From an uncultured delta proteobacterium (GTDB taxonomy: Bacteria; Desulfobacterota; Syntrophobacteria; Syntrophobacterales; Syntrophobacteraceae), in the NCBI GenBank assembly GCA_963808625.1, contig CAWEHK010000023.1, positions 1 through 64,000 on the forward strand: a stretch of 64,000 bases of DNA, written 5' to 3'. Shown here piece by piece: positions 1-64,000 of the stretch. The translations under genes and the position numbers were made by a program. The notes beneath the pieces are model-generated. The model was given only the letters and a program-made list of their open reading frames with translations. It searched no databases and was not told the DNA's origin. Each line of letters begins with the position of its first letter. Position 1 is the first letter of the stretch.

Positions 1-660
1 GCCTTCGAATACCGGAGTGATCACCATCTTGGCGATCTCTTCGCGGAGTCTCGCCAAGTCAGGTTCCGAGGACTTGTTCTGACTGGCGGTGATGGTGATA
101 CTGTGAAGGCGGTAGGGGCTTCGGTTCCGGTACTCGATGCCCACATCGATTTTCGCTTCGGGAGCCAGATACGGGAGTCTCTTCTGCCTTCTGGTCAGGG
201 TATACTGCCGGGCAAGATCATGGGCCAGGCACACGGGAAGAGGCATGAGCTCAGGGGTTTGATTGCAGGCGAAACCGAAAACGGTCGCCTGGTCCCGGGC
301 GTGAATCCCCTCGATTTCCTCCTCGCTGAGTTTGTGTTCGTCGAAGCAACACCAATCGTCGGCCGGCATTTCCTGCAGACTCGTCAGGATGCTGCAGGTT
401 TTCGAGTTGAAATCGGCCTGGTCGTAGCCGACCCTCTGGATGACTTTCCGGGCGATGGTCGGGAAGTCGACCACCTCATCCGATGCGAACCGCGCGGCAA
501 TAAAGACGATGGAGGATGAGACGGCACACTCGGCGATGACTCTCGAAAGGGGCGCCTGCTCCAGGAAATGGTCCACAATCGCGTCACTGATCTGATCGCA
601 CAATTTGTCCGGATGCCCTTCGGTCACGGAGGCAGAACTGAAGACGAAATCTCTCTTCAT
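1..660 (-). CDS. metK: Divergent S-adenosylmethionine synthetase paralogue (3' end runs off window)
   Basis: Not in the ORF track; translated by hand from ATG 660: MKRDFVFSSASVTEGHPDKLCDQISDAIVD...RVIAECAV...VFGFACNQTPELMPLPVCLAH...PEAK. The start overlaps the ATPase stop (ATGA). Confidence 0.9.
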   Translation of the reverse strand, partial: MKRDFVFSSASVTEGHPDKLCDQISDAIVDHFLEQAPLSRVIAECAVSSSIVFIAARFASDEVVDFPTIARKVIQRVGYDQADFNSKTCSILTSLQEMPADDWCCFDEHKLSEEEIEGIHARDQATVFGFACNQTPELMPLPVCLAHDLARQYTLTRRQKRLPYLAPEAKIDVGIEYRNRSPYRLHSITITASQNKSSEPDLARLREEIAKMVITPVFEG

Positions 661-3600
661 GGTTTGACCCCTTGCGCGGTGGTTTTGGTGGCTTCGTTGA
701 CGAGCAGAGGAAGCAAGCTGGAGGCTCCGATCACGGCGCCGTCCAGAACGCTGATGGCGCCGATTCCCAAGAGGTTTCGCAACCCGGGAACGATCATGGT
801 CAGCAGCTGGAGCAGCAGTGACCCTGACAGCGCCAGGTTGAGATAGCGGTTCGGGGGGAGCTTTTCCTCGCTGAAGATGCTGTGGGTTTCCGAGCGGCAG
901 CTCACGGCATGGAGCAACTGTCCCAGGGTGAGGCTCTGAAAGGCCAGGCTGTTGGCCCTGGCCCCCATGCCGTAGCGGCTGATCCCGTAAGCGTAAGCGC
1001 CCAGGGTGCTCGCGCTGATGATCGAGGACTCGAAGGTGATTCTCTTGAAATCCGACTTCCGCACGATCGGCTCCTCGGGATCGCGCGGCGGACGCTGCAG
1101 CACGTCGGGCTCGGGAGGCTCGAGGGCGAGGGCGAGGCCGGGAAAGATGTCCGACATGAGATTGATCCAGAGCAGCTGCATGGCCGTCAAGGGGTAGCCG
1201 AGGCCGAGGGCGCCGGCGAAAAACATGACCATGATTTCACTGAAGTTGGTGGACAGCAGAAAGTGGAGTGCCTTCCTGATGTTGCTGTAAATGCTTCGGC
1301 CATGGCCTACCGCCACGATCATGGTTTCCAGATTGTCATTCTCGAGGATGACATCGGCCACCTCGCGAGCCATGTCGGTCCCGGTGTTGCCGAGGGCGAC
1401 TCCGATATCGGCGGCTTTCAAGGCTGGGCCATCGTTGATTCCGTCGCCCGTCATGGCCACGATCCGCCCGCTTTTCTGGAGGGCCTGAACGATCTGCAGC
1501 TTGCTGGCCGGACTCACCCGGGCAAAGACGTCAATCCGTTGGGAAAGCGCCCGCAGAGCGTCGCTATCGATGTTGGTGAGATGGCTTGAGTCGAGAATCT
1601 CCAGGGGATCATCGTTACTCAGGTTCAGTTCTTTGCCGACGGCGTAAGCCGTTGCCGCTTGATCGCCGGTGATCATGATGGTGGCGATGCCTGCCTCATG
1701 AAAGCGCGAAATCAGCTCCTTGACCCCGTCTCTGATGGGATCCGCCATTCCGACCAGACCCAGCCAGGTGAGTCCTTTCTCAAGCTCCGCACCCTCGCCG
1801 TCAGGACCGATATAACAGGCGAACCCGAGGCACCTTAACGCCTCGCCGGCCATGCGCTCGTTTTCGGTTTCGATGCGGTTTCGGTCCTCTTCGGTCAAGA
1901 ACAGTTCCTCGTTGCCCTGGATGTGGCGGTCGCACATTTCGAGCACTTCGAGGGGGCTTCCTTTAAAGGCGACGAGGATTTGGTGGTCTTCGGCTCGATG
2001 GAGGGTCTCCATGAAGAGACGGCTCTCCGAGCGGTAGTTGGTTTTCAGCAGGGGATACTGCTTTCGCAGTTCGGCAATATCGACTCCCGCCTGGATGGCC
2101 ATGCGGATGAGAGCGGTCTCGGTGGACGAGCCTTCCAGGAGAAGCTCTTCACCACTCCCGCTGATTTCGGTCTCATTGCACAGGGCGGAAACCCTCATCA
2201 GTTGCAGCATTTCGCCGCAACTGCCGGGGTCGATGGGGCCGGCCTTGGAATGGAACTGCCCGTCCGTAAGTTTCACCCGCTGCATGCCGGCATAAACCTG
2301 CTGGACCGACATCCGGTTTTCGGTCACCGTCCCGGTCTTGTCGAAACAGATGGTTTGGACCGCCCCCAGGGTTTCCACGGCGTCAAGGCGGCGGATCAGG
2401 ACATTCTGCCTCGCCATGTTCTTGATACCCAGGGCCAGGGTCGTGGTGGCGACCGCCGGGAGGCCTTCCGGAACGGCTGCCACCGCGAGGGAAATGGATA
2501 TCTTGAACATCTCCAGGAACCCCTGACCGCGGATAAGCCCAATCACGAAGACCAGCCCGCAGACCGCCCCGCTGATTCCGACCAACTGGTTCCCCATCAG
2601 GCTCAACTGCTTCTCCATGGGGGTTTCGGGAGCGGTGGCTTCCCCGACCAGGAGCTGAAGCTGCCCCATTTCCGTATAGCTTCCCGTGGCTACCACAATG
2701 GCGATCCCCTGGCCGCCGGTGACGAGGGTGCCCATGAACACCATGTTGAGTCGGTCGGCGAGCGGGGTGTTTTCGGGCTTGATCGCCAGGGCGTCCTTGA
2801 CGACCGGCAGGCTCTCACCGGTCAGCACCGACTCGTCGACACTCAGTTGGGTCGCCTCGAGCAGCCTGCTGTCGGCGGCGACATAGCTTCCCGGCCGGAG
2901 GACGAGAAGATCTCCGGGGACGACCTCGTGCAGTTCAATGTCCACTACGCCGTTATCGCGAACGACCTGGGCCCTGGGATGAACGAGGTTCTTGAGGGAC
3001 TCGATGGCGCGTTCGGATTCGTTTTCCGTGACATAGCCGATGACGGCATTGAGGCCGACCACACCCATGATGACGACGGCGTCCGCAATCCCGCCGGTGA
3101 AAACCGAGATTCCCGCGGCGACGCCCAGCAGGGCTACGGGAAGGGAATTGAACTGACTGATAAAAATGCCGAACCGGGAGCGTGAAGCGCATTCGGGGAG
3201 AGCATTGGGTCCATGTCTGCGGAGCCTTTCGTGGGCAGCCCCGAGGGTCAAGCCCGAGGTTTCCGAGGTGCTCAAGGCTCGGGCTACCGAACCTGCGTCC
3301 ATGGCGTGCCATGTAGCATGTGTTTGGGGCTCGTAGGCGAAGCGAAGCTTGAGGTCTTCGAGCCTCTTCCGCACCCTGGAGGAAGGCTGAAGGTTATCCG
3401 TGGTTATTGGGGGTGGGCTGGTTGTTTTGAGGTCATGCCGAGAAGCCGGTCCTACCGGATGCCGTTCGTCGGCTTCATGCGCAGCCTGGCCAACCAAAGC
3501 GGTGATGTGCAAAGCGATGGCTTCGGGAGTGTTGCCGTTCTCATGGTCATAGATGACGAGGAGATTGCCGGTGAGGAAGCTGGCAGAGGCGAGTCTTATT

Positions 3601-3746
3601 TCGCTCCTCAGGGAGAGTCCCGCCTCAAGGCGCTGCTTGATGGCTTCGCATCGATAGAGTGCTCTTACCCGGTATCGCACTCTCCCTTTTACCGCAGCAT
3701 GGATGACTTGAATCGTAGGGCCTGGCGTTCGACCGGGTGCGTCCAT
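657..3746 (-). CDS. P-type cation-transporting ATPase (P2A/Ca-ATPase-like) with N-terminal HMA2-like domain
   Basis: TGES, AVPEGL, DKTGT, KGSP, MITGD and TGDGINDGPAL motifs; C-terminal LWINL..DIFPGLAL; N-terminal IHAAVKGRVRYRV...TGNLLVIYD. Confidence 0.95.
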   Translation of the reverse strand: MDAPGRTPGPTIQVIHAAVKGRVRYRVRALYRCEAIKQRLEAGLSLRSEIRLASASFLTGNLLVIYDHENGNTPEAIALHITALVGQAAHEADERHPVGPASRHDLKTTSPPPITTDNLQPSSRVRKRLEDLKLRFAYEPQTHATWHAMDAGSVARALSTSETSGLTLGAAHERLRRHGPNALPECASRSRFGIFISQFNSLPVALLGVAAGISVFTGGIADAVVIMGVVGLNAVIGYVTENESERAIESLKNLVHPRAQVVRDNGVVDIELHEVVPGDLLVLRPGSYVAADSRLLEATQLSVDESVLTGESLPVVKDALAIKPENTPLADRLNMVFMGTLVTGGQGIAIVVATGSYTEMGQLQLLVGEATAPETPMEKQLSLMGNQLVGISGAVCGLVFVIGLIRGQGFLEMFKISISLAVAAVPEGLPAVATTTLALGIKNMARQNVLIRRLDAVETLGAVQTICFDKTGTVTENRMSVQQVYAGMQRVKLTDGQFHSKAGPIDPGSCGEMLQLMRVSALCNETEISGSGEELLLEGSSTETALIRMAIQAGVDIAELRKQYPLLKTNYRSESRLFMETLHRAEDHQILVAFKGSPLEVLEMCDRHIQGNEELFLTEEDRNRIETENERMAGEALRCLGFACYIGPDGEGAELEKGLTWLGLVGMADPIRDGVKELISRFHEAGIATIMITGDQAATAYAVGKELNLSNDDPLEILDSSHLTNIDSDALRALSQRIDVFARVSPASKLQIVQALQKSGRIVAMTGDGINDGPALKAADIGVALGNTGTDMAREVADVILENDNLETMIVAVGHGRSIYSNIRKALHFLLSTNFSEIMVMFFAGALGLGYPLTAMQLLWINLMSDIFPGLALALEPPEPDVLQRPPRDPEEPIVRKSDFKRITFESSIISASTLGAYAYGISRYGMGARANSLAFQSLTLGQLLHAVSCRSETHSIFSEEKLPPNRYLNLALSGSLLLQLLTMIVPGLRNLLGIGAISVLDGAVIGASSLLPLLVNEATKTTAQGVKP

Positions 3747-3901
3747 CTTCCCTTCAGTTACCGTTCCATTGAGATCGATATTCCTGCAGTCGCTGCATTA
3801 CAGCGATTTTTGACATCTCCCGTCTGCGTATCACGGGTATGTTAGCCAGGGTTACAGCTTTGTTACGTTTCGAATGCTGTTTGCTGTAGGCTATTCCCGG
3901 T

Positions 3902-4615
3902 CTAGGCCGCCCGCTTCTTGACGTCCGGAGCCTTCTCTTTTTCCACGTGGGTCGGGCTGCCTGACACCTTGGGCTCAGGTCCGCCGCTTGCCGGGGTTTC
4001 GGCGTCCGCGGCCGAACGCGCGCGGGGAAGCGCCGTGCCGGCAAGCTGCTTGACGCCTTCCACGGTGCCGACCAGGACCTCCCTGACCGCCTTCACCGCG
4101 CTGCCGCCAATGGACCCGGCGGCATCTATGGCGCCGCCCACGGTTACCTTGGCAACCTCTTCCACATTGGCTCCCGTTTCCTTGGCCGCTTCCAGGATGC
4201 CGTCCACTGCTCTCCTGGCGACCGAAGCCACGTCAGCCCCGACCTCGGAGGCCCCTTGGACGGTGCCTTTGATCGTCTCCCGGGCCACCGACAGGATGTC
4301 GCCACCCACGTCGCTCACACCCATGACGATGCCCTTGGCCAGGCTTTTGGCGCTCAATAGCAACCCGGTCCCGACCTCTTCGGTAGCGGTGATGGCCCCT
4401 TTCAGGACGTCTCTGGTCACGGCAATGGCGTCACCGGCCACACTTCCCGTGGCCTTCAAGGTGTCGCCAACGGTGTTCCTCACCACATCCAGGATCTCGG
4501 TCTCTATCTGGTAGATTCCCTTCAGGGTGCCGATCACACCGTCTTTCACGGTCGTTCCCGCCGCTCCCAGCCTCTCTTTCAAATCACTGCCGCTTGCCGA
4601 CTCTTGATCCGTCAT
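3902..4615 (-). CDS. Hypothetical Ala/Gly/Val-rich protein with about 8 tandem 22-aa amphipathic repeats and a low-complexity tail
   Basis: ATG 4615 has RBS AAGGGAGG. Repeats include VRNTVGDTLKATGSVAGDAIAV, ARETIKGTVQGASEVGADVASV and ARRAVDGILEAAKETGANVEEV. Confidence 0.85.
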   Translation of the reverse strand: MTDQESASGSDLKERLGAAGTTVKDGVIGTLKGIYQIETEILDVVRNTVGDTLKATGSVAGDAIAVTRDVLKGAITATEEVGTGLLLSAKSLAKGIVMGVSDVGGDILSVARETIKGTVQGASEVGADVASVARRAVDGILEAAKETGANVEEVAKVTVGGAIDAAGSIGGSAVKAVREVLVGTVEGVKQLAGTALPRARSAADAETPASGGPEPKVSGSPTHVEKEKAPDVKKRAA

Positions 4616-4643
4616 GTCGCTCCTCCCTTTCCCAGCCGTTAGA

Positions 4644-5147
4644 CTAGGCTGTTGTTGAGTTGTCAGAGCCTTCACTGTCCTTGGTTGACTGAACGTTCAA
4701 AATAATGCTCGATGCGTACCAGAAGGCCGTGTACCATGCCGGGGCGACAAAATTGCCGATACTGAGCTGATACATACCGGCCCCGATGAGGCCTAAAAAA
4801 ACAAGGCTCGGAATGTCCAGTTCCCCCTTGGTGGCAGCTCTGACTTGGTCGTCCAAATGCCGAAAGGAGGCGATCACCCGCTGGTTCAACGTCGCCTTGC
4901 GGGGTGTTGGTGACTGAGGTTGGACGAGACCGAACCTGATTGCCATCTGCTTGAGCGTAGCGGCGTCAATGCGATGCAGCAGGAGCACACTGCCGGTCAC
5001 CGGGTTGACCTGCACCTGGTCAATACCGGGGTAGCCGGAGAGGAGTTCCTTCAAGCCGCCGAAGAAGGCTGCATCGCCCTTTTTCGAGGGGATCTTCACC
5101 CGCAGACGATGGGGCGTCTGATGAGTTACGAAAGCTTCAGGAAGCAC
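4644..5147 (-). CDS. HMA2-like domain membrane protein
   Basis: HQTPHRLRVKI...QVNPVTGSVLLLH followed by a C-terminal hydrophobic segment LGLIGAG...APAWYTAFWYA. Confidence 0.8.
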   Translation of the reverse strand: MLPEAFVTHQTPHRLRVKIPSKKGDAAFFGGLKELLSGYPGIDQVQVNPVTGSVLLLHRIDAATLKQMAIRFGLVQPQSPTPRKATLNQRVIASFRHLDDQVRAATKGELDIPSLVFLGLIGAGMYQLSIGNFVAPAWYTAFWYASSIILNVQSTKDSEGSDNSTTA

Positions 5148-5449
5148 TGGGCCCGATTCCCGCCCCTTCCGCCGGCGCCGCGGGAGAGGTTACGGAGGCG
5201 TCCACAATTCCAGCCTCGTCGTAAAGCTCGGCCTTCACCTCCGCGGCAAGGTCCTCGAACAGCTCTTGAGCCTCGGCGATCATCTCCTGGCCTTTTTCGT
5301 ACAGCAAGAATCCCTCCCTTGAGACCGGCTTTGATCAAGGGTTTGGCTGCAGCTGCCAGGACCGGCACAATCACGGGGGCGAGGATCACGGCGCCGATGC
5401 CGATGACGAGGCCGGTGCTGACGCGAAACCCGTTATCAAAAAGTGCCAT
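5137..5449 (-). CDS. DUF5132-like small membrane protein (single +1 frameshift near 5305)
   Basis: GLVIGIGAVILAPVIVPVLAAAAKPLIKAGLKGGIL continues in the shifted frame as LYEKGQEMIAEAQELFEDLAAEVKAEL to TGA 5137, which overlaps the next GTG start. Confidence 0.75.
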
Positions 5450-5571
5450 GGTATGGTTCCTCCATTCTCTTGAAGTTGCATGGTATGGTTGTAAAGAGCA
5501 TGTATTGTGATGTAAGCCTCTGACAGATTCCCGAACAAACCCGTTTAATTTGGGTAGAGTTTCATTTAGAC

Positions 5572-5584
5572 TGATATTATATCA
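5572..5584 (-). promoter_or_regulatory. Extended -10 promoter (TG-A-TATAAT) inside a 6-1-6 palindrome
   Basis: The minus strand reads TGATATAATATCA, about 125 nt upstream of the first operon gene. Confidence 0.5.
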
Positions 5585-5695
5585 TCGAGTGACCATTTTT
5601 GCGTATTTCTTTCATTACTTTCCTCTAATATTTCGCAAAATGTGGGCGTGAGGGTTCATCATCGTCAAAAATCACCGGACCAGGGAGTATGCGCT

Positions 5696-6097
5696 ATGAA
5701 CACAGACCTGATCGAAAAAACAAAGAGGACGGCGGAGCTTTATTTTGAAGGGGTTGCAGATGAAAGGCCCTTTGACCTGTGGAGAGCCTTCGACCCTGAA
5801 CTTGCTAGAGACTTGTCTCTTTTTATCACGGGGCAGATGTACGGCAGGGAAAAGATACCCCACACCACCCGCCAGCTCATTACCATTGCCTGCCTTACCG
5901 TGCTCGGCAAACCCGACGAACTGAAACTTCATCTCCACGCAGGCCTCAATGTGGGATGTACGCCGCAGGAGATGGCTGAAGTGATCTTTCAGTCTGCCGT
6001 TTATGGAGGAATACCGGCAACCAACGTGGCGCTGAAGACGTTGAGACAGGTGCTGCTCGAAAAGGGCGGTGGCCGGCAGATTGATTTCCCAGTTTGA
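5696..6097 (+). CDS. Carboxymuconolactone decarboxylase (CMD) family protein
   Basis: TRQLITIACLTVLG...LKLHLHAGLNVGCTPQEMAEVIFQSAVYGGIPA. Confidence 0.9.
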   Translation: MNTDLIEKTKRTAELYFEGVADERPFDLWRAFDPELARDLSLFITGQMYGREKIPHTTRQLITIACLTVLGKPDELKLHLHAGLNVGCTPQEMAEVIFQSAVYGGIPATNVALKTLRQVLLEKGGGRQIDFPV

Positions 6098-6235
6098 CGC
6101 CGGAGGGTGCGCCGCTGCCATAAAGAGTCGTGCCAGATCAACCTGTTCAGCCGGTGCCCGGGATGCCCGCAGAGGTCGAGTGAAGTACTGAAAGCGATCC
6201 AAGAACCGGCGATTTAGGCTCCTGCCGGCTCTGCA

Positions 6236-7730
6236 TCAGTTGGGCAGCGTTAACCTCATTGCCTTGGCAATTTTCTTCGCCACATCGGTGTTGTCATAGA
6301 ACCCGTTAAAAGCGCCGGCAGTGTAACCGTGAGCGAGGACCGGCACGGGCACGCCGGTGTGAGCATAACTGGTCCAGGCGATGCCTGCCTTATTGTTGAG
6401 AATATGAGTGATGGTCACCGTCAACGGCGTGTAGCTGCCATAGAGCAGGGCATCTTCTTCGGGCAGGTTCGGGGAAGTGCGGCCGAGGCTCTTGTCGTAG
6501 GCATTTTCGAGTCGCAGCTTCTCGAAGTTGTTGAGCGTTGTGTAATCCAGTCCGAAGAGGGTCGTTGATCTGCGTTTTCAGAGCGTCCTCGAGGTCGGCC
6601 GGGCAGCCGGCGCCACATGCCGTCTTATAGGTGTTCCAAACCTTATCGAATTCGACGTAGCTCATCTTCTGATTTTCGAGTTTTTCGAAGTAGGAGGCGT
6701 AGGCGGTGCCCGCCCATCCGATGGTCATGCCGCCGGTTTCATGATCGCCGGTGACGACGATGAGGGTGTCCCAGGGATGCTTGTACATGAACTCGAGAGC
6801 CACCCCGATGGCATCATCGAAAGCCACCATGTCATCGAAGGTTGTGCGGGCGTCGTTGGCATGGCACGCCCAGTCCACTTTGCCCCCCTCGACCATAATA
6901 AAGAACCCCTTGCCTTTCTCCAGGAGGCTGACGGCCCTCGAGGTGAACTGGGCCAGGGTGAGGTGGTTGCCTGCTTGAGCGGGATCGTTGGACACTGCGT
7001 ATGTGCGGTCGATGTCGTAGAAGAGGGCCTTGTCGTTCTTGAGGTCGTCGAGAACCGGGTTGATGGCAATGGCTTTCTTGCCGGGCTTGAGGGCGTCGAT
7101 TTCGGCCTTGGTGTCAGCAACGACGTATCCCGCCGCCTGGGCAGCGGTGATCACGTTTCCCAGGGGACCATCCACGGCCTTGAAACCGCCACCGCCAAAG
7201 AAGTCGAATCCGCTCGCGTAGGTCTGGTGGCCAATGTTGTGATAGCTGCCGCGCAGGGGCTCATGAGCATAAAAACAGGCCGGGGTGGCATGGTCGATGG
7301 AGACGCTCGAGATGATGCCCACCTTCATGCCGGCGGCTTTCGCCTGCTCGGCGATGGTTGTATAGGGGACCGTTTTGGTGGGGTCCATGGAAATGACGCC
7401 CTCGGCCGTCTTCTTGCCGGTGGCAAGCGCGGTGGCGGCGGGGGCAGAATCGGTGATATAGCTGTTGTAGGGGAACGTCGTGCACATTCCCTGGACGGAA
7501 AGCTTGCTCATTCTGAGCAATTCGGCCTTGTCAACTCCGCCGACTTCATCCCTTTGGACCTTGTTGGCCAGGTAAGCCTCGGTGGCATTGATCTGGACGC
7601 TCGCCATGCCGTCCCCGATGAACAGAAATACATACTTGGCGCGTTCAATAGCCTGAGCCGCACCCGCGGTCATGAAGCAGACGAGAGCTGCCAGACTGAC
7701 AGTGATGAACCATTTGTTGGTGTTCTTCAT
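6236..7730 (-). CDS. phoA: Alkaline phosphatase, secreted (single +1 frameshift near 6560)
   Basis: Signal peptide; IGDGM, TDSAPAATA, HATPA, VEGGKVDWACHAND and TGDHETGG motifs. The C-terminus LFGLDY...YGSYTPLTVT...WTSYAHTGVPVP lies in the shifted frame. Confidence 0.9.
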
Positions 7731-7952
7731 CTTCTTCTCCTTAACGATCAATAATAAATTCGATCAGTTCGTTCAAACCACAAAAACTCCTGCACAAACT
7801 CCTTTTCTTGCGCCTCCTTCCCCGGCTACCCCGCTGGACCGGGCCACTGGGGTTCCGCACCTGTCAACTCATTGTTTCCCCGTGATTTCTTCTCATGTGA
7901 ACCAGCACAGATAAAATGCCAATGGAATCTGTCGAGAACCTTATGAGCCTTT

Positions 7953-7980
7953 TGTTACGTTTTGGTGAAGGGAGTGTGAA
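7953..7980 (-). promoter_or_regulatory. PHO-box-like triple direct repeat
   Basis: Minus strand TTCACA / TTCACC / GTAACA at exact 11-bp periodicity, upstream of phoA. Confidence 0.55.
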
Positions 7981-8211
7981 ATATTAGTGCAGTCGGGCAG
8001 TCTTGACTGAGGGCGAGAAAATTCAGTTTGAGATATTCCCGCGATCCTCTATATACCAAATTGTATTCTTAAATGCGCCCAACCGCGAAGGTTAAATGGC
8101 GCTCAGTATTCGGAACCCCAAAGCTGCAAGGCTTGCCCGAGAACTTGCGGCAGAGAGCGGAGAAGACCTGCTCCAGCAATTTCCTAATTATCTACAGGAG
8201 AGCTTCATCGC

Positions 8212-10269
8212 ATGAATCGTTTCTTTGATGCAAAAAGCGTGGTTGTGGTTGGGGTTTCGGCTTCTCCGCTGAATCTGGGGCGGGCGATGGTGCTCAATCT
8301 CCTGGAATTTGGCTATACGGGATACATCTACGTGGTCGGACCGAAGGGCGGGTCCTTCCTGGGGCATAAGATCTATCCCGAGGTAAAGGACATTCCGGAA
8401 CCAGTCGAACTCGCAGCCATTTTGGTCCCGGCCCCCGCCGTTCCCGAAGTCCTGCGGCAGTGCGGAGAGAAAGGGATCCCGAGAGTGGTGCTGGAGTCTG
8501 CGGGGTTCAGGGAGCTCGGTCCGGACCGCCTCGCCCTCGAGGACGAGGTTCGGGAGGTCCTGAAGCACTACGGAATGCGGATGATTGGTCCCAATGGCCT
8601 CGGCATCATCAATCGGCGGACCGGCCTCGCGGTGCCCTTCATGCCGTTTTCGGCCAGAGCCCCTCTCGGCAGGATCGCCGTGATCGCCCAAAGCGGCGGC
8701 GTCGGGGCGATGATGATCAACATGCTTGCCGCCGAAAACCTCGGCTTCAGCAAATTCGCCAGCATCGGCAACAAGCTGGATGTCAATGAAACCGACCTGG
8801 TGGAATACCTGATCGGGGATGACGAAACCGACGTTGTCTATGCCTATCTCGAGGGCATAACCGAAGGGCGCCGGCTGATGGAGATCGCCTGCCGTTCCTC
8901 CAAGCCAGTTGTCATCCAGAAGTCCAACCTGGGGCGGTCGGGAGCGCTGATTGCCCGCTCGCATTCGGCCTCCCTCTCGAACGACGATCAGGTCGTGGAC
9001 GCCGCCTTTCGCCAATGCGGCGTCATCCGCAGCCGGGAACAGCGGGAAACGATGGAAATCGTGAAGGCTTTTTCCCTTCCGCGGATGCGGGGGAACCGCC
9101 TGGCAATCATCTCCCGCTCGGGCGGGCACGCCGTTCTTGCCGCCGACGCGGCCGAGGAGTTTGGCTTTCAGTTGCCTGCCTTTCCTCCGGAAGTGCTTGG
9201 CAAGGTGCGGGAACATTCGCGGGCCGGGGTAATCGACTTTCATAATCCCCTCGATCTCGGGGACCTTTTCGATCTGGCACTCTACCGCGCGCTTGCAGAA
9301 ATGACCCTGGCGCGGGAGGACATCGATGGCATGGTCTTCATCCACAATTACCAGGGGGATATGGACGTTGAGGCGTCCCGGAGTCTCATCGTGAGCCTTG
9401 GCGCGCTGCTCGAGAAGGTTCGAAAACCGATCGCCATTTGCGTGTTCACGACTGACGATGAACTTCAGATCAACCGGGAGGCTGCCAACGTTCCCATCTT
9501 CACTGATCCAAGGGAAGCGGTCCGCTCTCTTGCCCGGACTCGAGACTACCATCGGAAGCACTTCCTGCCCTTTTCCAAGACCCGGCCCGAGCGGCTCGAC
9601 CGGGACAGGGCCCGGGTTGAGCTCGAAACCGCCGCCTCTGGCCCCATGGCTCCCGATAAACTGGCCTCGATCCTCTCGGCGTATGAAATCCCTCTGATTG
9701 CATGGCAGATGGCGGAAAATGAAGACGATGCTCGGCGCCTTGCCCGCAACCTGGGTTTCCCGGTGGTCCTGAAGACCGCACACCCGGAGGTAATCCACAA
9801 GAGTGACGCCGGCGGCGTGGTTCTCGACCTTGCCGACGACGATGCGGCAAGCCTGGCGTACCGGGGTTTGACGCACTTTGGGCCGCGTGTTGTGGTGCAA
9901 AAGATGTCACCGCCTGGTCTGGAATGGCTGGTTGGAGGGCGCCAGGACCCAAATTTCGGTCCGGTTGTCGTGGTCGGTCTGGGGGGAATCTATGTGGAAG
10001 TTTTCAGGGAGACCACGCTGCGTATCGCCCCCATCGACGATGAAGGGGCGCAGCAGATGATGGAAGAGTGCCGAGGATCGCTGCTGCTTCGAGGGGTGCG
10101 TGGGCAACCGCCTCTTGACGAACAGGCCCTCCTTGAGGTAATCGTCCGCGTTTCATGGCTGCTGGCTGACTTTTCGGAGATCCGGGAGCTTGACTTGAAC
10201 CCTGTACGTGTTTTCCGATCCGGGTGCCTCGCGCTCGACTGGCGCGCGGTGCTGGGGGGTGGCTCTTAG
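8212..10269 (+). CDS. ADP-forming acyl/acetate-CoA ligase family protein (fused alpha/beta)
   Basis: CoA-binding N-terminus, IGPNGLG, AQSGG, SIGNKLD, SHSAS, NPLD, HKSDAGGV and ELDLNPV. Confidence 0.93.
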   Translation: MNRFFDAKSVVVVGVSASPLNLGRAMVLNLLEFGYTGYIYVVGPKGGSFLGHKIYPEVKDIPEPVELAAILVPAPAVPEVLRQCGEKGIPRVVLESAGFRELGPDRLALEDEVREVLKHYGMRMIGPNGLGIINRRTGLAVPFMPFSARAPLGRIAVIAQSGGVGAMMINMLAAENLGFSKFASIGNKLDVNETDLVEYLIGDDETDVVYAYLEGITEGRRLMEIACRSSKPVVIQKSNLGRSGALIARSHSASLSNDDQVVDAAFRQCGVIRSREQRETMEIVKAFSLPRMRGNRLAIISRSGGHAVLAADAAEEFGFQLPAFPPEVLGKVREHSRAGVIDFHNPLDLGDLFDLALYRALAEMTLAREDIDGMVFIHNYQGDMDVEASRSLIVSLGALLEKVRKPIAICVFTTDDELQINREAANVPIFTDPREAVRSLARTRDYHRKHFLPFSKTRPERLDRDRARVELETAASGPMAPDKLASILSAYEIPLIAWQMAENEDDARRLARNLGFPVVLKTAHPEVIHKSDAGGVVLDLADDDAASLAYRGLTHFGPRVVVQKMSPPGLEWLVGGRQDPNFGPVVVVGLGGIYVEVFRETTLRIAPIDDEGAQQMMEECRGSLLLRGVRGQPPLDEQALLEVIVRVSWLLADFSEIRELDLNPVRVFRSGCLALDWRAVLGGGS

Positions 10270-10322
10270 CTCTTGGCTCTTGGCGCTTGGCCCTTGGTTG
10301 TCAGCGGTTGGCGGTTGGCGGT
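10267..10322 (+). repeat. Heptamer tandem repeat (GCTCTTG / GCGGTTG type)
   Basis: tagctct tggctct tggcgct tggccct tggttg... directly after the stop codon. Confidence 0.55.
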
Positions 10323-10498
10323 CAGTTTTTCTGTTAAATTCTTATTGTACATTGGGGAGTGATTCTGTTATCAACATACGCCAAGATCAGGTTCGGGAAA
10401 GGGGGGATAAGGTATTGTGAGTTAAGGGAAAATGGTAAATCAAGTTACGTTTTTGAGGAATGACGTTAAGCGCGATAAGAAAAGTTTGAGGAGGAAAA

Positions 10499-10795
10499 AT
10501 GATGAGACAGAACAAAAAACTGGTCTATGCGTTGGTTATTGCTTTCGTTTTTTCCTTTGCCTTTGCGATATGCGTGAAGTCGGCCTCGGCGGCGGATGAG
10601 GAAGAGACCATTGCCGGGACCGTCGTTAAGACGGATAAGGGTATCGTCATCGAAGCAGAGGATGGGGATTATATCGTCAAGGGGAAGGACCTCTCAAAAA
10701 TGGTCGGCAAGATGGTCGAAGCTACCGGCAAGATTACCGAAAGTGACAAGGGTGACGTGATTGATGTGACGTCTTTCGAGGAAATCCAGGAATAG
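10499..10795 (+). CDS. Small exported protein, probable OB-fold
   Basis: RBS GAGGAGG, signal peptide ending ASA-A, and beta-rich TIAGTVVK...VGKMVEATGKI. Confidence 0.8.
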   Translation: MMRQNKKLVYALVIAFVFSFAFAICVKSASAADEEETIAGTVVKTDKGIVIEAEDGDYIVKGKDLSKMVGKMVEATGKITESDKGDVIDVTSFEEIQE

Positions 10796-10825
10796 ATGAT
10801 TCCCGGAGGCAAATGAGCGTTTTGA

Positions 10826-10886
10826 CACAGGTACGCACGATGACGCGGTTTGTGCTTCCTTCGACGGTGCGTGCCTGTGGCTTTTC
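10826..10886 (+). terminator. Inverted repeat, possible terminator
   Basis: CACAGGTACGCAC...GTGCGTGCCTGTG followed by GCTTTT; the loop is unusually large. Confidence 0.35.
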
Positions 10887-11006
10887 CATGCGGTGGAGCT
10901 CAGGGCTCAGGGGTCGGAAGGAAACTTGGGACAGGCAAGGATTTTATTCTCGATTGAGGTGAAACCCCCAAAGATTGAACTCATCACCTGACAGGGAGCC
11001 AAGAGC

Positions 11007-12350
11007 ATGCAAGATAGCCTCTTCCTTGAAAAGGGCACTGGAACTCCAGATGAAGAAGTTGAACCTCCGAGCAGACCTGCTTGTGCCACCGCGGTTCCCA
11101 GGCTCAATCTCGTTCCGCACTCTTTGCCATCGGCCTGTCAGATTTCGGCAGAATCATTGGATCACGGGGACTTGCGGCCGGAGTTCCAGGGTGGTGCGGA
11201 CCCCTTTCTGGTCAGTCCCATTGGCGATCATTTCCGAAGAAGATTTTACCCAACCGCGACGAACAGCGATTGGAACGACTGGCGCTGGCAATTGCATCAC
11301 CGCATTCAGGAGCTCGATGAATTGGCGCAAATCATCGAGCTCTCCGATGACGAACGTACCGCTATCGCCAATTATCAAGGGCACCTGCCCCTTGCCATTA
11401 CGCCCTACTATGCCAGCCTGCTCGAGGCGAAGAACCCCTTACAACCCCTGCGCCGCACGGTGGTCCCGGTAAATGCCGAATACTGCCGTACCAACGGAGA
11501 AGCGGAAGACCCCCTGGGTGAGGAAAATGACACTCCGGTCGCGGGAGTGGTGCATCGCTATCCGGACCGTGCGCTCTTTTTGGTCACCGGTTTGTGTTCC
11601 ACCTACTGCCGCTACTGCACACGGTCGCGGATGGTAGGCAACAGCAATGGATACCGCTTCAATGAGGACGGTTGGGAGCAGGCGATTGCGTATATCGAAA
11701 AGACGCCTGCCATTCGCGACGTGCTCCTCTCGGGCGGCGACCCCTTGACCCTGTCCGACAGGAAGCTCGAATGGATCTTATCGCGGTTGAGACGCATTCC
11801 CCATGTTGAATTCCTCCGCATCGGGACCAAGGTCCCCGTGGTTTTGCCGCAGCGCATCTCCCTGGCCCTGACCCGGATGCTGAAACGATATCACCCGCTA
11901 TGGGTGAGCATCCATGTCACCCACCCCGCGGAGTTGACGCCGGAGGTAGCGCAGGCCTGCAGTCGGCTGGCCGATGCCGGAATCCCCCTGGGCAGCCAGA
12001 CGGTCCTGCTCTCCGGGGTGAACGATAACGTCGCGACGATGAGGGAGCTCTTTCGCGGCTTGCTCAGAATGCGGGTTCGGCCCTACTATCTCTATCAGTG
12101 TGATCCCATTCCGGGTTCATCCCATTTCCGGACGCCGGTCGAAAAGGGGCTGGAAATCATCCAAGGTCTTCGCGGCCACACAACTGGTTACGCAGTTCCT
12201 ACCTACGTGATCGATTCCCCGGGAGGCGGTGGGAAGATTGCCCTGCTGCCGGAACACGTGGCGGGGAGGGACGGTGATGAGCTCCTGCTGCGAAACTATC
12301 AAGGCGAAATTTATCGGTATCCTGATCCGAACGGGAGCGTGGCACGATGA
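11007..12350 (+). CDS. kamA: KamA-family radical SAM aminomutase (lysine 2,3-aminomutase-like)
   Basis: HRYPDR, CSTYCRYCTR, LSGGDPL, SQTVLL.GVND, PYYLYQCD and YVIDSPGGGGK (PLP lysine). Confidence 0.93.
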   Translation: MQDSLFLEKGTGTPDEEVEPPSRPACATAVPRLNLVPHSLPSACQISAESLDHGDLRPEFQGGADPFLVSPIGDHFRRRFYPTATNSDWNDWRWQLHHRIQELDELAQIIELSDDERTAIANYQGHLPLAITPYYASLLEAKNPLQPLRRTVVPVNAEYCRTNGEAEDPLGEENDTPVAGVVHRYPDRALFLVTGLCSTYCRYCTRSRMVGNSNGYRFNEDGWEQAIAYIEKTPAIRDVLLSGGDPLTLSDRKLEWILSRLRRIPHVEFLRIGTKVPVVLPQRISLALTRMLKRYHPLWVSIHVTHPAELTPEVAQACSRLADAGIPLGSQTVLLSGVNDNVATMRELFRGLLRMRVRPYYLYQCDPIPGSSHFRTPVEKGLEIIQGLRGHTTGYAVPTYVIDSPGGGGKIALLPEHVAGRDGDELLLRNYQGEIYRYPDPNGSVAR

Positions 12351-13345
12351 GGGTGGGGATCACGTATGACCTTCGTGATGACTACCTTGCGCTGGGGTTT
12401 GGAGAGGAGGAAACGGCCGAATTTGACCGCCTGGAAACCATCGACGCCATCGACCACACGCTCCAGGCTCTGGGGCACAGCATCGACCGGATCGGGCACC
12501 TAAGGACCCTGGTGGAACGCCTGGCCGGCGGTGACCGCTGGGACCTCGTTTTCAACATCGCCGAAGGCCTTCACGGATACGGGCGCGAAGCCCAGGTGCC
12601 GGCGCTTCTGGATGCCTACGAAATCCCCTATACCTTTTCTGATCCGCTCGCTCTTACCATGACCCTGCATAAAGGCATGGCGAAGCATGTCGCTCGGGGC
12701 TGCGGTATTCCAACACCGGACTTTTTCGTGGTGAAATCGGAGTCCGATATTGCGAAGGTCGACCTGCCGTTCCCGCTATTTGCCAAGCCTGTAGCCGAAG
12801 GTACGGGGAAGGGTGTTACGGCCGCATCGAGGCTCTCCAACCGCCAGGAACTGGGATTTCAATGCACCAGGCTCTTGTCGGAATATCGACAGCCGGTCAT
12901 CGTCGAAACTTTTCTCCCCGGTCGGGAATTCACCGTGGGGGTCGTTGGAACCGGCGAGCAGGCGCGGGCCGTCGGGATCATGGAGGTGGTACTGAAGGAC
13001 CATGCCGAGCCGCATGCCTACTCCTATGTCAACAAAGAAAGGTGCGAAGAATTCGTTGAGTACCATGCTGTGGAGGGTGGTGTCGCAGAACAGGCCAAGG
13101 AGATCGCTCTTGCTGCCTGGCGCGTTCTCGAGTGCCGGGATGGCGGTCGCCTCGACTTGCGGGCCGACGCCGAGGGCCGGATTCATTTCCTGGAGGTCAA
13201 CCCGCTGCCGGGCCTGCACCCCGAACACTCCGATCTGCCGATTCTTTGCACCATGTCCGGCATTTCCTATCGAGAACTCATCGCCTGGATCATGGAATCA
13301 GCCATGGGACGGGTTAATGGTCAGTGGTTGGTGGCGAGTGGCTAA
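12347..13345 (+). CDS. D-Ala-D-Ala ligase-like ATP-grasp enzyme
   Basis: VFNIAEG, GREAQVP, KPVAEGTGKG, FLPGREFTVG, RLDLR and EVNPLPGL; coupled to kamA by ATGA overlap. Confidence 0.9.
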   Translation: MRVGITYDLRDDYLALGFGEEETAEFDRLETIDAIDHTLQALGHSIDRIGHLRTLVERLAGGDRWDLVFNIAEGLHGYGREAQVPALLDAYEIPYTFSDPLALTMTLHKGMAKHVARGCGIPTPDFFVVKSESDIAKVDLPFPLFAKPVAEGTGKGVTAASRLSNRQELGFQCTRLLSEYRQPVIVETFLPGREFTVGVVGTGEQARAVGIMEVVLKDHAEPHAYSYVNKERCEEFVEYHAVEGGVAEQAKEIALAAWRVLECRDGGRLDLRADAEGRIHFLEVNPLPGLHPEHSDLPILCTMSGISYRELIAWIMESAMGRVNGQWLVASG

Positions 13346-13460
13346 TGGCTGGTGACGAGTAGCTAATGGCTGGTGACGAGTAGCTAATGGCTGGTGACGA
13401 GTAGCTAATGGTTGGTGGCGAGTAGCTGATGGCTGGTGACGAGTGGCTAATGGCTGGTGG
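13320..13460 (+). repeat. 21-bp tandem repeat, about 6.5 copies
   Basis: Unit GCTAATGGCTGGTGACGAGTA (three degenerate heptamers), no spacers. Confidence 0.9.
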
Positions 13461-13485
13461 ATAGTGATCTCCACGAAATTACCCC

Positions 13486-13898
13486 CGTCATACCGGCGAA
13501 AGCCGGTATCCAGGCTACCCATCTGGATTCCGGCGTACGCCCATTGGCGTCAATTTAACCCGATGGAAGGCGCATCGTCGTTCACGATCAGGATGGTGCA
13601 TCTTTTTTTACCCCGAAGGGGTTGTATAGTTAAGCCCAGGGTCAGCTGAGCGCCACCCTGGGTATGGGTGCCCAGCAAGGATCCATACCCTGAAAGGGTT
13701 ACATAAAAAGGATTTCTCATAACAGATTCGGTTGCTCGCCATGGTTCTCTTTGATGTAACCCCTTCAGGGTAAAATGGTTTATGGCATCTCCTGACCCAG
13801 GGTGGCGCTACCGCTGACCCTGGGCTGACTTATGAAACCCCTTCGGGGTAGGTAGGGAATGCTTAAGTTGACGCGCATGGGCTTACGCCGGAATGACG
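13486..13898. repeat. REP-like palindrome interrupted by a MITE
   Basis: CGTCATACCGGCGAAAGCCGGTATCCAG...CTGGATTCCGGCGTACGC [insert] GCTTACGCCGGAATGACG. Confidence 0.75.
13541..13880. mobile_element. Non-autonomous MITE-like element carrying nested REP-like inverted repeats
   Basis: TIRs CCATTGGCGTCAATTTAA / TTAAGTTGACGCGCATGG, flanked by near-identical 8-mers GCGTACGC (13533-13540) and GCTTACGC (13881-13888). Internal inverted repeats at about 13609-13663 and 13794-13850. Confidence 0.7.
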
Positions 13899-13981
13899 CA
13901 GAGGGCTTTTGCGCTTTGTTGCGGCCCTCTGGATCATGGAAGTTAGTTGCTGGTGGTTTGGAACAGGGGTGAATGGGGCGG

Positions 13982-15568
13982 ATGAAGGTTGCGGTTTTGC
14001 ACAGTGACGTGACCGCGGGAGGGTGCAAGGACGAGGATGATGTTCTGGTCCAGGCTGAGGTGGTCTCACGGGCCCTCTCGATGCTGGGATACGAACCCGC
14101 CCTCATGCCATTCTCTGCGGATATTGGAGCGATGGCGAACCGGCTTCGAGCATTCGACCCGGCCTTTGTCTTCAACCTGGTGGAAACCGTGGAGGGGACA
14201 GGGCGGCTGATCTACCTGGCGCCTGCAGTGCTTGATCTGATCGGAATCAGCTACACCGGAGCAGCCACCGAAGCGGTTTTCCTGACATCCAACAAAGTCG
14301 TCGCCAAACAATTTCTCGCCGGATCGGGAATACGAACGCCTCCGTGGCTCTCGGCGGAAGATCTTCGAAGAGGTACTCCGGTTGCTCGCGGAGCTTATAT
14401 CATCAAATCGGTCTGGGAACATGCCTCCATTGGGCTGGATGATCAGGCGACAGTCTTTGTAAATCATCCGGATGAGCTCCTTGATGAGCTGCAAAGCCGG
14501 AAGGGGAAGCTCGGCGGAGAAGGGTTTGCGGAAGTCTTTATTGAGGGCAGGGAATTTAATCTTTCCCTTCTCGCAGGGCGCAGGGGGCCGGAAGTCCTCC
14601 CGCCCGCCGAGATCCGCTTTGATGCTTTTCCTCCGGAAAAACCAAGAGTGGTGGGATACGCTGCCAAATGGGAGCCCGAGTCTTTTGAATATTGCCATAC
14701 TCCGAGGCGCTTTGACTTTCCGGAAGAGGACGCGTCCTTGCTTGGAGAGCTCGAGAGGGTCGCCCGAGACTGCTGGGACCTTTTCTCCTTGCGCGGCTAT
14801 GCCAGGGTTGATTTTCGGGTTGATCCATCCGGCCGGCCATGGGTCCTGGAGGTAAACACCAACCCGTGCCTTTCTCCTGATGCGGGATTTGTTGCTGCTG
14901 CGGAGCAGGCCGGCATCAGTTTCGAGCAGGTCATTGAAAGGATAGTCGCGAATTCGTGGCCGGTCGGGGATGACCGGCGTGCCATTTCAATCCGATCAGA
15001 TCTAATGAAACCAAACCATGAAGCACAGGAAGGACGCGAAGTTCCCTTGTCGCATAGGGGTGAGGCAGTCCTGCCATCGGGTGATATCCCGGTCAGCTTT
15101 CGGGAAGCAGTGAAGCCTGCCGATGCCGAGGATGTTCGTCGCATCGTTGAATCCTCCGGGTTCTTCTCTCCCGAGGAAGTCCGGGTAGCCGTCGAACTGG
15201 TAGGGGAGCGCTTGAGCCGGGGCCTGGCGAGCGGCTATCATTTTCTCTTTGCGGAACATCACGGCACCCCTGTCGGCTATACCTGTTTCGGGCCCATCGC
15301 CTGCACGAGAGCGAGCTACGATCTGTACTGGATTGCTGTGCACAAGGAGTTCAGAGGCTCGGGGATTGGCCGCGAGTTGCTCTTAAGAAGCCTCCGGGTC
15401 ATTGAAAGCCTTGGTGGTGTGGGCACCTACATCGAAACCTCTTCTCGTGCTCAGTATGAGTCCACGCGCTTGTTTTATAGAAACCATGGTTTCGAGGCAG
15501 TGGCCGTCTTGAATGATTTCTATGACCTTGGGGACGATAAAATAGTTTTTGCTCGAATGATCCAGTGA
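13982..15568 (+). CDS. ATP-grasp (Ddl-like) ligase fused to a C-terminal GNAT acetyltransferase
   Basis: VFNLVE, IIKSVWEHASIG, GREFN, GYARVDFR and EVNTNPCL, then YDLYWIAVHKEFRGSGIG...YIETSS...FYRNHGF. Confidence 0.9.
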   Translation: MKVAVLHSDVTAGGCKDEDDVLVQAEVVSRALSMLGYEPALMPFSADIGAMANRLRAFDPAFVFNLVETVEGTGRLIYLAPAVLDLIGISYTGAATEAVFLTSNKVVAKQFLAGSGIRTPPWLSAEDLRRGTPVARGAYIIKSVWEHASIGLDDQATVFVNHPDELLDELQSRKGKLGGEGFAEVFIEGREFNLSLLAGRRGPEVLPPAEIRFDAFPPEKPRVVGYAAKWEPESFEYCHTPRRFDFPEEDASLLGELERVARDCWDLFSLRGYARVDFRVDPSGRPWVLEVNTNPCLSPDAGFVAAAEQAGISFEQVIERIVANSWPVGDDRRAISIRSDLMKPNHEAQEGREVPLSHRGEAVLPSGDIPVSFREAVKPADAEDVRRIVESSGFFSPEEVRVAVELVGERLSRGLASGYHFLFAEHHGTPVGYTCFGPIACTRASYDLYWIAVHKEFRGSGIGRELLLRSLRVIESLGGVGTYIETSSRAQYESTRLFYRNHGFEAVAVLNDFYDLGDDKIVFARMIQ

Positions 15569-15578
15569 GCATTATGTA

Positions 15579-16691
15579 ATGCTGTGGTTTCTGCTGATCT
15601 TCATCTCCGTTTACACCCTCATGAACGGGCCGGTCTATTTTAAGGCAAAGGCGCTCTTACCGGCCCGCTGGGGTCTGCACACTCTTCTCCTCTTGTTTGT
15701 TGTACTCATGATCGCTGCCCCCATCGGCGTTCGTTTGCTCGAAAAGTATGGCTATGAAGGGCCTGCCAGGCTGCTGGCCTATCTCGGTTACAACTGGATG
15801 GGTTTTGTCTTCCTTTCACTCTGGGGGTTCCTGGTCGCCGGGGCCATCGGACTTGTCTTGAAGCTTCTCGATGCGGTTGTGGGGGTCAAGCTTCCTTCGT
15901 TAACCGGGAAGGGCGGCACGGCGATGGTCTTCACGGCGGTGCTGCTGACCTGCATCTACGGTTACTGGGAGGCGCGGTCGATAAGGGTGGAACACATCGA
16001 GATCAGAACCGGAAAACTGCCCTCGGGGATGGATCGCCTGAAAATCGCGCAAATCTCGGATGTGCACCTCGGACTCATTAACGGGAAAGAACGGCTCCAA
16101 AGGCTTGTCGACCTGATTCTCGCCGAGCAACCCGATCTCCTCGTTGCCACCGGAGATATCGTGGACGGGGACATGGCGAGGAATGGGGAAATCCATGCAC
16201 TGCTGAAGCGAATCCAGCCGCGATTCGGAAAATATGCCGTGACGGGCAATCACGAATTCTACGCCGGCCTGGCGCAAGCACTTGAAACGATTGAACGTTC
16301 CGGGTTCAAAATGTTGCGGGGGGAGGGCGTCACCGCAGAAGGAGTGCTCAACATTGTCGGCATTGATGATCCCACGGGAGGACCCGGGACCGACGAAGCA
16401 ACGCTTCTTGCTTCGTCACGAAACGGGCTGTTCACCCTGTTTCTCAAGCATCGCCCGGAAGTTCCCGAAGCAAGCCGGGGACTTTTCGATCTGCAGCTCT
16501 CCGGGCACACTCATCGAGGGCAAATCTTTCCCTTTCGATATTTTACCGGCATGGTCTATCCCTTGCAAAACGGACTCCATGACCTGGGAAAGGGATCGCT
16601 GCTTTATGCCAGCCGCGGCTCCGGCACCTGGGGACCGCCCCTGCGGGTCCTGTCTCCACCCGAGGTGACGATCATCGAGTTGGTCAGGTGA
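15579..16691 (+). CDS. Membrane-anchored calcineurin-like metallophosphoesterase
   Basis: Four TM segments, then SDVHLG, TGDIVD, TGNHE and LSGHTHRGQ. Confidence 0.93.
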   Translation: MLWFLLIFISVYTLMNGPVYFKAKALLPARWGLHTLLLLFVVLMIAAPIGVRLLEKYGYEGPARLLAYLGYNWMGFVFLSLWGFLVAGAIGLVLKLLDAVVGVKLPSLTGKGGTAMVFTAVLLTCIYGYWEARSIRVEHIEIRTGKLPSGMDRLKIAQISDVHLGLINGKERLQRLVDLILAEQPDLLVATGDIVDGDMARNGEIHALLKRIQPRFGKYAVTGNHEFYAGLAQALETIERSGFKMLRGEGVTAEGVLNIVGIDDPTGGPGTDEATLLASSRNGLFTLFLKHRPEVPEASRGLFDLQLSGHTHRGQIFPFRYFTGMVYPLQNGLHDLGKGSLLYASRGSGTWGPPLRVLSPPEVTIIELVR

Positions 16692-16795
16692 CTTTCGGCA
16701 TTGGTTTCAAAAAGCCATCCACGAAGGCACACGAAGAAAATCCATGAAGACACACGAAAGAGGAGAAATCAATCTTTGAATGTGCCTCAACCGTA

Positions 16796-17281
16796 TCAGG
16801 AATCCCTGGAGCGTTTGCGAAGCCGCTCCATTTCGCGGGTTTCTTCCTTTCTCTTGAGGCTTTCGCGTTTGTCGTAGAGCTTTTTCCCGCGCGCAAGGCC
16901 CAGCTCAACCTTGGCCCTGCTTTTGTTAAAATAGATTTTCAGGGGAATGAGAGCAAACCCCTTTTCCTGGGTCTTGCCCAGAAGACGTTTGATCTCGTCC
17001 TTGTGAAGCAGCAGTTTTCTGACCCTTTCGGGCTCGTGGTTATCATACGTAGCATGGGTATAGGCACTGATGTGGAGCCCGTATAGATAGATTTCGCTGT
17101 TCCTGATTTTGGCGTAGCTATCCTTCAGGTTGGCCCGCCCCTGACGCAAGGATTTTACTTCCGTGCCCAGCAGGACCATGCCGGCCTCGAAGGTCTCCAA
17201 TATTTCGTAGTCATGGAAGGCCTTTTTGTTTTGGCAGACGATTCGGACCCCGTCTTTGGGGGCTGTTTTGGCTTTCGACAT
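16796..17281 (-). CDS. smpB: SsrA-binding protein
   Basis: NKKAFHDY...[15 protein letters not shown]...RKLLLHK...[10 protein letters not shown]. Confidence 0.98.
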
Positions 17282-19122
17282 TATGAATAACCATTCCTTT
17301 GGGGGCGCCGCTTCCTGCTTCCCCGCGAAAGTCCGTCGGCCGGCAAAATACCCGGGTTGAAGACCCTCAATTCTTCGGGGAACTCTTCAAGCATGAGCTG
17401 GTGAAGGCGCCTGCCGATCTCATCCGCGGTCCGCAACCGCAGCACCCTTGCCACAAAACGGTGACATTCTTCGGCGCGCGAGCGACAGATCAGGTTCTTC
17501 ACCCGCGGAATGGCCTGGGGGTTCATGCTCAGGCTGGTTAATTGCAGGCCCAGCAGAATGGGCGTATAGAGTGATTCTCCCGCCATCTCCCCGCAGAGAC
17601 TCACCCGAATGTTGGCCCTCCGTCCGATTGCGACGACGTGCCTGATAAAGCGCAGAACGGCCGGGTGCAGCGGTTCATAGAGATAGGCCACATGTTCATT
17701 GGCACGGTCAATGCCGATGCTGTACTGGATCAGGTCGTTGGTGCCGATGCTGAAAAAGTCGACCTCTTTTGCGAGCATATCAGCCACCGCGACGGCCGAT
17801 GGTACCTCAATCATGACGCCAACGGGCATCTTCTCGTCAAAGGGAATCCGGCTGCGCGTCAGGTCTTCCTTGACTTCACGCAGGACTTTCTTGGCGTTGA
17901 GCAGTTCTCCAACACCCGAAACCAAGGGAAACATGAGCCGGATGTTTTGGGCATGATCGCTGGCCCTGAGAATCGCCCGCAACTGGGTCCGAAAGAGGTC
18001 CGGGTAATGGAGGCACAGGCGGATCGAACGCAGGCCCAGGGCCGGGTTGGTCTCCTCGATCTTCGGGTACCAGGGTGCGAGCTTCTCGGCACCGAGGTCA
18101 AGAGTCCGCATGGTGACCCATTTGGGGGCCATGAGCTCGGCAAGCTCCCGATAATCGTTGTAAAGGGTTTCTTCGTCGGGAAAATCGACCCGATTCATGA
18201 AGAAGAACTCGGTGCGATACAGCCCGATTCCCTCCGCCCCGTTGTCTCTTGCCGCCACAACTTCTTCCTGCAGCTCGATGTTGGCTTCCACATCGATCAG
18301 GACCCCGTCTTGAGTACGGGCCTTGAAATGGGCCATCCGGCTGATCGCCCTGAGGTAGTTTTCGAATTCTTCCTTGCGCTCATGATAAGTGTTGATTTGC
18401 TCATCGGTCGGGTTCGTTATCACTTTTCCGGAGGCGCCGTCGACGATGATGATGCTGCCGCTGGCGATAGATTTGGTGGCCACTTCGGTCCCCACTACCG
18501 CAGGAATGTTCAACGAGCGCGCAATGATGGAGGTATGGGAAGTGCGCCCTCCCATGTCGGTGATCAGCCCGAGGGTGCGTTCGAGTCGCAGTTGCGCAGT
18601 GTCCGCAGGGGAGAGGTCGTGCGCGACGAGGATGACCCGCTCCTTAATTTCGTCCAGAAGATTGTGGTCCTGGCCCGCGAGGTTGCGCAGCACCCGCTCG
18701 CCCACCGCTTCCAGATCGGCTATGCGTGCCTGGAGGTATTCATCGTCAAGAGCATCAAAACGCTCGATGGCCTTTCTAATGGACCGAACCAATGCCAGTT
18801 GGGCGTTGAGTTTGTCTTCCCGAATCAACCGCAGGGTTTCATCGAGAACCGGACGATCGCGCAAGATCAGCTGATATACTTCCAGGACCTGGGCCTGCTC
18901 GGGGAAAGCCGGGTGGACCCGGCGCCTGATGTCCTCCAGGTCCATTTCGGTCTTGGCGATTGCTGTCTCAAAACGCCGGCACTCTTCTGCAACCGCCTTC
19001 TCATCTTCCAGGGTATGATGCGAGATCGAGATGCGATGACGTTCGAGAAGGTGGGCCCTGCCTATCGCAATTCCCGGTGAAACCCCAATTCCTTGAATAA
19101 TTCTCGATGATTGCTCGATCAT
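17281..19122 (-). CDS. ptsI: PEP-protein phosphotransferase (PTS enzyme I)
   Basis: GGRTSHTSI (phospho-His), [22 protein letters not shown] and [11 protein letters not shown]. Confidence 0.97.
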
Positions 19123-19408
19123 AGTCGCCTCAAAGTTGACGCCAAATCAAAAAAGGGTGGTCGTACCCGACGACAAATCACTCTCTGCAGTGCACTCTTC
19201 ATCTCCACACCCGTTACCGTCAACTGCTGCGAGAAACTCGGTCGAAAAGGAGTTGGCGCTCTGAGGAAGAGGGACGGAAACGCAAAGTGAGATATCCGGA
19301 CCGGTTTCTGATGACCAGACGCCGGAGGCGCGAGCGTCAGCAGGAATACCCATCACTTTGCGGCATTATTGGTAAGCACTCATGGTGACAAACTTGGTCG
19401 TGAGGAGT

Positions 19409-19702
19409 TTAGAGTTCGCCAAACTTCGTCTGAAATAGGACGGCCAGGGCACTCACGGCTTCCGGTGCATCCGGGCCATATGCAGAGATCTGGACCTTGC
19501 TGCCGAGGGGACACACGAGAGTCATCACGTCGAGAATGCTTTTTGCGCTGACCTTGTTACCGGCTTTTGCGATCCAGATTTCCGATTGGAACTGGCTGGC
19601 TGCCTTGACAATCTGGGCAGCAACTCGGGCGTGAATCCCCAACTTATTGGCGACCGTGAATTCCTGCTCCGAGACATCGATCTTTTCTAAAACGGCTTCC
19701 AA
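19409..19702 (-). CDS. ptsH: HPr phosphocarrier protein
   Basis: NKLGIHAR (His15 motif) and AKSIL (Ser46 motif); likely TTG start at 19702 with RBS GAGAGGA. Confidence 0.92.
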   Translation of the reverse strand: MEAVLEKIDVSEQEFTVANKLGIHARVAAQIVKAASQFQSEIWIAKAGNKVSAKSILDVMTLVCPLGSKVQISAYGPDAPEAVSALAVLFQTKFGEL

Positions 19703-20039
19703 CGATGCTGTTCCTCTCCGCCTTTTCAAATCCCGCCGTCTCTTAGCACATGGCCTTATTGAAGTCAACCGTCGGTCGGAACAAGGCGCGAGGTCCACAC
19801 CTCCACATCATACTTGCAATTCCAGCTCGAATGGGAGAAGCTCCAGCACGGTTCACCATGGCATTCTCCTCTGGTATTCTTCTCTTCACCGCACCAGGGG
19901 GAATTCCTCCCCCGGTTCACCCAGGCTTTGCAGCTCTCACGGGGCGAATCAGCAAGTTACCTGTGGCGTCTTTTGGCGGCGATTTTCCGGATCGGGTAGT
20001 GCTGCCAAGATGGAACCAAACTCGGTTGAGATCAAAAGA

Positions 20040-20411
20040 ATGAGAGGAAATACTCGTTTCAAGCGGCTGGTCCCACTCGTTTTGTTTATTCTGTTCCTTG
20101 CCTGCGGGTGTGCTCCGGACTGGCAGCAGGTGCAGCACAAAAACGAGGATGCAAAAATCGCTGTCAGATTTGTTTACCTTGATAGTCAAGCTACCACAGT
20201 CTGTGTTTCGGGCAGCTTCAACAACTGGTCGCAAAAATCGGACTGCATGGTGCGCTCGGGTGATGCCTGGGTCTTTGCGATTTCGTTGCCGCCGGGTCGC
20301 TACCAATATGTGTTTGTCATCGACGATCGGATCTGGCGGGATGATCCGGGAGCGGTGCTCAGGGAGGATGATGGCTTTGGCATGAAGAATTCTGTACTTA
20401 TCGTCGAATGA
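20040..20411 (+). CDS. Predicted lipoprotein with CBM48/AMPK-type glycogen-binding domain
   Basis: Signal peptide with lipobox-like FLACGC; VSGSFNNW...LPPGRYQYVFVIDD...DDGFGMKNS. Confidence 0.85.
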   Translation: MRGNTRFKRLVPLVLFILFLACGCAPDWQQVQHKNEDAKIAVRFVYLDSQATTVCVSGSFNNWSQKSDCMVRSGDAWVFAISLPPGRYQYVFVIDDRIWRDDPGAVLREDDGFGMKNSVLIVE

Positions 20412-20486
20412 TAGGTGACCTCTTGCCTTCTTGAGCTGTATACGATCAGGAGGTGGCTTTGGTCGGCCGCAGGAAAACATCCTCAT

Positions 20487-21071
20487 ATGGACCAATTAGA
20501 GGAACAGCGAATAATCTCAGCCGTATTGGACGGCGATACGGATGCTTTCGCCATGCTGGTAACGCGTTATCAAAAGCCAATTTACAACCTGGCTTACCGA
20601 ATGACTCGCTCCCAGGAAGATGCTGCCGACCTTTCCCAGGAGGTGTTTATTAAAGTCTATGAACAGCTATACCGTTTTCGAGAAGGAAAGAAGTTTTTCC
20701 CATGGCTGTATACGATTGCGTTGAACCATACCAGGAACCATCTGCGAAAAAGCAAGAACAGCAGGATCATTGCCTCGCCGGATTGCGAGCTGCACTCCGA
20801 TTCAAACTATGCCGGCCAGGAGGAGGACAAGATCTGTGGGCGGCTGGATCTGCAACGACTTCAAAGTGCGCTCCTCGCGCTCCCCTGGGAACACCGGGAG
20901 GCGTTGATTTTGCGCTACCGCGAGGAGCTTTCTATGGAAGAGATTGCCAGCGCTCTTTCCATCTCACTGAGCGGTGCCAAAATGAGAGTGCACAGGGGTC
21001 TCAAAAAATTGCGTGAAATCTTGGAGTTGGATAACGATGGAAACCGGGACGCCCCTTCCTCCACCCGCTGA
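20487..21071 (+). CDS. ECF sigma-70 factor
   Basis: DAADLSQEVFIK...FFPWLYTIALN (region 2) and REALILRY...EIASAL...AKMRVHRG (region 4). Confidence 0.95.
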   Translation: MDQLEEQRIISAVLDGDTDAFAMLVTRYQKPIYNLAYRMTRSQEDAADLSQEVFIKVYEQLYRFREGKKFFPWLYTIALNHTRNHLRKSKNSRIIASPDCELHSDSNYAGQEEDKICGRLDLQRLQSALLALPWEHREALILRYREELSMEEIASALSISLSGAKMRVHRGLKKLREILELDNDGNRDAPSSTR

Positions 21072-21651
21072 GTTCGAGTCGTGGCCGGAATCTGAAGCAT
21101 TGCCGGCCATTACCGGGCAGCTTCGGCAAATGCCCTATCTCGATCCTCCCGAGGCTCTGGTCTCGGCAGTATTGGAGGCGATCAGACGAAAACCATACCC
21201 ATGGTGGTATCGGGTGGTCCGCTGGGCCAGGTCACCACGATCCCTTACGTTGACTCCGCTGCAAGCTGCCTGTGCGGCCTCAGTTCTTGTGGTGCTTACC
21301 TTGGTCAGCGCGCTTCATCTGCCGCGGAGCGAACATCGGGACGGGTTCCGGGGCGGCCGACAAGGTGGGGTGCCAATCACGCTGACCCTTAACATGCCGG
21401 ACGCCCGCTCCGTCTCGGTGATGGGCAGTTTCAACGCCTGGGATGGGCATGGTTACGAAATGAAAAAGGACGAGACGAAGGGCGCTTGGACACTGATGCT
21501 CCAATTGCCGGTCGGCCGTTACGAATACGCGTTCGTCCTCGACGGCCAAACCATTGTTCCGGACCCCCGGGCAGAATTCTATGAAGATGATGGTTTTGGA
21601 AATCAAAATGGCGTTCTGATTGTAGGAAATCACCATGATAAGGCCATTTAA
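21037..21651 (+). CDS. Putative anti-sigma factor with one TM and a C-terminal CBM48 domain
   Basis: Overlaps the sigma 3' end; TM AASVLVVLTLVSAL; VMGSFNAW...LPVGRYEYAFVLDG...DDGFGNQN. Confidence 0.82.
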   Translation: METGTPLPPPAEFESWPESEALPAITGQLRQMPYLDPPEALVSAVLEAIRRKPYPWWYRVVRWARSPRSLTLTPLQAACAASVLVVLTLVSALHLPRSEHRDGFRGGRQGGVPITLTLNMPDARSVSVMGSFNAWDGHGYEMKKDETKGAWTLMLQLPVGRYEYAFVLDGQTIVPDPRAEFYEDDGFGNQNGVLIVGNHHDKAI

Positions 21652-23784
21652 AAAAATACTTTTTTGTTTACTCCTGTTTCTCGCCTTTATCGCACCTGCG
21701 ATGGCCGTTCCGGCCCAGGAAAACGGTGGCAATCTTGGAGCCGCTTTGAAGGAAGCCAGGGAAGCAGGAGTCCCGGAAACGACGCTTAACCGGGTGCTTG
21801 CGCTCGGCTATGAAAAACAGGTCGAACCTTCGGCCATGGGGAATTTGCTGCTAATTCTGGCTCAGAGCCAACGGGAAAAACTCCCCCTCCAACCTTTTTT
21901 GAGCAAGATCGAAGAAGGAATGTCGAAAAAGGTGGCGACGGCTCGAATCGAACAGGTCCTCAAGAATAAGCTCGAAGACTACCGATTCACGCGGTCCCTG
22001 ATCGATCGGTTCATGAAGGGCCAGGGCAAGGTCGAACCCGTTACTCCCGAATACCACGTCCGACTCACGGAAACCCTTTATTGCGGCGTATCGCGAAGTG
22101 ATTTGGAGGGACTTCTGAGCGAATTTCCCCAATCGTCCCTGCCGATCGTCACGAGAGGCGCGGAAATGCTGGCGTCACTGAAGCAGATCCAATTCGATCC
22201 CAAGCTCTCCGAGCAAATCGTGGACACTGCGGTGAAGGAGGGTTTTTCCACCGCTGAGCAGAGAAACTTTTTGCGCATTATTGCACTGGCCAAACAGAAG
22301 GGGCTTAAGGACGACCAGATTGCCGCAGTCACCTTGAAGATAATTGCGGACCGGGGGTCGCAAAGTGAATTCTCTTCACAGTTAGGGATCAGTGCTCAGG
22401 ACTTGGAGCGCCAGGGTCCTCAGCTACCCGGCGCCAGTCCCGGTTTAGGGGGGGGACAGCCAGGGATAGCATTGGTGCAGCCGGCACGAGCCAACGTGGA
22501 GATCCTGGCCTTGAGGAAGAACAGGCTGCTCCCGATGGTGGCTTGAGCGATAACTATGGCAGAATTGGGGCTGGTTTTGGCCATGGCGAAGGGCAGCCTT
22601 TCTCAGGTCGTGGCTCAGGCGCCGGCCATGGCCAAGGCGAGGCCAGTCGGGTCGGCGGAGGTTCGGATGTTGGCTCAGGCGGGTCAGATAGCGGCGGCGG
22701 CGAGCAGGCTTCCTCGGGTCGTGACTCGGGCACGGGTCATGGCCAAGGCGAGGCAGGTTCGGGCGGTGGCGGTTCGGGTGGCCGCGACCCGAGCGCAGGC
22801 GGGGGCGATGAAACACCTGGTACGGTTTCCAAGCCACTCGCTGGGGAGGATCAGGAGGAGAAAAAGGAGCGCGCAAGATTCACTGCGGCGGGTAGGGTGG
22901 CTCAGATTGACCCTGTAAATGCAACCCTGACGCTGGCTGTCGAAAAAGCCAGTCGCCTCCTGAGGGAGCGGATTGGCGAGTTGGTGCTGTTCGACATCAG
23001 TGAAAATGTCAAAGTCAGGTCAGAAGGTTCCGAGCCGGGAGTGTTTGATCTGGAGTTCGAGGATATTGAGGCCGAAGTTGATGCTGTAAGGGTCCTTGGT
23101 GAGGAGGTTGCCGACGGCATTTTCCAGATAACCCGCATCGTGCTCTATGTGGAGGAAGAGGAACCGCAGCAGGAAGAAAGGACCGAGAAATTTACCGCTA
23201 CGGGCAAAGTGACTCAAATTGACGCGACGGATTTGACCGTGACACTGAACGTTGAAAAAGCCAATCGTGTTCTGAGAGAGCGCATTGGGGAATCGGTTCC
23301 GTTCCTCATCAGTGAAAAGGTCAAAGTCAAAATCGAGGGCTCGGAGCCAGGAGCGTTTAACCTGAGTCTTGATGAGATCAAGGCCGGAATTGACCACATA
23401 AGGGTCCTTGGCAAGGCGCTTGCCGACGGCACTCTTCTCATAACCCGCATCGTGGTTTGCCTGGAGGAAGGGGAACCGCGGCAGAAAAGAAAGAGCGTAC
23501 CATTTACCGCTGCTGGTAGAGTAACTCAAATCGATTCTGCGAATTTGACCATGACGCTGGCTATCGAAAAAGCCAGTCACGTTCTGAGACGACACATCGG
23601 GGAATCGGTACCATTCGTCATCAAGAAAAACGTTAACATCAGAACCGACGGTCCTGAGTCAACAATCTCCGGCCTGGATCTCGATGATTTCGTGGTCGCA
23701 GGCGATTACCTGGAGGTCCTTGGCAGGAAACTTGTCTATGGCACTTTTCAGATAACCGACATTGCAGCCTACCTGGATGAATAG
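21635..23784 (+). CDS. Large exported protein: helical N-domain, Gly/Ser linker and three tandem ~100-aa beta repeats; split at a G8 tract (22448-22455)
   Basis: Signal peptide. The downstream frame is open from the G tract, and G9 would fuse ORFs 21635-22546 and 22543-23784. Repeats FTA.G.V.QID..(N/D)...TL..EKA...LR..IGE occur three times. Confidence 0.7.
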
Positions 23785-23873
23785 CATCTCTCATTTGACA
23801 TGATGCACTCACGGCCCAGCCGAGCCCGTTTTGGGGGTGGTGGAGCAAGATGTTATTTTCCAGGAGGCAGTCC

Positions 23874-23927
23874 AACCATCAACCATCAACACCATCAACC
23901 ATCAACCATCACCATCCACCATCAACT
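23874..23927 (+). repeat. Heptamer tandem repeat AACCATC
   Basis: aaccatcaaccatcaacaccatcaaccatcaaccatcaccatccaccatcaac. Confidence 0.75.
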
Positions 23928-24319
23928 TCTAATTGGAGTTCTCCAATAGGCCTCCCCCCGGAGATTCTCTCCAAAAGGCTTAAACGGAGTGTCCACGAGA
24001 ATTGTCTGCATCTTGTGACCATCTCGCAGTGGTCGGTGTATAGGTTTACAAAGGCCTGTCCAAGTCGCTTCTTGTGTGGGGAGCGTGACGCGGTGGTTCC
24101 GAACTTCATTCTGGGACAAGTGGGATAGGTTATGTGGGCTTTTTCGATTTAAATTTTGGCCGCGTCTGGTACCGCACCGTGCGTGCTCCCCACCGACAAG
24201 CGGCCCTGATGCGCAAAGAGGCAATTCTGTTTGCCGCACGGGCAAGACCCTTATCGGATCGTTGTTTCAGAAAATGCCCTCGACCGAAGGCTGTTCGGTG
24301 ACGAAAGGATTTTTGTACG

Positions 24320-24640
24320 ATGCCAAGCTGTGCAAATCCAGTTGCGTCAAGGATTGCGAGGAGTCCCTCAGAGGTGGAAAGAAGGGTTCTCTGTGTTAGC
24401 TATGAGCACTGTCTCGATGAAACGATAAAGAGAAAATGGCGTGGTTTTTCATGTCAAAAATGCCATGCCTTCAAGCCCATGCAATTAAACCCGAGTGAAT
24501 GGCTTGCAGATTCCGTGGCATGCGTCGCTTTGCTCTATGTTGCCGAGTTCCAGACAAATTTTAAACAGCAGCCTCGAGGGAACATCGTCCTGAGATTGCA
24601 GCGCATCCGATCACGCGCTTGCGCTCTGGATTTGACTTGA
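24320..24640 (+). CDS. Small Cys-rich hypothetical protein
   Basis: RBS-like AAGGA upstream; C..YEHCLD...WRGFSC..C pattern. Confidence 0.55.
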   Translation: MPSCANPVASRIARSPSEVERRVLCVSYEHCLDETIKRKWRGFSCQKCHAFKPMQLNPSEWLADSVACVALLYVAEFQTNFKQQPRGNIVLRLQRIRSRACALDLT

Positions 24641-24853
24641 TGCCGCCCGTTGAGACAAATGGGCTTCGCGTTAATGCAGGCTCCAGGGGTTGATGGAAGA
24701 AGTGCGGCGATGAAGCACTTGCCAAAAGAAAACGAATGACTTTTAATTACGGGTCTGACTTGGGGCCTTGACTCTCGTGCAAGCTTCTCGATAACTTTTG
24801 CGGGGCTCTATGCATGTTGCTGATGTTTCTGTCTATTTGCTGATGGAGGATCC

Positions 24854-25972
24854 ATGAATACTGCTTTCGACCGCAGGCGCGTGCTGGTGACCGGCGCTTG
24901 TGGAACAGTAGGAAGAGAACTCGTACGACAGCTCCTGGAGGGATCGCGGGTAGAAGAGATCATTGCCCTGGACAACAATGAGAGCGAGCTCTTTTTCCTG
25001 GAACAGGAGTTTCGGGCTCGGGACCGGGTTCGTTTTTTTCTGGCCGATATTCGGGACCGGGATAAATTGAGCCGAAAGATGAAGGGCATTCATGTGGTCT
25101 TCCATACCGCAGCATTTAAACACGTTATCTTGTGTGAGCGATCGCCCTTCGAAGCAGTGCAGACCAATATCCTTGGCGTCCAGAACGTGATTCTTGCCGC
25201 TGCTGAAAACGGCGTGGAAAAAGTGATTTTTACGAGCTCGGATAAGGCCGTCAACCCCACCAATGTAATGGGGACCTCCAAACTCATGGGGGAGCGTCTC
25301 ATTACCGCAGCCAACGAGGATTTCCGTGGTAACGGGCCAATCTTTGCCTCAACGCGCTTCGGGAATGTCCTCGGATCGAGAGGATCGGTCATGCCGATCT
25401 TTCGGGAACAGATCCGCCGTGGCGGGCCGATTACCCTCACGCATCCCGAGATGACGCGATTTATCATGACGGTCGAGGAATCGGCCCAGTTGGTGATCGA
25501 CTCGGCTTCACTTGCCCGAGGAGGGGAAGTCTTCATCACCAAGATGCCGGCCATTCGCATCGAAGATCTGGCGGACGTCATGATTGAAACCCTGGCGCCA
25601 CTCTATGGCCATTCGCCTGAGAGTATTCAGGTTGAGATGATCGGTACGAAACCCGGGGAGAAGATGTATGAGGAGTTAATGAGCCACGAAGAGACGCGTC
25701 GGGCATGGGAGCTTGGCCGGTACTTTGTGGTGTTGCCGGCGTTCACTTCGTGCTATCGTGATGCGACTTACACCTACGCGAGCATTTTATCGAAGACGAT
25801 TACCAACCCTTACCATTCGGGGAATGAAACGCCCCTATCCAAATCAGAATTGCTTGTGTTTCTCAAAGAGAACAATCTCATCGACGAAGACCTCGCATAC
25901 AAGGACCACCCTGCCGAACGCTATTGGCCAAATGGTGGTTGCGTAGAGCGCTTCCACGTGGTAAGAATGTAA
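24854..25972 (+). CDS. Nucleotide-sugar 4,6-dehydratase/epimerase (CapD/PseB-like SDR)
   Basis: VTGACGTVG, FHTAAFKHV, SSDKAVNPTNVMGTSK, RFGNVLGSRGSV and PGEK.YEEL. Confidence 0.93.
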   Translation: MNTAFDRRRVLVTGACGTVGRELVRQLLEGSRVEEIIALDNNESELFFLEQEFRARDRVRFFLADIRDRDKLSRKMKGIHVVFHTAAFKHVILCERSPFEAVQTNILGVQNVILAAAENGVEKVIFTSSDKAVNPTNVMGTSKLMGERLITAANEDFRGNGPIFASTRFGNVLGSRGSVMPIFREQIRRGGPITLTHPEMTRFIMTVEESAQLVIDSASLARGGEVFITKMPAIRIEDLADVMIETLAPLYGHSPESIQVEMIGTKPGEKMYEELMSHEETRRAWELGRYFVVLPAFTSCYRDATYTYASILSKTITNPYHSGNETPLSKSELLVFLKENNLIDEDLAYKDHPAERYWPNGGCVERFHVVRM

Positions 25973-26039
25973 ATTTGGTGGTGGCCATTAGCTTTCTTAC
26001 TGTAGCTGAAAATTCGACCGGTGGTTTGGAGGGGCTCGT

Positions 26040-27188
26040 ATGCGCGTACTGATTCTCGGAGGCGATGGCTATCTCGGATGGCCCACGGCCATGCATCTCA
26101 CGGCGAACGGCCACGAAGTGGCGGTTGTTGACAATTACCTGCGTCGTCGCCTGAGCCGGGAGGAGGATGTTGAAACCCTGTTCGAGGCACCGAACCTGCA
26201 CGAACGGGCCGCCCTGTGGAAGGCGAGATCAGGGCACAACGTTGAGGTTTTTATTGGTGACCTGACACACTGGGACTTCGCCGCTGAGGTTTTTGGGAAG
26301 TTTACGCCCGACGCCATTATCCATTATGCCGAACAACCTGCGGCCCCCTATTCCATGCTTCGCCGGCGGGCGGCTTTACTCACCTTACAGAATAACCTCC
26401 TGGTCACGGCCAATACGATTTTTGCCGTCCGTGAATTTGCCCCCGATGCTCATATCATCAAGCTCGGGACAATGGGCGAATATGGCACCCCCAACATCGA
26501 TATCGAAGAAGGATGGATAGACATCGAACACAAGGGGAGAACGGGACGCTTCCTCTATCCTCGCCAGGCGGGCAGCCTCTATCATACGACCAAGATCATG
26601 GACACCGACCTGTTATGGTTCTACGTGCGCGCCTGGAACCTGCGCGTGACGGACCTGATGCAGGGGCCGGTCTACGGTATGGCGACCGACGAGACCGGTA
26701 CGGATGACAGGCTCTTCCCATTTTTCAATTACGATGAGATTTTCGGGACGGTGCTCAATCGTTTTATGGTCCAGGCCGTCGCCGGTTATCCGCTCACGGT
26801 TTACGGCAAAGGCGGCCAAACTCGCGGTTACCTGGATATCAAAGACACCATGCAATGCGTTCGACTTTCGCTGGAAACCCCCGCGCGAAAAGGGGAGCTG
26901 CGCATCCTGAACCAGTTTGTCGAGCTTTTTTCCGTGAATAGGCTCGCGGAGATGGTGCAGCGCGTCGGCAACAAAATGGGTCTCAAAGTCCAAATCGGAC
27001 CGGTGGAGAACCCCCGCAAAGAGGCCGAAGAGCATTATTACAACCCGGTTCACCAAGGCTTGCTGGAATTGGGACTGCAGCCCCATTACCTGACCGAAGA
27101 GGTGCTGGCGGAAATGCTTGAAACGGTGGGCCGATTCAAGGGAAACATCCAGGCACACAAGATCATCCGGGGCGTGAAATGGGATTGA
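26040..27188 (+). CDS. sqdB: UDP-sulfoquinovose synthase
   Basis: LGGDGYLGWPTA, AEQPAAPYSM, KLGTMGEYGTPNIDIEEG, GSLYHTTK, TDLMQGPVYG and NPRKEAEEHYY. Confidence 0.92.
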   Translation: MRVLILGGDGYLGWPTAMHLTANGHEVAVVDNYLRRRLSREEDVETLFEAPNLHERAALWKARSGHNVEVFIGDLTHWDFAAEVFGKFTPDAIIHYAEQPAAPYSMLRRRAALLTLQNNLLVTANTIFAVREFAPDAHIIKLGTMGEYGTPNIDIEEGWIDIEHKGRTGRFLYPRQAGSLYHTTKIMDTDLLWFYVRAWNLRVTDLMQGPVYGMATDETGTDDRLFPFFNYDEIFGTVLNRFMVQAVAGYPLTVYGKGGQTRGYLDIKDTMQCVRLSLETPARKGELRILNQFVELFSVNRLAEMVQRVGNKMGLKVQIGPVENPRKEAEEHYYNPVHQGLLELGLQPHYLTEEVLAEMLETVGRFKGNIQAHKIIRGVKWD

Positions 27189-27434
27189 GGGGGTCGAATT
27201 CTTGCCTCTAAGAAATTTCTGGTTGGTCGCAATTCCTATTTCCGGTATGCATCTGAGTCTCTGATTATCAGAAGATACGCGGATTTTTCCATCAAGGAGG
27301 AAGCGATGTTCGGGAGGCGATTCAACCTTGATGGGTAGTCTTCGTGTCATGCACAAACTCGCCCTGCCTCAAAACCCTTATCTGCCAACGTCGGTTCAAC
27401 TATTCCCCTTTGATTTTTTTTAGAACTTCGAGAA

Positions 27435-28406
27435 ATGCGATATCTCGTTACGAGCAGTCTAAAATGTAAGCAAAAGCTCATGGATTCAAGGACCTGCCAC
27501 AGTCATGGTGAACTGCGCATGGTCGAGTTTCCTGACCATGACGCGGTCCTGATCGACGGGGTACATGGGCATTGGCTCGCGATTGAGGAATCGCCGGAAA
27601 TCGTCATGGCGGGGCATCACAAGGTTAACGGAGGGTGCTTTGTTAATCAGGATTTTTATGTTACTACATTCGGGCAGGTTCTGCGAGTGAATCTTCGGGA
27701 GGAGATTTGCGCGACGGAGTGGACTGCTCCCTTTCTCAATGATCTCCATTTTGTCGGGTGTTTTGGCGGCAGGATGTATGTGGTCAACACTGGGCTGGAG
27801 CGCATTGAGATTGTGGATGTCGGAGACCACACCCGCCACTCGAGCCTTGACCTGCTTGAGCATGTTAAAGGATCGAAGGAATTTGACTGGTCCGTGGATT
27901 ATCGGCATGTCTGGTCAACGCAACCCCATCTGGTACATGCCAACCACTGCTTCCACTTTGATGGTGAGATCTGGGTCACCAGGTTTTGCCAGCAGGATGC
28001 GCTGGCTCTGGACAGCGGGAGACGAATTGACCTCTCCCGATGGGGTAACCCTCATGATGGCTGTGTTCAAGATGATAAAGTGTTCTTTACCACCACCAGT
28101 GGCCATCTCATAAGTTTTTCGAGCACCGGGGCCACGTTCCGAAGCTGGGATTTGAACCGAATACTCGGTGCGAATCAGCTTGGATGGTGCAGGGGGCTGG
28201 CGATCGAGGGCGACCTTGCCCTAATCGCCTTCACTCAGTTTCGACCCAGTATTACCAAAGAAATGGGAAAGTGGATTCTCCAGGGAAGGGGCCAGGAGCG
28301 TAGACCAACTTTTGTCGTGAAGCTTGATATGGCCCGGGAAAAGATATTGGCAAAATATCATTTTATTGAAAAAGATCTCACTATTTACGGTATTTACAGA
28401 ATTTAA
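27435..28406 (+). CDS. Hypothetical beta-propeller-like protein in polysaccharide cluster
   Basis: NDLHFV...VVNTG, PH.VH.NH, GNPHDG and GWCRGL repeats. Confidence 0.7.
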   Translation: MRYLVTSSLKCKQKLMDSRTCHSHGELRMVEFPDHDAVLIDGVHGHWLAIEESPEIVMAGHHKVNGGCFVNQDFYVTTFGQVLRVNLREEICATEWTAPFLNDLHFVGCFGGRMYVVNTGLERIEIVDVGDHTRHSSLDLLEHVKGSKEFDWSVDYRHVWSTQPHLVHANHCFHFDGEIWVTRFCQQDALALDSGRRIDLSRWGNPHDGCVQDDKVFFTTTSGHLISFSSTGATFRSWDLNRILGANQLGWCRGLAIEGDLALIAFTQFRPSITKEMGKWILQGRGQERRPTFVVKLDMAREKILAKYHFIEKDLTIYGIYRI

Positions 28407-28415
28407 TACATATCA

Positions 28416-29648
28416 ATGAATAGAATATTTTACATATGGCCTCATGATTTTAGGTGGAAAAATAATGTTCTGGGACAACGCCTGATCATGCTCAATTCTT
28501 TGGGAATTCTTAACGTCTTGGTCAGGACATCCAAGTGGCTCCCTCTAAATCTGGATGTGAATATTAGAATAAGTGCTTATGGACTTAGTGCGCAGATAAA
28601 TGAGTACATATCAATTTTAACTTATATTTTTTCAATAATATGGGTCCTTTCCTTTAAGAGGGTTTGTGGATACGTTAATCCTTCAGACATTGTTTATACT
28701 AATTATGAATACTCCATCTTGATTGGAATATGGGCCAAAGAGGTCCTTGGCATGAAGTGGGTAGCGGATTTTTTCGACGACCCACGAAGGGGCTATTTCA
28801 ATGCGTCCCTCCGCAAGGCACCCACGTTTAGAGTCCTGGGAGAAAAAGGCCTGCTGGGAATATACCGATGCTGTCTGAAAAGGGCGGACCTGGTTATCTG
28901 CAATTCGCCGGATACCCATAGAGGCCTGGCTCCTATTCTGATAAACCACTTTAAGGTTCAAGAAGACAGGATGATTGCGGTCCCGGGTGGTGTCCACGAA
29001 GAGTATATTGCGTTTTGTTTGAACGATCCGGGGCTGAATCAAGCGGCGACTAATCTGCTGAAGGAGAAGGGAATAGCAGAGAACGAATATATCTATGTTG
29101 TGGGGCATATCAATTCAGATGTGTCTGGAGTCTCTAATGTATTGAGGGCATTGCGTGTTCTTCTTGAGGAAGGGTTTGCTTATCATTTGTTGTTAGCTGG
29201 GTTCTGTAAGCCGAAACAGCGCATTTGGCTGGAGAAGGCAGTCAATGCAATGCAACTGTCACGTCACGTGCATTATCTTGGAGTGGTGGAGCAACCGCTT
29301 TCGTATAATTTCATGAAGAGGGCCGGCCTGTGCATTTGCCCCTATAACACGGATGGCCGGGATGATTATAAGACGGCGTACCCCATCAAACTGCTGGAGT
29401 ACCTGACCGTTGGGGCGCCAACGATTACCATTCAAACACCGATAACGGAGCAGATTGTTAATGACTTCGGTGCTGGGGAATTGATGCCGGCATCATCTGA
29501 ATTCGATCTTCTCCGTTCGATAAAGGCATTGAAGTCAAAAGGGTTTTCGAGGAGTCAAGGAGTTGTTCCCGGGGCGTACAAATGGACGAACATCAACAAT
29601 ACCCTGCGGACGGCACTGGAAGAAACGTTAATGGGAACGCACTCCTGA
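28416..29648 (+). CDS. Glycosyltransferase, GT-B/GT4-like
   Basis: YLGVV...AGLCICPY...YPIKLLEYL..GAP; AT-rich 5' part. Confidence 0.82.
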   Translation: MNRIFYIWPHDFRWKNNVLGQRLIMLNSLGILNVLVRTSKWLPLNLDVNIRISAYGLSAQINEYISILTYIFSIIWVLSFKRVCGYVNPSDIVYTNYEYSILIGIWAKEVLGMKWVADFFDDPRRGYFNASLRKAPTFRVLGEKGLLGIYRCCLKRADLVICNSPDTHRGLAPILINHFKVQEDRMIAVPGGVHEEYIAFCLNDPGLNQAATNLLKEKGIAENEYIYVVGHINSDVSGVSNVLRALRVLLEEGFAYHLLLAGFCKPKQRIWLEKAVNAMQLSRHVHYLGVVEQPLSYNFMKRAGLCICPYNTDGRDDYKTAYPIKLLEYLTVGAPTITIQTPITEQIVNDFGAGELMPASSEFDLLRSIKALKSKGFSRSQGVVPGAYKWTNINNTLRTALEETLMGTHS

Positions 29649-29726
29649 CAAGAAATTGGGGTGCGGTTTTCGTTTTAGACCTTAAGAAGAGTCTTAGAGC
29701 TCATGATTAGCGTCGTTTAGGACAAC

Positions 29727-30980
29727 ATGAAAATCCTGGTCATTATGCTGAATTGGTATCCATATTGTGGCCCTTTGATGCCGATCTACGGGGCAATTTT
29801 TAAGCAGCTGCTGAGCATGGGGGATGAAATCATCATTGTCTCATCCCTTCCCCACTACCGCAAGGGGAGCCCAGAAACGCGGCCGCTGATTCCCAGCGGA
29901 CTTTATGAAATTGGCCGCTGGGAAAAGGCAAAACTGATTCGCTCCTGGGTCCTGGCACCGCCTTTCGAGAGCGAGAAGTTGAGCCTTCTGTACCGTGCTC
30001 TGAATTTCCTCTCGTTCAATGTTTCCAGTGCCCTTGCCGCCATCTTCCTTGCCGGACGAGCGGATGTCATCTTCGCCCCTTCCTCACCTCCCCTGACGAA
30101 CGGGCTCGTTGCGTATCTGGTCAGTCGCTTCAAACGCTGTCCTTTTGTGTATAACGTCCAGGACATCTATCCGGACATTGCCGTGAATCTCGGATTGATC
30201 AGGAATCGTCTGCTTCTCCTGGGGTTGAGGGCTGTGGAGAAGGCAGTATACCGGCTCTCGCATAAAATTGTGACCATTTCTGAAGGGATGCGAGACATCA
30301 TTCGAGGGAAAGGAGTGCCTTCGGAAAAGATAGAAGTCATCGAGAATTTCGTCGAGCCCTGCGTGCTGGGCCCCGAACGCGGTCAGAATGCATTCTCCCG
30401 GGCATTTGGCCTCGATGATGCCTTTGTTGTAATGTATGCAGGAAACATCGGGGTCCCTCATGGCGTGGAGGTTGTGGTTCAGGCCGCCCAATTGCTGCAG
30501 GAGGAACCGAACATCATTTTCTGTTTCGTCGCAAGAGGGGAAAGAAAGGCTGATGTCGAACGGTTGGCAAGAAACAAAGGCTTGAAAAACGTGATCCTGC
30601 TGGCTCCCCAACCGGAAGAGATGGTGCCTCAGATCTGGGGTGCGGCCTCTGTGGGAGTGATTTCGTATCGTCGGGGACTGGCGGGTTTTTCGTTGCCCTC
30701 GAAGCTCTTCGCTGCGATGTGCGCCGGCCGGGCGGTCATCGCTTCTGTTGATGGCGACTCGGAGACCGCAAGGATTATTACAACTGCCCGGTGTGGACTG
30801 TGTGTGCAACCGGAATCACCTGCTGAACTGGCTGATGCCGTGCTGCGCTTGAAAAGGGACCCCGAGGTGGCGATGGAAATGGGCCGCAACGGCCGTGAAT
30901 ACGTACAGAAAAATCTGCGTAGGGAGGTCGTTGGCTCGCATTATTCCTCCCTGTTCAAATCGATCGCTTCAGTAAAGTGA
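29727..30980 (+). CDS. Glycosyltransferase family 4 (WbuB-like)
   Basis: YNVQDIYPD, MYAGNIG and LPSKLFAAM..GRAVI. Confidence 0.92.
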   Translation: MKILVIMLNWYPYCGPLMPIYGAIFKQLLSMGDEIIIVSSLPHYRKGSPETRPLIPSGLYEIGRWEKAKLIRSWVLAPPFESEKLSLLYRALNFLSFNVSSALAAIFLAGRADVIFAPSSPPLTNGLVAYLVSRFKRCPFVYNVQDIYPDIAVNLGLIRNRLLLLGLRAVEKAVYRLSHKIVTISEGMRDIIRGKGVPSEKIEVIENFVEPCVLGPERGQNAFSRAFGLDDAFVVMYAGNIGVPHGVEVVVQAAQLLQEEPNIIFCFVARGERKADVERLARNKGLKNVILLAPQPEEMVPQIWGAASVGVISYRRGLAGFSLPSKLFAAMCAGRAVIASVDGDSETARIITTARCGLCVQPESPAELADAVLRLKRDPEVAMEMGRNGREYVQKNLRREVVGSHYSSLFKSIASVK

Positions 30981-31105
30981 GCAGGGATGAGATTTTGCAA
31001 GGATTAAGACCTGTGAATACCCAGGCCAAGGAAGGTTACATTTAGATTACATGGCGCTATAAGCCTGTCTCATTATATCTTAATGTGGAGTGTGGACTAC
31101 CAAAC

Positions 31106-32512
31106 ATGAAAACCTATCTATTCAGTAGCTCCAAAAAGATTCAATATGTACTTTTTGTTGGAGATATCCTAATTATGATATTCTCTATCGTGGCAGCTTA
31201 CGTATTAAAAATGTGGCTGGGAGGCATTCCCATAGCAATGGATGTAATTGCTGACAAAATGCATCCTATTATGATTATAATAAGCATTTTATATCTCTTG
31301 CCAATCTATCTATTTGATCAATATAGTCTGGAATACGTAATGGCTCCGTCAAAGAGCTTTATAAGGCTGATCTGTGGCTTGTTTATCGGTGGGGGTTTGG
31401 CTAGCAGTCTGCTATATTTTGTTCCAAAATATATATACGGACGTGAGGTCTTGATCCTTAATTTTATCTTAGTTTCTTTTTCTATCTTATTGTGGAGATC
31501 GATTGCTTTGAATGTGCTGAGGAAAGGCGTCAAAGCAAAGCGGTTGGCCATAATCGGCCATGGTAAGATCATTTCGTCATTTATTGAGGATATTTCTCAC
31601 CTTCCCTTTACCGGTTTCGAGCTCAAGACTGTCTGCGTCATGGATCGGAGTGACTTATGTGTCCTCCCCTTGGACCGGTGGGCCGTCCGGAGGGAAGGTT
31701 TAGCGGACTTGTTGCGGGAGAAAGAGTTCGATGTGTTGGCCTTCGATTCGACTAATGGGCATTTTTCAAGTGATGAGATACGCAAAATTTTACAGCTCAA
31801 GTTCCAGGGAAAGACCGTCCAGGACCTTTCAAACCTTTATGAAAATTTGACCGGAAAGGTCCCGGTAACCTCCATAGATGATCAATGGCTGCTAAAGAGC
31901 CCGGAATTCCAAAGAAGCGACAGCATCGTTTACCAAAAAGTGAAAAGAATGCTCGATATCATCATGGCCTGGTTTTTCTTGTTGTTGACCTCCCCTCTCT
32001 TTGTGATCATTGGGGTTCTCATTAAGCTGGAGAGCGCGGGGCCGGTCTTCTTTGTGCAAGAAAGACTGGGGGTTGGCTGGAAACCTTTTCGATGCCTTAA
32101 ATTTCGCACCATGGTGGACAATGCCGAAAATGAATCAGGACCGGTTTGGGCCACGGAAACGGACTCTCGTATTACCCGGGTCGGCCGCATTCTTCGGAAA
32201 ACGCGTTTGGATGAGTTGCCGCAGTTGTGGAATATCATCAAAGGAGAAATGACCTTTGTCGGGCCAAGGCCCATTCGCGAGCATTTCGCCAAGAAGCTCG
32301 CGGTGAACATTCCGTTCTATGAACTGCGCTTCTGCGTGAAACCGGGTCTCACCGGGTGGGCGCAAGTGAATTACGATTACGCCGGTTCCGAAGAGGGGCA
32401 GCTGGAGAAATTTCAGTATGACCTGTTCTATGTTCGCAAAATGTCGTTGACTTTGGACCTTTTGGCGTTGTTCAAAACCTTCAAGACGGTCATCAAGCGG
32501 GTTGGCACCTGA
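31106..32512 (+). CDS. Polyprenyl-phosphate glycosylphosphotransferase (initiating sugar transferase)
   Basis: N-terminal TMs; KRMLDI, KFRTM, RKTRLDELPQLWN, VGPRP and KPGLTGWAQV. Confidence 0.95.
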   Translation: MKTYLFSSSKKIQYVLFVGDILIMIFSIVAAYVLKMWLGGIPIAMDVIADKMHPIMIIISILYLLPIYLFDQYSLEYVMAPSKSFIRLICGLFIGGGLASSLLYFVPKYIYGREVLILNFILVSFSILLWRSIALNVLRKGVKAKRLAIIGHGKIISSFIEDISHLPFTGFELKTVCVMDRSDLCVLPLDRWAVRREGLADLLREKEFDVLAFDSTNGHFSSDEIRKILQLKFQGKTVQDLSNLYENLTGKVPVTSIDDQWLLKSPEFQRSDSIVYQKVKRMLDIIMAWFFLLLTSPLFVIIGVLIKLESAGPVFFVQERLGVGWKPFRCLKFRTMVDNAENESGPVWATETDSRITRVGRILRKTRLDELPQLWNIIKGEMTFVGPRPIREHFAKKLAVNIPFYELRFCVKPGLTGWAQVNYDYAGSEEGQLEKFQYDLFYVRKMSLTLDLLALFKTFKTVIKRVGT

Positions 32513-32547
32513 GGCGGGTCCGTTTTCCCATTGCGGGGACTTCCATG

Positions 32548-32847
32548 TCACGAGGGACGACCCGAATAACCTCCGAACCTGAAGAGCCACAGTGGACAAT
32601 CGGTTGAGGTGCATCGCTCCACTTCGACATACGAGTTCGTTTGGCAGTCGAGGCATTTGCGTCGGATGGCGGTCAGATAAACCTTGTCGGGTAAAGCACC
32701 GGCCCCGATTCGGTAGGGATGTAAACGGCACTTGGTGGCAGTGCAAGCCTCAACCTCCCGGCTTTGTTCGTTGGCGCACCAGAGGCATTTTGCTCTGATT
32801 CCTCGAAGAGGTTGCCACGATAACTGGTACCCGGACCGTTTTTTCAT
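32548..32847 (-). CDS. Small protein with duplicated Cys4 motif
   Basis: IRAKCLWC...EVEAC...CRLHPYRIG and IRRKCLDC...EVERC...CPLWLFRFG. Confidence 0.7.
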   Translation of the reverse strand: MKKRSGYQLSWQPLRGIRAKCLWCANEQSREVEACTATKCRLHPYRIGAGALPDKVYLTAIRRKCLDCQTNSYVEVERCTSTDCPLWLFRFGGYSGRPS

Positions 32848-32980
32848 CTTGCTCGTGAGTTTGGATGTTCGCAAAGGCAAAGCGGTGCTCTGATAGCCAC
32901 GACACACCTTGCCGCCGGATCGCTACGACCATCCATCCTACCCAAAAAAGACTCTGGGGGCAAAGCCTGAGGACGAAGTG

Positions 32981-33589
32981 ATGGAAAAAGAGCTACAGGA
33001 ACGCTTCTGCGACCTCGTGCAGATCGCCCTGAGAGAGGGGGCGAAAGCTGCACGAATCATCTCAGCGCGGATGGTGGTTGTTGATGAACGGGTTCGTTTG
33101 AAATGTGAAGTCCCCAGGTGCGGAAAATTCAACCAGTACCTCACCTGTCCCCCCTACGTGATGGATGTGGCGGCCTTTTCCAGAGTCCTCACCCACTACG
33201 AATGGTGCCTTTTGGTGCAGGTGGAGGCGGAAAACGTCGACTCAAGGGACAAATGCGCCGGCCGGATTACCGGATCGGTCCTGAAAGAAAATCTAAGGCG
33301 TCATCACCCGTATCAGCTGAAGCTCCTCAATATTATCGAGATGGTGGAGGCGGCGGCATTTAAAAAAGGGATGCATTTTGCTGCGGGCTTTACGGGAGGG
33401 GAGTGCATTCTTTGTGAACACTGTGTCGACAACAAACTGACCGATCCTTGCCGGCACCCGTTCCGAGCCAGGCCCGCGATGGAAGGGGTTGGGATCGATG
33501 TCATCCGAACCGCAGAAAATGCCGGACTCCCCATTCATCTATCGTCATCGCAAAATGTTCTCTGGACCGGTCTCGTGCTCCTCGAATGA
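32981..33589 (+). CDS. DUF2284-like predicted metal-binding protein
   Basis: VVDERVRLKC..P.C....YLTCPP, GGECILCEHC and CRHP..ARPAMEGVGIDV. Confidence 0.88.
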   Translation: MEKELQERFCDLVQIALREGAKAARIISARMVVVDERVRLKCEVPRCGKFNQYLTCPPYVMDVAAFSRVLTHYEWCLLVQVEAENVDSRDKCAGRITGSVLKENLRRHHPYQLKLLNIIEMVEAAAFKKGMHFAAGFTGGECILCEHCVDNKLTDPCRHPFRARPAMEGVGIDVIRTAENAGLPIHLSSSQNVLWTGLVLLE

Positions 33590-33620
33590 TGATTCGTTAG
33601 CCTCGAAGATTTTTACTTTC

Positions 33621-33690
33621 CCCGCCGAGGCGCAAAGTTCGCAGAGATGATAGAGGCTTATTCTCTGCGTTCTCTGTGCCTCTGCGGTGA
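33621..33690. repeat. Intergenic palindromic repeat between convergent genes
   Basis: CCGCCGAGGCGCAAAGTTCGCAGAG...CTCTGCGTTCTCTGTGCCTCTGCGG. Confidence 0.65.
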
Positions 33691-33720
33691 GGATTTATGC
33701 CTTAAGCGAAGGACCTGGTC

Positions 33721-34407
33721 CTAAACGATCGCCCCGGTCGGCTTCTCCCAGCGCACGACGAGAAAGGCGCCGGTCTCCAACCCTCGGGCGGCGCCGTCCC
33801 TCTCGATGGCCTTCGCCGCCTCGGGATCATCCTGCTTCTGAAAGTGGACAGCCGTTCTTACCGAAGCCGGGACCGCCGCCAGGTCCGCCATCTCCGCCGG
33901 CGACCGGAAGCGGGCGTGCTCGAAGATAGCGTGCCCCTCTTTGGCCGCAGCCTTCCGCCTGGTCGCCCAGGGGCTGAGGCTGTTCAAACAGGCAACGACA
34001 ACGAGCCCACCCGGCCTGGTGACCCGGAAGAGTTCGGCAATTGCACTCCGGGCATCCTCGATGAATTCGATGGCGGTGACCGAAATGGTCTTGTCGAACG
34101 CGCGGTCGGCAAAGGGAAGCCGGCGCATGTCGCCTTGCACTGGGCAAAAAGGCCAGCCCATGGTCTTTTTGCGAGCCCGCCCCAGCATGGGGAAAGAAAG
34201 CTCCAGTCCGACGACGCGCGCACCAGCGGCGAGGAAATCCAGGGTGAAGATGCCGGTGCCGCAGCCCACATCCAAGATGGCTTCCCATTGGGACGGACGG
34301 GCCAGGTCGAGAAGAACTCGGCTCTCATACTCACGAACCAGCCTGCCGATGGGACTCTCAAACCACTGGTCGTATTTCTCCGGCCACTCGTCGAAGATTG
34401 CCGCCAT
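33721..34407 (-). CDS. Class I SAM-dependent methyltransferase
   Basis: FD.W.EKYDQWF..P.G, ILDVGCGTG, GDMRRLPF and ELFRVTRPGG; likely start is MAAIF at 34407. Confidence 0.92.
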   Translation of the reverse strand: MAAIFDEWPEKYDQWFESPIGRLVREYESRVLLDLARPSQWEAILDVGCGTGIFTLDFLAAGARVVGLELSFPMLGRARKKTMGWPFCPVQGDMRRLPFADRAFDKTISVTAIEFIEDARSAIAELFRVTRPGGLVVVACLNSLSPWATRRKAAAKEGHAIFEHARFRSPAEMADLAAVPASVRTAVHFQKQDDPEAAKAIERDGAARGLETGAFLVVRWEKPTGAIV

Positions 34408-34425
34408 TCGCTGCCTTCTCCCTGC

Positions 34426-34566
34426 TGAGGGGGTATCCAAAAATAAAAGACCTTTTTTACCATGAAGAACACGAAGGACACGAAGTGATTTCTTCGTACT
34501 CTTCGTGTTCTTCGTGGTTCGAAAAAAGGCCGAATTGAGTGCAAGCTGTTTTTGGACAGTTACTAA
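34426..34566. mobile_element. MITE-like element, copy A (inverted relative to 58337-58479)
   Basis: Ends GAGGGGGTATCCAAAAAT / GTTTTTGGACAGTTACT; internal ACCATGAAGAACACGAAG...CTTCGTGTTCTTCGTGGT palindrome. Confidence 0.7.
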
Positions 34567-34602
34567 GTTCAACCATCCTTTCCGGTCTCGTGAACCGCTG
34601 GC

Positions 34603-35018
34603 CTAATGACCCAACGCCAGCGCCTTGTCCGGCCTGCTTTTCTGCGCCGGGGTCCACGCGAGCAACGCCTGCACCACGGGGATGGTGGATTTCGCCTTGC
34701 GAACCTCGATGAAGTGACGGGAACCGTTATGTGCATCACTGGCCATACAAAAACCAATGTCATCGCCGTATTTGGCCTCTGCCACAAAAGATACCGTCAA
34801 AGAGCTTATCTGCTGTTTCCGGTGATGTTCCTCCCCGTAGCAATCCAATAGAAATTCAATGTACCTGGCGTTGTTCACATGAACATGCCCTGCTTCAATA
34901 TCTCTTCAATACCGACACCCAGGGCTTGGGCGTGAACCGCAGCAACATTCTGGATGTGGTTGAAGACCGAGCTTACTTTCAGCCTGCCGGCACTGTCCGT
35001 ATCGTAAGCGAGAGGCAA
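34603..35018 (-). pseudogene. Acyl-ACP thioesterase remnant with internal deletion
   Basis: N-terminal YDTDSAGRLKVSSVFNHIQNVAAVHAQALGVG...QGMF is joined out of frame directly to C-terminal HVNNARYIEFLLD. Confidence 0.75.
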
Positions 35019-35030
35019 TGCTCCCCTCTT

Positions 35031-36433
35031 TCAAAACGTGCTCGAACCGTCCCAGCAATGCGTGCAGAGTCTTTCCTTGGGTAGCCCGATAGCGGTCACC
35101 AGGTCCTCCAGCCGCTGGTACTTCAGGCTGGTCAGCCGAAGCCGCCGTCGAATTTCGTCGACCATGGCCCGGTTCCCTTCCGACCCGGCCCTGGCGAAGG
35201 ACTCCAAATCAATGTCTTCAGGCCTTGCGAGCTCATGGATTACCTTACGTCCCACCAGGTCCAAAGTGGAACGGGAGGTCGAGAAGTTCAGGAACTCGCA
35301 GGGGTAGATCAACGTCGGGCACGCCGGTCTCATGTGCACCTCGCGGGCCCCATAATCGAACAAGATCTGGATGTTGTCCTTGAGTTGCGTACCGCGCACG
35401 ATGGAGTCTTCGCAAAACAGCAGGCGCTTGCCTTCGATCAGCCGGCGGATGGGAATCAGCTTCATTTTTGCCACCAAGTCCCGCAATTGCTGGTTTTGCG
35501 GCATGAAGCTGCGCGGCCAGGTGGGCGTGTACTTCACGAAGGGACGGCGGTAGGGAAGTCTCCTCTCGTTGGCATAACCGATCGCATGCCCGATCCCGGA
35601 ATCGGGGATACCGGCCACGTAGTCGACCGCGGCGTCGTCATTGCGGGCCAGGGCTGCGCCGCAAGCGTTGCGGACAAACTCCACGTTGATCCCTTCGTAA
35701 TCCGATGCAGGGTAGCCGTAGTACACCCAGAGAAAAGCACAGATCTGCATCAAGGGGCCCGGTGCTTGGCGCTGCTCGAAGCCGTCGGCAGTCAGCAAAA
35801 GGATTTCGCCTGGACCCGGAAAGCGCTCGGTTTCAAAGCCCAGATTGGGGAAAGCACAGGACTCGGAACTCACCGCCAGCGCCCCGGCACGGCGGCCGAC
35901 CACCAGGGGGGTCCGCCCCAGCCGGTCCCGGGCAGCATAGATACCGCGCTCGGTGAGCAGGAGCAACGAGCACGACCCCTGGATGGCTGCCTGCGCGGAA
36001 CGGATGCCGTCCTCGAAATTCTCTTCGGCACAGATCAGCTTGGCTACCATTTCAGTGGGATTGACCGCGCCGCCGGTCGTGCTGAAAAAGCTGCGTCGCC
36101 GGCCAAAAGCTCGTCGCACGAGGTCTTCCAGGTTGTTGATCTTGCCTACGGTGGCGATGCCAAAGGTGCCCAGATGAGAGCCGACAATCAGTGGCTGCGG
36201 ATCGGTGTCGCTGATCACCCCGATGCCGCTGTTTCCTTGAAAGCGTGCCAGCTCGGATTCGAATTTGGCCCGGAAGTACCGGTTCTCGATGTTGTGGATG
36301 GCATGCCGGAAACCATGGGGGCCGAAGACCGCCATGCCGGCGCGTCGGGTGCCGAGGTGGGAGTGATAGTCGGTTCCGTAAAATACCTCCGAAACGCAGT
36401 CTTCTTTTGACACAAACCAAACAATCCGCCCAT
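35031..36433 (-). CDS. purF: Amidophosphoribosyltransferase homologue lacking the N-terminal Cys (frameshift near 36415)
   Basis: MGGLFG-x-VSKEDC...GTDYHSHLGTR, QICAFLWVYYGYP, GIPDSG, EDSIVRGTQ and LCTHCWDG. Confidence 0.88.
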
Positions 36434-36668
36434 GCCGCCTGTCTCTCCCTTATCGGTCCTGGATGGTTCTTTTGCTCTCCTGAATATGACGCACCCTCAG
36501 TCCGGTCTCTCGGCATCTCCTCCCAAGGCTGCGTCAGTCGCGCACGCCGGTCAGGGGGGGATGATAGCACCGAGGAGGGGATCGTGTCCAGGTTCTGCAT
36601 CCTTATCCTCCCTGTGATCTTTGATCTTCCCAATGAGGCCCCAGTCTATTACCCTTGTGGAGCGCCTT

Positions 36669-36732
36669 GATATAAAAAGGCCCGGGAAATGAAAATTTAA
36701 ACCACCAAAGGAGGGCGGGTTTTCCAACCCGC
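36669..36732 (+). repeat. Dispersed repeat ending in GCGGGTTTTCCAACCCGC hairpin (second copy at 41427-41498)
   Basis: About 65-70 nt of similarity between the two sites: GATA.AA.AAGG.CCGGG.AATGAAA...ACCAAAGGAG...GCGGGTTTTCCAACCCGC. Confidence 0.65.
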
Positions 36733-36739
36733 GTTAAGG

Positions 36740-36888
36740 ACAGCGCCGCAGAATAGAGTGTCCCTTACCCCCGGTCGTCATTCCCGCATGCCTTTAGCGG
36801 GAACCCAGAGAATTTGCCAGCCTGGATTCCCGCCAGAAACACGCGGGTTGACCGGCTCGAATTCGGATACTTTTTTATGCGGAGGTGT
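36740..36888. mobile_element. MITE-like element containing a GTCATTCCCGC REP (inverted copy at 61038-61189)
   Basis: TIR-like ACAGCGCCGCAGAATAGAGTGTCC / GGATACTTTTTTATGCGGAGGTGT. Confidence 0.7.
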
Positions 36889-36892
36889 TCTA

Positions 36893-37164
36893 AGAGGCTG
36901 TCTGGAAATTCCCCCTAGAGCTGGTTCCCAAGCTCTGGCCTTGGGACCCACCTCCTTGGAAGCATCAGCTTCGTTGGAGTTGTGGATACCATATGATACT
37001 CAAGACGCACGGGAAGCTGGAGCTTCCGTGCCTGCGTTCCCAAGCTGGAGCTTGGGAACGAGCGAACGAGCGAACGAGCGAGCGAGCTCCCCTTTTTTTA
37101 AAGGTGGGTCGGAGGGATTCTTCCTTCGAGTTTTGCGCAAAATTTGAATTTTCAGACAGCCTCT
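36893..37164. mobile_element. IS5/IS4-like-ended MITE carrying a GTTCCCAAGCT REP
   Basis: TIRs AGAGGCTGTCTGGAAATTC / GAATTTTCAGACAGCCTCT with CTAAG at both junctions; internal CTGGTTCCCAAGCT...AGCTTGGGAACGAG. Confidence 0.7.
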
Positions 37165-37207
37165 AAGGATATAGAACATCGAGACGATACCTCGGAAGGG
37201 CCAGGAA

Positions 37208-37958
37208 ATGAAGCTTTCAATGCCTATCTTGCCAAAGATTGTTCTCATTGTATTTATTTGTGAAGGACTGCTGGCCTATCCGCTTCCGGCAGACAATCAA
37301 AGCGAAGCGGTCTTGACCTTATTAACTCAGATGGAATCAAGCTACGCCCGGGTTGAAGACTATGCCGCCGCTTTCCACAAGCAGGAGAGGGTCGAAGGGA
37401 AACTCTTTCCCTGAGCAGACAATCCTCCTCAAGTTCCAAAAGCCCCTCAAGGTCTACATGAAATGGATCAAAGATCCGCACCGGGATCGAGAAGTTCTTT
37501 ATGTGCAAGGAAAAGATGACAACAAAGTGGTCGCGCACGAGGGCGGCATTTTGGGGTTCGTGACGCTCTCATTGGACCCGCGAGGTTCGATCGCCATGAA
37601 GGACAGCAGACATCCGATTACCGATGTCGGTTTCGATCATTTGCTCAAGATGCTGCGCAAAGACATTCAAATCGCAGTGGAACATGACGAACTCGAAATC
37701 ATTCGGACCGGTGAGGAGCCCTTTCACAACCGGCCCAGCATCGTTGTTGAGGCCAGATCGATCCCTCGTGGGGGACGGAAGTACTACGCCTCACGCATGG
37801 TCCTGCACGTGGACAAGGAACTCACTGCTGCCCGTCGGTGCCGCCTTCTACGACGCCGGGACGAGCTCTTCGAAAAGTATGCCTACACGGACGTAAGACT
37901 CAACGTCGGGTTCACCCCCAATGATTTTGATCGAGACAACCCCGCGTACCGTTTTTGA
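37208..37958 (+). CDS. DUF1571-like exported protein (frameshift near 37405 and compensating pair near 37824/37860)
   Basis: Signal peptide; DY.A.F.KQERV.GKL, KFQKPLKVYMKW, EVLYV.G, SRHPITDVG and DFDRDNPAYRF. Confidence 0.75.
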
Positions 37959-38237
37959 GCGAAGGGCAGCGGCCCGTCTGATGCATTTGACCGTTATCCC
38001 ATGGCCATGGTCTTCCCACCCTCGACCGTTGTCCCAAACTAATCTGAGCTTGATGCATACGGGAAAGCCCGCCTCTGCTCCTTGCCGTGCCCAAGACCTC
38101 GCCAAGATTCGGTCTAATCGGCCTAAAAAGAACGTTCATTTTTTCCCATCTTGTTTTATCCTTTGTCTCCCCATGGGGCAGGAAAACGTCGCTCGAGAAT
38201 CTCGGGTCTTTTGGATATCGGGGTAGAAGGAGAACGT

Positions 38238-39206
38238 ATGCAGGTGTCAAAAGAAAAGAAGGTTGAAATGCTTCGCTCGATGCTCCTCACGCGTCGCTTT
38301 GAGGACACGCTGGTGGAACTCTGTAAGGTTCAGGGGAAGGTCCCCGGCATGATGATCCTGTGCACCGGCCAGGAGGCCGTAGGATCCGGAGTGGGCGCCG
38401 CCCTGGGTCCGGAGGACGTGATCATTTCCAATCATCGCGGTCACAGTCATCTCCTCGCCAAAGGAGCCGATCCCGGAGCGCTCATGGCGGAGATCTACGG
38501 CAAGCGGACCGGGTGCAACAAGGGCAAAAGCGGCACCCTGCACCTGGCCGTTCCCGAGGTCAATGCGCTCTGCACCACGACCGTGGTTGGGGGAAGCCTT
38601 CCCATCGCGGTGGGAGTTGCCTTCGCGCAAAAGTATCAAAAGGAAGCCAAAGTCACCATCTGCTTTTTCGGCGATGGCGCCGCCGATGAGGGCTCATTCC
38701 ACGAGGCCTTGAATCTGGCCAGCCTGTGGACGCTCCCCGTCGTTTTCGTCTGTGAAAACAACGTGTACGCCGGCGCCCAGCGCTACGAGGAACACACGAG
38801 AGTGAAAAACATTGCCGACCGGGCGGCAGGCTATGCGATGCCCGGCGAGGTGGTAGACGGCAATGACGCCGTGGCGGTTTATCAGGCTGCCCACAGGGCC
38901 CGGGAGCGCGCCCTTGCGGGACATGGTCCAACCCTCATCGAGTGCAAGACTTACCGCTGCCGAGGGCATGGCGAAGCTGACCACCAGCACTACCAGCCCA
39001 AGGATGAAATTGCGGCGTGGCAGGAAAAGTGCCCGCTGCCGCGGCTGAGCGGCGAGATGCTGGCCGAGGGACTGATCACCGGGGAGGAACTGCGAGAGAT
39101 GGAGACGATGGTTGCCGCCATAGTGGAGGAGGCGGTGCGGTTTGCCGAAGAGAGCCCCTATCCCGAGGTGGAAGAAGCACTCGAGGATGTGTTGGTCTCG
39201 TCATAA
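38238..39206 (+). CDS. TPP-dependent dehydrogenase E1 alpha subunit (acetoin/pyruvate dehydrogenase family)
   Basis: GQEA, NHRGH, GDGAADEG...ENN (TPP motif) and TYR.RGH. Confidence 0.95.
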   Translation: MQVSKEKKVEMLRSMLLTRRFEDTLVELCKVQGKVPGMMILCTGQEAVGSGVGAALGPEDVIISNHRGHSHLLAKGADPGALMAEIYGKRTGCNKGKSGTLHLAVPEVNALCTTTVVGGSLPIAVGVAFAQKYQKEAKVTICFFGDGAADEGSFHEALNLASLWTLPVVFVCENNVYAGAQRYEEHTRVKNIADRAAGYAMPGEVVDGNDAVAVYQAAHRARERALAGHGPTLIECKTYRCRGHGEADHQHYQPKDEIAAWQEKCPLPRLSGEMLAEGLITGEELREMETMVAAIVEEAVRFAEESPYPEVEEALEDVLVSS

Positions 39207-39247
39207 CCGTTCTGAGTCCGATTTTACCTTGCGGAAAGGACCTAGAC

Positions 39248-40225
39248 ATGCAGCAATTAGGAATGGGACAGGCCGTTAAACAGGCTCTGCAGGAAGAGAT
39301 GAGCGAGGACCCCAAGGTGTTCATTGCCGGTGAAGGAGTAGGGGTGAGCATCCACGATAATCCCATGCTTCCCACCGCCGGGTTGCTGAAGGAATTTGGG
39401 CGCGAGCGGGTGCTGGACACCCCGGTCTCGGAGGCTGCCATCGCGGGATTGGCGGTTGGTGCTGCCGTCTCGGGACTCCGGCCGGTCGTCGAGATCATGT
39501 TCAATCCCTTCTTTACCCTGGCCTCGGATATGATCGTCAATCATGCGGCCAAGCTGCGCTATCTCTCCGGCGGGAAATCCACCTTTCCCATGGTGGTCCG
39601 CATCAAGACCGGAGCAGGTTTTGGCGCCGGCTGCCAGCACTCGCACAACCTGGAAGCATGGGTGGCCCATTGCCCCGGGCTCAAGGTCGTCATGCCCGCC
39701 ACCCCCGCTGACGCCAAAGGGCTTTTGAAATCTGCCATTCGTGACGATAATCCCGTCATCTTCATCGAAGACATGATGCTCTACTTCGTTCCCGGTCCCG
39801 TTCCCGAAGAACCTTACCTGACCCCAATCGGGAAGGCGGAGATCAAGCGTGAGGGGACGCATGTGACAGTGGTGACATGGTCCAAGATGCTGGGGGTTGC
39901 CCTGTGCGCGGCGGAACGGTTGAGTGCGGAGGGGATCGAGCTGGAAGTGCTGGATCTCCGCACCCTCGTGCCGCTTGACCGGGACACGCTGCTCGCCTCG
40001 GTTGCGAAAACCGGTCGCCTGATCGTCCTCCATGAAGCCACGCGAACCGGTGGGTTCGCCGGAGAAATCTGCGCCGTGGTGACCGAAGAAGCCTTTTCGT
40101 CCCTCAAGGCGCCATTCAGGCGCGTTACCGGCCCGGATATCCCCGTGCCCGTCAGCCCTCCCCTCGAGCGCTTCTACATCCCGAGTGAAGACGGCCTGAT
40201 CCGTGCCGTTAGAGAAATCCTCTAA
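39248..40225 (+). CDS. TPP-dependent dehydrogenase E1 beta subunit
   Basis: RVLDTPVSE, RPVVEIMF, QHSH, PGLKVV.PATP.DAKGLL and DLRTLVPLD. Confidence 0.95.
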   Translation: MQQLGMGQAVKQALQEEMSEDPKVFIAGEGVGVSIHDNPMLPTAGLLKEFGRERVLDTPVSEAAIAGLAVGAAVSGLRPVVEIMFNPFFTLASDMIVNHAAKLRYLSGGKSTFPMVVRIKTGAGFGAGCQHSHNLEAWVAHCPGLKVVMPATPADAKGLLKSAIRDDNPVIFIEDMMLYFVPGPVPEEPYLTPIGKAEIKREGTHVTVVTWSKMLGVALCAAERLSAEGIELEVLDLRTLVPLDRDTLLASVAKTGRLIVLHEATRTGGFAGEICAVVTEEAFSSLKAPFRRVTGPDIPVPVSPPLERFYIPSEDGLIRAVREIL

Positions 40226-40247
40226 GAGCGAAAGAGGAAATACGATA

Positions 40248-41306
40248 ATGGGGGAGAAGATCCGGTTCGAAAAGCATTTTCAGCAGTCGTCCTTCCACAA
40301 TCCCATGCTGGGCGGCAAGCTGGACATCCAGGAGCTGGAAATTCGAAGGGACCCTCTTACGGGGCGGCAGAGCGTCTTCAACGCGAATCTGGGAGACAAG
40401 GTGGCCCTTTTCTTCGCTCCTTCCGACCCGGTTCTCATCGAACGACTCGCCCGCGAGAGTGAAGCCAGGTGCTTTCTTTGCGGGGACCAGTGGAAACAGG
40501 CAACTCCGCTCTATCCGGAAAACATCGTGCCCGGGGGACGGGTAGAAGTGGGCGATGCCGTGCTTTTTCCCAATCTGTTCCCGGTCTCGCAGGTGCATGC
40601 GGTCATTCGGGTTGGCTCGAGCCACTATCTTCCGCTTCCGGATTTATCGTCTTCCCTCATCGGAGAGGCTTTTCAGGCGTCGAGGGCCTTTATCGAACTC
40701 CTCTTCCAGGCCGATGAAGCGGTCCGCTACCTGACTCTCAACGGCAACTATCTCGGGCCCGCCGGCGCCAGCATCCACCACCCTCACTTCCAGGTGCTCG
40801 GGGGCGACCTCCCCTGGACCCATCTCGAAGAACTGCTCGCCCGCAGTGCGGACTATCGCAAGGAACACGGCACCTGCTACTGGACGCACCTGGTGGAGAA
40901 GGAACAGGAGCTCGGCGCTCGTTTCATCGCCAGGACCGGGGGCGTCAGCTGGATCACCAGCTTCTCTCCTCAGGGAACCAACGAGGTTTTGGGCATCCTC
41001 ACCGAAAAAAGAGATATCCTGGAAATGGAGGAGCAGGATTTCGCGGACCTCGCCGAGGGCTTCGCCGCGGTCCTTCGTGGATACGCTGCCCTGGGAATCT
41101 CGACCTTCAATTTCACCCTCTACTCCGGCCCCCTCGGCGCCTCCGATGACGCGTTCCGCTGTTTTCTGCGCGTCATCTCGCGCCAGAACGTATACGAAAA
41201 CTACCGCACGGACGACTACTTCCTGCAAAAGTTGCTGCGGAACGAGCTCATGCTGAGCACTCCCGAAAGTCTGGCTTCAGCTTTACGACATGCCTTTCGG
41301 ACATGA
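40248..41306 (+). CDS. GalT-like (HIT superfamily) nucleotidyltransferase
   Basis: EIRRDPLTG, CFLC, FPNLFP and NY..PAGASIHHPHFQ (HxHxQ). Confidence 0.85.
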   Translation: MGEKIRFEKHFQQSSFHNPMLGGKLDIQELEIRRDPLTGRQSVFNANLGDKVALFFAPSDPVLIERLARESEARCFLCGDQWKQATPLYPENIVPGGRVEVGDAVLFPNLFPVSQVHAVIRVGSSHYLPLPDLSSSLIGEAFQASRAFIELLFQADEAVRYLTLNGNYLGPAGASIHHPHFQVLGGDLPWTHLEELLARSADYRKEHGTCYWTHLVEKEQELGARFIARTGGVSWITSFSPQGTNEVLGILTEKRDILEMEEQDFADLAEGFAAVLRGYAALGISTFNFTLYSGPLGASDDAFRCFLRVISRQNVYENYRTDDYFLQKLLRNELMLSTPESLASALRHAFRT

Positions 41307-41545
41307 AGATAAGAGAAAGCAGTGGACGGGAACGGCCCAGTGGGCCAGGGCGACAGAACTGGTCCGAATCCGTCAGCCTGTGCCGTGTCTTGAGAACCGG
41401 CAAGCCTGGTGAACGATTACGCTCGAGATACAAGAAGGGCCGGGGTAATGAAATCGGTAACGACCAAAGGAGAAAGGAGAGCGGGTTTTCCAACCCGCCC
41501 TGGATGCCTCGATGATATCTGAGAAGGGCTGCCAGGGCCGAGGAA

Positions 41546-42046
41546 ATGAAGTACTCCAGCGCTATCTTGTGTCAGGCCAATTTCGAACCCCCCAGTCAAG
41601 GTGTCCTGACCCTTGTCCCCTGCAAGCAGGATTTGCGTCAGGATCGCTCGCCGACCTGTACCAAAGCGAAATTCGACATCTGGAATTCGAACGAAACCAA
41701 ATTCACCGGGGCCTATCAGTGTATTAAGTGCTGGTATGAAGGTGTCCTCGATGGTATCAAGGCCCCGTCAGGATTTGGTGGAGAAAAGTTCACCTTCCAC
41801 TCACTCCATACTTATGCCGCTCGCTTCCGCGTGCAGGGCATCGCGAGCTCAGTGTGCCAAGGGCAGCCCACAGCGGCTTGTACGACTAGTCAGGCTGCGC
41901 CTCTGATTGGCCTGTTCGCGTACGCCCTTGGTGGAACTGATGGAACCTCATGGGGCGGATACATGCCTGCCGGCGGCGGTATTGATACTTCCGGGTTCGT
42001 TTACTGGGATAAGGGAGATGGACCTCAGGAAAGCCCGAAACGTTAG
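41546..42046 (+). pseudogene. 5'-truncated paralogue of the exported protein at 47811-48899
   Basis: LTL..C...LR....CTKAKFDIWN.NETKFTGAYQC...WYEG.LD...GG.KF.F.SL.T.AARF.V.G aligns only to the C-terminal half of the paralogue. Confidence 0.7.
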
Positions 42047-42256
42047 ACTGAATTTCCTTTCAAGAATTTAAGGCATGGGGAATGAAGGCAGCTTCGTTCC
42101 CCATTTGCTTTTTCTCACTGGTCCTACGAACCCTGACGGTACCCGATGGTCGGCTTGTTACCACGTCGATCGGCCCCCAAGTGACCATCTCTGAAACCTC
42201 TTACTATGAGCATTTCCGGAGGGCCAAAATACGCTCAGGGATTCAATGTATTCGTT

Positions 42257-45200
42257 TCAAGTCAGGCTCCCCAAAGCTTCCTTTGCTTTCTGCAAATAGA
42301 GATCGGCCTCGCATTCCTCAAACGTGTGCACCGCGCCGGCCAGGCATTCCCGGGCTTGTGGATATCGGCCTTTGGCCCTGTGCAGCAACCCCAGCGTCAA
42401 ACTGGCGCGTCCCAAAGTGTCTCTTGCTCCCATCTCCGTGGCAACCTCGATGGCGTTGGTCAAATGCTGCAAAGCCTTCCGGTCGGCGAAGGGAGCCTTG
42501 GTGATCAAGAAACCAAGGTTCCTGAAAAGGATGGACCATTTCTTTTCCCCGGCACCCTGGGCGATAGCCGCATAAATTCTGCCCATAACCAGTTGCGAAA
42601 CGGCATAACGCAATTTGCTGCCGGACTGCAACCAGATTTCAGCAATTTCTTCCAGGTATTTCATGCCCTTGCTGAGCTCACCATGGGCCACCAGCACTGC
42701 TCCCAACAGAAACTTGGCCGGCGTCCCGACATATTCGGCGCCACGTTCTTCGCTAAACGAGATCATCCGCTCCAACGTCTCCTGCTGCCCGTCATAATCG
42801 CCATGGGCGATGCGTGCATAGGAGAGCGCCAAACTTGGAAACTGGGAATACCAGGGATCGGCCGAAGTCCGAATCGCCTCTTCAAAACATGAGGTCGCCG
42901 CAGCTATATCCCCACCAATCATATGGCTGTATCCCATGAAGCAGCAGCCCATGACCATACTGCGAACATTGGAGTGCTTCCGGCCAAAATCCAGAAGGGT
43001 CTGTCCATGCTCAAAAGCCTTGCGTGTTTCCCCCCGGTGAAAATGCACGTACGCCAGACCCGCGAGAGAATTAAAATAAAGGAAGTGGTCCACATCGGCC
43101 GCCTGGCACAGCACCTGAGCTTTGCCAGCAAACCTTGCAGCCTCATCCAGGCGTCCCAACTCCATCGATGTCCAGGTCAGCCAGGTGTAGGCATAACCCA
43201 TCAGCAACTGGTCCCCGGCCTCTTCGCCCAGCTTAAGCGCGCGGGAAAGATACTCATAGGCCTCGCGCCCCATCTCGCGATGCCACATGGCACAACTGAG
43301 CCAGGCGTAGTACATCCCCAGCTGGCTCTGGTCGGTCAAGGTCTCAGCGAGAGCCTGGTGCTCTTCGAGCAATTCCTGAAGTTTTCTATACTCTCCGCCG
43401 TAGTAATAGACGAACGCCCACTTAATCAGGACGTCGACCAGCAGGTCCTTGTCGGCTTCATCCCCGGCACCGTTCTCAGTGAGCAGCGCATAAGCCTCCC
43501 GGAAATACTGGTGGGACTCCTCCAGCGCATATCTTCTCAAGCTCTTTTCCCCGGACTTCACCAGGTAATCGACGGCTTTGCGAACGGAGTGGCCCTTCTT
43601 ATAATGAAAGGCCAGCGTTTCATACATTTCGGGAAGGCGGTCACAAAACACCTCCTCCATCGCCTGACCGATCCGCTCGTGGACAGCCTGTCGCTCCTTC
43701 TTCAGGAGCCCGTTGTAAACCACTTCCTGAGTCAAGGCGTGCTTGAAAGTATACTCAAGGTCAGGGTGAATGGATTTGGTGCGGATCAGGTCAAGCTGTT
43801 CCAGGCCACCGAGACAATCCTGGAGGTAGTCTTTGGGCTCGGAAATACGTTCAATGATTGCATAATGGAAATTCCTCCCGATAACTGAAGCTTCTTGTAG
43901 TGCCCTCTTCATCTTCACGTTCAGGCGGTCAACCCTCGCCGCAATAACGCCGTGGATGGTTGGGGAGATGCCGGATTCGCTCAACCCTCTCGTGAGTTTC
44001 CAGCTCCCATCGTCCTGTACCAGGGTCTCTGATTCAATCAAAGAGTTGACCACCTCTTCCAGATAGAAAGGATTGCCCTCGGTCTTTTCGTGAATGAATT
44101 GCTTTAACTCAAGGGGAATCGTCCTGATCCTCAGGAGAGATTCCATCATTTGTTGAGCTTCAGCAGGAGAGAGGTCCTGTAAGTGAATCTCGTGGCGCGA
44201 ATTCCCTGCAATATTAAGCTGCTCGCTCGTGAACAGCTTGAAAGGAGGTCTGTAGATGCAGAGGAAAATGGCAGGAATGGTCGCATCGGACAGAATAAAC
44301 CGTAGGAGATCCAGGGAGGGTGGATCTGCCCAATGAAGGTCTTCCAGGCAAATGACCGTTGCTCTCGCGTTGGCGGAAGCCGCGAGAATATTCCTGATGG
44401 CCTCAAGCAACTGCGCCTTCCACAACTCGGGACTCACACTTTCGAATCCGGGAAGGTTCGGATCATAAAGATTACCAATCACTGAGCAGACGTTCTCTGT
44501 TGCGCCCAAGATCCCGTACACACACAACTCGATCTTTCGCCTGATGAACTCTGGCGAGTCTTGTTCGTCGATTTTCCAGATCCGGTTTAGGAGATCGATC
44601 AAGGGCCAATAGGGAATATTCTGGGTGTAACCGTAACAATGAGCTCCAATCCATTGAAATTGCTTTCTATCCAGAGTCGCTCTGAATTCCTCAACAAGTC
44701 TGGTCTTTCCGGTGCCGGGGTCACCGCAGATAGAGACGATCGAACGCTGTCCCTGCTGCAGCCTTTCAACAGCCTTTGCAAACAGAGTCATTTCGGATTC
44801 ACGGCCAACAAGCTTAGCCTGCAATCGATGGGGATGGCGGATTTCCTCTGGTGTTTCCCTGGGTGTTAAGAGCTCGTAAGCCTCCACTAGTTCTGCTTTC
44901 CCTTTGACTTCAAGCAGTTCGCATTGTTTGAAAGTGAAATATGGCTGCGCTGGATGATGAGTGTCGGACCCGACAAGGATACTCCCAGCTTTGGCCAGAG
45001 AGCACAGCCTCGAGGCCACATTGACCGTGTCGCCGGTAAGCTCACCTGCCGCTTTGTCAGAATCGAGCCCACTTATAACCACAAGCCCGCTATTGATGCC
45101 GGTATGCATGGCCAAAGGCCCGCCGATCTTGGTTTGATAATCCGGGCTCATCGCTTCAACAGCAGTGTGAATTTGCGTGGCTGTTCTGATCGCCCGCACG

Positions 45201-45532
45201 GCATCGTCTTCGTGGCTGTTGGGAAAGCCGAAGAGGATCATGGCGGCATCACCCAGGAATCTGCCAATAGTGCCATCGTATTTCTTCACAATCCGGGTGA
45301 TGGCCTCGAAGATCCGGCTCATGATCTCCTTCACTTCTTCCGGGTCCAGTTCCTCGGTCATGCGGGTATAACCGCTCAGATCGGAGAACATAACGGTGAC
45401 TTGTTTGCGTTCACCGGTGATTGATGGGATTATCCCCTCGAATGCCAACGCAGCATGTAACAGCGTAATCCCGCATTCCCCACAGAACTTTGCTTCATCT
45501 CGACTGTCAAAGTGGCAGTTTGGACAACTCAC
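42257..45532 (-). CDS. Zn-ribbon + class III adenylate/guanylate cyclase + AAA (STAND-like) + TPR protein
   Basis: CPNC...FCGECG; GERKQVTVMFSDLSGYT, LGDA, GDTVNVASRL; GDPGTGKT; EDLHWAD; GNPFYLEE; Y.FKHAL; TPR-like tail. Confidence 0.93.
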   Translation of the reverse strand: MSCPNCHFDSRDEAKFCGECGITLLHAALAFEGIIPSITGERKQVTVMFSDLSGYTRMTEELDPEEVKEIMSRIFEAITRIVKKYDGTIGRFLGDAAMILFGFPNSHEDDAVRAIRTATQIHTAVEAMSPDYQTKIGGPLAMHTGINSGLVVISGLDSDKAAGELTGDTVNVASRLCSLAKAGSILVGSDTHHPAQPYFTFKQCELLEVKGKAELVEAYELLTPRETPEEIRHPHRLQAKLVGRESEMTLFAKAVERLQQGQRSIVSICGDPGTGKTRLVEEFRATLDRKQFQWIGAHCYGYTQNIPYWPLIDLLNRIWKIDEQDSPEFIRRKIELCVYGILGATENVCSVIGNLYDPNLPGFESVSPELWKAQLLEAIRNILAASANARATVICLEDLHWADPPSLDLLRFILSDATIPAIFLCIYRPPFKLFTSEQLNIAGNSRHEIHLQDLSPAEAQQMMESLLRIRTIPLELKQFIHEKTEGNPFYLEEVVNSLIESETLVQDDGSWKLTRGLSESGISPTIHGVIAARVDRLNVKMKRALQEASVIGRNFHYAIIERISEPKDYLQDCLGGLEQLDLIRTKSIHPDLEYTFKHALTQEVVYNGLLKKERQAVHERIGQAMEEVFCDRLPEMYETLAFHYKKGHSVRKAVDYLVKSGEKSLRRYALEESHQYFREAYALLTENGAGDEADKDLLVDVLIKWAFVYYYGGEYRKLQELLEEHQALAETLTDQSQLGMYYAWLSCAMWHREMGREAYEYLSRALKLGEEAGDQLLMGYAYTWLTWTSMELGRLDEAARFAGKAQVLCQAADVDHFLYFNSLAGLAYVHFHRGETRKAFEHGQTLLDFGRKHSNVRSMVMGCCFMGYSHMIGGDIAAATSCFEEAIRTSADPWYSQFPSLALSYARIAHGDYDGQQETLERMISFSEERGAEYVGTPAKFLLGAVLVAHGELSKGMKYLEEIAEIWLQSGSKLRYAVSQLVMGRIYAAIAQGAGEKKWSILFRNLGFLITKAPFADRKALQHLTNAIEVATEMGARDTLGRASLTLGLLHRAKGRYPQARECLAGAVHTFEECEADLYLQKAKEALGSLT

Positions 45533-45749
45533 AAGGACCCCCAGAAGACCTCAAAAAATAAATGATTCAAGCGATATTGGCGTTTCTCAAATCCTCTTGA
45601 CCTTTACTGGTAACGCCGCACAATTAGATCTACTTGTAATTCCTCCCTGCCATTGTCTTTCCGCATAGAAGGGCATCTCTATAATAAACTCCAATTGGTT
45701 TTCTTGATCATAGTGTCCACCTTTGTCTTCCTTTATTGGCAATTGGTCT

Positions 45750-45791
45750 AAAAAAGAAAAAGCCGAATTACCCTCTTCCAGGTAACCCGGC
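45750..45791 (-). terminator. Intrinsic terminator overlapping the riboswitch 3' end
   Basis: Minus strand GCCGGGTTACC-TGGAAGAG-GGTAATTCGGC followed by TTTTTCTTTTTT. Confidence 0.8.
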
Positions 45792-45855
45792 CCGGCTGTC
45801 TTTATAACCCCTGGTTTCCCGTCCCCACCTCATGATGGGTTTGGTTTTTCTTTGT
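45781..45855 (-). ncRNA. GEMM-I (cyclic dinucleotide) riboswitch aptamer, degenerate, A20-type
   Basis: Minus strand ACCAAACCCATC-ATGA-GGTGGGGACGGGAAACCAGGGGTT...GACAGCCGGG...GTTACC resembles deltaproteobacterial GEMM-I aptamers. Confidence 0.7.
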
Positions 45856-46114
45856 TATTGTATGTAGCACGGATGAACGGATGCTCCAATAGGGCAAAAT
45901 GCGTAGTTCATTGGAGGAAAGACTGTAGTTGAGGGGGCGGGTTCCTCTACAATCGAAAGTTGGTATAGGCATCGGTAAAAGGAATCAGAAGGAGTTGTCG
46001 AAGTATTATAAACCGTTACACCTGGAGCAAAGGAGACTACCGATATCTGCCTTGAAGAGCCAAAAACCAAATCGTCAGAAGTTCAAGATTCAAAAACCAT
46101 ATCCTTCATATTTT

Positions 46115-46203
46115 GATTGAACCTCGCAGCCTTGGCTGGGATTGAGATCCATGAGGACTCGCCCCAGCCAACGGGGACTACTTAACCGTAGAGGTCTTCA
46201 ATC
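46115..46203 (-). ncRNA. Unassigned structured RNA candidate
   Basis: Nested helices GATTGA/TCAATC, ACCTC/GAGGT, GTAGTC/GGCTGC, TTGGCTGGG/CCCAGCCAA and GAGTCC/GGATCTC with 5' bulges. Confidence 0.5.
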
Positions 46204-46362
46204 CATCTTTTTGCCTCAGCATCATTGACCTTCCCGAGAATATCTCTGCGTCGTGGCTAAATCTAATGGACCAGAAGCAAATAATCACATAAATAACTTA
46301 ATAAAATCCATATTAATATATTATTACTTTTAACTAAGTCTAATAAATATAATATTTACGTA

Positions 46363-46390
46363 TTGACAATATGAATAAGACCCTTATTTT
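46363..46390 (+). promoter_or_regulatory. Sigma70-like promoter of the ADH gene in a very AT-rich tract
   Basis: TTGACA-N16-TATTTT about 110 nt upstream of RBS AAGGAG and ATG 46499. Confidence 0.5.
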
Positions 46391-46498
46391 AGATTAGTAA
46401 GATATTTCATAGATATTTAAATTTCGTGTTTTCATGATGATTGTCCGGATTAACTTTGGACAAAAAAACTAAACAAGATCCTGAGAAGGAGAAACACC

Positions 46499-47665
46499 AT
46501 GGCAGTTGGCGAACAAGTATTCGGATTTTTCATTCCTACGGTTACCCTGATGGGCGTAGGCGCTCACAAAGAAATCGGCAAGCAGGTAAAGGTTCTTGGC
46601 GGCAAGAAGCCTTTTATCTGTACCGACAAGGGCCTTACCAAGTTCGGCGTGACCCAGCAGATCGTTGACCTGGTCAAGCAGGATGCGGGCGTTGATTGCG
46701 TGGTATTTGATGAAACCGTGCCCAACCCGACCGACACGAACGTTCATGACGGCCTCAAGGTTTTCCAGGACAAGAAGTGCGACCTGATCATCTCCCTCGG
46801 TGGCGGCAGCTCCCATGACTGCGCCAAGGGGATCGGCATCGTTTCCACCAACGGCGGCAATATCCGGGACTACGAAGGCGTTGACAAATCCACCAAGCCC
46901 ATGCCGCCTTTCATTGCCATCAACACCACCGCCGGCACGGCCAGCGAAATGACCCGCTTCTGCATCATCACCAATACCAGCAACCACGTGAAAATGGCTA
47001 TCGTTGACTGGCGGGTAACCCCCAACCTGGCGATCAACGATCCTTTGCTCATGGCCGGCATGCCTCCCGCACTGACCGCGGCCACCGGAATGGACGCCCT
47101 GACCCACGCCGTTGAAGCCTATGTTTCGATCATCGCCACTCCGGTAACCGACGCCTGTGCGATTAAGGCGATCGAGTTGATCGCCGGCAACCTCCGGGCC
47201 GCCGTGGCCAACGGCGCCGACATGCTCGCCCGCGACAACATGGGGTATGCCGAATACCTGGCAGGCATGGCGTTCAACAATGCCAGCCTGGGCCACGTGC
47301 ATGCCATGGCTCACCAGTTGGGTGGTTTCTACAACCTGCCTCATGGTGTCTGCAACGCCATCCTCCTTCCCCACGTTGAGAGATTCAACCTGATTGCTAA
47401 AGTTGAGCGTTTCGTCGATATCGCCAAGGCCATGGGCGAGAACGTGGAAGGTTTGGCGCCTCGTGATGCGGCTGAAAAAGCCCTCGAGGCGATCAAGAAA
47501 CTCTCGGCTGATGTCGGTATTCCCAGCGGCTTGACGGAACTGGGAGTCAAAGAGAAAGACCTCAAGACGATGGCTGAAAATGCTCAGAAGGATGCCTGTG
47601 GGTTCACCAATCCTCGCTGCCCCACCCTGGATGATGTGATCCAGATCTACAAGTGGGCGATGTAA
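46499..47665 (+). CDS. Iron-containing alcohol dehydrogenase (DhaT/AdhB-like)
   Basis: LGGGSSHDCAK, NTTAGTASE, GMDALTHA.E, HAMAHQLGG and PHGVCNA; strongly biased codon usage. Confidence 0.97.
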   Translation: MAVGEQVFGFFIPTVTLMGVGAHKEIGKQVKVLGGKKPFICTDKGLTKFGVTQQIVDLVKQDAGVDCVVFDETVPNPTDTNVHDGLKVFQDKKCDLIISLGGGSSHDCAKGIGIVSTNGGNIRDYEGVDKSTKPMPPFIAINTTAGTASEMTRFCIITNTSNHVKMAIVDWRVTPNLAINDPLLMAGMPPALTAATGMDALTHAVEAYVSIIATPVTDACAIKAIELIAGNLRAAVANGADMLARDNMGYAEYLAGMAFNNASLGHVHAMAHQLGGFYNLPHGVCNAILLPHVERFNLIAKVERFVDIAKAMGENVEGLAPRDAAEKALEAIKKLSADVGIPSGLTELGVKEKDLKTMAENAQKDACGFTNPRCPTLDDVIQIYKWAM

Positions 47666-47693
47666 TCTACCGCACGCTGTAGGACGTTGAAGC

Positions 47694-47729
47694 GATTGGG
47701 GGGAGGCCGGCGCGGTCTTACCCCCAATC
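47694..47729 (+). terminator. GC-rich hairpin after ADH
   Basis: GATTGGGGG...CCCCCAATC; there is no U-tract, so it may be a stabiliser instead. Confidence 0.45.
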
Positions 47730-47810
47730 CGTCACCATGCCGCAAACTCCAGGGGTAAGGAAGAATAGTCAGAATCGATACGAAAACCTATGACATACAA
47801 GGAGGAGAGT

Positions 47811-48899
47811 ATGCGGAAAAGAATGGCATTTTTTTCCTTGGCAGTTCTCTTTGCTCTTGTGGTTATGGCTGGCTCCGCCGGGGCTGCAGCGGTAGCCAAC
47901 ACGTCCCAGAAGGGGAGCCTTCTGATTTTCCCGAAGATCGTTGCTAAAGGAAGTCAAACCACTGGTGAAGCCATCGTGGATACCATCATCTACATCGGCA
48001 ACGACAGCAATATGGAAGTCTGGCTGAAGTGCTTCTGGGTGCCGGAGGACGGAGGTCCCATTGATTTTCTGTTTAAATTGGCTCCCAACCAGCCAGCCGC
48101 CTTTTCCGCCTGGACCGGCCTGGGAACGGTCTTGGCTCCGCCATTTTTTGGAGGTGAGGGTGAATTGGTGTGCTGGGCAACTGATCCTGGCGCTACCACA
48201 CAGATTCAATTCAACCACCTATATGGCAGCATCCTGATCAAATCTCCCTTCGCCCTTGTGGGTTCCAACGCCTGGTCGTTTCGAGCCCTAAAAGATCCCA
48301 GCCCCGCCAAGGGAGGAATTCCGGGCAAGTTGCCGCTTGATGGTGTGACTTATGATGCCTGCCCCCAGTATCTGGTCGCCAACTTCTCGCCGGCGGAACA
48401 ATTGCCGATGGGCCTTGAACCGGACCTGACTCTGTCTCTCTGCCGAAAGAATTTACGCAGTTATGAAATCCTTCCTTGCGCGAAAGCCAAATTCGAGATC
48501 TGGAACGCCGACGAATCGAAGTTCAACGGCGCCTATCAGTGCCTGAGATGGTGGTATGAAGGACTGCTCGACCGGATGGGAAACGACCCAAACCAACACG
48601 GGCCAGGATCTGGCGGAGATAAATTTGCTTTTGGTTCACTCAAGACCTTTGCGGCCCGGTTCCAAGTTCGGGGCGTCTATGGCGCCGGATGCGCTGGTAA
48701 GACCGACGGTTGTTATCCCGCTTCCTGGGGAGACAAGGGAAAAACCACCCCCTTCGTCGGCCTTATGCTTTATTCATTTACCATACGTTCTGATGATACC
48801 TTGATTACCATCCCTTATACGGCATACACGCTCAATGGGGCATTTGCCGATACGTCCGGCATCATCCTGTGGAATCCGAGCCAGGTGATTCCTGAATAG
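47811..48899 (+). CDS. Exported Cys-containing hypothetical protein
   Basis: RBS AAGGAGG, signal peptide, SQKGSLLIFPKI and YDACPQYL; partial paralogue at 41546-42046. Confidence 0.85.
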   Translation: MRKRMAFFSLAVLFALVVMAGSAGAAAVANTSQKGSLLIFPKIVAKGSQTTGEAIVDTIIYIGNDSNMEVWLKCFWVPEDGGPIDFLFKLAPNQPAAFSAWTGLGTVLAPPFFGGEGELVCWATDPGATTQIQFNHLYGSILIKSPFALVGSNAWSFRALKDPSPAKGGIPGKLPLDGVTYDACPQYLVANFSPAEQLPMGLEPDLTLSLCRKNLRSYEILPCAKAKFEIWNADESKFNGAYQCLRWWYEGLLDRMGNDPNQHGPGSGGDKFAFGSLKTFAARFQVRGVYGAGCAGKTDGCYPASWGDKGKTTPFVGLMLYSFTIRSDDTLITIPYTAYTLNGAFADTSGIILWNPSQVIPE

Positions 48900-49103
48900 G
48901 CGCCAAGGCGCTAAGAGGATTTGCTCCACACGATCAAGAAGCAAGGGATTGGAACCGGTCTTCATTCCCTTGCGTTTCTTCAGCAATTCGTCGAACTGAG
49001 TGGACGGTCACCTCATCACAGAACGATATCGTCAACAAATGGTCGGCGTTCTCAACAGACTCGCATCAGTCCACGGTATGAGCTTCAGCCTCGCGAAAGG
49101 GAC

Positions 49104-49890
49104 CTATGGCGATAGCTCTCTAACTGATGCACTTTCTCTAAGAGAATCTGACTGGAGAATGACTCCCTGATCGCCCACGGCAACGAACGATTTATTGTCA
49201 AAGGTTATCGCATTCATAAACGTTGCACCAACTCCAGCCGATCCCTGAGTCCAAAGCTTCCCGTCTGGCGATGTGAGGCGGAACCGTCTACTCTTATTGC
49301 AAGGAATGTTTTGTTGCCGTAAGCAATTCGGTAGATTCTTTTATCACTGGTTCCAAAAAATCTGTTTGTCCATGTTCTTCCGTTTTTTGATGTAAGAATC
49401 GTGCCCTCTTCGCCAACCGCAACGAATATTCCGTTGCCGTAGGCTATGTCATAGAGCCCCTTGGCAATTCCTGATGATGTTTTGGCCCATTGTATCCCGT
49501 CTGGTGATGCGACGATGGTGTCGCACTTCTTCTGACGGTCGTACCTAACACCTACAAATACTTTATTGCCATAGGCCATTATTTGATGTGGTTGATTCGT
49601 GGCATACCGATATGTCCACGTTTTCGCGTCTGTGGAAGTCCAAAGTTCGTGGTACAGCGTCTCCGTGTTGTCTCCATACCAAGATGATGTGGCAACAAAT
49701 GTCTTATTGCCATAGACTATAGCGTTGAAGTATCCTTCACCCCCACTGGTATTCGTCCAGAGTCTCCCATCCTGGGAGGTGATAATTGTCCCGCCATCAC
49801 CAAAAGCAACGAGGGTGTGATTACCGCAGGCTATGCCCCCTAGGTCGTAGTACCCCGTGTGGTAGCTCCAGTCGGGACCTGCCAAAGAAA
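49104..49890 (-). pseudogene. Beta-propeller repeat protein fragment (5' end lost at IS66 junction; frameshift near 49280)
   Basis: Repeats IAYGNGIFVAVGEEGTILTSKNGRTWT occur about five times; the last repeat AITFDNKSFVAVGDQGVILQSD is in the shifted frame. Confidence 0.75.
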
Positions 49891-49892
49891 TC

Positions 49893-51143
49893 TTACGCCG
49901 GACCTGATTCGTTTTATCCTCTATCAGCACCACCATTGCCACGTGACCCAACCCCTTTTGCTGGAGCAACTGTGCGAACTGGGTATAGACATTTCCGCAG
50001 GGCAGATCAGCAATATCCTCATCGAGGGAAAGGACGATTTCCACCAGGAAAAGGATGCTGTTCTGGCGGTTGGCCTTGAAGTGTCGAGTTATGTGAGCGT
50101 CGATGATACGGGAGCGCGTCATCAAGGGAAAAACGGCTACTGTACGCATATTGGAAACGAGTGGTTTTCCTGGTTTGAAAGCACACCCACTAAGAGTCGG
50201 ATCAACTTTCTGCGGCTGCTTCGGGCTGGACGCACGGATTATGTCATTAATAGTGATGCTGTGGCCTACTGGGAAGCGCATAAACTGCCACGGGCAGTAC
50301 TCGATCTTTTGTCCGTGGATCAGCCCAGAGTTTTTGCCGATGACGCTCAGTGGGAACAATATTTGAAGGAAAAAGGCGTTCAAGGCGCTCGGCACATACA
50401 AATTGCCACGGAAGGCGCATTGATCGGGACCATCATTGAACACGGTATTTCAAGGAATTTGGTTGTTGTCAGTGATGATGCCGGTCAGTTCGATGTTCTG
50501 TTACACGGTCTTTGCTGGATACACGCCGAAAGAAGCATCAACAAAATCATTCCAATGAGCGAGCAGGGCAGAGACGATTTGGAACAGATACGCAAGCAGC
50601 TCTGGCAACTTTATGCGGACCTCAAAGCCTACAAGGTGAATCCCCAACCGGCCGAGGCGGAACGTCTGGATCGGGTTTTTGATCAGATTTTCACGACGAA
50701 AACTCATAGTGTGTCATTAAACAACGCCCTCAAACGAATTTACGAGAACAAGTCTGAGCTTCTGTTGGTGTTGCGACACCCGGAAATCCCGTTGCATAAT
50801 AATCTCAGCGAAAACGCCATCCGCGAGTATGCGCAAAGACGGAAGATAAGCGGGGGAACACGAAGCGAAGCCGGTCGACGCAGTCGAGATACATTCACCA
50901 CCTTAAAGAAGACATGCCGAAAACTTGGTGTTTCTTTTTGGCACTACCTCGGCGACCGGCTTGGCAAAATCGCATCCATTCCAAAGCTTGGCTGATCTGA
51001 TTCGCTGCCGAGCCCTCGAACGGGGATAAAGAAACCTGACTTCTCCAAAACATTTGGGCTCCCTCCTCACACAACAACACGCGCTGTGGGCCCATTTCAT
51101 CATCCATCTCCATACTTCATACCCGCACTTATTGAGAAGTTAC
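49893..51143 (+). mobile_element. 5'-truncated IS66-family element (transposase C-terminal part, about 49893-51029)
   Basis: VDDTG, SDDAGQF, LCWIHAER, PLHNNLSENAIR...RKISGGTRS and TCRKLGVSF; right end ...ATTGAGAAGTTAC (GTAA terminus); left end not found. Confidence 0.85.
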
Positions 51144-51236
51144 GTTTCCATACCTCCATGAGACGACCCCCCACCGTCGTTAGGTGGTCTACTCAGGGAG
51201 AAGAGGAGTTGGAGGGAAGAACAGGAGGAGGAGAGC

Positions 51237-51620
51237 ATGGCTAAGATTTTGATTGCAGACGATGAGCCTCAAGTCAGGGAAATGCTTGAAGAGACCCTTG
51301 AAGAGCTTCATGATCAGGGGGTCGAGCTGATCATTGCCGGCAACGGGATGGAAGCCCTGGAGGCGATCCGCCAATACCGGCCCGAGCTGGTCTTCCTCAA
51401 CGTGCTGATGCCGAAGATGAATGGTCTCGAGGTATGTGATGCAACCAAAAACCAACTCGGGCTGAAAGACGTTCACATCGTCATGCTTGCCTCACCGGGG
51501 CAGGAATATGAACACCAGCGGCTGAGGGAAGTGGGAGCCGACGACTTCATCGAGAAGCCCCTCGATCCTGACAAAGTGTATGAAATGGCTGCAGCAGCCC
51601 TGGGGCTGTCGGGGATATGA
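51237..51620 (+). CDS. Single-domain response regulator receiver with Asp-to-Asn at the phosphoacceptor site
   Basis: ILIADDE...LVFLNVLMPKMNG...GADDFIEKP. Confidence 0.9.
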   Translation: MAKILIADDEPQVREMLEETLEELHDQGVELIIAGNGMEALEAIRQYRPELVFLNVLMPKMNGLEVCDATKNQLGLKDVHIVMLASPGQEYEHQRLREVGADDFIEKPLDPDKVYEMAAAALGLSGI

Positions 51621-51722
51621 TCTGAACCAACAGGGAGGCACGCGGCGAGGGACAAGGAGGCACGAGTAAGAGAGGAAGCAGTGACCTGTCGAAAATAGAT
51701 CATCTCCTGATCAGTTTAGGCA

Positions 51723-52640
51723 TCAGTCCCGTCTCTTCTGTAGCCACGCGGCATAAGCCCTTAAAAAGACGATCGAGCAAAAGAACGGAACGCAGTAAAC
51801 CATGGCGACGAGGGGCTCGAGGGGACCGAAAAATTCCGAACTGAACACGACCACCAAAATGTTGTTGATGAGTCCGAAGCTGATTACGCCCGAAAGCCTC
51901 TCGCCCGGCGGTTGCCCGAGCGAGGCCAGGGCGCCCGCCCCAAAAGAAAACACGGCCAGCACCACCGAAACCACCACCGCCTCCAGGATGACTGACGGTT
52001 TGTGATAGAAAAAGTCGGCGTACCGCGAGACGACGCCGAGAATAATCGCAATGCAGAGGGCGAGGGAGAGCCCATAATGATTCCGGGAGATTCTCTCAGC
52101 CGTGCGGGAAGAGAGGAACCTGACGAGCTCTGCGGCAACCAGCGGCGCGAAAATGACCTGGGCAAGAAGCCGAACCATGGCCGGCAGCGAAATCACGAGG
52201 GTTTCTCCCGCCAGCGTGCGCACGAGGACCGGCAGGGTAAAGGGCACTAAAATCGAGCTTGCGGTAACCATCATGATCACCAGGGCGGTATTGGCCTTGA
52301 GCAGGGTCGAGAAGAAAGGGGAGACAACGCCGCTCGAGATGCCTCCCAGGAGCAGGGCCGTCAAAGCGTATTCGGGAGCGATCGCCCGCGTCAGGTAAAA
52401 GAGCCCTACCGGCAGGATCACCAGCTTGAGTACAACCCAGCCGCACAACCGCAGCCCATAGCCTCGGGCCGCCTGGAGGATGGATTCCATGGGAATGGAA
52501 AGGAAGCTGAGGAAGAGCAGCACCATCATGAAGACCATCGGATACGGGCTGAAAGGCGCCCCGGCTTGCGGCCAGAGGATACTCACCAGCATGGCACCGA
52601 AGATGGCGGCGAGCATAACCCAGTCTTTGGTTTGAATCAT
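51723..52640 (-). CDS. Bile acid:sodium symporter (BASS)-like membrane transporter
   Basis: About 9-10 TM segments; SSGVVSP...KANTAL...ASSILVPFTLP and FGLINN. Confidence 0.8.
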   Translation of the reverse strand: MIQTKDWVMLAAIFGAMLVSILWPQAGAPFSPYPMVFMMVLLFLSFLSIPMESILQAARGYGLRLCGWVVLKLVILPVGLFYLTRAIAPEYALTALLLGGISSGVVSPFFSTLLKANTALVIMMVTASSILVPFTLPVLVRTLAGETLVISLPAMVRLLAQVIFAPLVAAELVRFLSSRTAERISRNHYGLSLALCIAIILGVVSRYADFFYHKPSVILEAVVVSVVLAVFSFGAGALASLGQPPGERLSGVISFGLINNILVVVFSSEFFGPLEPLVAMVYCVPFFCSIVFLRAYAAWLQKRRD

Positions 52641-52744
52641 TCGAATTTGCTCCCGAAAGTTCGCTTAAGGGGCCGGTTCAGATGAGGCTGCCGGAGTGGC
52701 GCCGGTTAAAGGTGACTTCAGTTAGTTCCAGCCGCCGCTTTCCT

Positions 52745-52799
52745 GTAGGAGCGCCTCTGAGGCGCATTTCAAAAGGTCGCGGCAGAGTGCCGCTCCTAC
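52745..52799. repeat. GTAG-type REP palindrome
   Basis: GTAGGAGCG...CGCTCCTAC. Confidence 0.65.
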
Positions 52800-53172
52800 G
52801 GGAAGCAGATTCCAAACCTCACGAGTATATGGTAGCAGGGTTGCGGTGCAAAAGAAATTGCCGGCGGCCCTCGTCAGGCTGAGGCGATGGTAAAGGTCGG
52901 GCTGCAAGCGACCCAGCAGAGAAGCTTTGATCAGCAAGAATAACAGCCATAATGGAGGCCGAGCCAAAGAATTGGCGGGTATTTCAGGCCGGCGAACTCA
53001 AATGATTTCATTTATGGAGAGTTCTTGTTAGCATAACAAGCCCGTATATAGAACCAGTCAGATTCCAGGGCGGCATTCTTCGATCGGAATGGCCGCCCGC
53101 AGACTTTCGCTTTTGACCAATCCGCAGGTAAGACTGACGTTCCGGAAAGCCTTGACGCGAAAAAGGGGACAA

Positions 53173-55785
53173 ATGAAATCACGGGAAAAAAATACCGAGA
53201 GCAAGGTCTTCCCCATCGTCGGAATTGGGGCCTCCGCAGGGGGGCTTGAGGCTTTCGAACAATTCCTGCGCAGCACGCCACCCGACACCGGCATGGCCTT
53301 CGTCCTGGTCCAGCATCTCGACCCCACGCATAACGACATCATGGCCGAGCTCCTGCAGCGTGTCACCAAAATGAAGGTTTTTCAGGTCAAGGATGCGACC
53401 AGGGTTGAACCGGATTGCGTCTACGTGATCCCACCCAACAAGGACATGTCGATCCTGCATGGTGTTCTCCACCTCATGGAACCATCTGCCCGGCGCGGGC
53501 TGCGTCTTCCCATCGATTTCTTTTTCAGACACCTGGCGGAGGATCAGAAAACGAGAAGCATCGGCGTCATCCTCTCCGGCATGGGAACGGACGGCACCCA
53601 GGGGCTAAAGGCGATCAAGGAAAAGATGGGCATGACCATGGTGCAGGATCCCGCCTCGGCCAAATTCGGCGGCATGCCCGGCAGCGCCGTCGATATGGGT
53701 CTTGCGGATTACATCGGCCGTGCCGAAGACCTGCCGGCAAAACTGCTCGCCTATGTCAAACACACGGCTGCCTCGAAAGCGCGGTTAGCCGCCGAGGAGA
53801 AGACTTCAGGCGCCCTGGAGAAGGTTTGTATCCTACTGCGAGCCCATACCGGCAATGATTTCTTCCTCTACAAAAAGAATATGCTCTACCGCCGCATTGA
53901 AAGACGGATGAGCATCCACCAGATCGACAAGATTCTCCTCTATGTCCGTTTTCTTCAGGAGAATCCCCAGGAACTCGATTTGCTCTTCAAGGAGCTGCTG
54001 ATCGGGGTGACTAATTTCTTCCGGGATTCAGACGCCTTTGAGGTACTGAAAGCAAAAGCCATCCCCATGCTCTTGAAAAACAGGATGCCGGATAACACCC
54101 TGCGGATATGGGTCCCGGGGTGTTCCACGGGGGAAGAGGCTTATTCCATGGCCATCATCCTGAGAGAGATGCTGGATGAGGTCAAAAGCAAATCCAGGTA
54201 TAAGGTCCAAATCTTTGCTACCGACATTGACAAGGACGCGATTGATAAAGCCCGTCACGGTATTTATCCGGGCAGCATTGCTGCTGATGTGTCTCCGGAG
54301 CGGTTGAAGAAGTTCTTCGTCAAAGAGGACGGCAACTATCGGGTCGGCAAGGAAATCCGGGAGATGGTGATCTTTGCGCCCCAGAACGTCACCACGGACC
54401 CGCCCTTCACCAAGCTCGACCTGATCAGTTGCAGGAATCTCCTGATCTACCTGAACCCTGAACTGCAAAAGAAGCTCCTCTTCCTCTTTCACTACTGCTT
54501 GAGGCCCGAGGGTATTCTCTTTCTCGGTCCATCCGAGACCACAGGGAGCCTTACCGACCTCTTTGGCGCCCTGGAGGTCAAATGGAAGCTTTATGTGCGC
54601 CGGGAGTCTGCTGCTGCCATGATGCAGGGACTCGAGTTTCCCGCCTCCCTTTTCTCTCCTGAAACGGTTGAAAGGGAAGGGTTGAGAAGAGGTGAGGGCG
54701 CCCTTGCGAGCAACCTTCAAGATCTGGCTACCCGGCTGTTGCTCCAGGACTTTACCCCACCAGCCGTGCTCATCACCGACCAGGGTGACATTCTTTATAT
54801 TAGCGGGCGTACCGGGAAATACCTCGAACCTGCGGCCGGGAAGGCCAATCTGAATATCTATGCCATGGCGCGTGAAGGGCTGCGATATGAACTGGGAAGC
54901 GGGGTGCAAAGAGCGTTAGCGGAGCATGAAGTCGTCGTCATTAAGGGGCTCACAGTAAAGACCGACAGCGCCCACCAAACGATCAACCTCACCATCAAAC
55001 CGGTAACTGAGCCGGGAGCGCTGAAGGGGCTCCTGCTGGTCGTCTTTGAGGATGTGGCAGGACCCCTGGTGACAAAACGGTCGCGCGGCCTAAAAATGGT
55101 CCCGGAAACCTTCCATGACGACAGGGTTGTCGAATTGGAAAGGGAACTTCAGTATACCAAACACAATCTTCAGAAAACCCTCGAAGAAATGCAGACTTCT
55201 CAGGAAGAGCTCAAGTCAGCCAACGAGGAGTTGCAGTCAACCAATGAGGAACTGCAGAGCACCAACGAAGAGTTGACCACATCCAAAGAGGAGCTGCAGT
55301 CCCTGAACGAGGAGCTGATGTCGGTCAATGCCGAGCTGGAGACCAAGATCGATGAACTGACCCTCACTCACGACGATATGAAGAACCTCCTCAACAGCAC
55401 TGACATCGCGACCCTCTTTCTTGACGGTGATCTGAACGTGAGACGCTTCACCCCGCAGGCGACCAACATCATTAAGCTGATAAGAAGCGACATCGGGAGG
55501 CCCATCACCGATATCAGGACGAGTCTTCACTATGACGCTCTGGTGGACGATGTGAAGGAGGTGCTCGAGACTCTTGCTTTCAAAGAAGTCCAGGCAATGA
55601 CAAAAACCGGGCAGTGGTACACGGTGCGCATCATGCCTTACCGCACCCATGAGAACGTTATTGACGGCGCGGTGATTACCTTTGTGGACATTACGGCATT
55701 GAAGCAACTGGAAATATCGCTAAGGGAAAACGAGGAGCACTTGCAGGCTCTTCTGAGCTGCCAAAATCCGGAGATGCGAACATGA
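53173..55785 (+). CDS. CheB methylesterase-CheR methyltransferase-coiled coil-PAS fusion
   Basis: [57 protein letters not shown] repeats. Confidence 0.96.
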
Positions 55786-58281
55786 CAAAAGATAAACCAA
55801 ACTCACCGGACTTTTCCGCACTGCGCCGCGAGGCGGAAGAGCGGTTCGCGGAGAGACGGCGGGAGACCGGTCAACCCCCGGGTTACGTTGAAAAATTGTT
55901 GCACGAATTACAGGTTCACCAGATTGAGCTCGAACTACAGAATGAGGAGCTTCGCAGCACCCAGGTGCAACTTCAAGAATCCCTCACGCAGTATTCAGAT
56001 CTCTATGACTTTGCGCCGGTAGGCTATTTCACCTTAAATGAAGAGGGACTGATTCTCAGGGCAAACCTTGCCGGGGCCACGCTCCTGGGTGTGGAGCGGC
56101 GCAATCTCATGAACAAGCCGCTGCGAACTTTTATTGCAAATGAGTCCCGGACAGTTTTTGATGATTTCCGTAGGACCCTCTTCAAAACGTTGACCAAGCA
56201 ACTGTGTGAAGTGAAGCTTTCGAGGGAAGGAAACCTCTCAGCCCATGTGCTGGTCGAGGGCATGGTCATCGAGGATACGCAAGGGAGCGGAAAACAATGC
56301 CGCATAGCAATCATTGATATCACCGGCCGGAAGCATGCCGAGGTGGCCCTTCGCCATGCTCACGACGAGTTGGAAGAAGGCGTGCGAGAACGCACCGCCG
56401 AACTGGTGGCTGCCAACCAGGAATTGCAGGCCGAGATCGCCGAGCGCAAACAGGTGCAGGAGGTCCTGAGCAAAAGCGAGGAACGCTTCCGCTCCCTGGT
56501 AACGGCCACCTCACAGATCGTGTGGACCACCGACCCAATGGGAGAGGTAGTGGATGATCTCCCCGCATGGCGTGTTTTCACCGGCCAGAGCGAGGAGGAG
56601 TACAAAGGTTCGGGCTGGAGTCAAGCGCTGCACCCGGAGGATCGCCGGCGAACCGCGGAAATCTGGAAGCAAGCCGTAAAATCACGAACGATCTATGATA
56701 CCGAGTATCGCTTGCGTCGTTATGATGGAGAATATCGGCACGTTGCCGCGCGAGGTGTGCCGGTGCTGGACAAGGATGGCAGCATCCGGGAATGGGTAGG
56801 GACCTGTACCGACATCACCGAACGAAAGCGGGCAGAGGAAACCCTGAGGCGATACGCATTGCTCTCAAAACATGCTCGCGAAATCATCCTCTTTATCTCT
56901 CAAGATGGGCGCATTTTGGAAGCCAATGAAGCCGCCTGTGCAGCATACGGGTATGATCGGGAAACTATTTTAGCCTTGACTGTTAACGATCTTCGAGCTC
57001 CTGAGACGAGAGCATCAGATACCGGATCAAATGGAGAAAGCCTTCAGCGAGGGGAATTTTTTCGAGAGCAGGCACGTGCGAAAGGACGGCAGTGTCTTCC
57101 CGGTTGAGGTAAGCTCCCACGGTGTCGAATTCGGTGAGGAGAAAATCCTTCTGAGCATTATCCGGGACATCACTGAGCGCAAACAGGCGGAAGAAAAGGT
57201 AAGCAGCGCCAAGGCAATGCTGCAGACGATCTTCGACGGTATTTCAGATCCCCTGTTAATGGTTGCAAAGGATTTTACCGTCAGGATGCTCAACGAAGCT
57301 GCATCGAGATACTATCGCATCGCCGACAGCGAAGAGACGGTACGGAAATTTTGTTACGAACTGGCTTTTGGAAAACATGAACCCTGTGACGGTTGCGTTG
57401 TGCGTTCGGCCATGCAGGAGGGAAAGAGTACAATCTGGGAGCGGAAAGGACTCTTCGATTCGGAGCGTACCGAAGAAGTGGTAGTTTACCCTGTAGACGA
57501 GGCAGATAGTGGGTTTTCCGGCGCCATTATCCGAATCAGTGACATCACCGAAATCAGGAACTTGGAGAAACAGATGATGCGTGCGGACCGGCTCTCTTCT
57601 CTGGGACAGCTTTCAGGTGGCATCGCCCATGAAATCCGAAATCCTTTGGCTGGAATAAGCCTCTTTGTCGATGTCCTCAGGAACGAAGAAAAATTCAGTC
57701 GGACCAGCCAGGAACAAATTATTTTTGAAGAGATCAAGCACAACATCCGGAAGATTGACGGGATCATCAAAAGAGTCCTGAGTTACGCCAGGCAGTCGGG
57801 TGATACCAGCCAGAGCAGGCTGGAGGTGCGCCGACTGATTGAGGAGGGCCTCAAGCTCTGGCGCTTAAGGCTGGAGAACGATGGCATTCAATTGAGATTG
57901 TCCCTTGAGGAGGACCTTCACGAGGTCCTTGGAGATCCCATTGAAATCCACCAGGTCCTGACTAACCTGATTCAGAATGCCCTTGAGGCTATGGACAAAG
58001 AAGGCACCCTCAGCATCAGCGTTCAAAATGGAAGCCTCTCCTGTGATACGAAACGCCCAGCGGTGATCATAAAGGTCGAGGACTCCGGCCGGGGAATTCC
58101 ATTCGACCAGCAAAAGCACATCTTCAATCCGTTTTTCACCACCAAGCATACCGGTACGGGGTTGGGGCTGGCCATCTCGCACCGGATCGTTGCCCGCCAC
58201 GGGGGGCTCATCTCATTCAAGAGCGTACCCGATGGGGGAACGACATTTACGGTTGAACTTCCCGCTGCACCAAGGGGTTGA
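55782..58281 (+). CDS. Multi-PAS sensor histidine kinase (frameshift near 57017)
   Basis: [18 protein letters not shown]-terminus and several PAS/PAC domains. A PAS domain is split across the two ORFs (PETRAS / IPDQMEKA). [24 protein letters not shown] and GTGLGL. Confidence 0.88.
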
Positions 58282-58336
58282 AGCGTCAGACGCACAACCG
58301 CTGCCCATAGTCCTGGGCCGCGTGCAGGATGGAGCG

Positions 58337-58479
58337 TTAGAGACTTTCCAAAAACAACTTGCCCTCATTTCAGCCCTTTTTCGAACCACGAAGAACACGA
58401 AGAGCACGAAGTAATCACTTCGTGCTCTTCGTGTTCTTCGTGGTAAAAGAGGGCCTTTTATTTTTGGACGCCCCCTTAA
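58337..58479. mobile_element. MITE-like element, copy B (inverted relative to 34426-34566)
   Basis: Ends AGAGACTTTCCAAAAAC / ATTTTTGGACGCCCCCTT; same internal ACCACGAAGAACACGAAG palindrome. Confidence 0.7.
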
Positions 58480-58496
58480 GGACATGAGGTGCGGAT

Positions 58497-59698
58497 TCAA
58501 GAGGAGACGCTTCCCCTCCGTTCCCGGGGAAGGTTCCTGAGAAAAAGGTAGGAAAGCGGCGGCAGGAGGATGAGAAAGCCGTAGAGGAGTAGATGGAAGG
58601 TCTCTTGCACCGCCACCTGGTCGGCCAGCCTGCCGACAAGGGGGCCGGTTATGATGAAGGCGACACGGAACGCCAGGGCCTGGAGGGACAGGATGCTTGC
58701 CCGATTCGCCGACGGGCTTTCGCCCTGGGTATGGCTGAGGAACATCGGCCCCCGCAGCCCCCGCATGCTGGTCAGGAGGTAGTAAAAGAGGAAGCCGAAG
58801 GCCCCCCCGATGAGCCCGAGTCCGCAATAGCCTGCCAGGATCAGGGCGATGCAGAGCAGGACCATGTTCCGGTCCCCGAGGGAAGCGTGCACCCGGTGGC
58901 TTGCCAGGGCAAAGATTGCTACCGTGAGATTGGCCCCGGTCCAGACCGGGCCGAACCAGGCCAGGGGCACACCGTGCTGCTGCATATAGGGCTGGATGAG
59001 CCAGACCGGATAGAAGGAAGCGAGCCCGAGGAACGTGTTGAGGAGGATGGTGGCGCGCAGGCGTCGGTTTTCAACGAAGGCGTAACGGGTGATCCGGAGG
59101 GCTTCCGCAAGGTGCGTGCGGGTAAAGAGCACCTGATCCCGCGGAGGTTCGTGCAGGGTGCGGGTAACGGAAAATGCTATGACCCATACCCCGATCTGGA
59201 GGAAAAACGGGAGGAGGGGAGCGGAGGCGTACAGCACCCCCGCAAACAGCGCCCCCAATGCCTCGCCCGTCTGGGCGAAGCCGTTCATACGTCCTTCGTA
59301 GCGGGCGTAGAGATGCTCCGCTCCTTGGCCCGCAGCGACTCATAAAGGAGTGCGCTATCGGAGCCGCTGATGAACGACAAGGCGGTGCCGAGGAGGATTT
59401 CGGCGGCCAGAACGTCGGCAAACGAGTCAGCTATCGTGTAGATCCCCCACCCGGCGGTGCCGAGAACGGTGGCGATGGTGAGGGCGTTGCGGTAGCCGAG
59501 GCGGTCGCTGATGTAGCCGGAAGGGTATTCGAGGACCACGGTGGCGGCGGAGAAGATGCTCTGCAAGAGGAGGATTTCCGTCAGGTTCAGGCCGATGTGG
59601 TCTTTCCAGAAGAGCGTGATGATCGCCATGGGGAACAGGGTCTTCTGGAGGAAGGAGAACGCGTAGAGTTTACCAATATTTGCGTGGAGTTTTGTCAT
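58497..59698 (-). CDS. MFS transporter (frameshift near 59322)
   Basis: LEYPSGYISDRLGYR and SGSDSALLYESL; continues in the shifted frame as AEHLYARYEGRMNG into ORF 58497-59288. Confidence 0.87.
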
Positions 59699-60256
59699 CG
59701 GCCTATGAGGTTCACGGAGCACCTAGAAAACTTGCTCATCCGTGCCACCGGGTGAGCCCATAGCATTCATCTAATCCATGAATGTTTCATCTTACACCCA
59801 CATAAAATCAAGGGCAAAGGTCAGAAGGGGCCTCTATTCGGAAACAGATTTTGGCGGGAACGACCCACCGATCCTGCGGGGATTTAAAGTATGTCAAATT
59901 TTTGACTTCAATTGGCATAATGTGCTGATTGCAAATATGGGGTCGCCTGTTTCTCGAGGACATTTTCCCTTTGACAACGGTGTGTGGCTGCCTATACTGA
60001 ATTCGGCCGCTGTCTGAAGGAAGGCGGGCCGGAGAATCACGCGCTGCTTTCACCGTCAGAGCACATCCTCCAAAGTGAAATTTCTGTCGCCTCCTTTTCG
60101 ATTGCCTTGCATTGTCCATTCTTCTTTCTATCGTCCTTGCAGACTCTCCGGGAACGTTAAACCGGCTGTGAAAGGGGGTGATGGAGGGGAAATTCAATCA
60201 GGCAGGACTCGTTCGTTGGTACCCATTTGAATGAACATTGGTGGAAAGGAGCGAAG

Positions 60257-60643
60257 ATGAAGAGAATTTTAGCGGTATGCGTTGTGTTGATCATGGGCTT
60301 GCTGCTGGTTCACAATGTCTATGCGGCGGACAAGGACGCCATCAAGAAGCAAGTGGATGAGATTGTCGTCGCCATCGACGGAGGGAAGAAGGCTGACGAT
60401 TTCGCCGATGCAGCCAAAAAGGACCCCTACGTTTTCATTCTCGGAGCAAATGACATTCTTCTGGTTCACCCCTCTCTGGCCGGGCAAAACCTGAAAGAAA
60501 AGGCGGAGCCGATTTACGTTTCCGTGATCAAAGCCACGCCCGAGGGAGGGTGGGTTGAGTACGTATGGCAAGGCAAGCTAAAACACACTTATGTGAAAAA
60601 AACCAAGAGTAATCTGATCGTGGGAAGCGGTTATTCCGACTAG
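60257..60643 (+). CDS. Small exported stand-alone Cache-like domain protein
   Basis: Signal peptide ending VYA-A; YVFI...LLVHP.L.G.NL...GGWVEYVW..K.K.TYV...IVGSGY. Confidence 0.8.
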   Translation: MKRILAVCVVLIMGLLLVHNVYAADKDAIKKQVDEIVVAIDGGKKADDFADAAKKDPYVFILGANDILLVHPSLAGQNLKEKAEPIYVSVIKATPEGGWVEYVWQGKLKHTYVKKTKSNLIVGSGYSD

Positions 60644-61037
60644 CTTTCTTAACCGTGGCCTACGCCGTATGCGGGTTGGCAGGAGACCGGTTGAGTTGGA
60701 AAACACCGACGTCCGGCCCTTCCAGTATGTAGAGCTGAGGCTTCCCCCCGCACCTGTCACCTTCAATTTGTTGTTCATCGCTTATAATAGCTGACCGTCT
60801 GGCTGCTGCGGTTTCGGATCTGTCCGCCGGCGGAGTATGCGCTTGCAGTTTTGCTGTGCTGCTCCGCCAATCTTTTTACACAGGTTTGGTTAATCTTGGC
60901 GCGGTGCATCTCCCGGAGTGGTTCTCACCCTCCTCCGCAAAAGGCCTGTCGGCCTGTAAAAAAAACAAGCCACCCAAGGCCGAACAACCGCTTCCATACA
61001 GGTTACACGCATCAGCGGCCTCTGCCTGACTCCTAAG

Positions 61038-61189
61038 TACAACGCCGCATAAATAAGTGTCCGAAGTCGACGCGTCATTCCCGCGTGTTTCTGGCGGGAA
61101 TCCAGGCTGGGCAAATTCTCTGGATTCCCGCTAAGCGCATGCGGGAATGACGACCTGGGGTAATGGACATTCTCTTATGCCGAGCTGTA
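61038..61189. mobile_element. MITE-like element containing a GTCATTCCCGC REP (inverted copy of 36740-36888)
   Basis: TACAACGCCGCATAAATAAGTGTCC...GGACATTCTCTTATGCCGAGCTGTA. Confidence 0.7.
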
Positions 61190-61348
61190 ATAAGGTTAAG
61201 GATTTGAGATTCGCAACATTCTGCTACAATATTCATGCTAGGGTATTCTCTTGGGACCCGGAAGGTGTGTCCAATTGGGAAGCCAGGTTTGAGTGACAAA
61301 CGGGCAACCGGACAAGGGCCATCATCCCGCAGTGCAAAGGATCATTAC

Positions 61349-62602
61349 ATGGCGTCACGAAAGGGCATCATTGTTCTCATGGGTTCCGGAGAACTGACGG
61401 CAACCATGGTTGAAGTCCATAAAGAATTGCTGGCGCGGGTCCCTGCTCCGCCGCGCGCGGTTTTTCTCGATACGCCTGCGGGCTTCCAGCTCAACGTAGA
61501 CCAGTTGTCGCAGAAAGCCGTCGAGTATTTTCACGACCGTATCCAGCAACCCATGGCTGTCGCTTCGTTCAAGGCAAAGGAGGCGATCACGCCAGACGAA
61601 ACCGAGCGAGCCTTCCGCACCCTGCAGGACGCCAATTTTCTCCTTATTGGTCCCGGAAGTCCCACCTATGCGGTGCGCAACTGGCGGCAGACGCTCATTC
61701 CGGAACTCCTCACGAGAGCGATCGAGCGAGGTGGCTGCCTGATTGCGGCCAGCGCCGCCGCGCTTACGGTGGGAAGCTTTTCCCTTCCCGTCTATGAGAT
61801 CTATAAGGTGGGCGAGGACCTGCATTGGGTCGAAGGAGTGAACATCCTTGCCCATTTTGGCTTCAACCTCGCGGTGATTCCCCACTGGAACAATGCCGAA
61901 GGGGGTACGCACGATACGCGGTTCTGCTACATGGGGGAGGCGCGCTTCGAGAAACTCGAGGCCCTTTTGCCGGAAGACGTTGCCATTTTTGGCCTGGATG
62001 AACATACCGCATGTCTGATGGACCTCGAGACCGACGAGGCGGTGATCAAGGGCATCGGCCGGGTAACCCTGCGACAGCGCGGTTCCGAGATCACTTTCGA
62101 GAAGGGGGAGCGCTTTTCGCTGGATCTCCTGCGCGGTGACAAGACCCACAAGGCATGGAAGGCGATCACCCCGCAGGCCGCCCCGGTGGAGCTCCCTGCG
62201 GGTGTACGGCAGGAGTCTTTCTGGGACCGGATTCATGCGCTCGAGGCGGTCTTTCATGCCGGTTTCGAGCAATATGAACTGAAAACCATTACCAGCACCC
62301 TGCTGGAGCTGGATCGAACGATCTGGGAGGCCCATCAGGACCTTGAGAGTACGGAATTCATCTCCCAGGCGCGGGAGATATTGCGGGAGATGATCGTCCT
62401 GCTCGGGGTGAAACTGGACTCTGCTCCGCAGGATAAGACCGCATGCGTGGCCCCTCTCGTTGTGGAAATGATCGCGTTGCGGGAAAGATTCCGACAGGGG
62501 AAGAAGTGGCAGGAGGCCGATGCGGTTCGTGAAAGCCTGCAACGTGGGAACATCATTGTGGAAGACACCAAGGATGGTCCTCGCTGGCACGTGGGGTCTT
62601 GA
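61349..62602 (+). CDS. Cyanophycinase/peptidase S51-like domain fused to a CysRS-like C-terminal helical domain
   Basis: LMGSGE, GPGSP.Y, AASAAA, VIPHWNN and GLDEHT; C-terminal LRERFRQGKKWQEADAVRESL...IIVEDTKDGPRW. Confidence 0.8.
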   Translation: MASRKGIIVLMGSGELTATMVEVHKELLARVPAPPRAVFLDTPAGFQLNVDQLSQKAVEYFHDRIQQPMAVASFKAKEAITPDETERAFRTLQDANFLLIGPGSPTYAVRNWRQTLIPELLTRAIERGGCLIAASAAALTVGSFSLPVYEIYKVGEDLHWVEGVNILAHFGFNLAVIPHWNNAEGGTHDTRFCYMGEARFEKLEALLPEDVAIFGLDEHTACLMDLETDEAVIKGIGRVTLRQRGSEITFEKGERFSLDLLRGDKTHKAWKAITPQAAPVELPAGVRQESFWDRIHALEAVFHAGFEQYELKTITSTLLELDRTIWEAHQDLESTEFISQAREILREMIVLLGVKLDSAPQDKTACVAPLVVEMIALRERFRQGKKWQEADAVRESLQRGNIIVEDTKDGPRWHVGS

Positions 62603-62675
62603 GGGCCGGGAGCCGGGAACCAGCTCATCGCAATCTCCCTATGGTCTGATTCGGTTGTAACGGAGGGCTTCAAAC

Positions 62676-64000
62676 ATGATCTGTCATCCTGCCATGTCAG
62701 TCCTCTTTGTGGCTGATCATAGCGATGCACCCCTGAAGGCCCTGTTGACTTCCCTGCAATCCATCCGGCATGTCGCTCTCACCGTCGTCCCGGAAATGCC
62801 TCAGGATTTGGGCTCTTACGGCGTCGTTGTGACGGCAAACACCGGGGCTTTCGCTGCCGGCTACGATCGCCTGGTGCACTTTGTCCAGGCCGGCGGGGGG
62901 TGGTTGGCGCTGGTTCCCCTGGCGGAGAGGCCCCTTCCGGATCTCTTTGGGGCGCAACCAGCCCTGCCCGGACCGCTCGCAGAGTTGCGCGTTTTCTTTC
63001 AGAATGTCAGCTCTCCATTTACCGCGCGCTTACCCGAGGCTATTTATCTCCATAGCTGCTATCAGCCCCTGGAAAAGACCGCGGAAGACACGGAAATCGT
63101 CCTGGGTGCCGATTGGCACTACGGCAAGAGACCGGTTTTGGTCCAGCGGCAGGTGGGCAACGGGCGGGTCGCGTGCACTACCTTGCAGGCCTATGACCAT
63201 CCTGCTTTTCAGCGCATCCTCTACCGTCTGCTCTACCATTTATGCCGCCGATGCCTGGAAGAGCGGACCCTGCGCGTGGGGCTGCTCGGCTACGCGCCAT
63301 CAATCGGTCAAATCCATGGTGTGAGTGTCGAAGCTACTCCCGGTCTGGCTCTCCGTGCCGCCTGTGATTCGAACCCGGAACGACTCAGACAGGCGCAGCG
63401 GGATTTCCCCCACCTCAAGAGCTATCCCTCCGCCGACCTCCTTGCCGAGGATCGCGATGTGGAAGTGGTGATCGTCGCCACACCACCGAATACTCATGCC
63501 GGTCTCGCTCTTGAAATGATGGCCGCCGGCAAGCATGTGGTTTGTGAGAAGCCCCTGGCTTTGAACCTCAAGGAAACTACCGCGATGGCAGCTATGGCCG
63601 AAAGACAACGCGTCCATCTCGGTTGCCATCAAAACCGACGCTGGGATGTCGATTACCTCGCGATCAAACAGGCCCTCGCCGATGGGCTGATTGGTGATCT
63701 GTTCTACATGGAGACCTTTGTGGGTGGTTTCAGGCATCCCTGTGGCTACTGGCATTCGCACGCTCCCATTTGTGGGGGCACGAGCTATGACTGGGGGGCC
63801 CATTACCTTGACTGGATGGTAAGTCTCATGCCTGACCGGGTGACAGCGGTAATCGGTACACGCCACAACCGGATCTGGCACGATATTACGAACGCTGATC
63901 AGGAACGCATCCAACTGCGCTTTGCAGGAGGGCAGGAAGCGGAATTCATCCATTCCGATATCGCCGCCGTGTCCAAACCGAAGTGGTATCTGCTGGGTAC
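62676..64000 (+). CDS. GATase/ThuA-like domain fused to a Gfo/Idh/MocA oxidoreductase (runs off window)
   Basis: Not in the ORF track; open from ATG 62676: L..FVQAGGG, G.GRV, then VGLLGY...IVATPPNTH...GKHVVCEKP...HQNRRWD...DWGAHYLD. Confidence 0.87.
   Translation, partial: MICHPAMSVLFVADHSDAPLKALLTSLQSIRHVALTVVPEMPQDLGSYGVVVTANTGAFAAGYDRLVHFVQAGGGWLALVPLAERPLPDLFGAQPALPGPLAELRVFFQNVSSPFTARLPEAIYLHSCYQPLEKTAEDTEIVLGADWHYGKRPVLVQRQVGNGRVACTTLQAYDHPAFQRILYRLLYHLCRRCLEERTLRVGLLGYAPSIGQIHGVSVEATPGLALRAACDSNPERLRQAQRDFPHLKSYPSADLLAEDRDVEVVIVATPPNTHAGLALEMMAAGKHVVCEKPLALNLKETTAMAAMAERQRVHLGCHQNRRWDVDYLAIKQALADGLIGDLFYMETFVGGFRHPCGYWHSHAPICGGTSYDWGAHYLDWMVSLMPDRVTAVIGTRHNRIWHDITNADQERIQLRFAGGQEAEFIHSDIAAVSKPKWYLLG

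Follow-up and report, generated by a model that had tools for sequence, protein, structure and literature searches.

A conserved operon joining CoBaHMA proteins, a P2A-type ATPase and a MetK-like protein, with signs of phosphate control and a possible role in a calcium-phosphate compartment

At the beginning of the window, meaning the whole stretch of 64,000 nucleotides analysed here from an uncultured delta proteobacterium, lie five minus-strand open reading frames (Table 1) encoding, in order, a DUF5132 protein, a CoBaHMA (HMA_2) membrane protein, a 22-residue repeat protein, a CoBaHMA-capped P2A ATPase and a MetK paralogue. Their coordinates, confirmed as listed and with gene 1 reading 5449-5126 as sequenced, bear out the five co-oriented genes and two overlapping junctions described in an earlier note on this DNA. 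Gene 1 overlaps gene 2, and the ATPase and MetK-like genes overlap through an ATGA at 657-660, the remaining intergenic gaps being 28 and 155 nt; to judge by the ATGA, the MetK-like gene is translationally coupled to the ATPase gene. The motifs quoted in that note were also located, namely GLVIGIG, HQTPHRLRVK, HAAVKGRVRYR (aa 16) and AVPEGL (aa 424). The start of the window is the start of the contig, MetK being truncated at residue 220 with its remainder absent from the assembly. An alkaline phosphatase gene is found 0.8 kb upstream, within the window. The gene set is widely conserved yet unstudied in bacteria: literature searches returned no description of the operon, as the note had maintained for its function, and the paper on the CoBaHMA domain may already list the ATPase architecture.

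Table 1. Positions of the operon's genes, domains and candidate regulatory sites in the window
Feature	Position	Strand	Basis
MetK paralogue, first 220 aa	1..660	-	S-AdoMet_synt_N + _M; ATPase-coupled (ATGA overlap)
P2A-type ATPase, 1029 aa, TGES, PEGL, DKTGT	657..3746	-	Pfam Cation_ATPase_N + _C, site residues
ATPase N-terminal CoBaHMA cap (His then RxR)	3534..3704	-	PF19991 aa 15-71, E=1.3e-5
Pho-type direct repeat (hexamer pair, 11-bp spacing)	3851..3867	-	11/12 match, 106 nt upstream of ATPase start
Helical protein of 237 aa with 22/44-residue repeats, matching no Pfam family	3902..4615	-	periodicity, AlphaFold2
Protein of 167 aa with FezC-like architecture: CoBaHMA (HMA_2) domain, then hydrophobic segment at the C-terminus	4644..5147	-	PF19991 E=1.2e-17
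DUF5132 small membrane protein	5137..5449	-	PF17195 in frame 5334-5137
Promoter motif, non-palindromic, 16 bp, conserved, consensus TAGGYAAGTAATGAAA	5610..5625	-	34 distinct sites, 50 upstream regions

Gene 1 is frameshifted by one extra base near 5305-5313, so that the ORF as sequenced extends to 5126 and has no family match in Pfam, the DUF5132 match (24.9 bits against a cut-off of 25) sitting in the other frame. The gene is in frame in relatives, and the extra base is missing from the contigs of three of four public runs, the gap not being visible in the fourth. Hydropathy and charge give the protein a single hydrophobic helix with GxxxG, followed by an acidic Glu/Ala-rich helix, and a His-rich metal motif was found in none of 35 DUF5132 proteins. 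Complex prediction for DUF5132 (aa 1-82) and the ATPase cap (aa 1-90), each given as an alignment, scored 0.19 against a mark of 0.32. DUF5132 was found in one of 401 sampled Pseudomonadota genomes and on three Sinorhizobium plasmids, with no nearby pump on the two inspected. The domain of the second gene product, PF19991, has been equated with CoBaHMA (bioRxiv 10.1101/2024.07.07.602159).

The repeat protein has a period of 22 residues (z=10.5 against 300 shuffles), with a further signal at 44 (z=8.5), and is predicted by AlphaFold2 (pLDDT 87-93 across residues 91-180) to be a compact alpha-solenoid with a disordered tail. The 22-mer periodicity of the amphipathic scaffold proposed earlier therefore stands, but this description need not imply lipid binding because the predicted fold is a compact solenoid. 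Fold searches returned de novo designed helical repeats as best matches and no natural protein above Z 8.2, which does not show a new fold; the ESM Atlas gave unnamed clusters only, with DUF6781 as a weak lead at 0.76, and profile comparison found no relation between the repeat protein and DUF5132. Two apparent repeat-ATPase fusions were set aside, both resembling read-through or mis-joined calls.

The ATPase had been read as P2A-like and not P1B, and this reading holds: it carries PEGL and a P2A C-terminus, and scores 639 bits with TIGR01522 versus 233 with TIGR01525, without reaching the curated cut-off of either TIGR01522 or TIGR01116. Its best PDB matches are SPCA1 (E 5e-151), LMCA1 (2e-140) and SERCA (4e-120), and in the tree it occupies a long branch relative to three ordinary P2A pumps. 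The N-terminal cap matches PF19991 below the curated cut-off, with G11, R12 and R14 invariant in 36 homologues. The SERCA site II ligands E309, N796 and D800 are present together with DKTGT and TGES, and the full Ca site II occurs in the 34 type-A pumps compared, as far as the sequences reach. At site I, N768 and E771 are kept, T799 is replaced by Ser and E908 by Gln, the last comparison depending on a weak alignment of M8 to SERCA. All Ca-ATPases have site II, and the E908 position is occupied by Gln in PMCA (bioRxiv 10.1101/2020.06.23.166462). These residues suggest a calcium-type pump, Mn2+ or another divalent ion being possible; N768 and E771 are retained, unlike in PMCA, SPCA and LMCA1, and therefore the pumped ion is not settled. 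The operon pump thus shares site II with SPCA1, LMCA1 and SERCA, but differs from them in its CoBaHMA cap and in keeping N768 and E771 with Gln at E908. Some clusters hold a second pump, present in about 10 of 96 genomes, which lacks E309 and D800 and retains TGES and DKTGT (9 orthologues).

The MetK-like protein belongs to the fold family of canonical MetK, with which it shares about 40% identity, the catalytic His and the phosphate and metal ligands, but all four methionine ligands (E55, Q98, D238 and K269) are replaced. The window copy retains H14, D16, K17, E42 and K165, has a changed GAGDQG loop, and in the methionine pocket carries Arg in place of E55 and Met in place of Q98. E55R, D238H and K269R occur in 120/120 homologues, with Q98 mostly Leu, and the same 120 all keep H14, D16, K17, E42, D163, K165, R244, K245, K265 and D271. 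In a smaller set, the catalytic His14 and the phosphate/Mg/K ligands D16, E42, K165, K245, K265 and D271 (of which only H14, D16, E42 and K165 fall inside the window) are present in 33/33 (residue roles from PMC3853416 and PMC1282579). Among 35 divergent members, K165 is replaced by Gln in seven and the adenine-stacking F230 is variable, being Phe in 11. The label "degenerate" given to this protein at first is the wrong word, because the substitutions are a fixed trait of the family and the phosphate and metal ligands are intact; by its residue pattern the protein is re-specialised, not decayed. It forms a separate clade (support 0.999), and a canonical metK lies elsewhere in the same genome (C8:69791). 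Large and well defined, the clade takes in 3080 of the 7999 candidates scored when the threshold is set at E<=1e-120, the signature substitutions being verified only in the top 120. Databases name these proteins MetK because the TIGR01034 cut-off of 309.4 bits is exceeded by a full-length relative (376 bits), and matches in the ESM Atlas are likewise MetK clusters. A search for the gene on plasmids found none; cultured carriers include Chlorogloeopsis fritschii PCC 6912/9212, Calothrix PCC 7716 and Desulforhabdus sp. TSK. WP_016879532.1 from Chlorogloeopsis fritschii is one full-length member.

The objection that the five genes might not be co-conserved, raised in the earlier note along with a gene-neighbourhood search, fails because 27 of 72 repeat-gene loci (Desulfobacterota, Nitrospirota and NC10) hold all five, in the same order; partial sets occur in Pseudomonadota and cyanobacteria. 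In an order-wide sample, where kin are not independent, the MetK-like gene was present in 49/58 repeat-positive versus 2/37 repeat-negative genomes, and by coordinates 47 of 53 MetK-like matches adjoin the ATPase. Two observations count against the interpretation preferred below: in 31 of the 72 repeat loci the other four genes are all missing from the neighbourhood, and the inspected Pseudomonadota copies have no repeat gene. One cluster, in Microvirga VF16, has no MetK-like gene in 21 kb and two CYTH genes upstream; CYTH was found in none of the other loci examined. The wider gene set includes up to four CoBaHMA proteins and a Zn-ribbon protein, and in the window genome these companion genes lie within a Pho island (C39).

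Neighbouring genes and putative PhoB boxes point to phosphate control of the operon. Matches to pst, phoU, phoR or phoH-like genes accompany 16/27 full loci versus 6/45 others, the genes that recur nearby across 35 loci are pst, phoU, phoR, phoH, corA and olsB-like, with no feo or fur among those scanned, and phnDE adjoin a Pseudomonadota copy. The Pho-type direct repeat in the window has the orientation seen at the pstS-like and phoB-like genes of the same genome, where strong boxes number six genome-wide, near the counts at control spacings (3, 3, 1 and 5). Among relatives, boxes in the activating orientation precede pstS in 8/13 cases (shuffled maximum 2), the Zn-ribbon/CoBaHMA companion operon in 25/32 (shuffled maximum 1) and the repeat gene in 18/83 (shuffled maximum 4); ahead of the ATPase they occur in 0/41 relatives. 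Upstream of DUF5132, boxes face away from the gene in 13/46 cases and towards it in 7/46, and because the former orientation is commoner these boxes may drive a divergent gene or repress. A scan for three TTACA repeats did not recover the window site and gave 3 matches, against 4 for the null. Phosphate had figured in the earlier note merely as one condition listed for testing.

A further conserved element, the 16-bp motif upstream of DUF5132, stands in relatives mostly 7 nt ahead of a -35-like hexamer; the double Zn-ribbon protein is one candidate for its regulator. The window site is its top match genome-wide, in a scan that is circular for such sites, as the promoters it recovers had served to train the matrix. 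Scanning the phylum for this TAGG motif yielded six further DUF5132 promoters, only 6 of the 30 matches (in 27/301 genomes) preceding DUF5132; a phylum-wide signal was rejected, the reversed control giving about 37 (counted by eye). A leader peptide from the upstream ATG of the motif was also rejected, since frames differ and the ATG is altered in some sites (by eye).

The description of the operon as ferrosome-reminiscent stands as regards accessory genes of the Fez/PacL kind, but not as regards its P2A pump and its phosphate, not iron, neighbours; as judged from gene content, this is not a ferrosome operon. In fez clusters (FezA, FezB, FezC and FezH), FezB is a P1B-6 ATPase with D[Y/F]SCA and HNxxT, and ferrosomes form upon leaving iron starvation and are reported to contain iron phosphate. 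The operon resembles fez in the R-rich N-terminus of the pump and the small GxxxG membrane protein (Grant and Komeili, bioRxiv 10.1101/2020.01.10.902569), in R-rich HMA-like soluble and membrane proteins, in the occasional second pump with different membrane sites, in anaerobic hosts and in a tie to starvation for the stored nutrient. It differs in that the pump is P2A and has no D[Y/F]SCA (three matches in the window genome, none in ATPases), in having phosphate neighbours and boxes where fez has iron, in adding a MetK-like enzyme, a solenoid and a Zn-ribbon protein, and in that its organelle is putative. In PacL/Ctp effluxosomes (DUF1490), a P-type pump is encoded together with a small protein that has one TM helix, a Gly groove and a Glu/Ala helix, as here (PMC13043812, PMC13460109, bioRxiv 10.1101/2021.10.01.462712); the small protein of this operon, however, is DUF5132, not DUF1490 (Pfam), and has no His-rich motif, the pump is P2A, not P1B, and the partner genes are many more. 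The closest published DUF5132 + HMA_2 neighbourhood is that of Microcystis ccyA (calcyanin, amorphous CaCO3), where two DUF5132 and two CoBaHMA genes lie beside a calcium transporter (bioRxiv 10.1101/2024.07.07.602159; PMC8890360); no other paper naming DUF5132 was found in the literature searched, and the earlier note did not name this precedent. The operon differs in having no calcyanin, a primary pump where Microcystis has a Ca/H exchanger, a Pho link and a MetK-like gene.

Given its apparent link to the response to phosphate starvation, the gene set may build a calcium-phosphate store. The explanation we favour, tentatively and with somewhat less than even confidence, is a Fez-like membrane compartment wired to phosphate starvation, in which Ca2+ and phosphate would be deposited together and triphosphate would serve as substrate for the MetK-like protein. 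Under low phosphate, PhoB would activate the companion CoBaHMA genes along with those for the pump and the MetK-like protein. DUF5132 and the CoBaHMA proteins would gather the pump in a vesicle or a patch of membrane, in the way that P1B pumps are clustered by FezA/FezC and PacL, with the alpha-solenoid as an optional coat or scaffold. The pump would carry Ca2+ (or possibly Mn2+ or another divalent ion) into the compartment and, on the return of phosphate, calcium would be deposited with it, much as ferrosomes fill after iron starvation. The MetK-like protein would make no SAM and carry out the second half-reaction only (PPPase; PMC5512230), splitting triphosphate or short polyphosphate so that phosphate is provided or salvaged where the pump works.

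Efflux platforms of the PacL type are built from similar parts, which counts against a compartment. The main rival, unlikely in our estimation, is that a PacL-like DUF5132 stabilises or clusters a plasma-membrane P2A pump exporting Ca2+ or Mn2+ during phosphate starvation, no organelle being formed; such a platform would clear cations or load periplasmic phosphatases, with the MetK-like protein as an ATP- or phosphate-sensing partner. The PacL layout of DUF5132 (one TM helix plus a Glu/Ala-rich helix), the Ca2+-exporting role of characterised bacterial P2A pumps, the recurrence of TerC and CorA genes nearby and the upstream alkaline phosphatase gene are all in its favour. However, PacL systems are PacL/pump pairs, whereas here there are up to four CoBaHMA proteins and a solenoid, the sometimes present second pump with altered ion sites recalls large fez clusters with FezH, and the His-rich metal motif is missing from DUF5132.

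Lipid remodelling as part of the Pho response appears quite improbable. Here CoBaHMA would bind anionic lipids, as has been proposed for it, the pumps, above all the paralogue that lacks cation ligands, would move or sort lipids, and the MetK-like protein would make an adenosyl donor for phosphorus-free lipid chemistry. OlsB-like (7/35), PlsC-like (5/35) and GT21 (5/35) genes at the loci fit such a role, as does the loss of E309 and D800 from the second pump with TGES and DKTGT kept; yet the lipid genes occur in a minority of loci and may merely share a Pho island, the second pump is rare, and the main pump has a full Ca site II. A still fainter prospect is that of iACC-type calcium-carbonate inclusions formed without calcyanin, the P2A pump replacing the Ca/H exchanger. 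The same accessory families flank ccyA, as in Microcystis, and the MetK-like protein is present in the ccyA-bearing Chlorogloeopsis fritschii and Fischerella NIES-4106, but the operon has no (GlyZip)3 protein, a bicarbonate transporter is absent among the recurrent neighbours scanned, and the regulatory link is to phosphate. In particular, the repeat core, with its period of 22 and no Gly-Pro, contains no (GlyZip)3 with central Gly-Pro, and a crude pattern scan of the window genome (85% complete) found no calcyanin-length zipper. Least probable of all, the MetK-like protein would be an adenosyltransferase for a new anionic nucleophile, with pump and membrane genes serving its pathway (for example through metal supply) and the Fez resemblance incidental: its invariant Arg/His residues could just as well form the pocket for a new nucleophile, two acidic amino-group ligands having become Arg/His while H14 and the ribose ligand D163 stay, and the ATPase/MetK pair is the tightest link, but F230 is variable, no biosynthetic genes recur nearby and clusters without the MetK-like gene exist.

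Returning to the calcium-phosphate compartment, its fullest version, which we regard as doubtful, would make it a second class of Fez-like organelle: a PhoB-controlled Ca-phosphate store in which DUF5132, CoBaHMA proteins and a solenoid coat surround a P2A pump, served by a MetK-fold tri-/polyphosphatase misannotated as SAM synthetase in thousands of entries. Organelle or not, the MetK paralogue clade passes the MetK cut-off without the methionine pocket, and is thus a likely annotation error and a cheaply testable candidate for a repurposed enzyme. If the compartment is real, the Fez/PacL/CoBaHMA toolkit would be a general builder of ion compartments, redeployed around a P2A pump to handle calcium and phosphate, and the operon would provide a genetic handle on the Ca-P granules through which bacteria of sediments and wetlands influence the phosphorus cycle.

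The source genome of the window is 4.8 Mb in size and 85% complete, and the window spans the opening 64 kb of its contig C23. The five co-oriented genes claimed in the earlier note do lie together at the start of this contig, coding for a DUF5132 protein, an HMA_2 protein, a repeat protein with a 22-residue period (z=10.5) and no Pfam family, an ATPase, and a MetK paralogue that is truncated by the contig end, the canonical metK being present on contig C8. Gene 1 is frameshifted, with a hydrophobic GLVIGIG helix in the N-terminal frame and the DUF5132 match in another, while it is in frame in relatives. Among four public runs, three yield contigs without one base at position 5305, and the fourth does not show this gap. 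Since alkaline phosphatase, pstB and phoU are likewise split in this assembly, which suggests indel errors, the frameshift is likely an assembly error, with a strain-level pseudogene as a conceivable alternative.

Coordinates of the operon and of related features in the window, in other contigs of the same genome (C39, C48) and in fetched loci (L numbers)
Sequence	Position	Strand	Feature
Window	1-5449	-	Five-gene operon
Window	5334-5137	-	DUF5132 match of gene 1
Window	5610-5625		TAGG motif
Window	5642-6097	+	Divergent carboxymuconolactone decarboxylase-family gene, absent among recurrent neighbours
Window	6236-7751	-	Alkaline phosphatase gene immediately upstream of operon, frameshift-split
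Window	11007-12350	+	KamA-like radical SAM gene, presumed from CxxxCxxC motif and sequence
C39	80.7-111 kb		Pho island: pstS-like, pstC/A, pstB, phoU, phoR/phoB-like, phnX, phnW, phoH; also Zn-ribbon, two solo CoBaHMA genes, second pump
C39	97724-98065		Double Zn-ribbon protein (InsA-like + Top1-like), coupled to solo CoBaHMA gene
L075	19458-19760		As preceding line
C39	104.5-105.9 kb		Region whose orthologue abuts the operon 3' end in the closest relative
C39	107081-110278 (= L009:13082-16279)		Second CoBaHMA-capped P2A-derived ATPase
C48	1362-1950		Extended G homopolymer, likely a sequencing artefact
L044	7610-8272		EcsC-like and PHA-granule-region genes, recurring near cluster
L151	3211-4056		As preceding line
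L067	18779-19036		Small Cys-rich protein, no Pfam match; Pho-type box upstream in 16/17 copies
L276 (Microvirga sp. VF16)	5758-14820		CYTH, CYTH, two DUF5132, capped P2A pump, CoBaHMA, DUF445, CoBaHMA
L276 (Microvirga sp. VF16)	7811-7827		TGTCA repeats, pointing away from DUF5132

The operon is real and conserved. Of 80 genomes from the family, 58 encode the repeat protein and 57 DUF5132, and the repeat protein is missing from all 15 genomes of the order's two other families. At E<=1e-150, 51 of 96 genomes have the MetK-like gene, the ATPase adjoining 47 of its 53 matches. By a hand count in which related genomes are not independent, 49 of 58 repeat-positive genomes carry the MetK-like gene versus 2 of 37 repeat-negative ones. 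The expected co-conservation of the five genes was found in 27 of 72 GTDB loci with the repeat protein, all in the window's order; another 31 contain no member of the set but the repeat gene, and the remaining 14 are incomplete or truncated. Among metagenomes, the MetK paralogue is present in 14 of 80 loci, with a P2 ATPase beside 10 of them. Among named relatives, the closest to the repeat protein bears the title Syntrophobacteraceae, and record titles include this family, Desulfobulbaceae, Thermodesulfovibrionales, Ca. Manganitrophus, Nitrospira and NC10. The MetK-like protein is found in cultured cyanobacteria, and a Pseudomonadota family (L279, L294-L299) combines ATPase, MetK-like, CoBaHMA and DUF5132 genes without the repeat gene; DUF445 is found in 5 of these 7 loci. 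In some lineages, then as here judged from gene content, the repeat protein is dispensable. The repeat gene also stands alone in Burkholderiales and has extra copies in Nitrospirota (L121-L133), often preceded by the TAGG motif. One MetK-like protein (P0010) bears a C-terminal extension that is EcsC-like by eye, without Pfam match. No description of the gene set was found in the literature searched, most subscription papers lying outside its reach.

AlphaFold2, run on 50 sequences, gave seven helices for the repeat protein (mean pLDDT 76), with designed helical repeat proteins as best fold matches (TM 0.56, Z 17.4, rmsd 3.1 over 166 residues) and natural chains reaching Z 8.2 at most, which points to a predicted solenoid scaffold.

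The view that the ATPase is P2A-like rather than P1B agrees with its top family scores (PMR1-type and SERCA-type, both below cut-off, with P1B far lower) and with its best-matching structures (SPCA1, LMCA1 and SERCA). SERCA residues E309, N768, E771, N796 and D800 are retained, T799 being replaced by Ser and E908 by Gln. Because site II is reportedly universal among Ca-ATPases and Gln occupies position 908 in PMCA (bioRxiv 10.1101/2020.06.23.166462), Ca2+ is our best guess for the transported ion. The N-terminal cap is HMA_2, equated with CoBaHMA by Bruley et al. (definition in PMC8890360). In a 25-sequence tree the 22 capped pumps stand apart, across a long branch, from three P2A pumps of the ordinary kind, with a derived paralogue nested inside the capped group. 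This paralogue, the second pump on C39, is frameshifted near its end in this genome; it keeps TGES and DKTGT, has lost E309 and D800, and reads PSGL, PAGL or PTGL in M4. It occurs in about 10 of 96 genomes, directly after the MetK-like gene in some.

Ferrosomes are reported to arise from GxxxG and R-rich proteins with FezB, as membrane-bound granules formed on leaving iron starvation (bioRxiv 10.1101/2020.01.10.902569), and to contain ferrous phosphate (bioRxiv 10.64898/2026.06.16.732667); in effluxosomes, PacL is described as stabilising P1B export pumps within foci of the membrane. The accessory genes of the operon match the genes that cluster P-type pumps in these two systems, and the operon is as elaborate as the large fez clusters. 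It differs from Fez and PacL in pump class, in nutrient link and in the Pfam family to which its small protein belongs. The "ferrosome-reminiscent" label holds for the accessory genes and fails for membership: judging from sequence, the operon would resemble a Fez/PacL module in its working while belonging to neither. An efflux platform of the effluxosome kind shares this likeness and is the nearest competitor, possible although on the unlikely side, the elaborateness of the set arguing instead for a compartment.

Pho genes occur in 16 of the 27 full loci versus 6 of the 45 others, a comparison across loci of differing length. Genes that recur next to the operon in a set of 35 loci are pstS/C/B, phoU, phoR, phoH, olsB-like, plsC-like, corA and a Zn-ribbon gene. 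A putative Pho-type box, GTTACA-N5-GTTACA at a match of at least 11/12, has six sites in this genome (1 to 5 at control spacings), three of which precede, in the same orientation, the window ATPase, a pstS-like gene and a phoB-like gene (the latter two labelled from sequence and position, not HMM). In relatives, the box precedes pstS (8/13), the Zn-ribbon/CoBaHMA operon (25/32) and the repeat gene (18/83), counts which indicate that parts of the system very probably belong to the Pho regulon. It was found upstream of the ATPase in 0 of 41 relatives; upstream of DUF5132 it faces away in 13 of 46 and towards in 7 of 46. The double Zn-ribbon protein is present in 18 of the 27 full loci. In three phyla, by record title, the DUF5132 promoter carries the non-palindromic TAGG motif some 7 nt upstream of its -35 element. 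Lipid remodelling, to which the olsB-like and plsC-like neighbours could be related, appears improbable. DUF5132 and CoBaHMA genes are also reported to flank ccyA and a Ca/H exchanger in Microcystis, with partly shared expression (bioRxiv 10.1101/2024.07.07.602159); the operon does not appear to be a calcyanin locus, and carbonate inclusions are a slightly poorer prospect still.

The MetK-like proteins form a clade of 40 of 196 sequences (support 0.999); judged on a full-length relative, the MetK-like protein does pass the MetK model, but it fails on the methionine pocket. With numbering anchored on PDB chain 7ll3 (by sequence match to E. coli entries), D16, E42, K165, K245, K265 and D271, which bind phosphate and metal in MetK, do not vary across 33 operon copies and the best 120 homologues of a cyanobacterial copy; K165 and F230 vary in divergent clade members. 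In MetK, E55 and D238 are reported to hold the amino group of methionine, whose carboxyl group is bound by Q98 and K269; H14 is the catalytic acid, and F230 stacks on adenine (PMC3853416, PMC1282579). Every sequence in the same two sets has E55 changed to Arg, D238 to His and K269 to Arg, and Q98 is lost. Such uniformity does not fit the "degenerate" MetK proposed before, and the changes reflect selection for a new role rather than decay. Tripolyphosphate hydrolysis is described as also a normal MetK activity (PMC5512230). A new adenosyl-transfer pathway is the least credible reading.

Among named Alphaproteobacteria, one cluster was examined in full, that of Microvirga sp. VF16 (plasmid NZ_CP069355.1); in the 21 kb covered it has no MetK-like gene, and two CYTH genes lie upstream. 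CYTH proteins, often triphosphatases, are encoded in none of the other loci examined, and two Syntrophobacteraceae-family loci without MetK-like beside the pump also lack CYTH, so that CYTH in place of MetK-like stays a single, suggestive case.

We tentatively favour a Ca-phosphate compartment, since the gene set rivals large fez clusters in elaborateness, is tied to phosphate and includes an enzyme that would have retained phosphate chemistry alone; the existence of a compartment, the identity of its ion and the activity of the enzyme are inferences. The P2A pump would fill a membrane compartment with calcium, which would there be deposited with phosphate.
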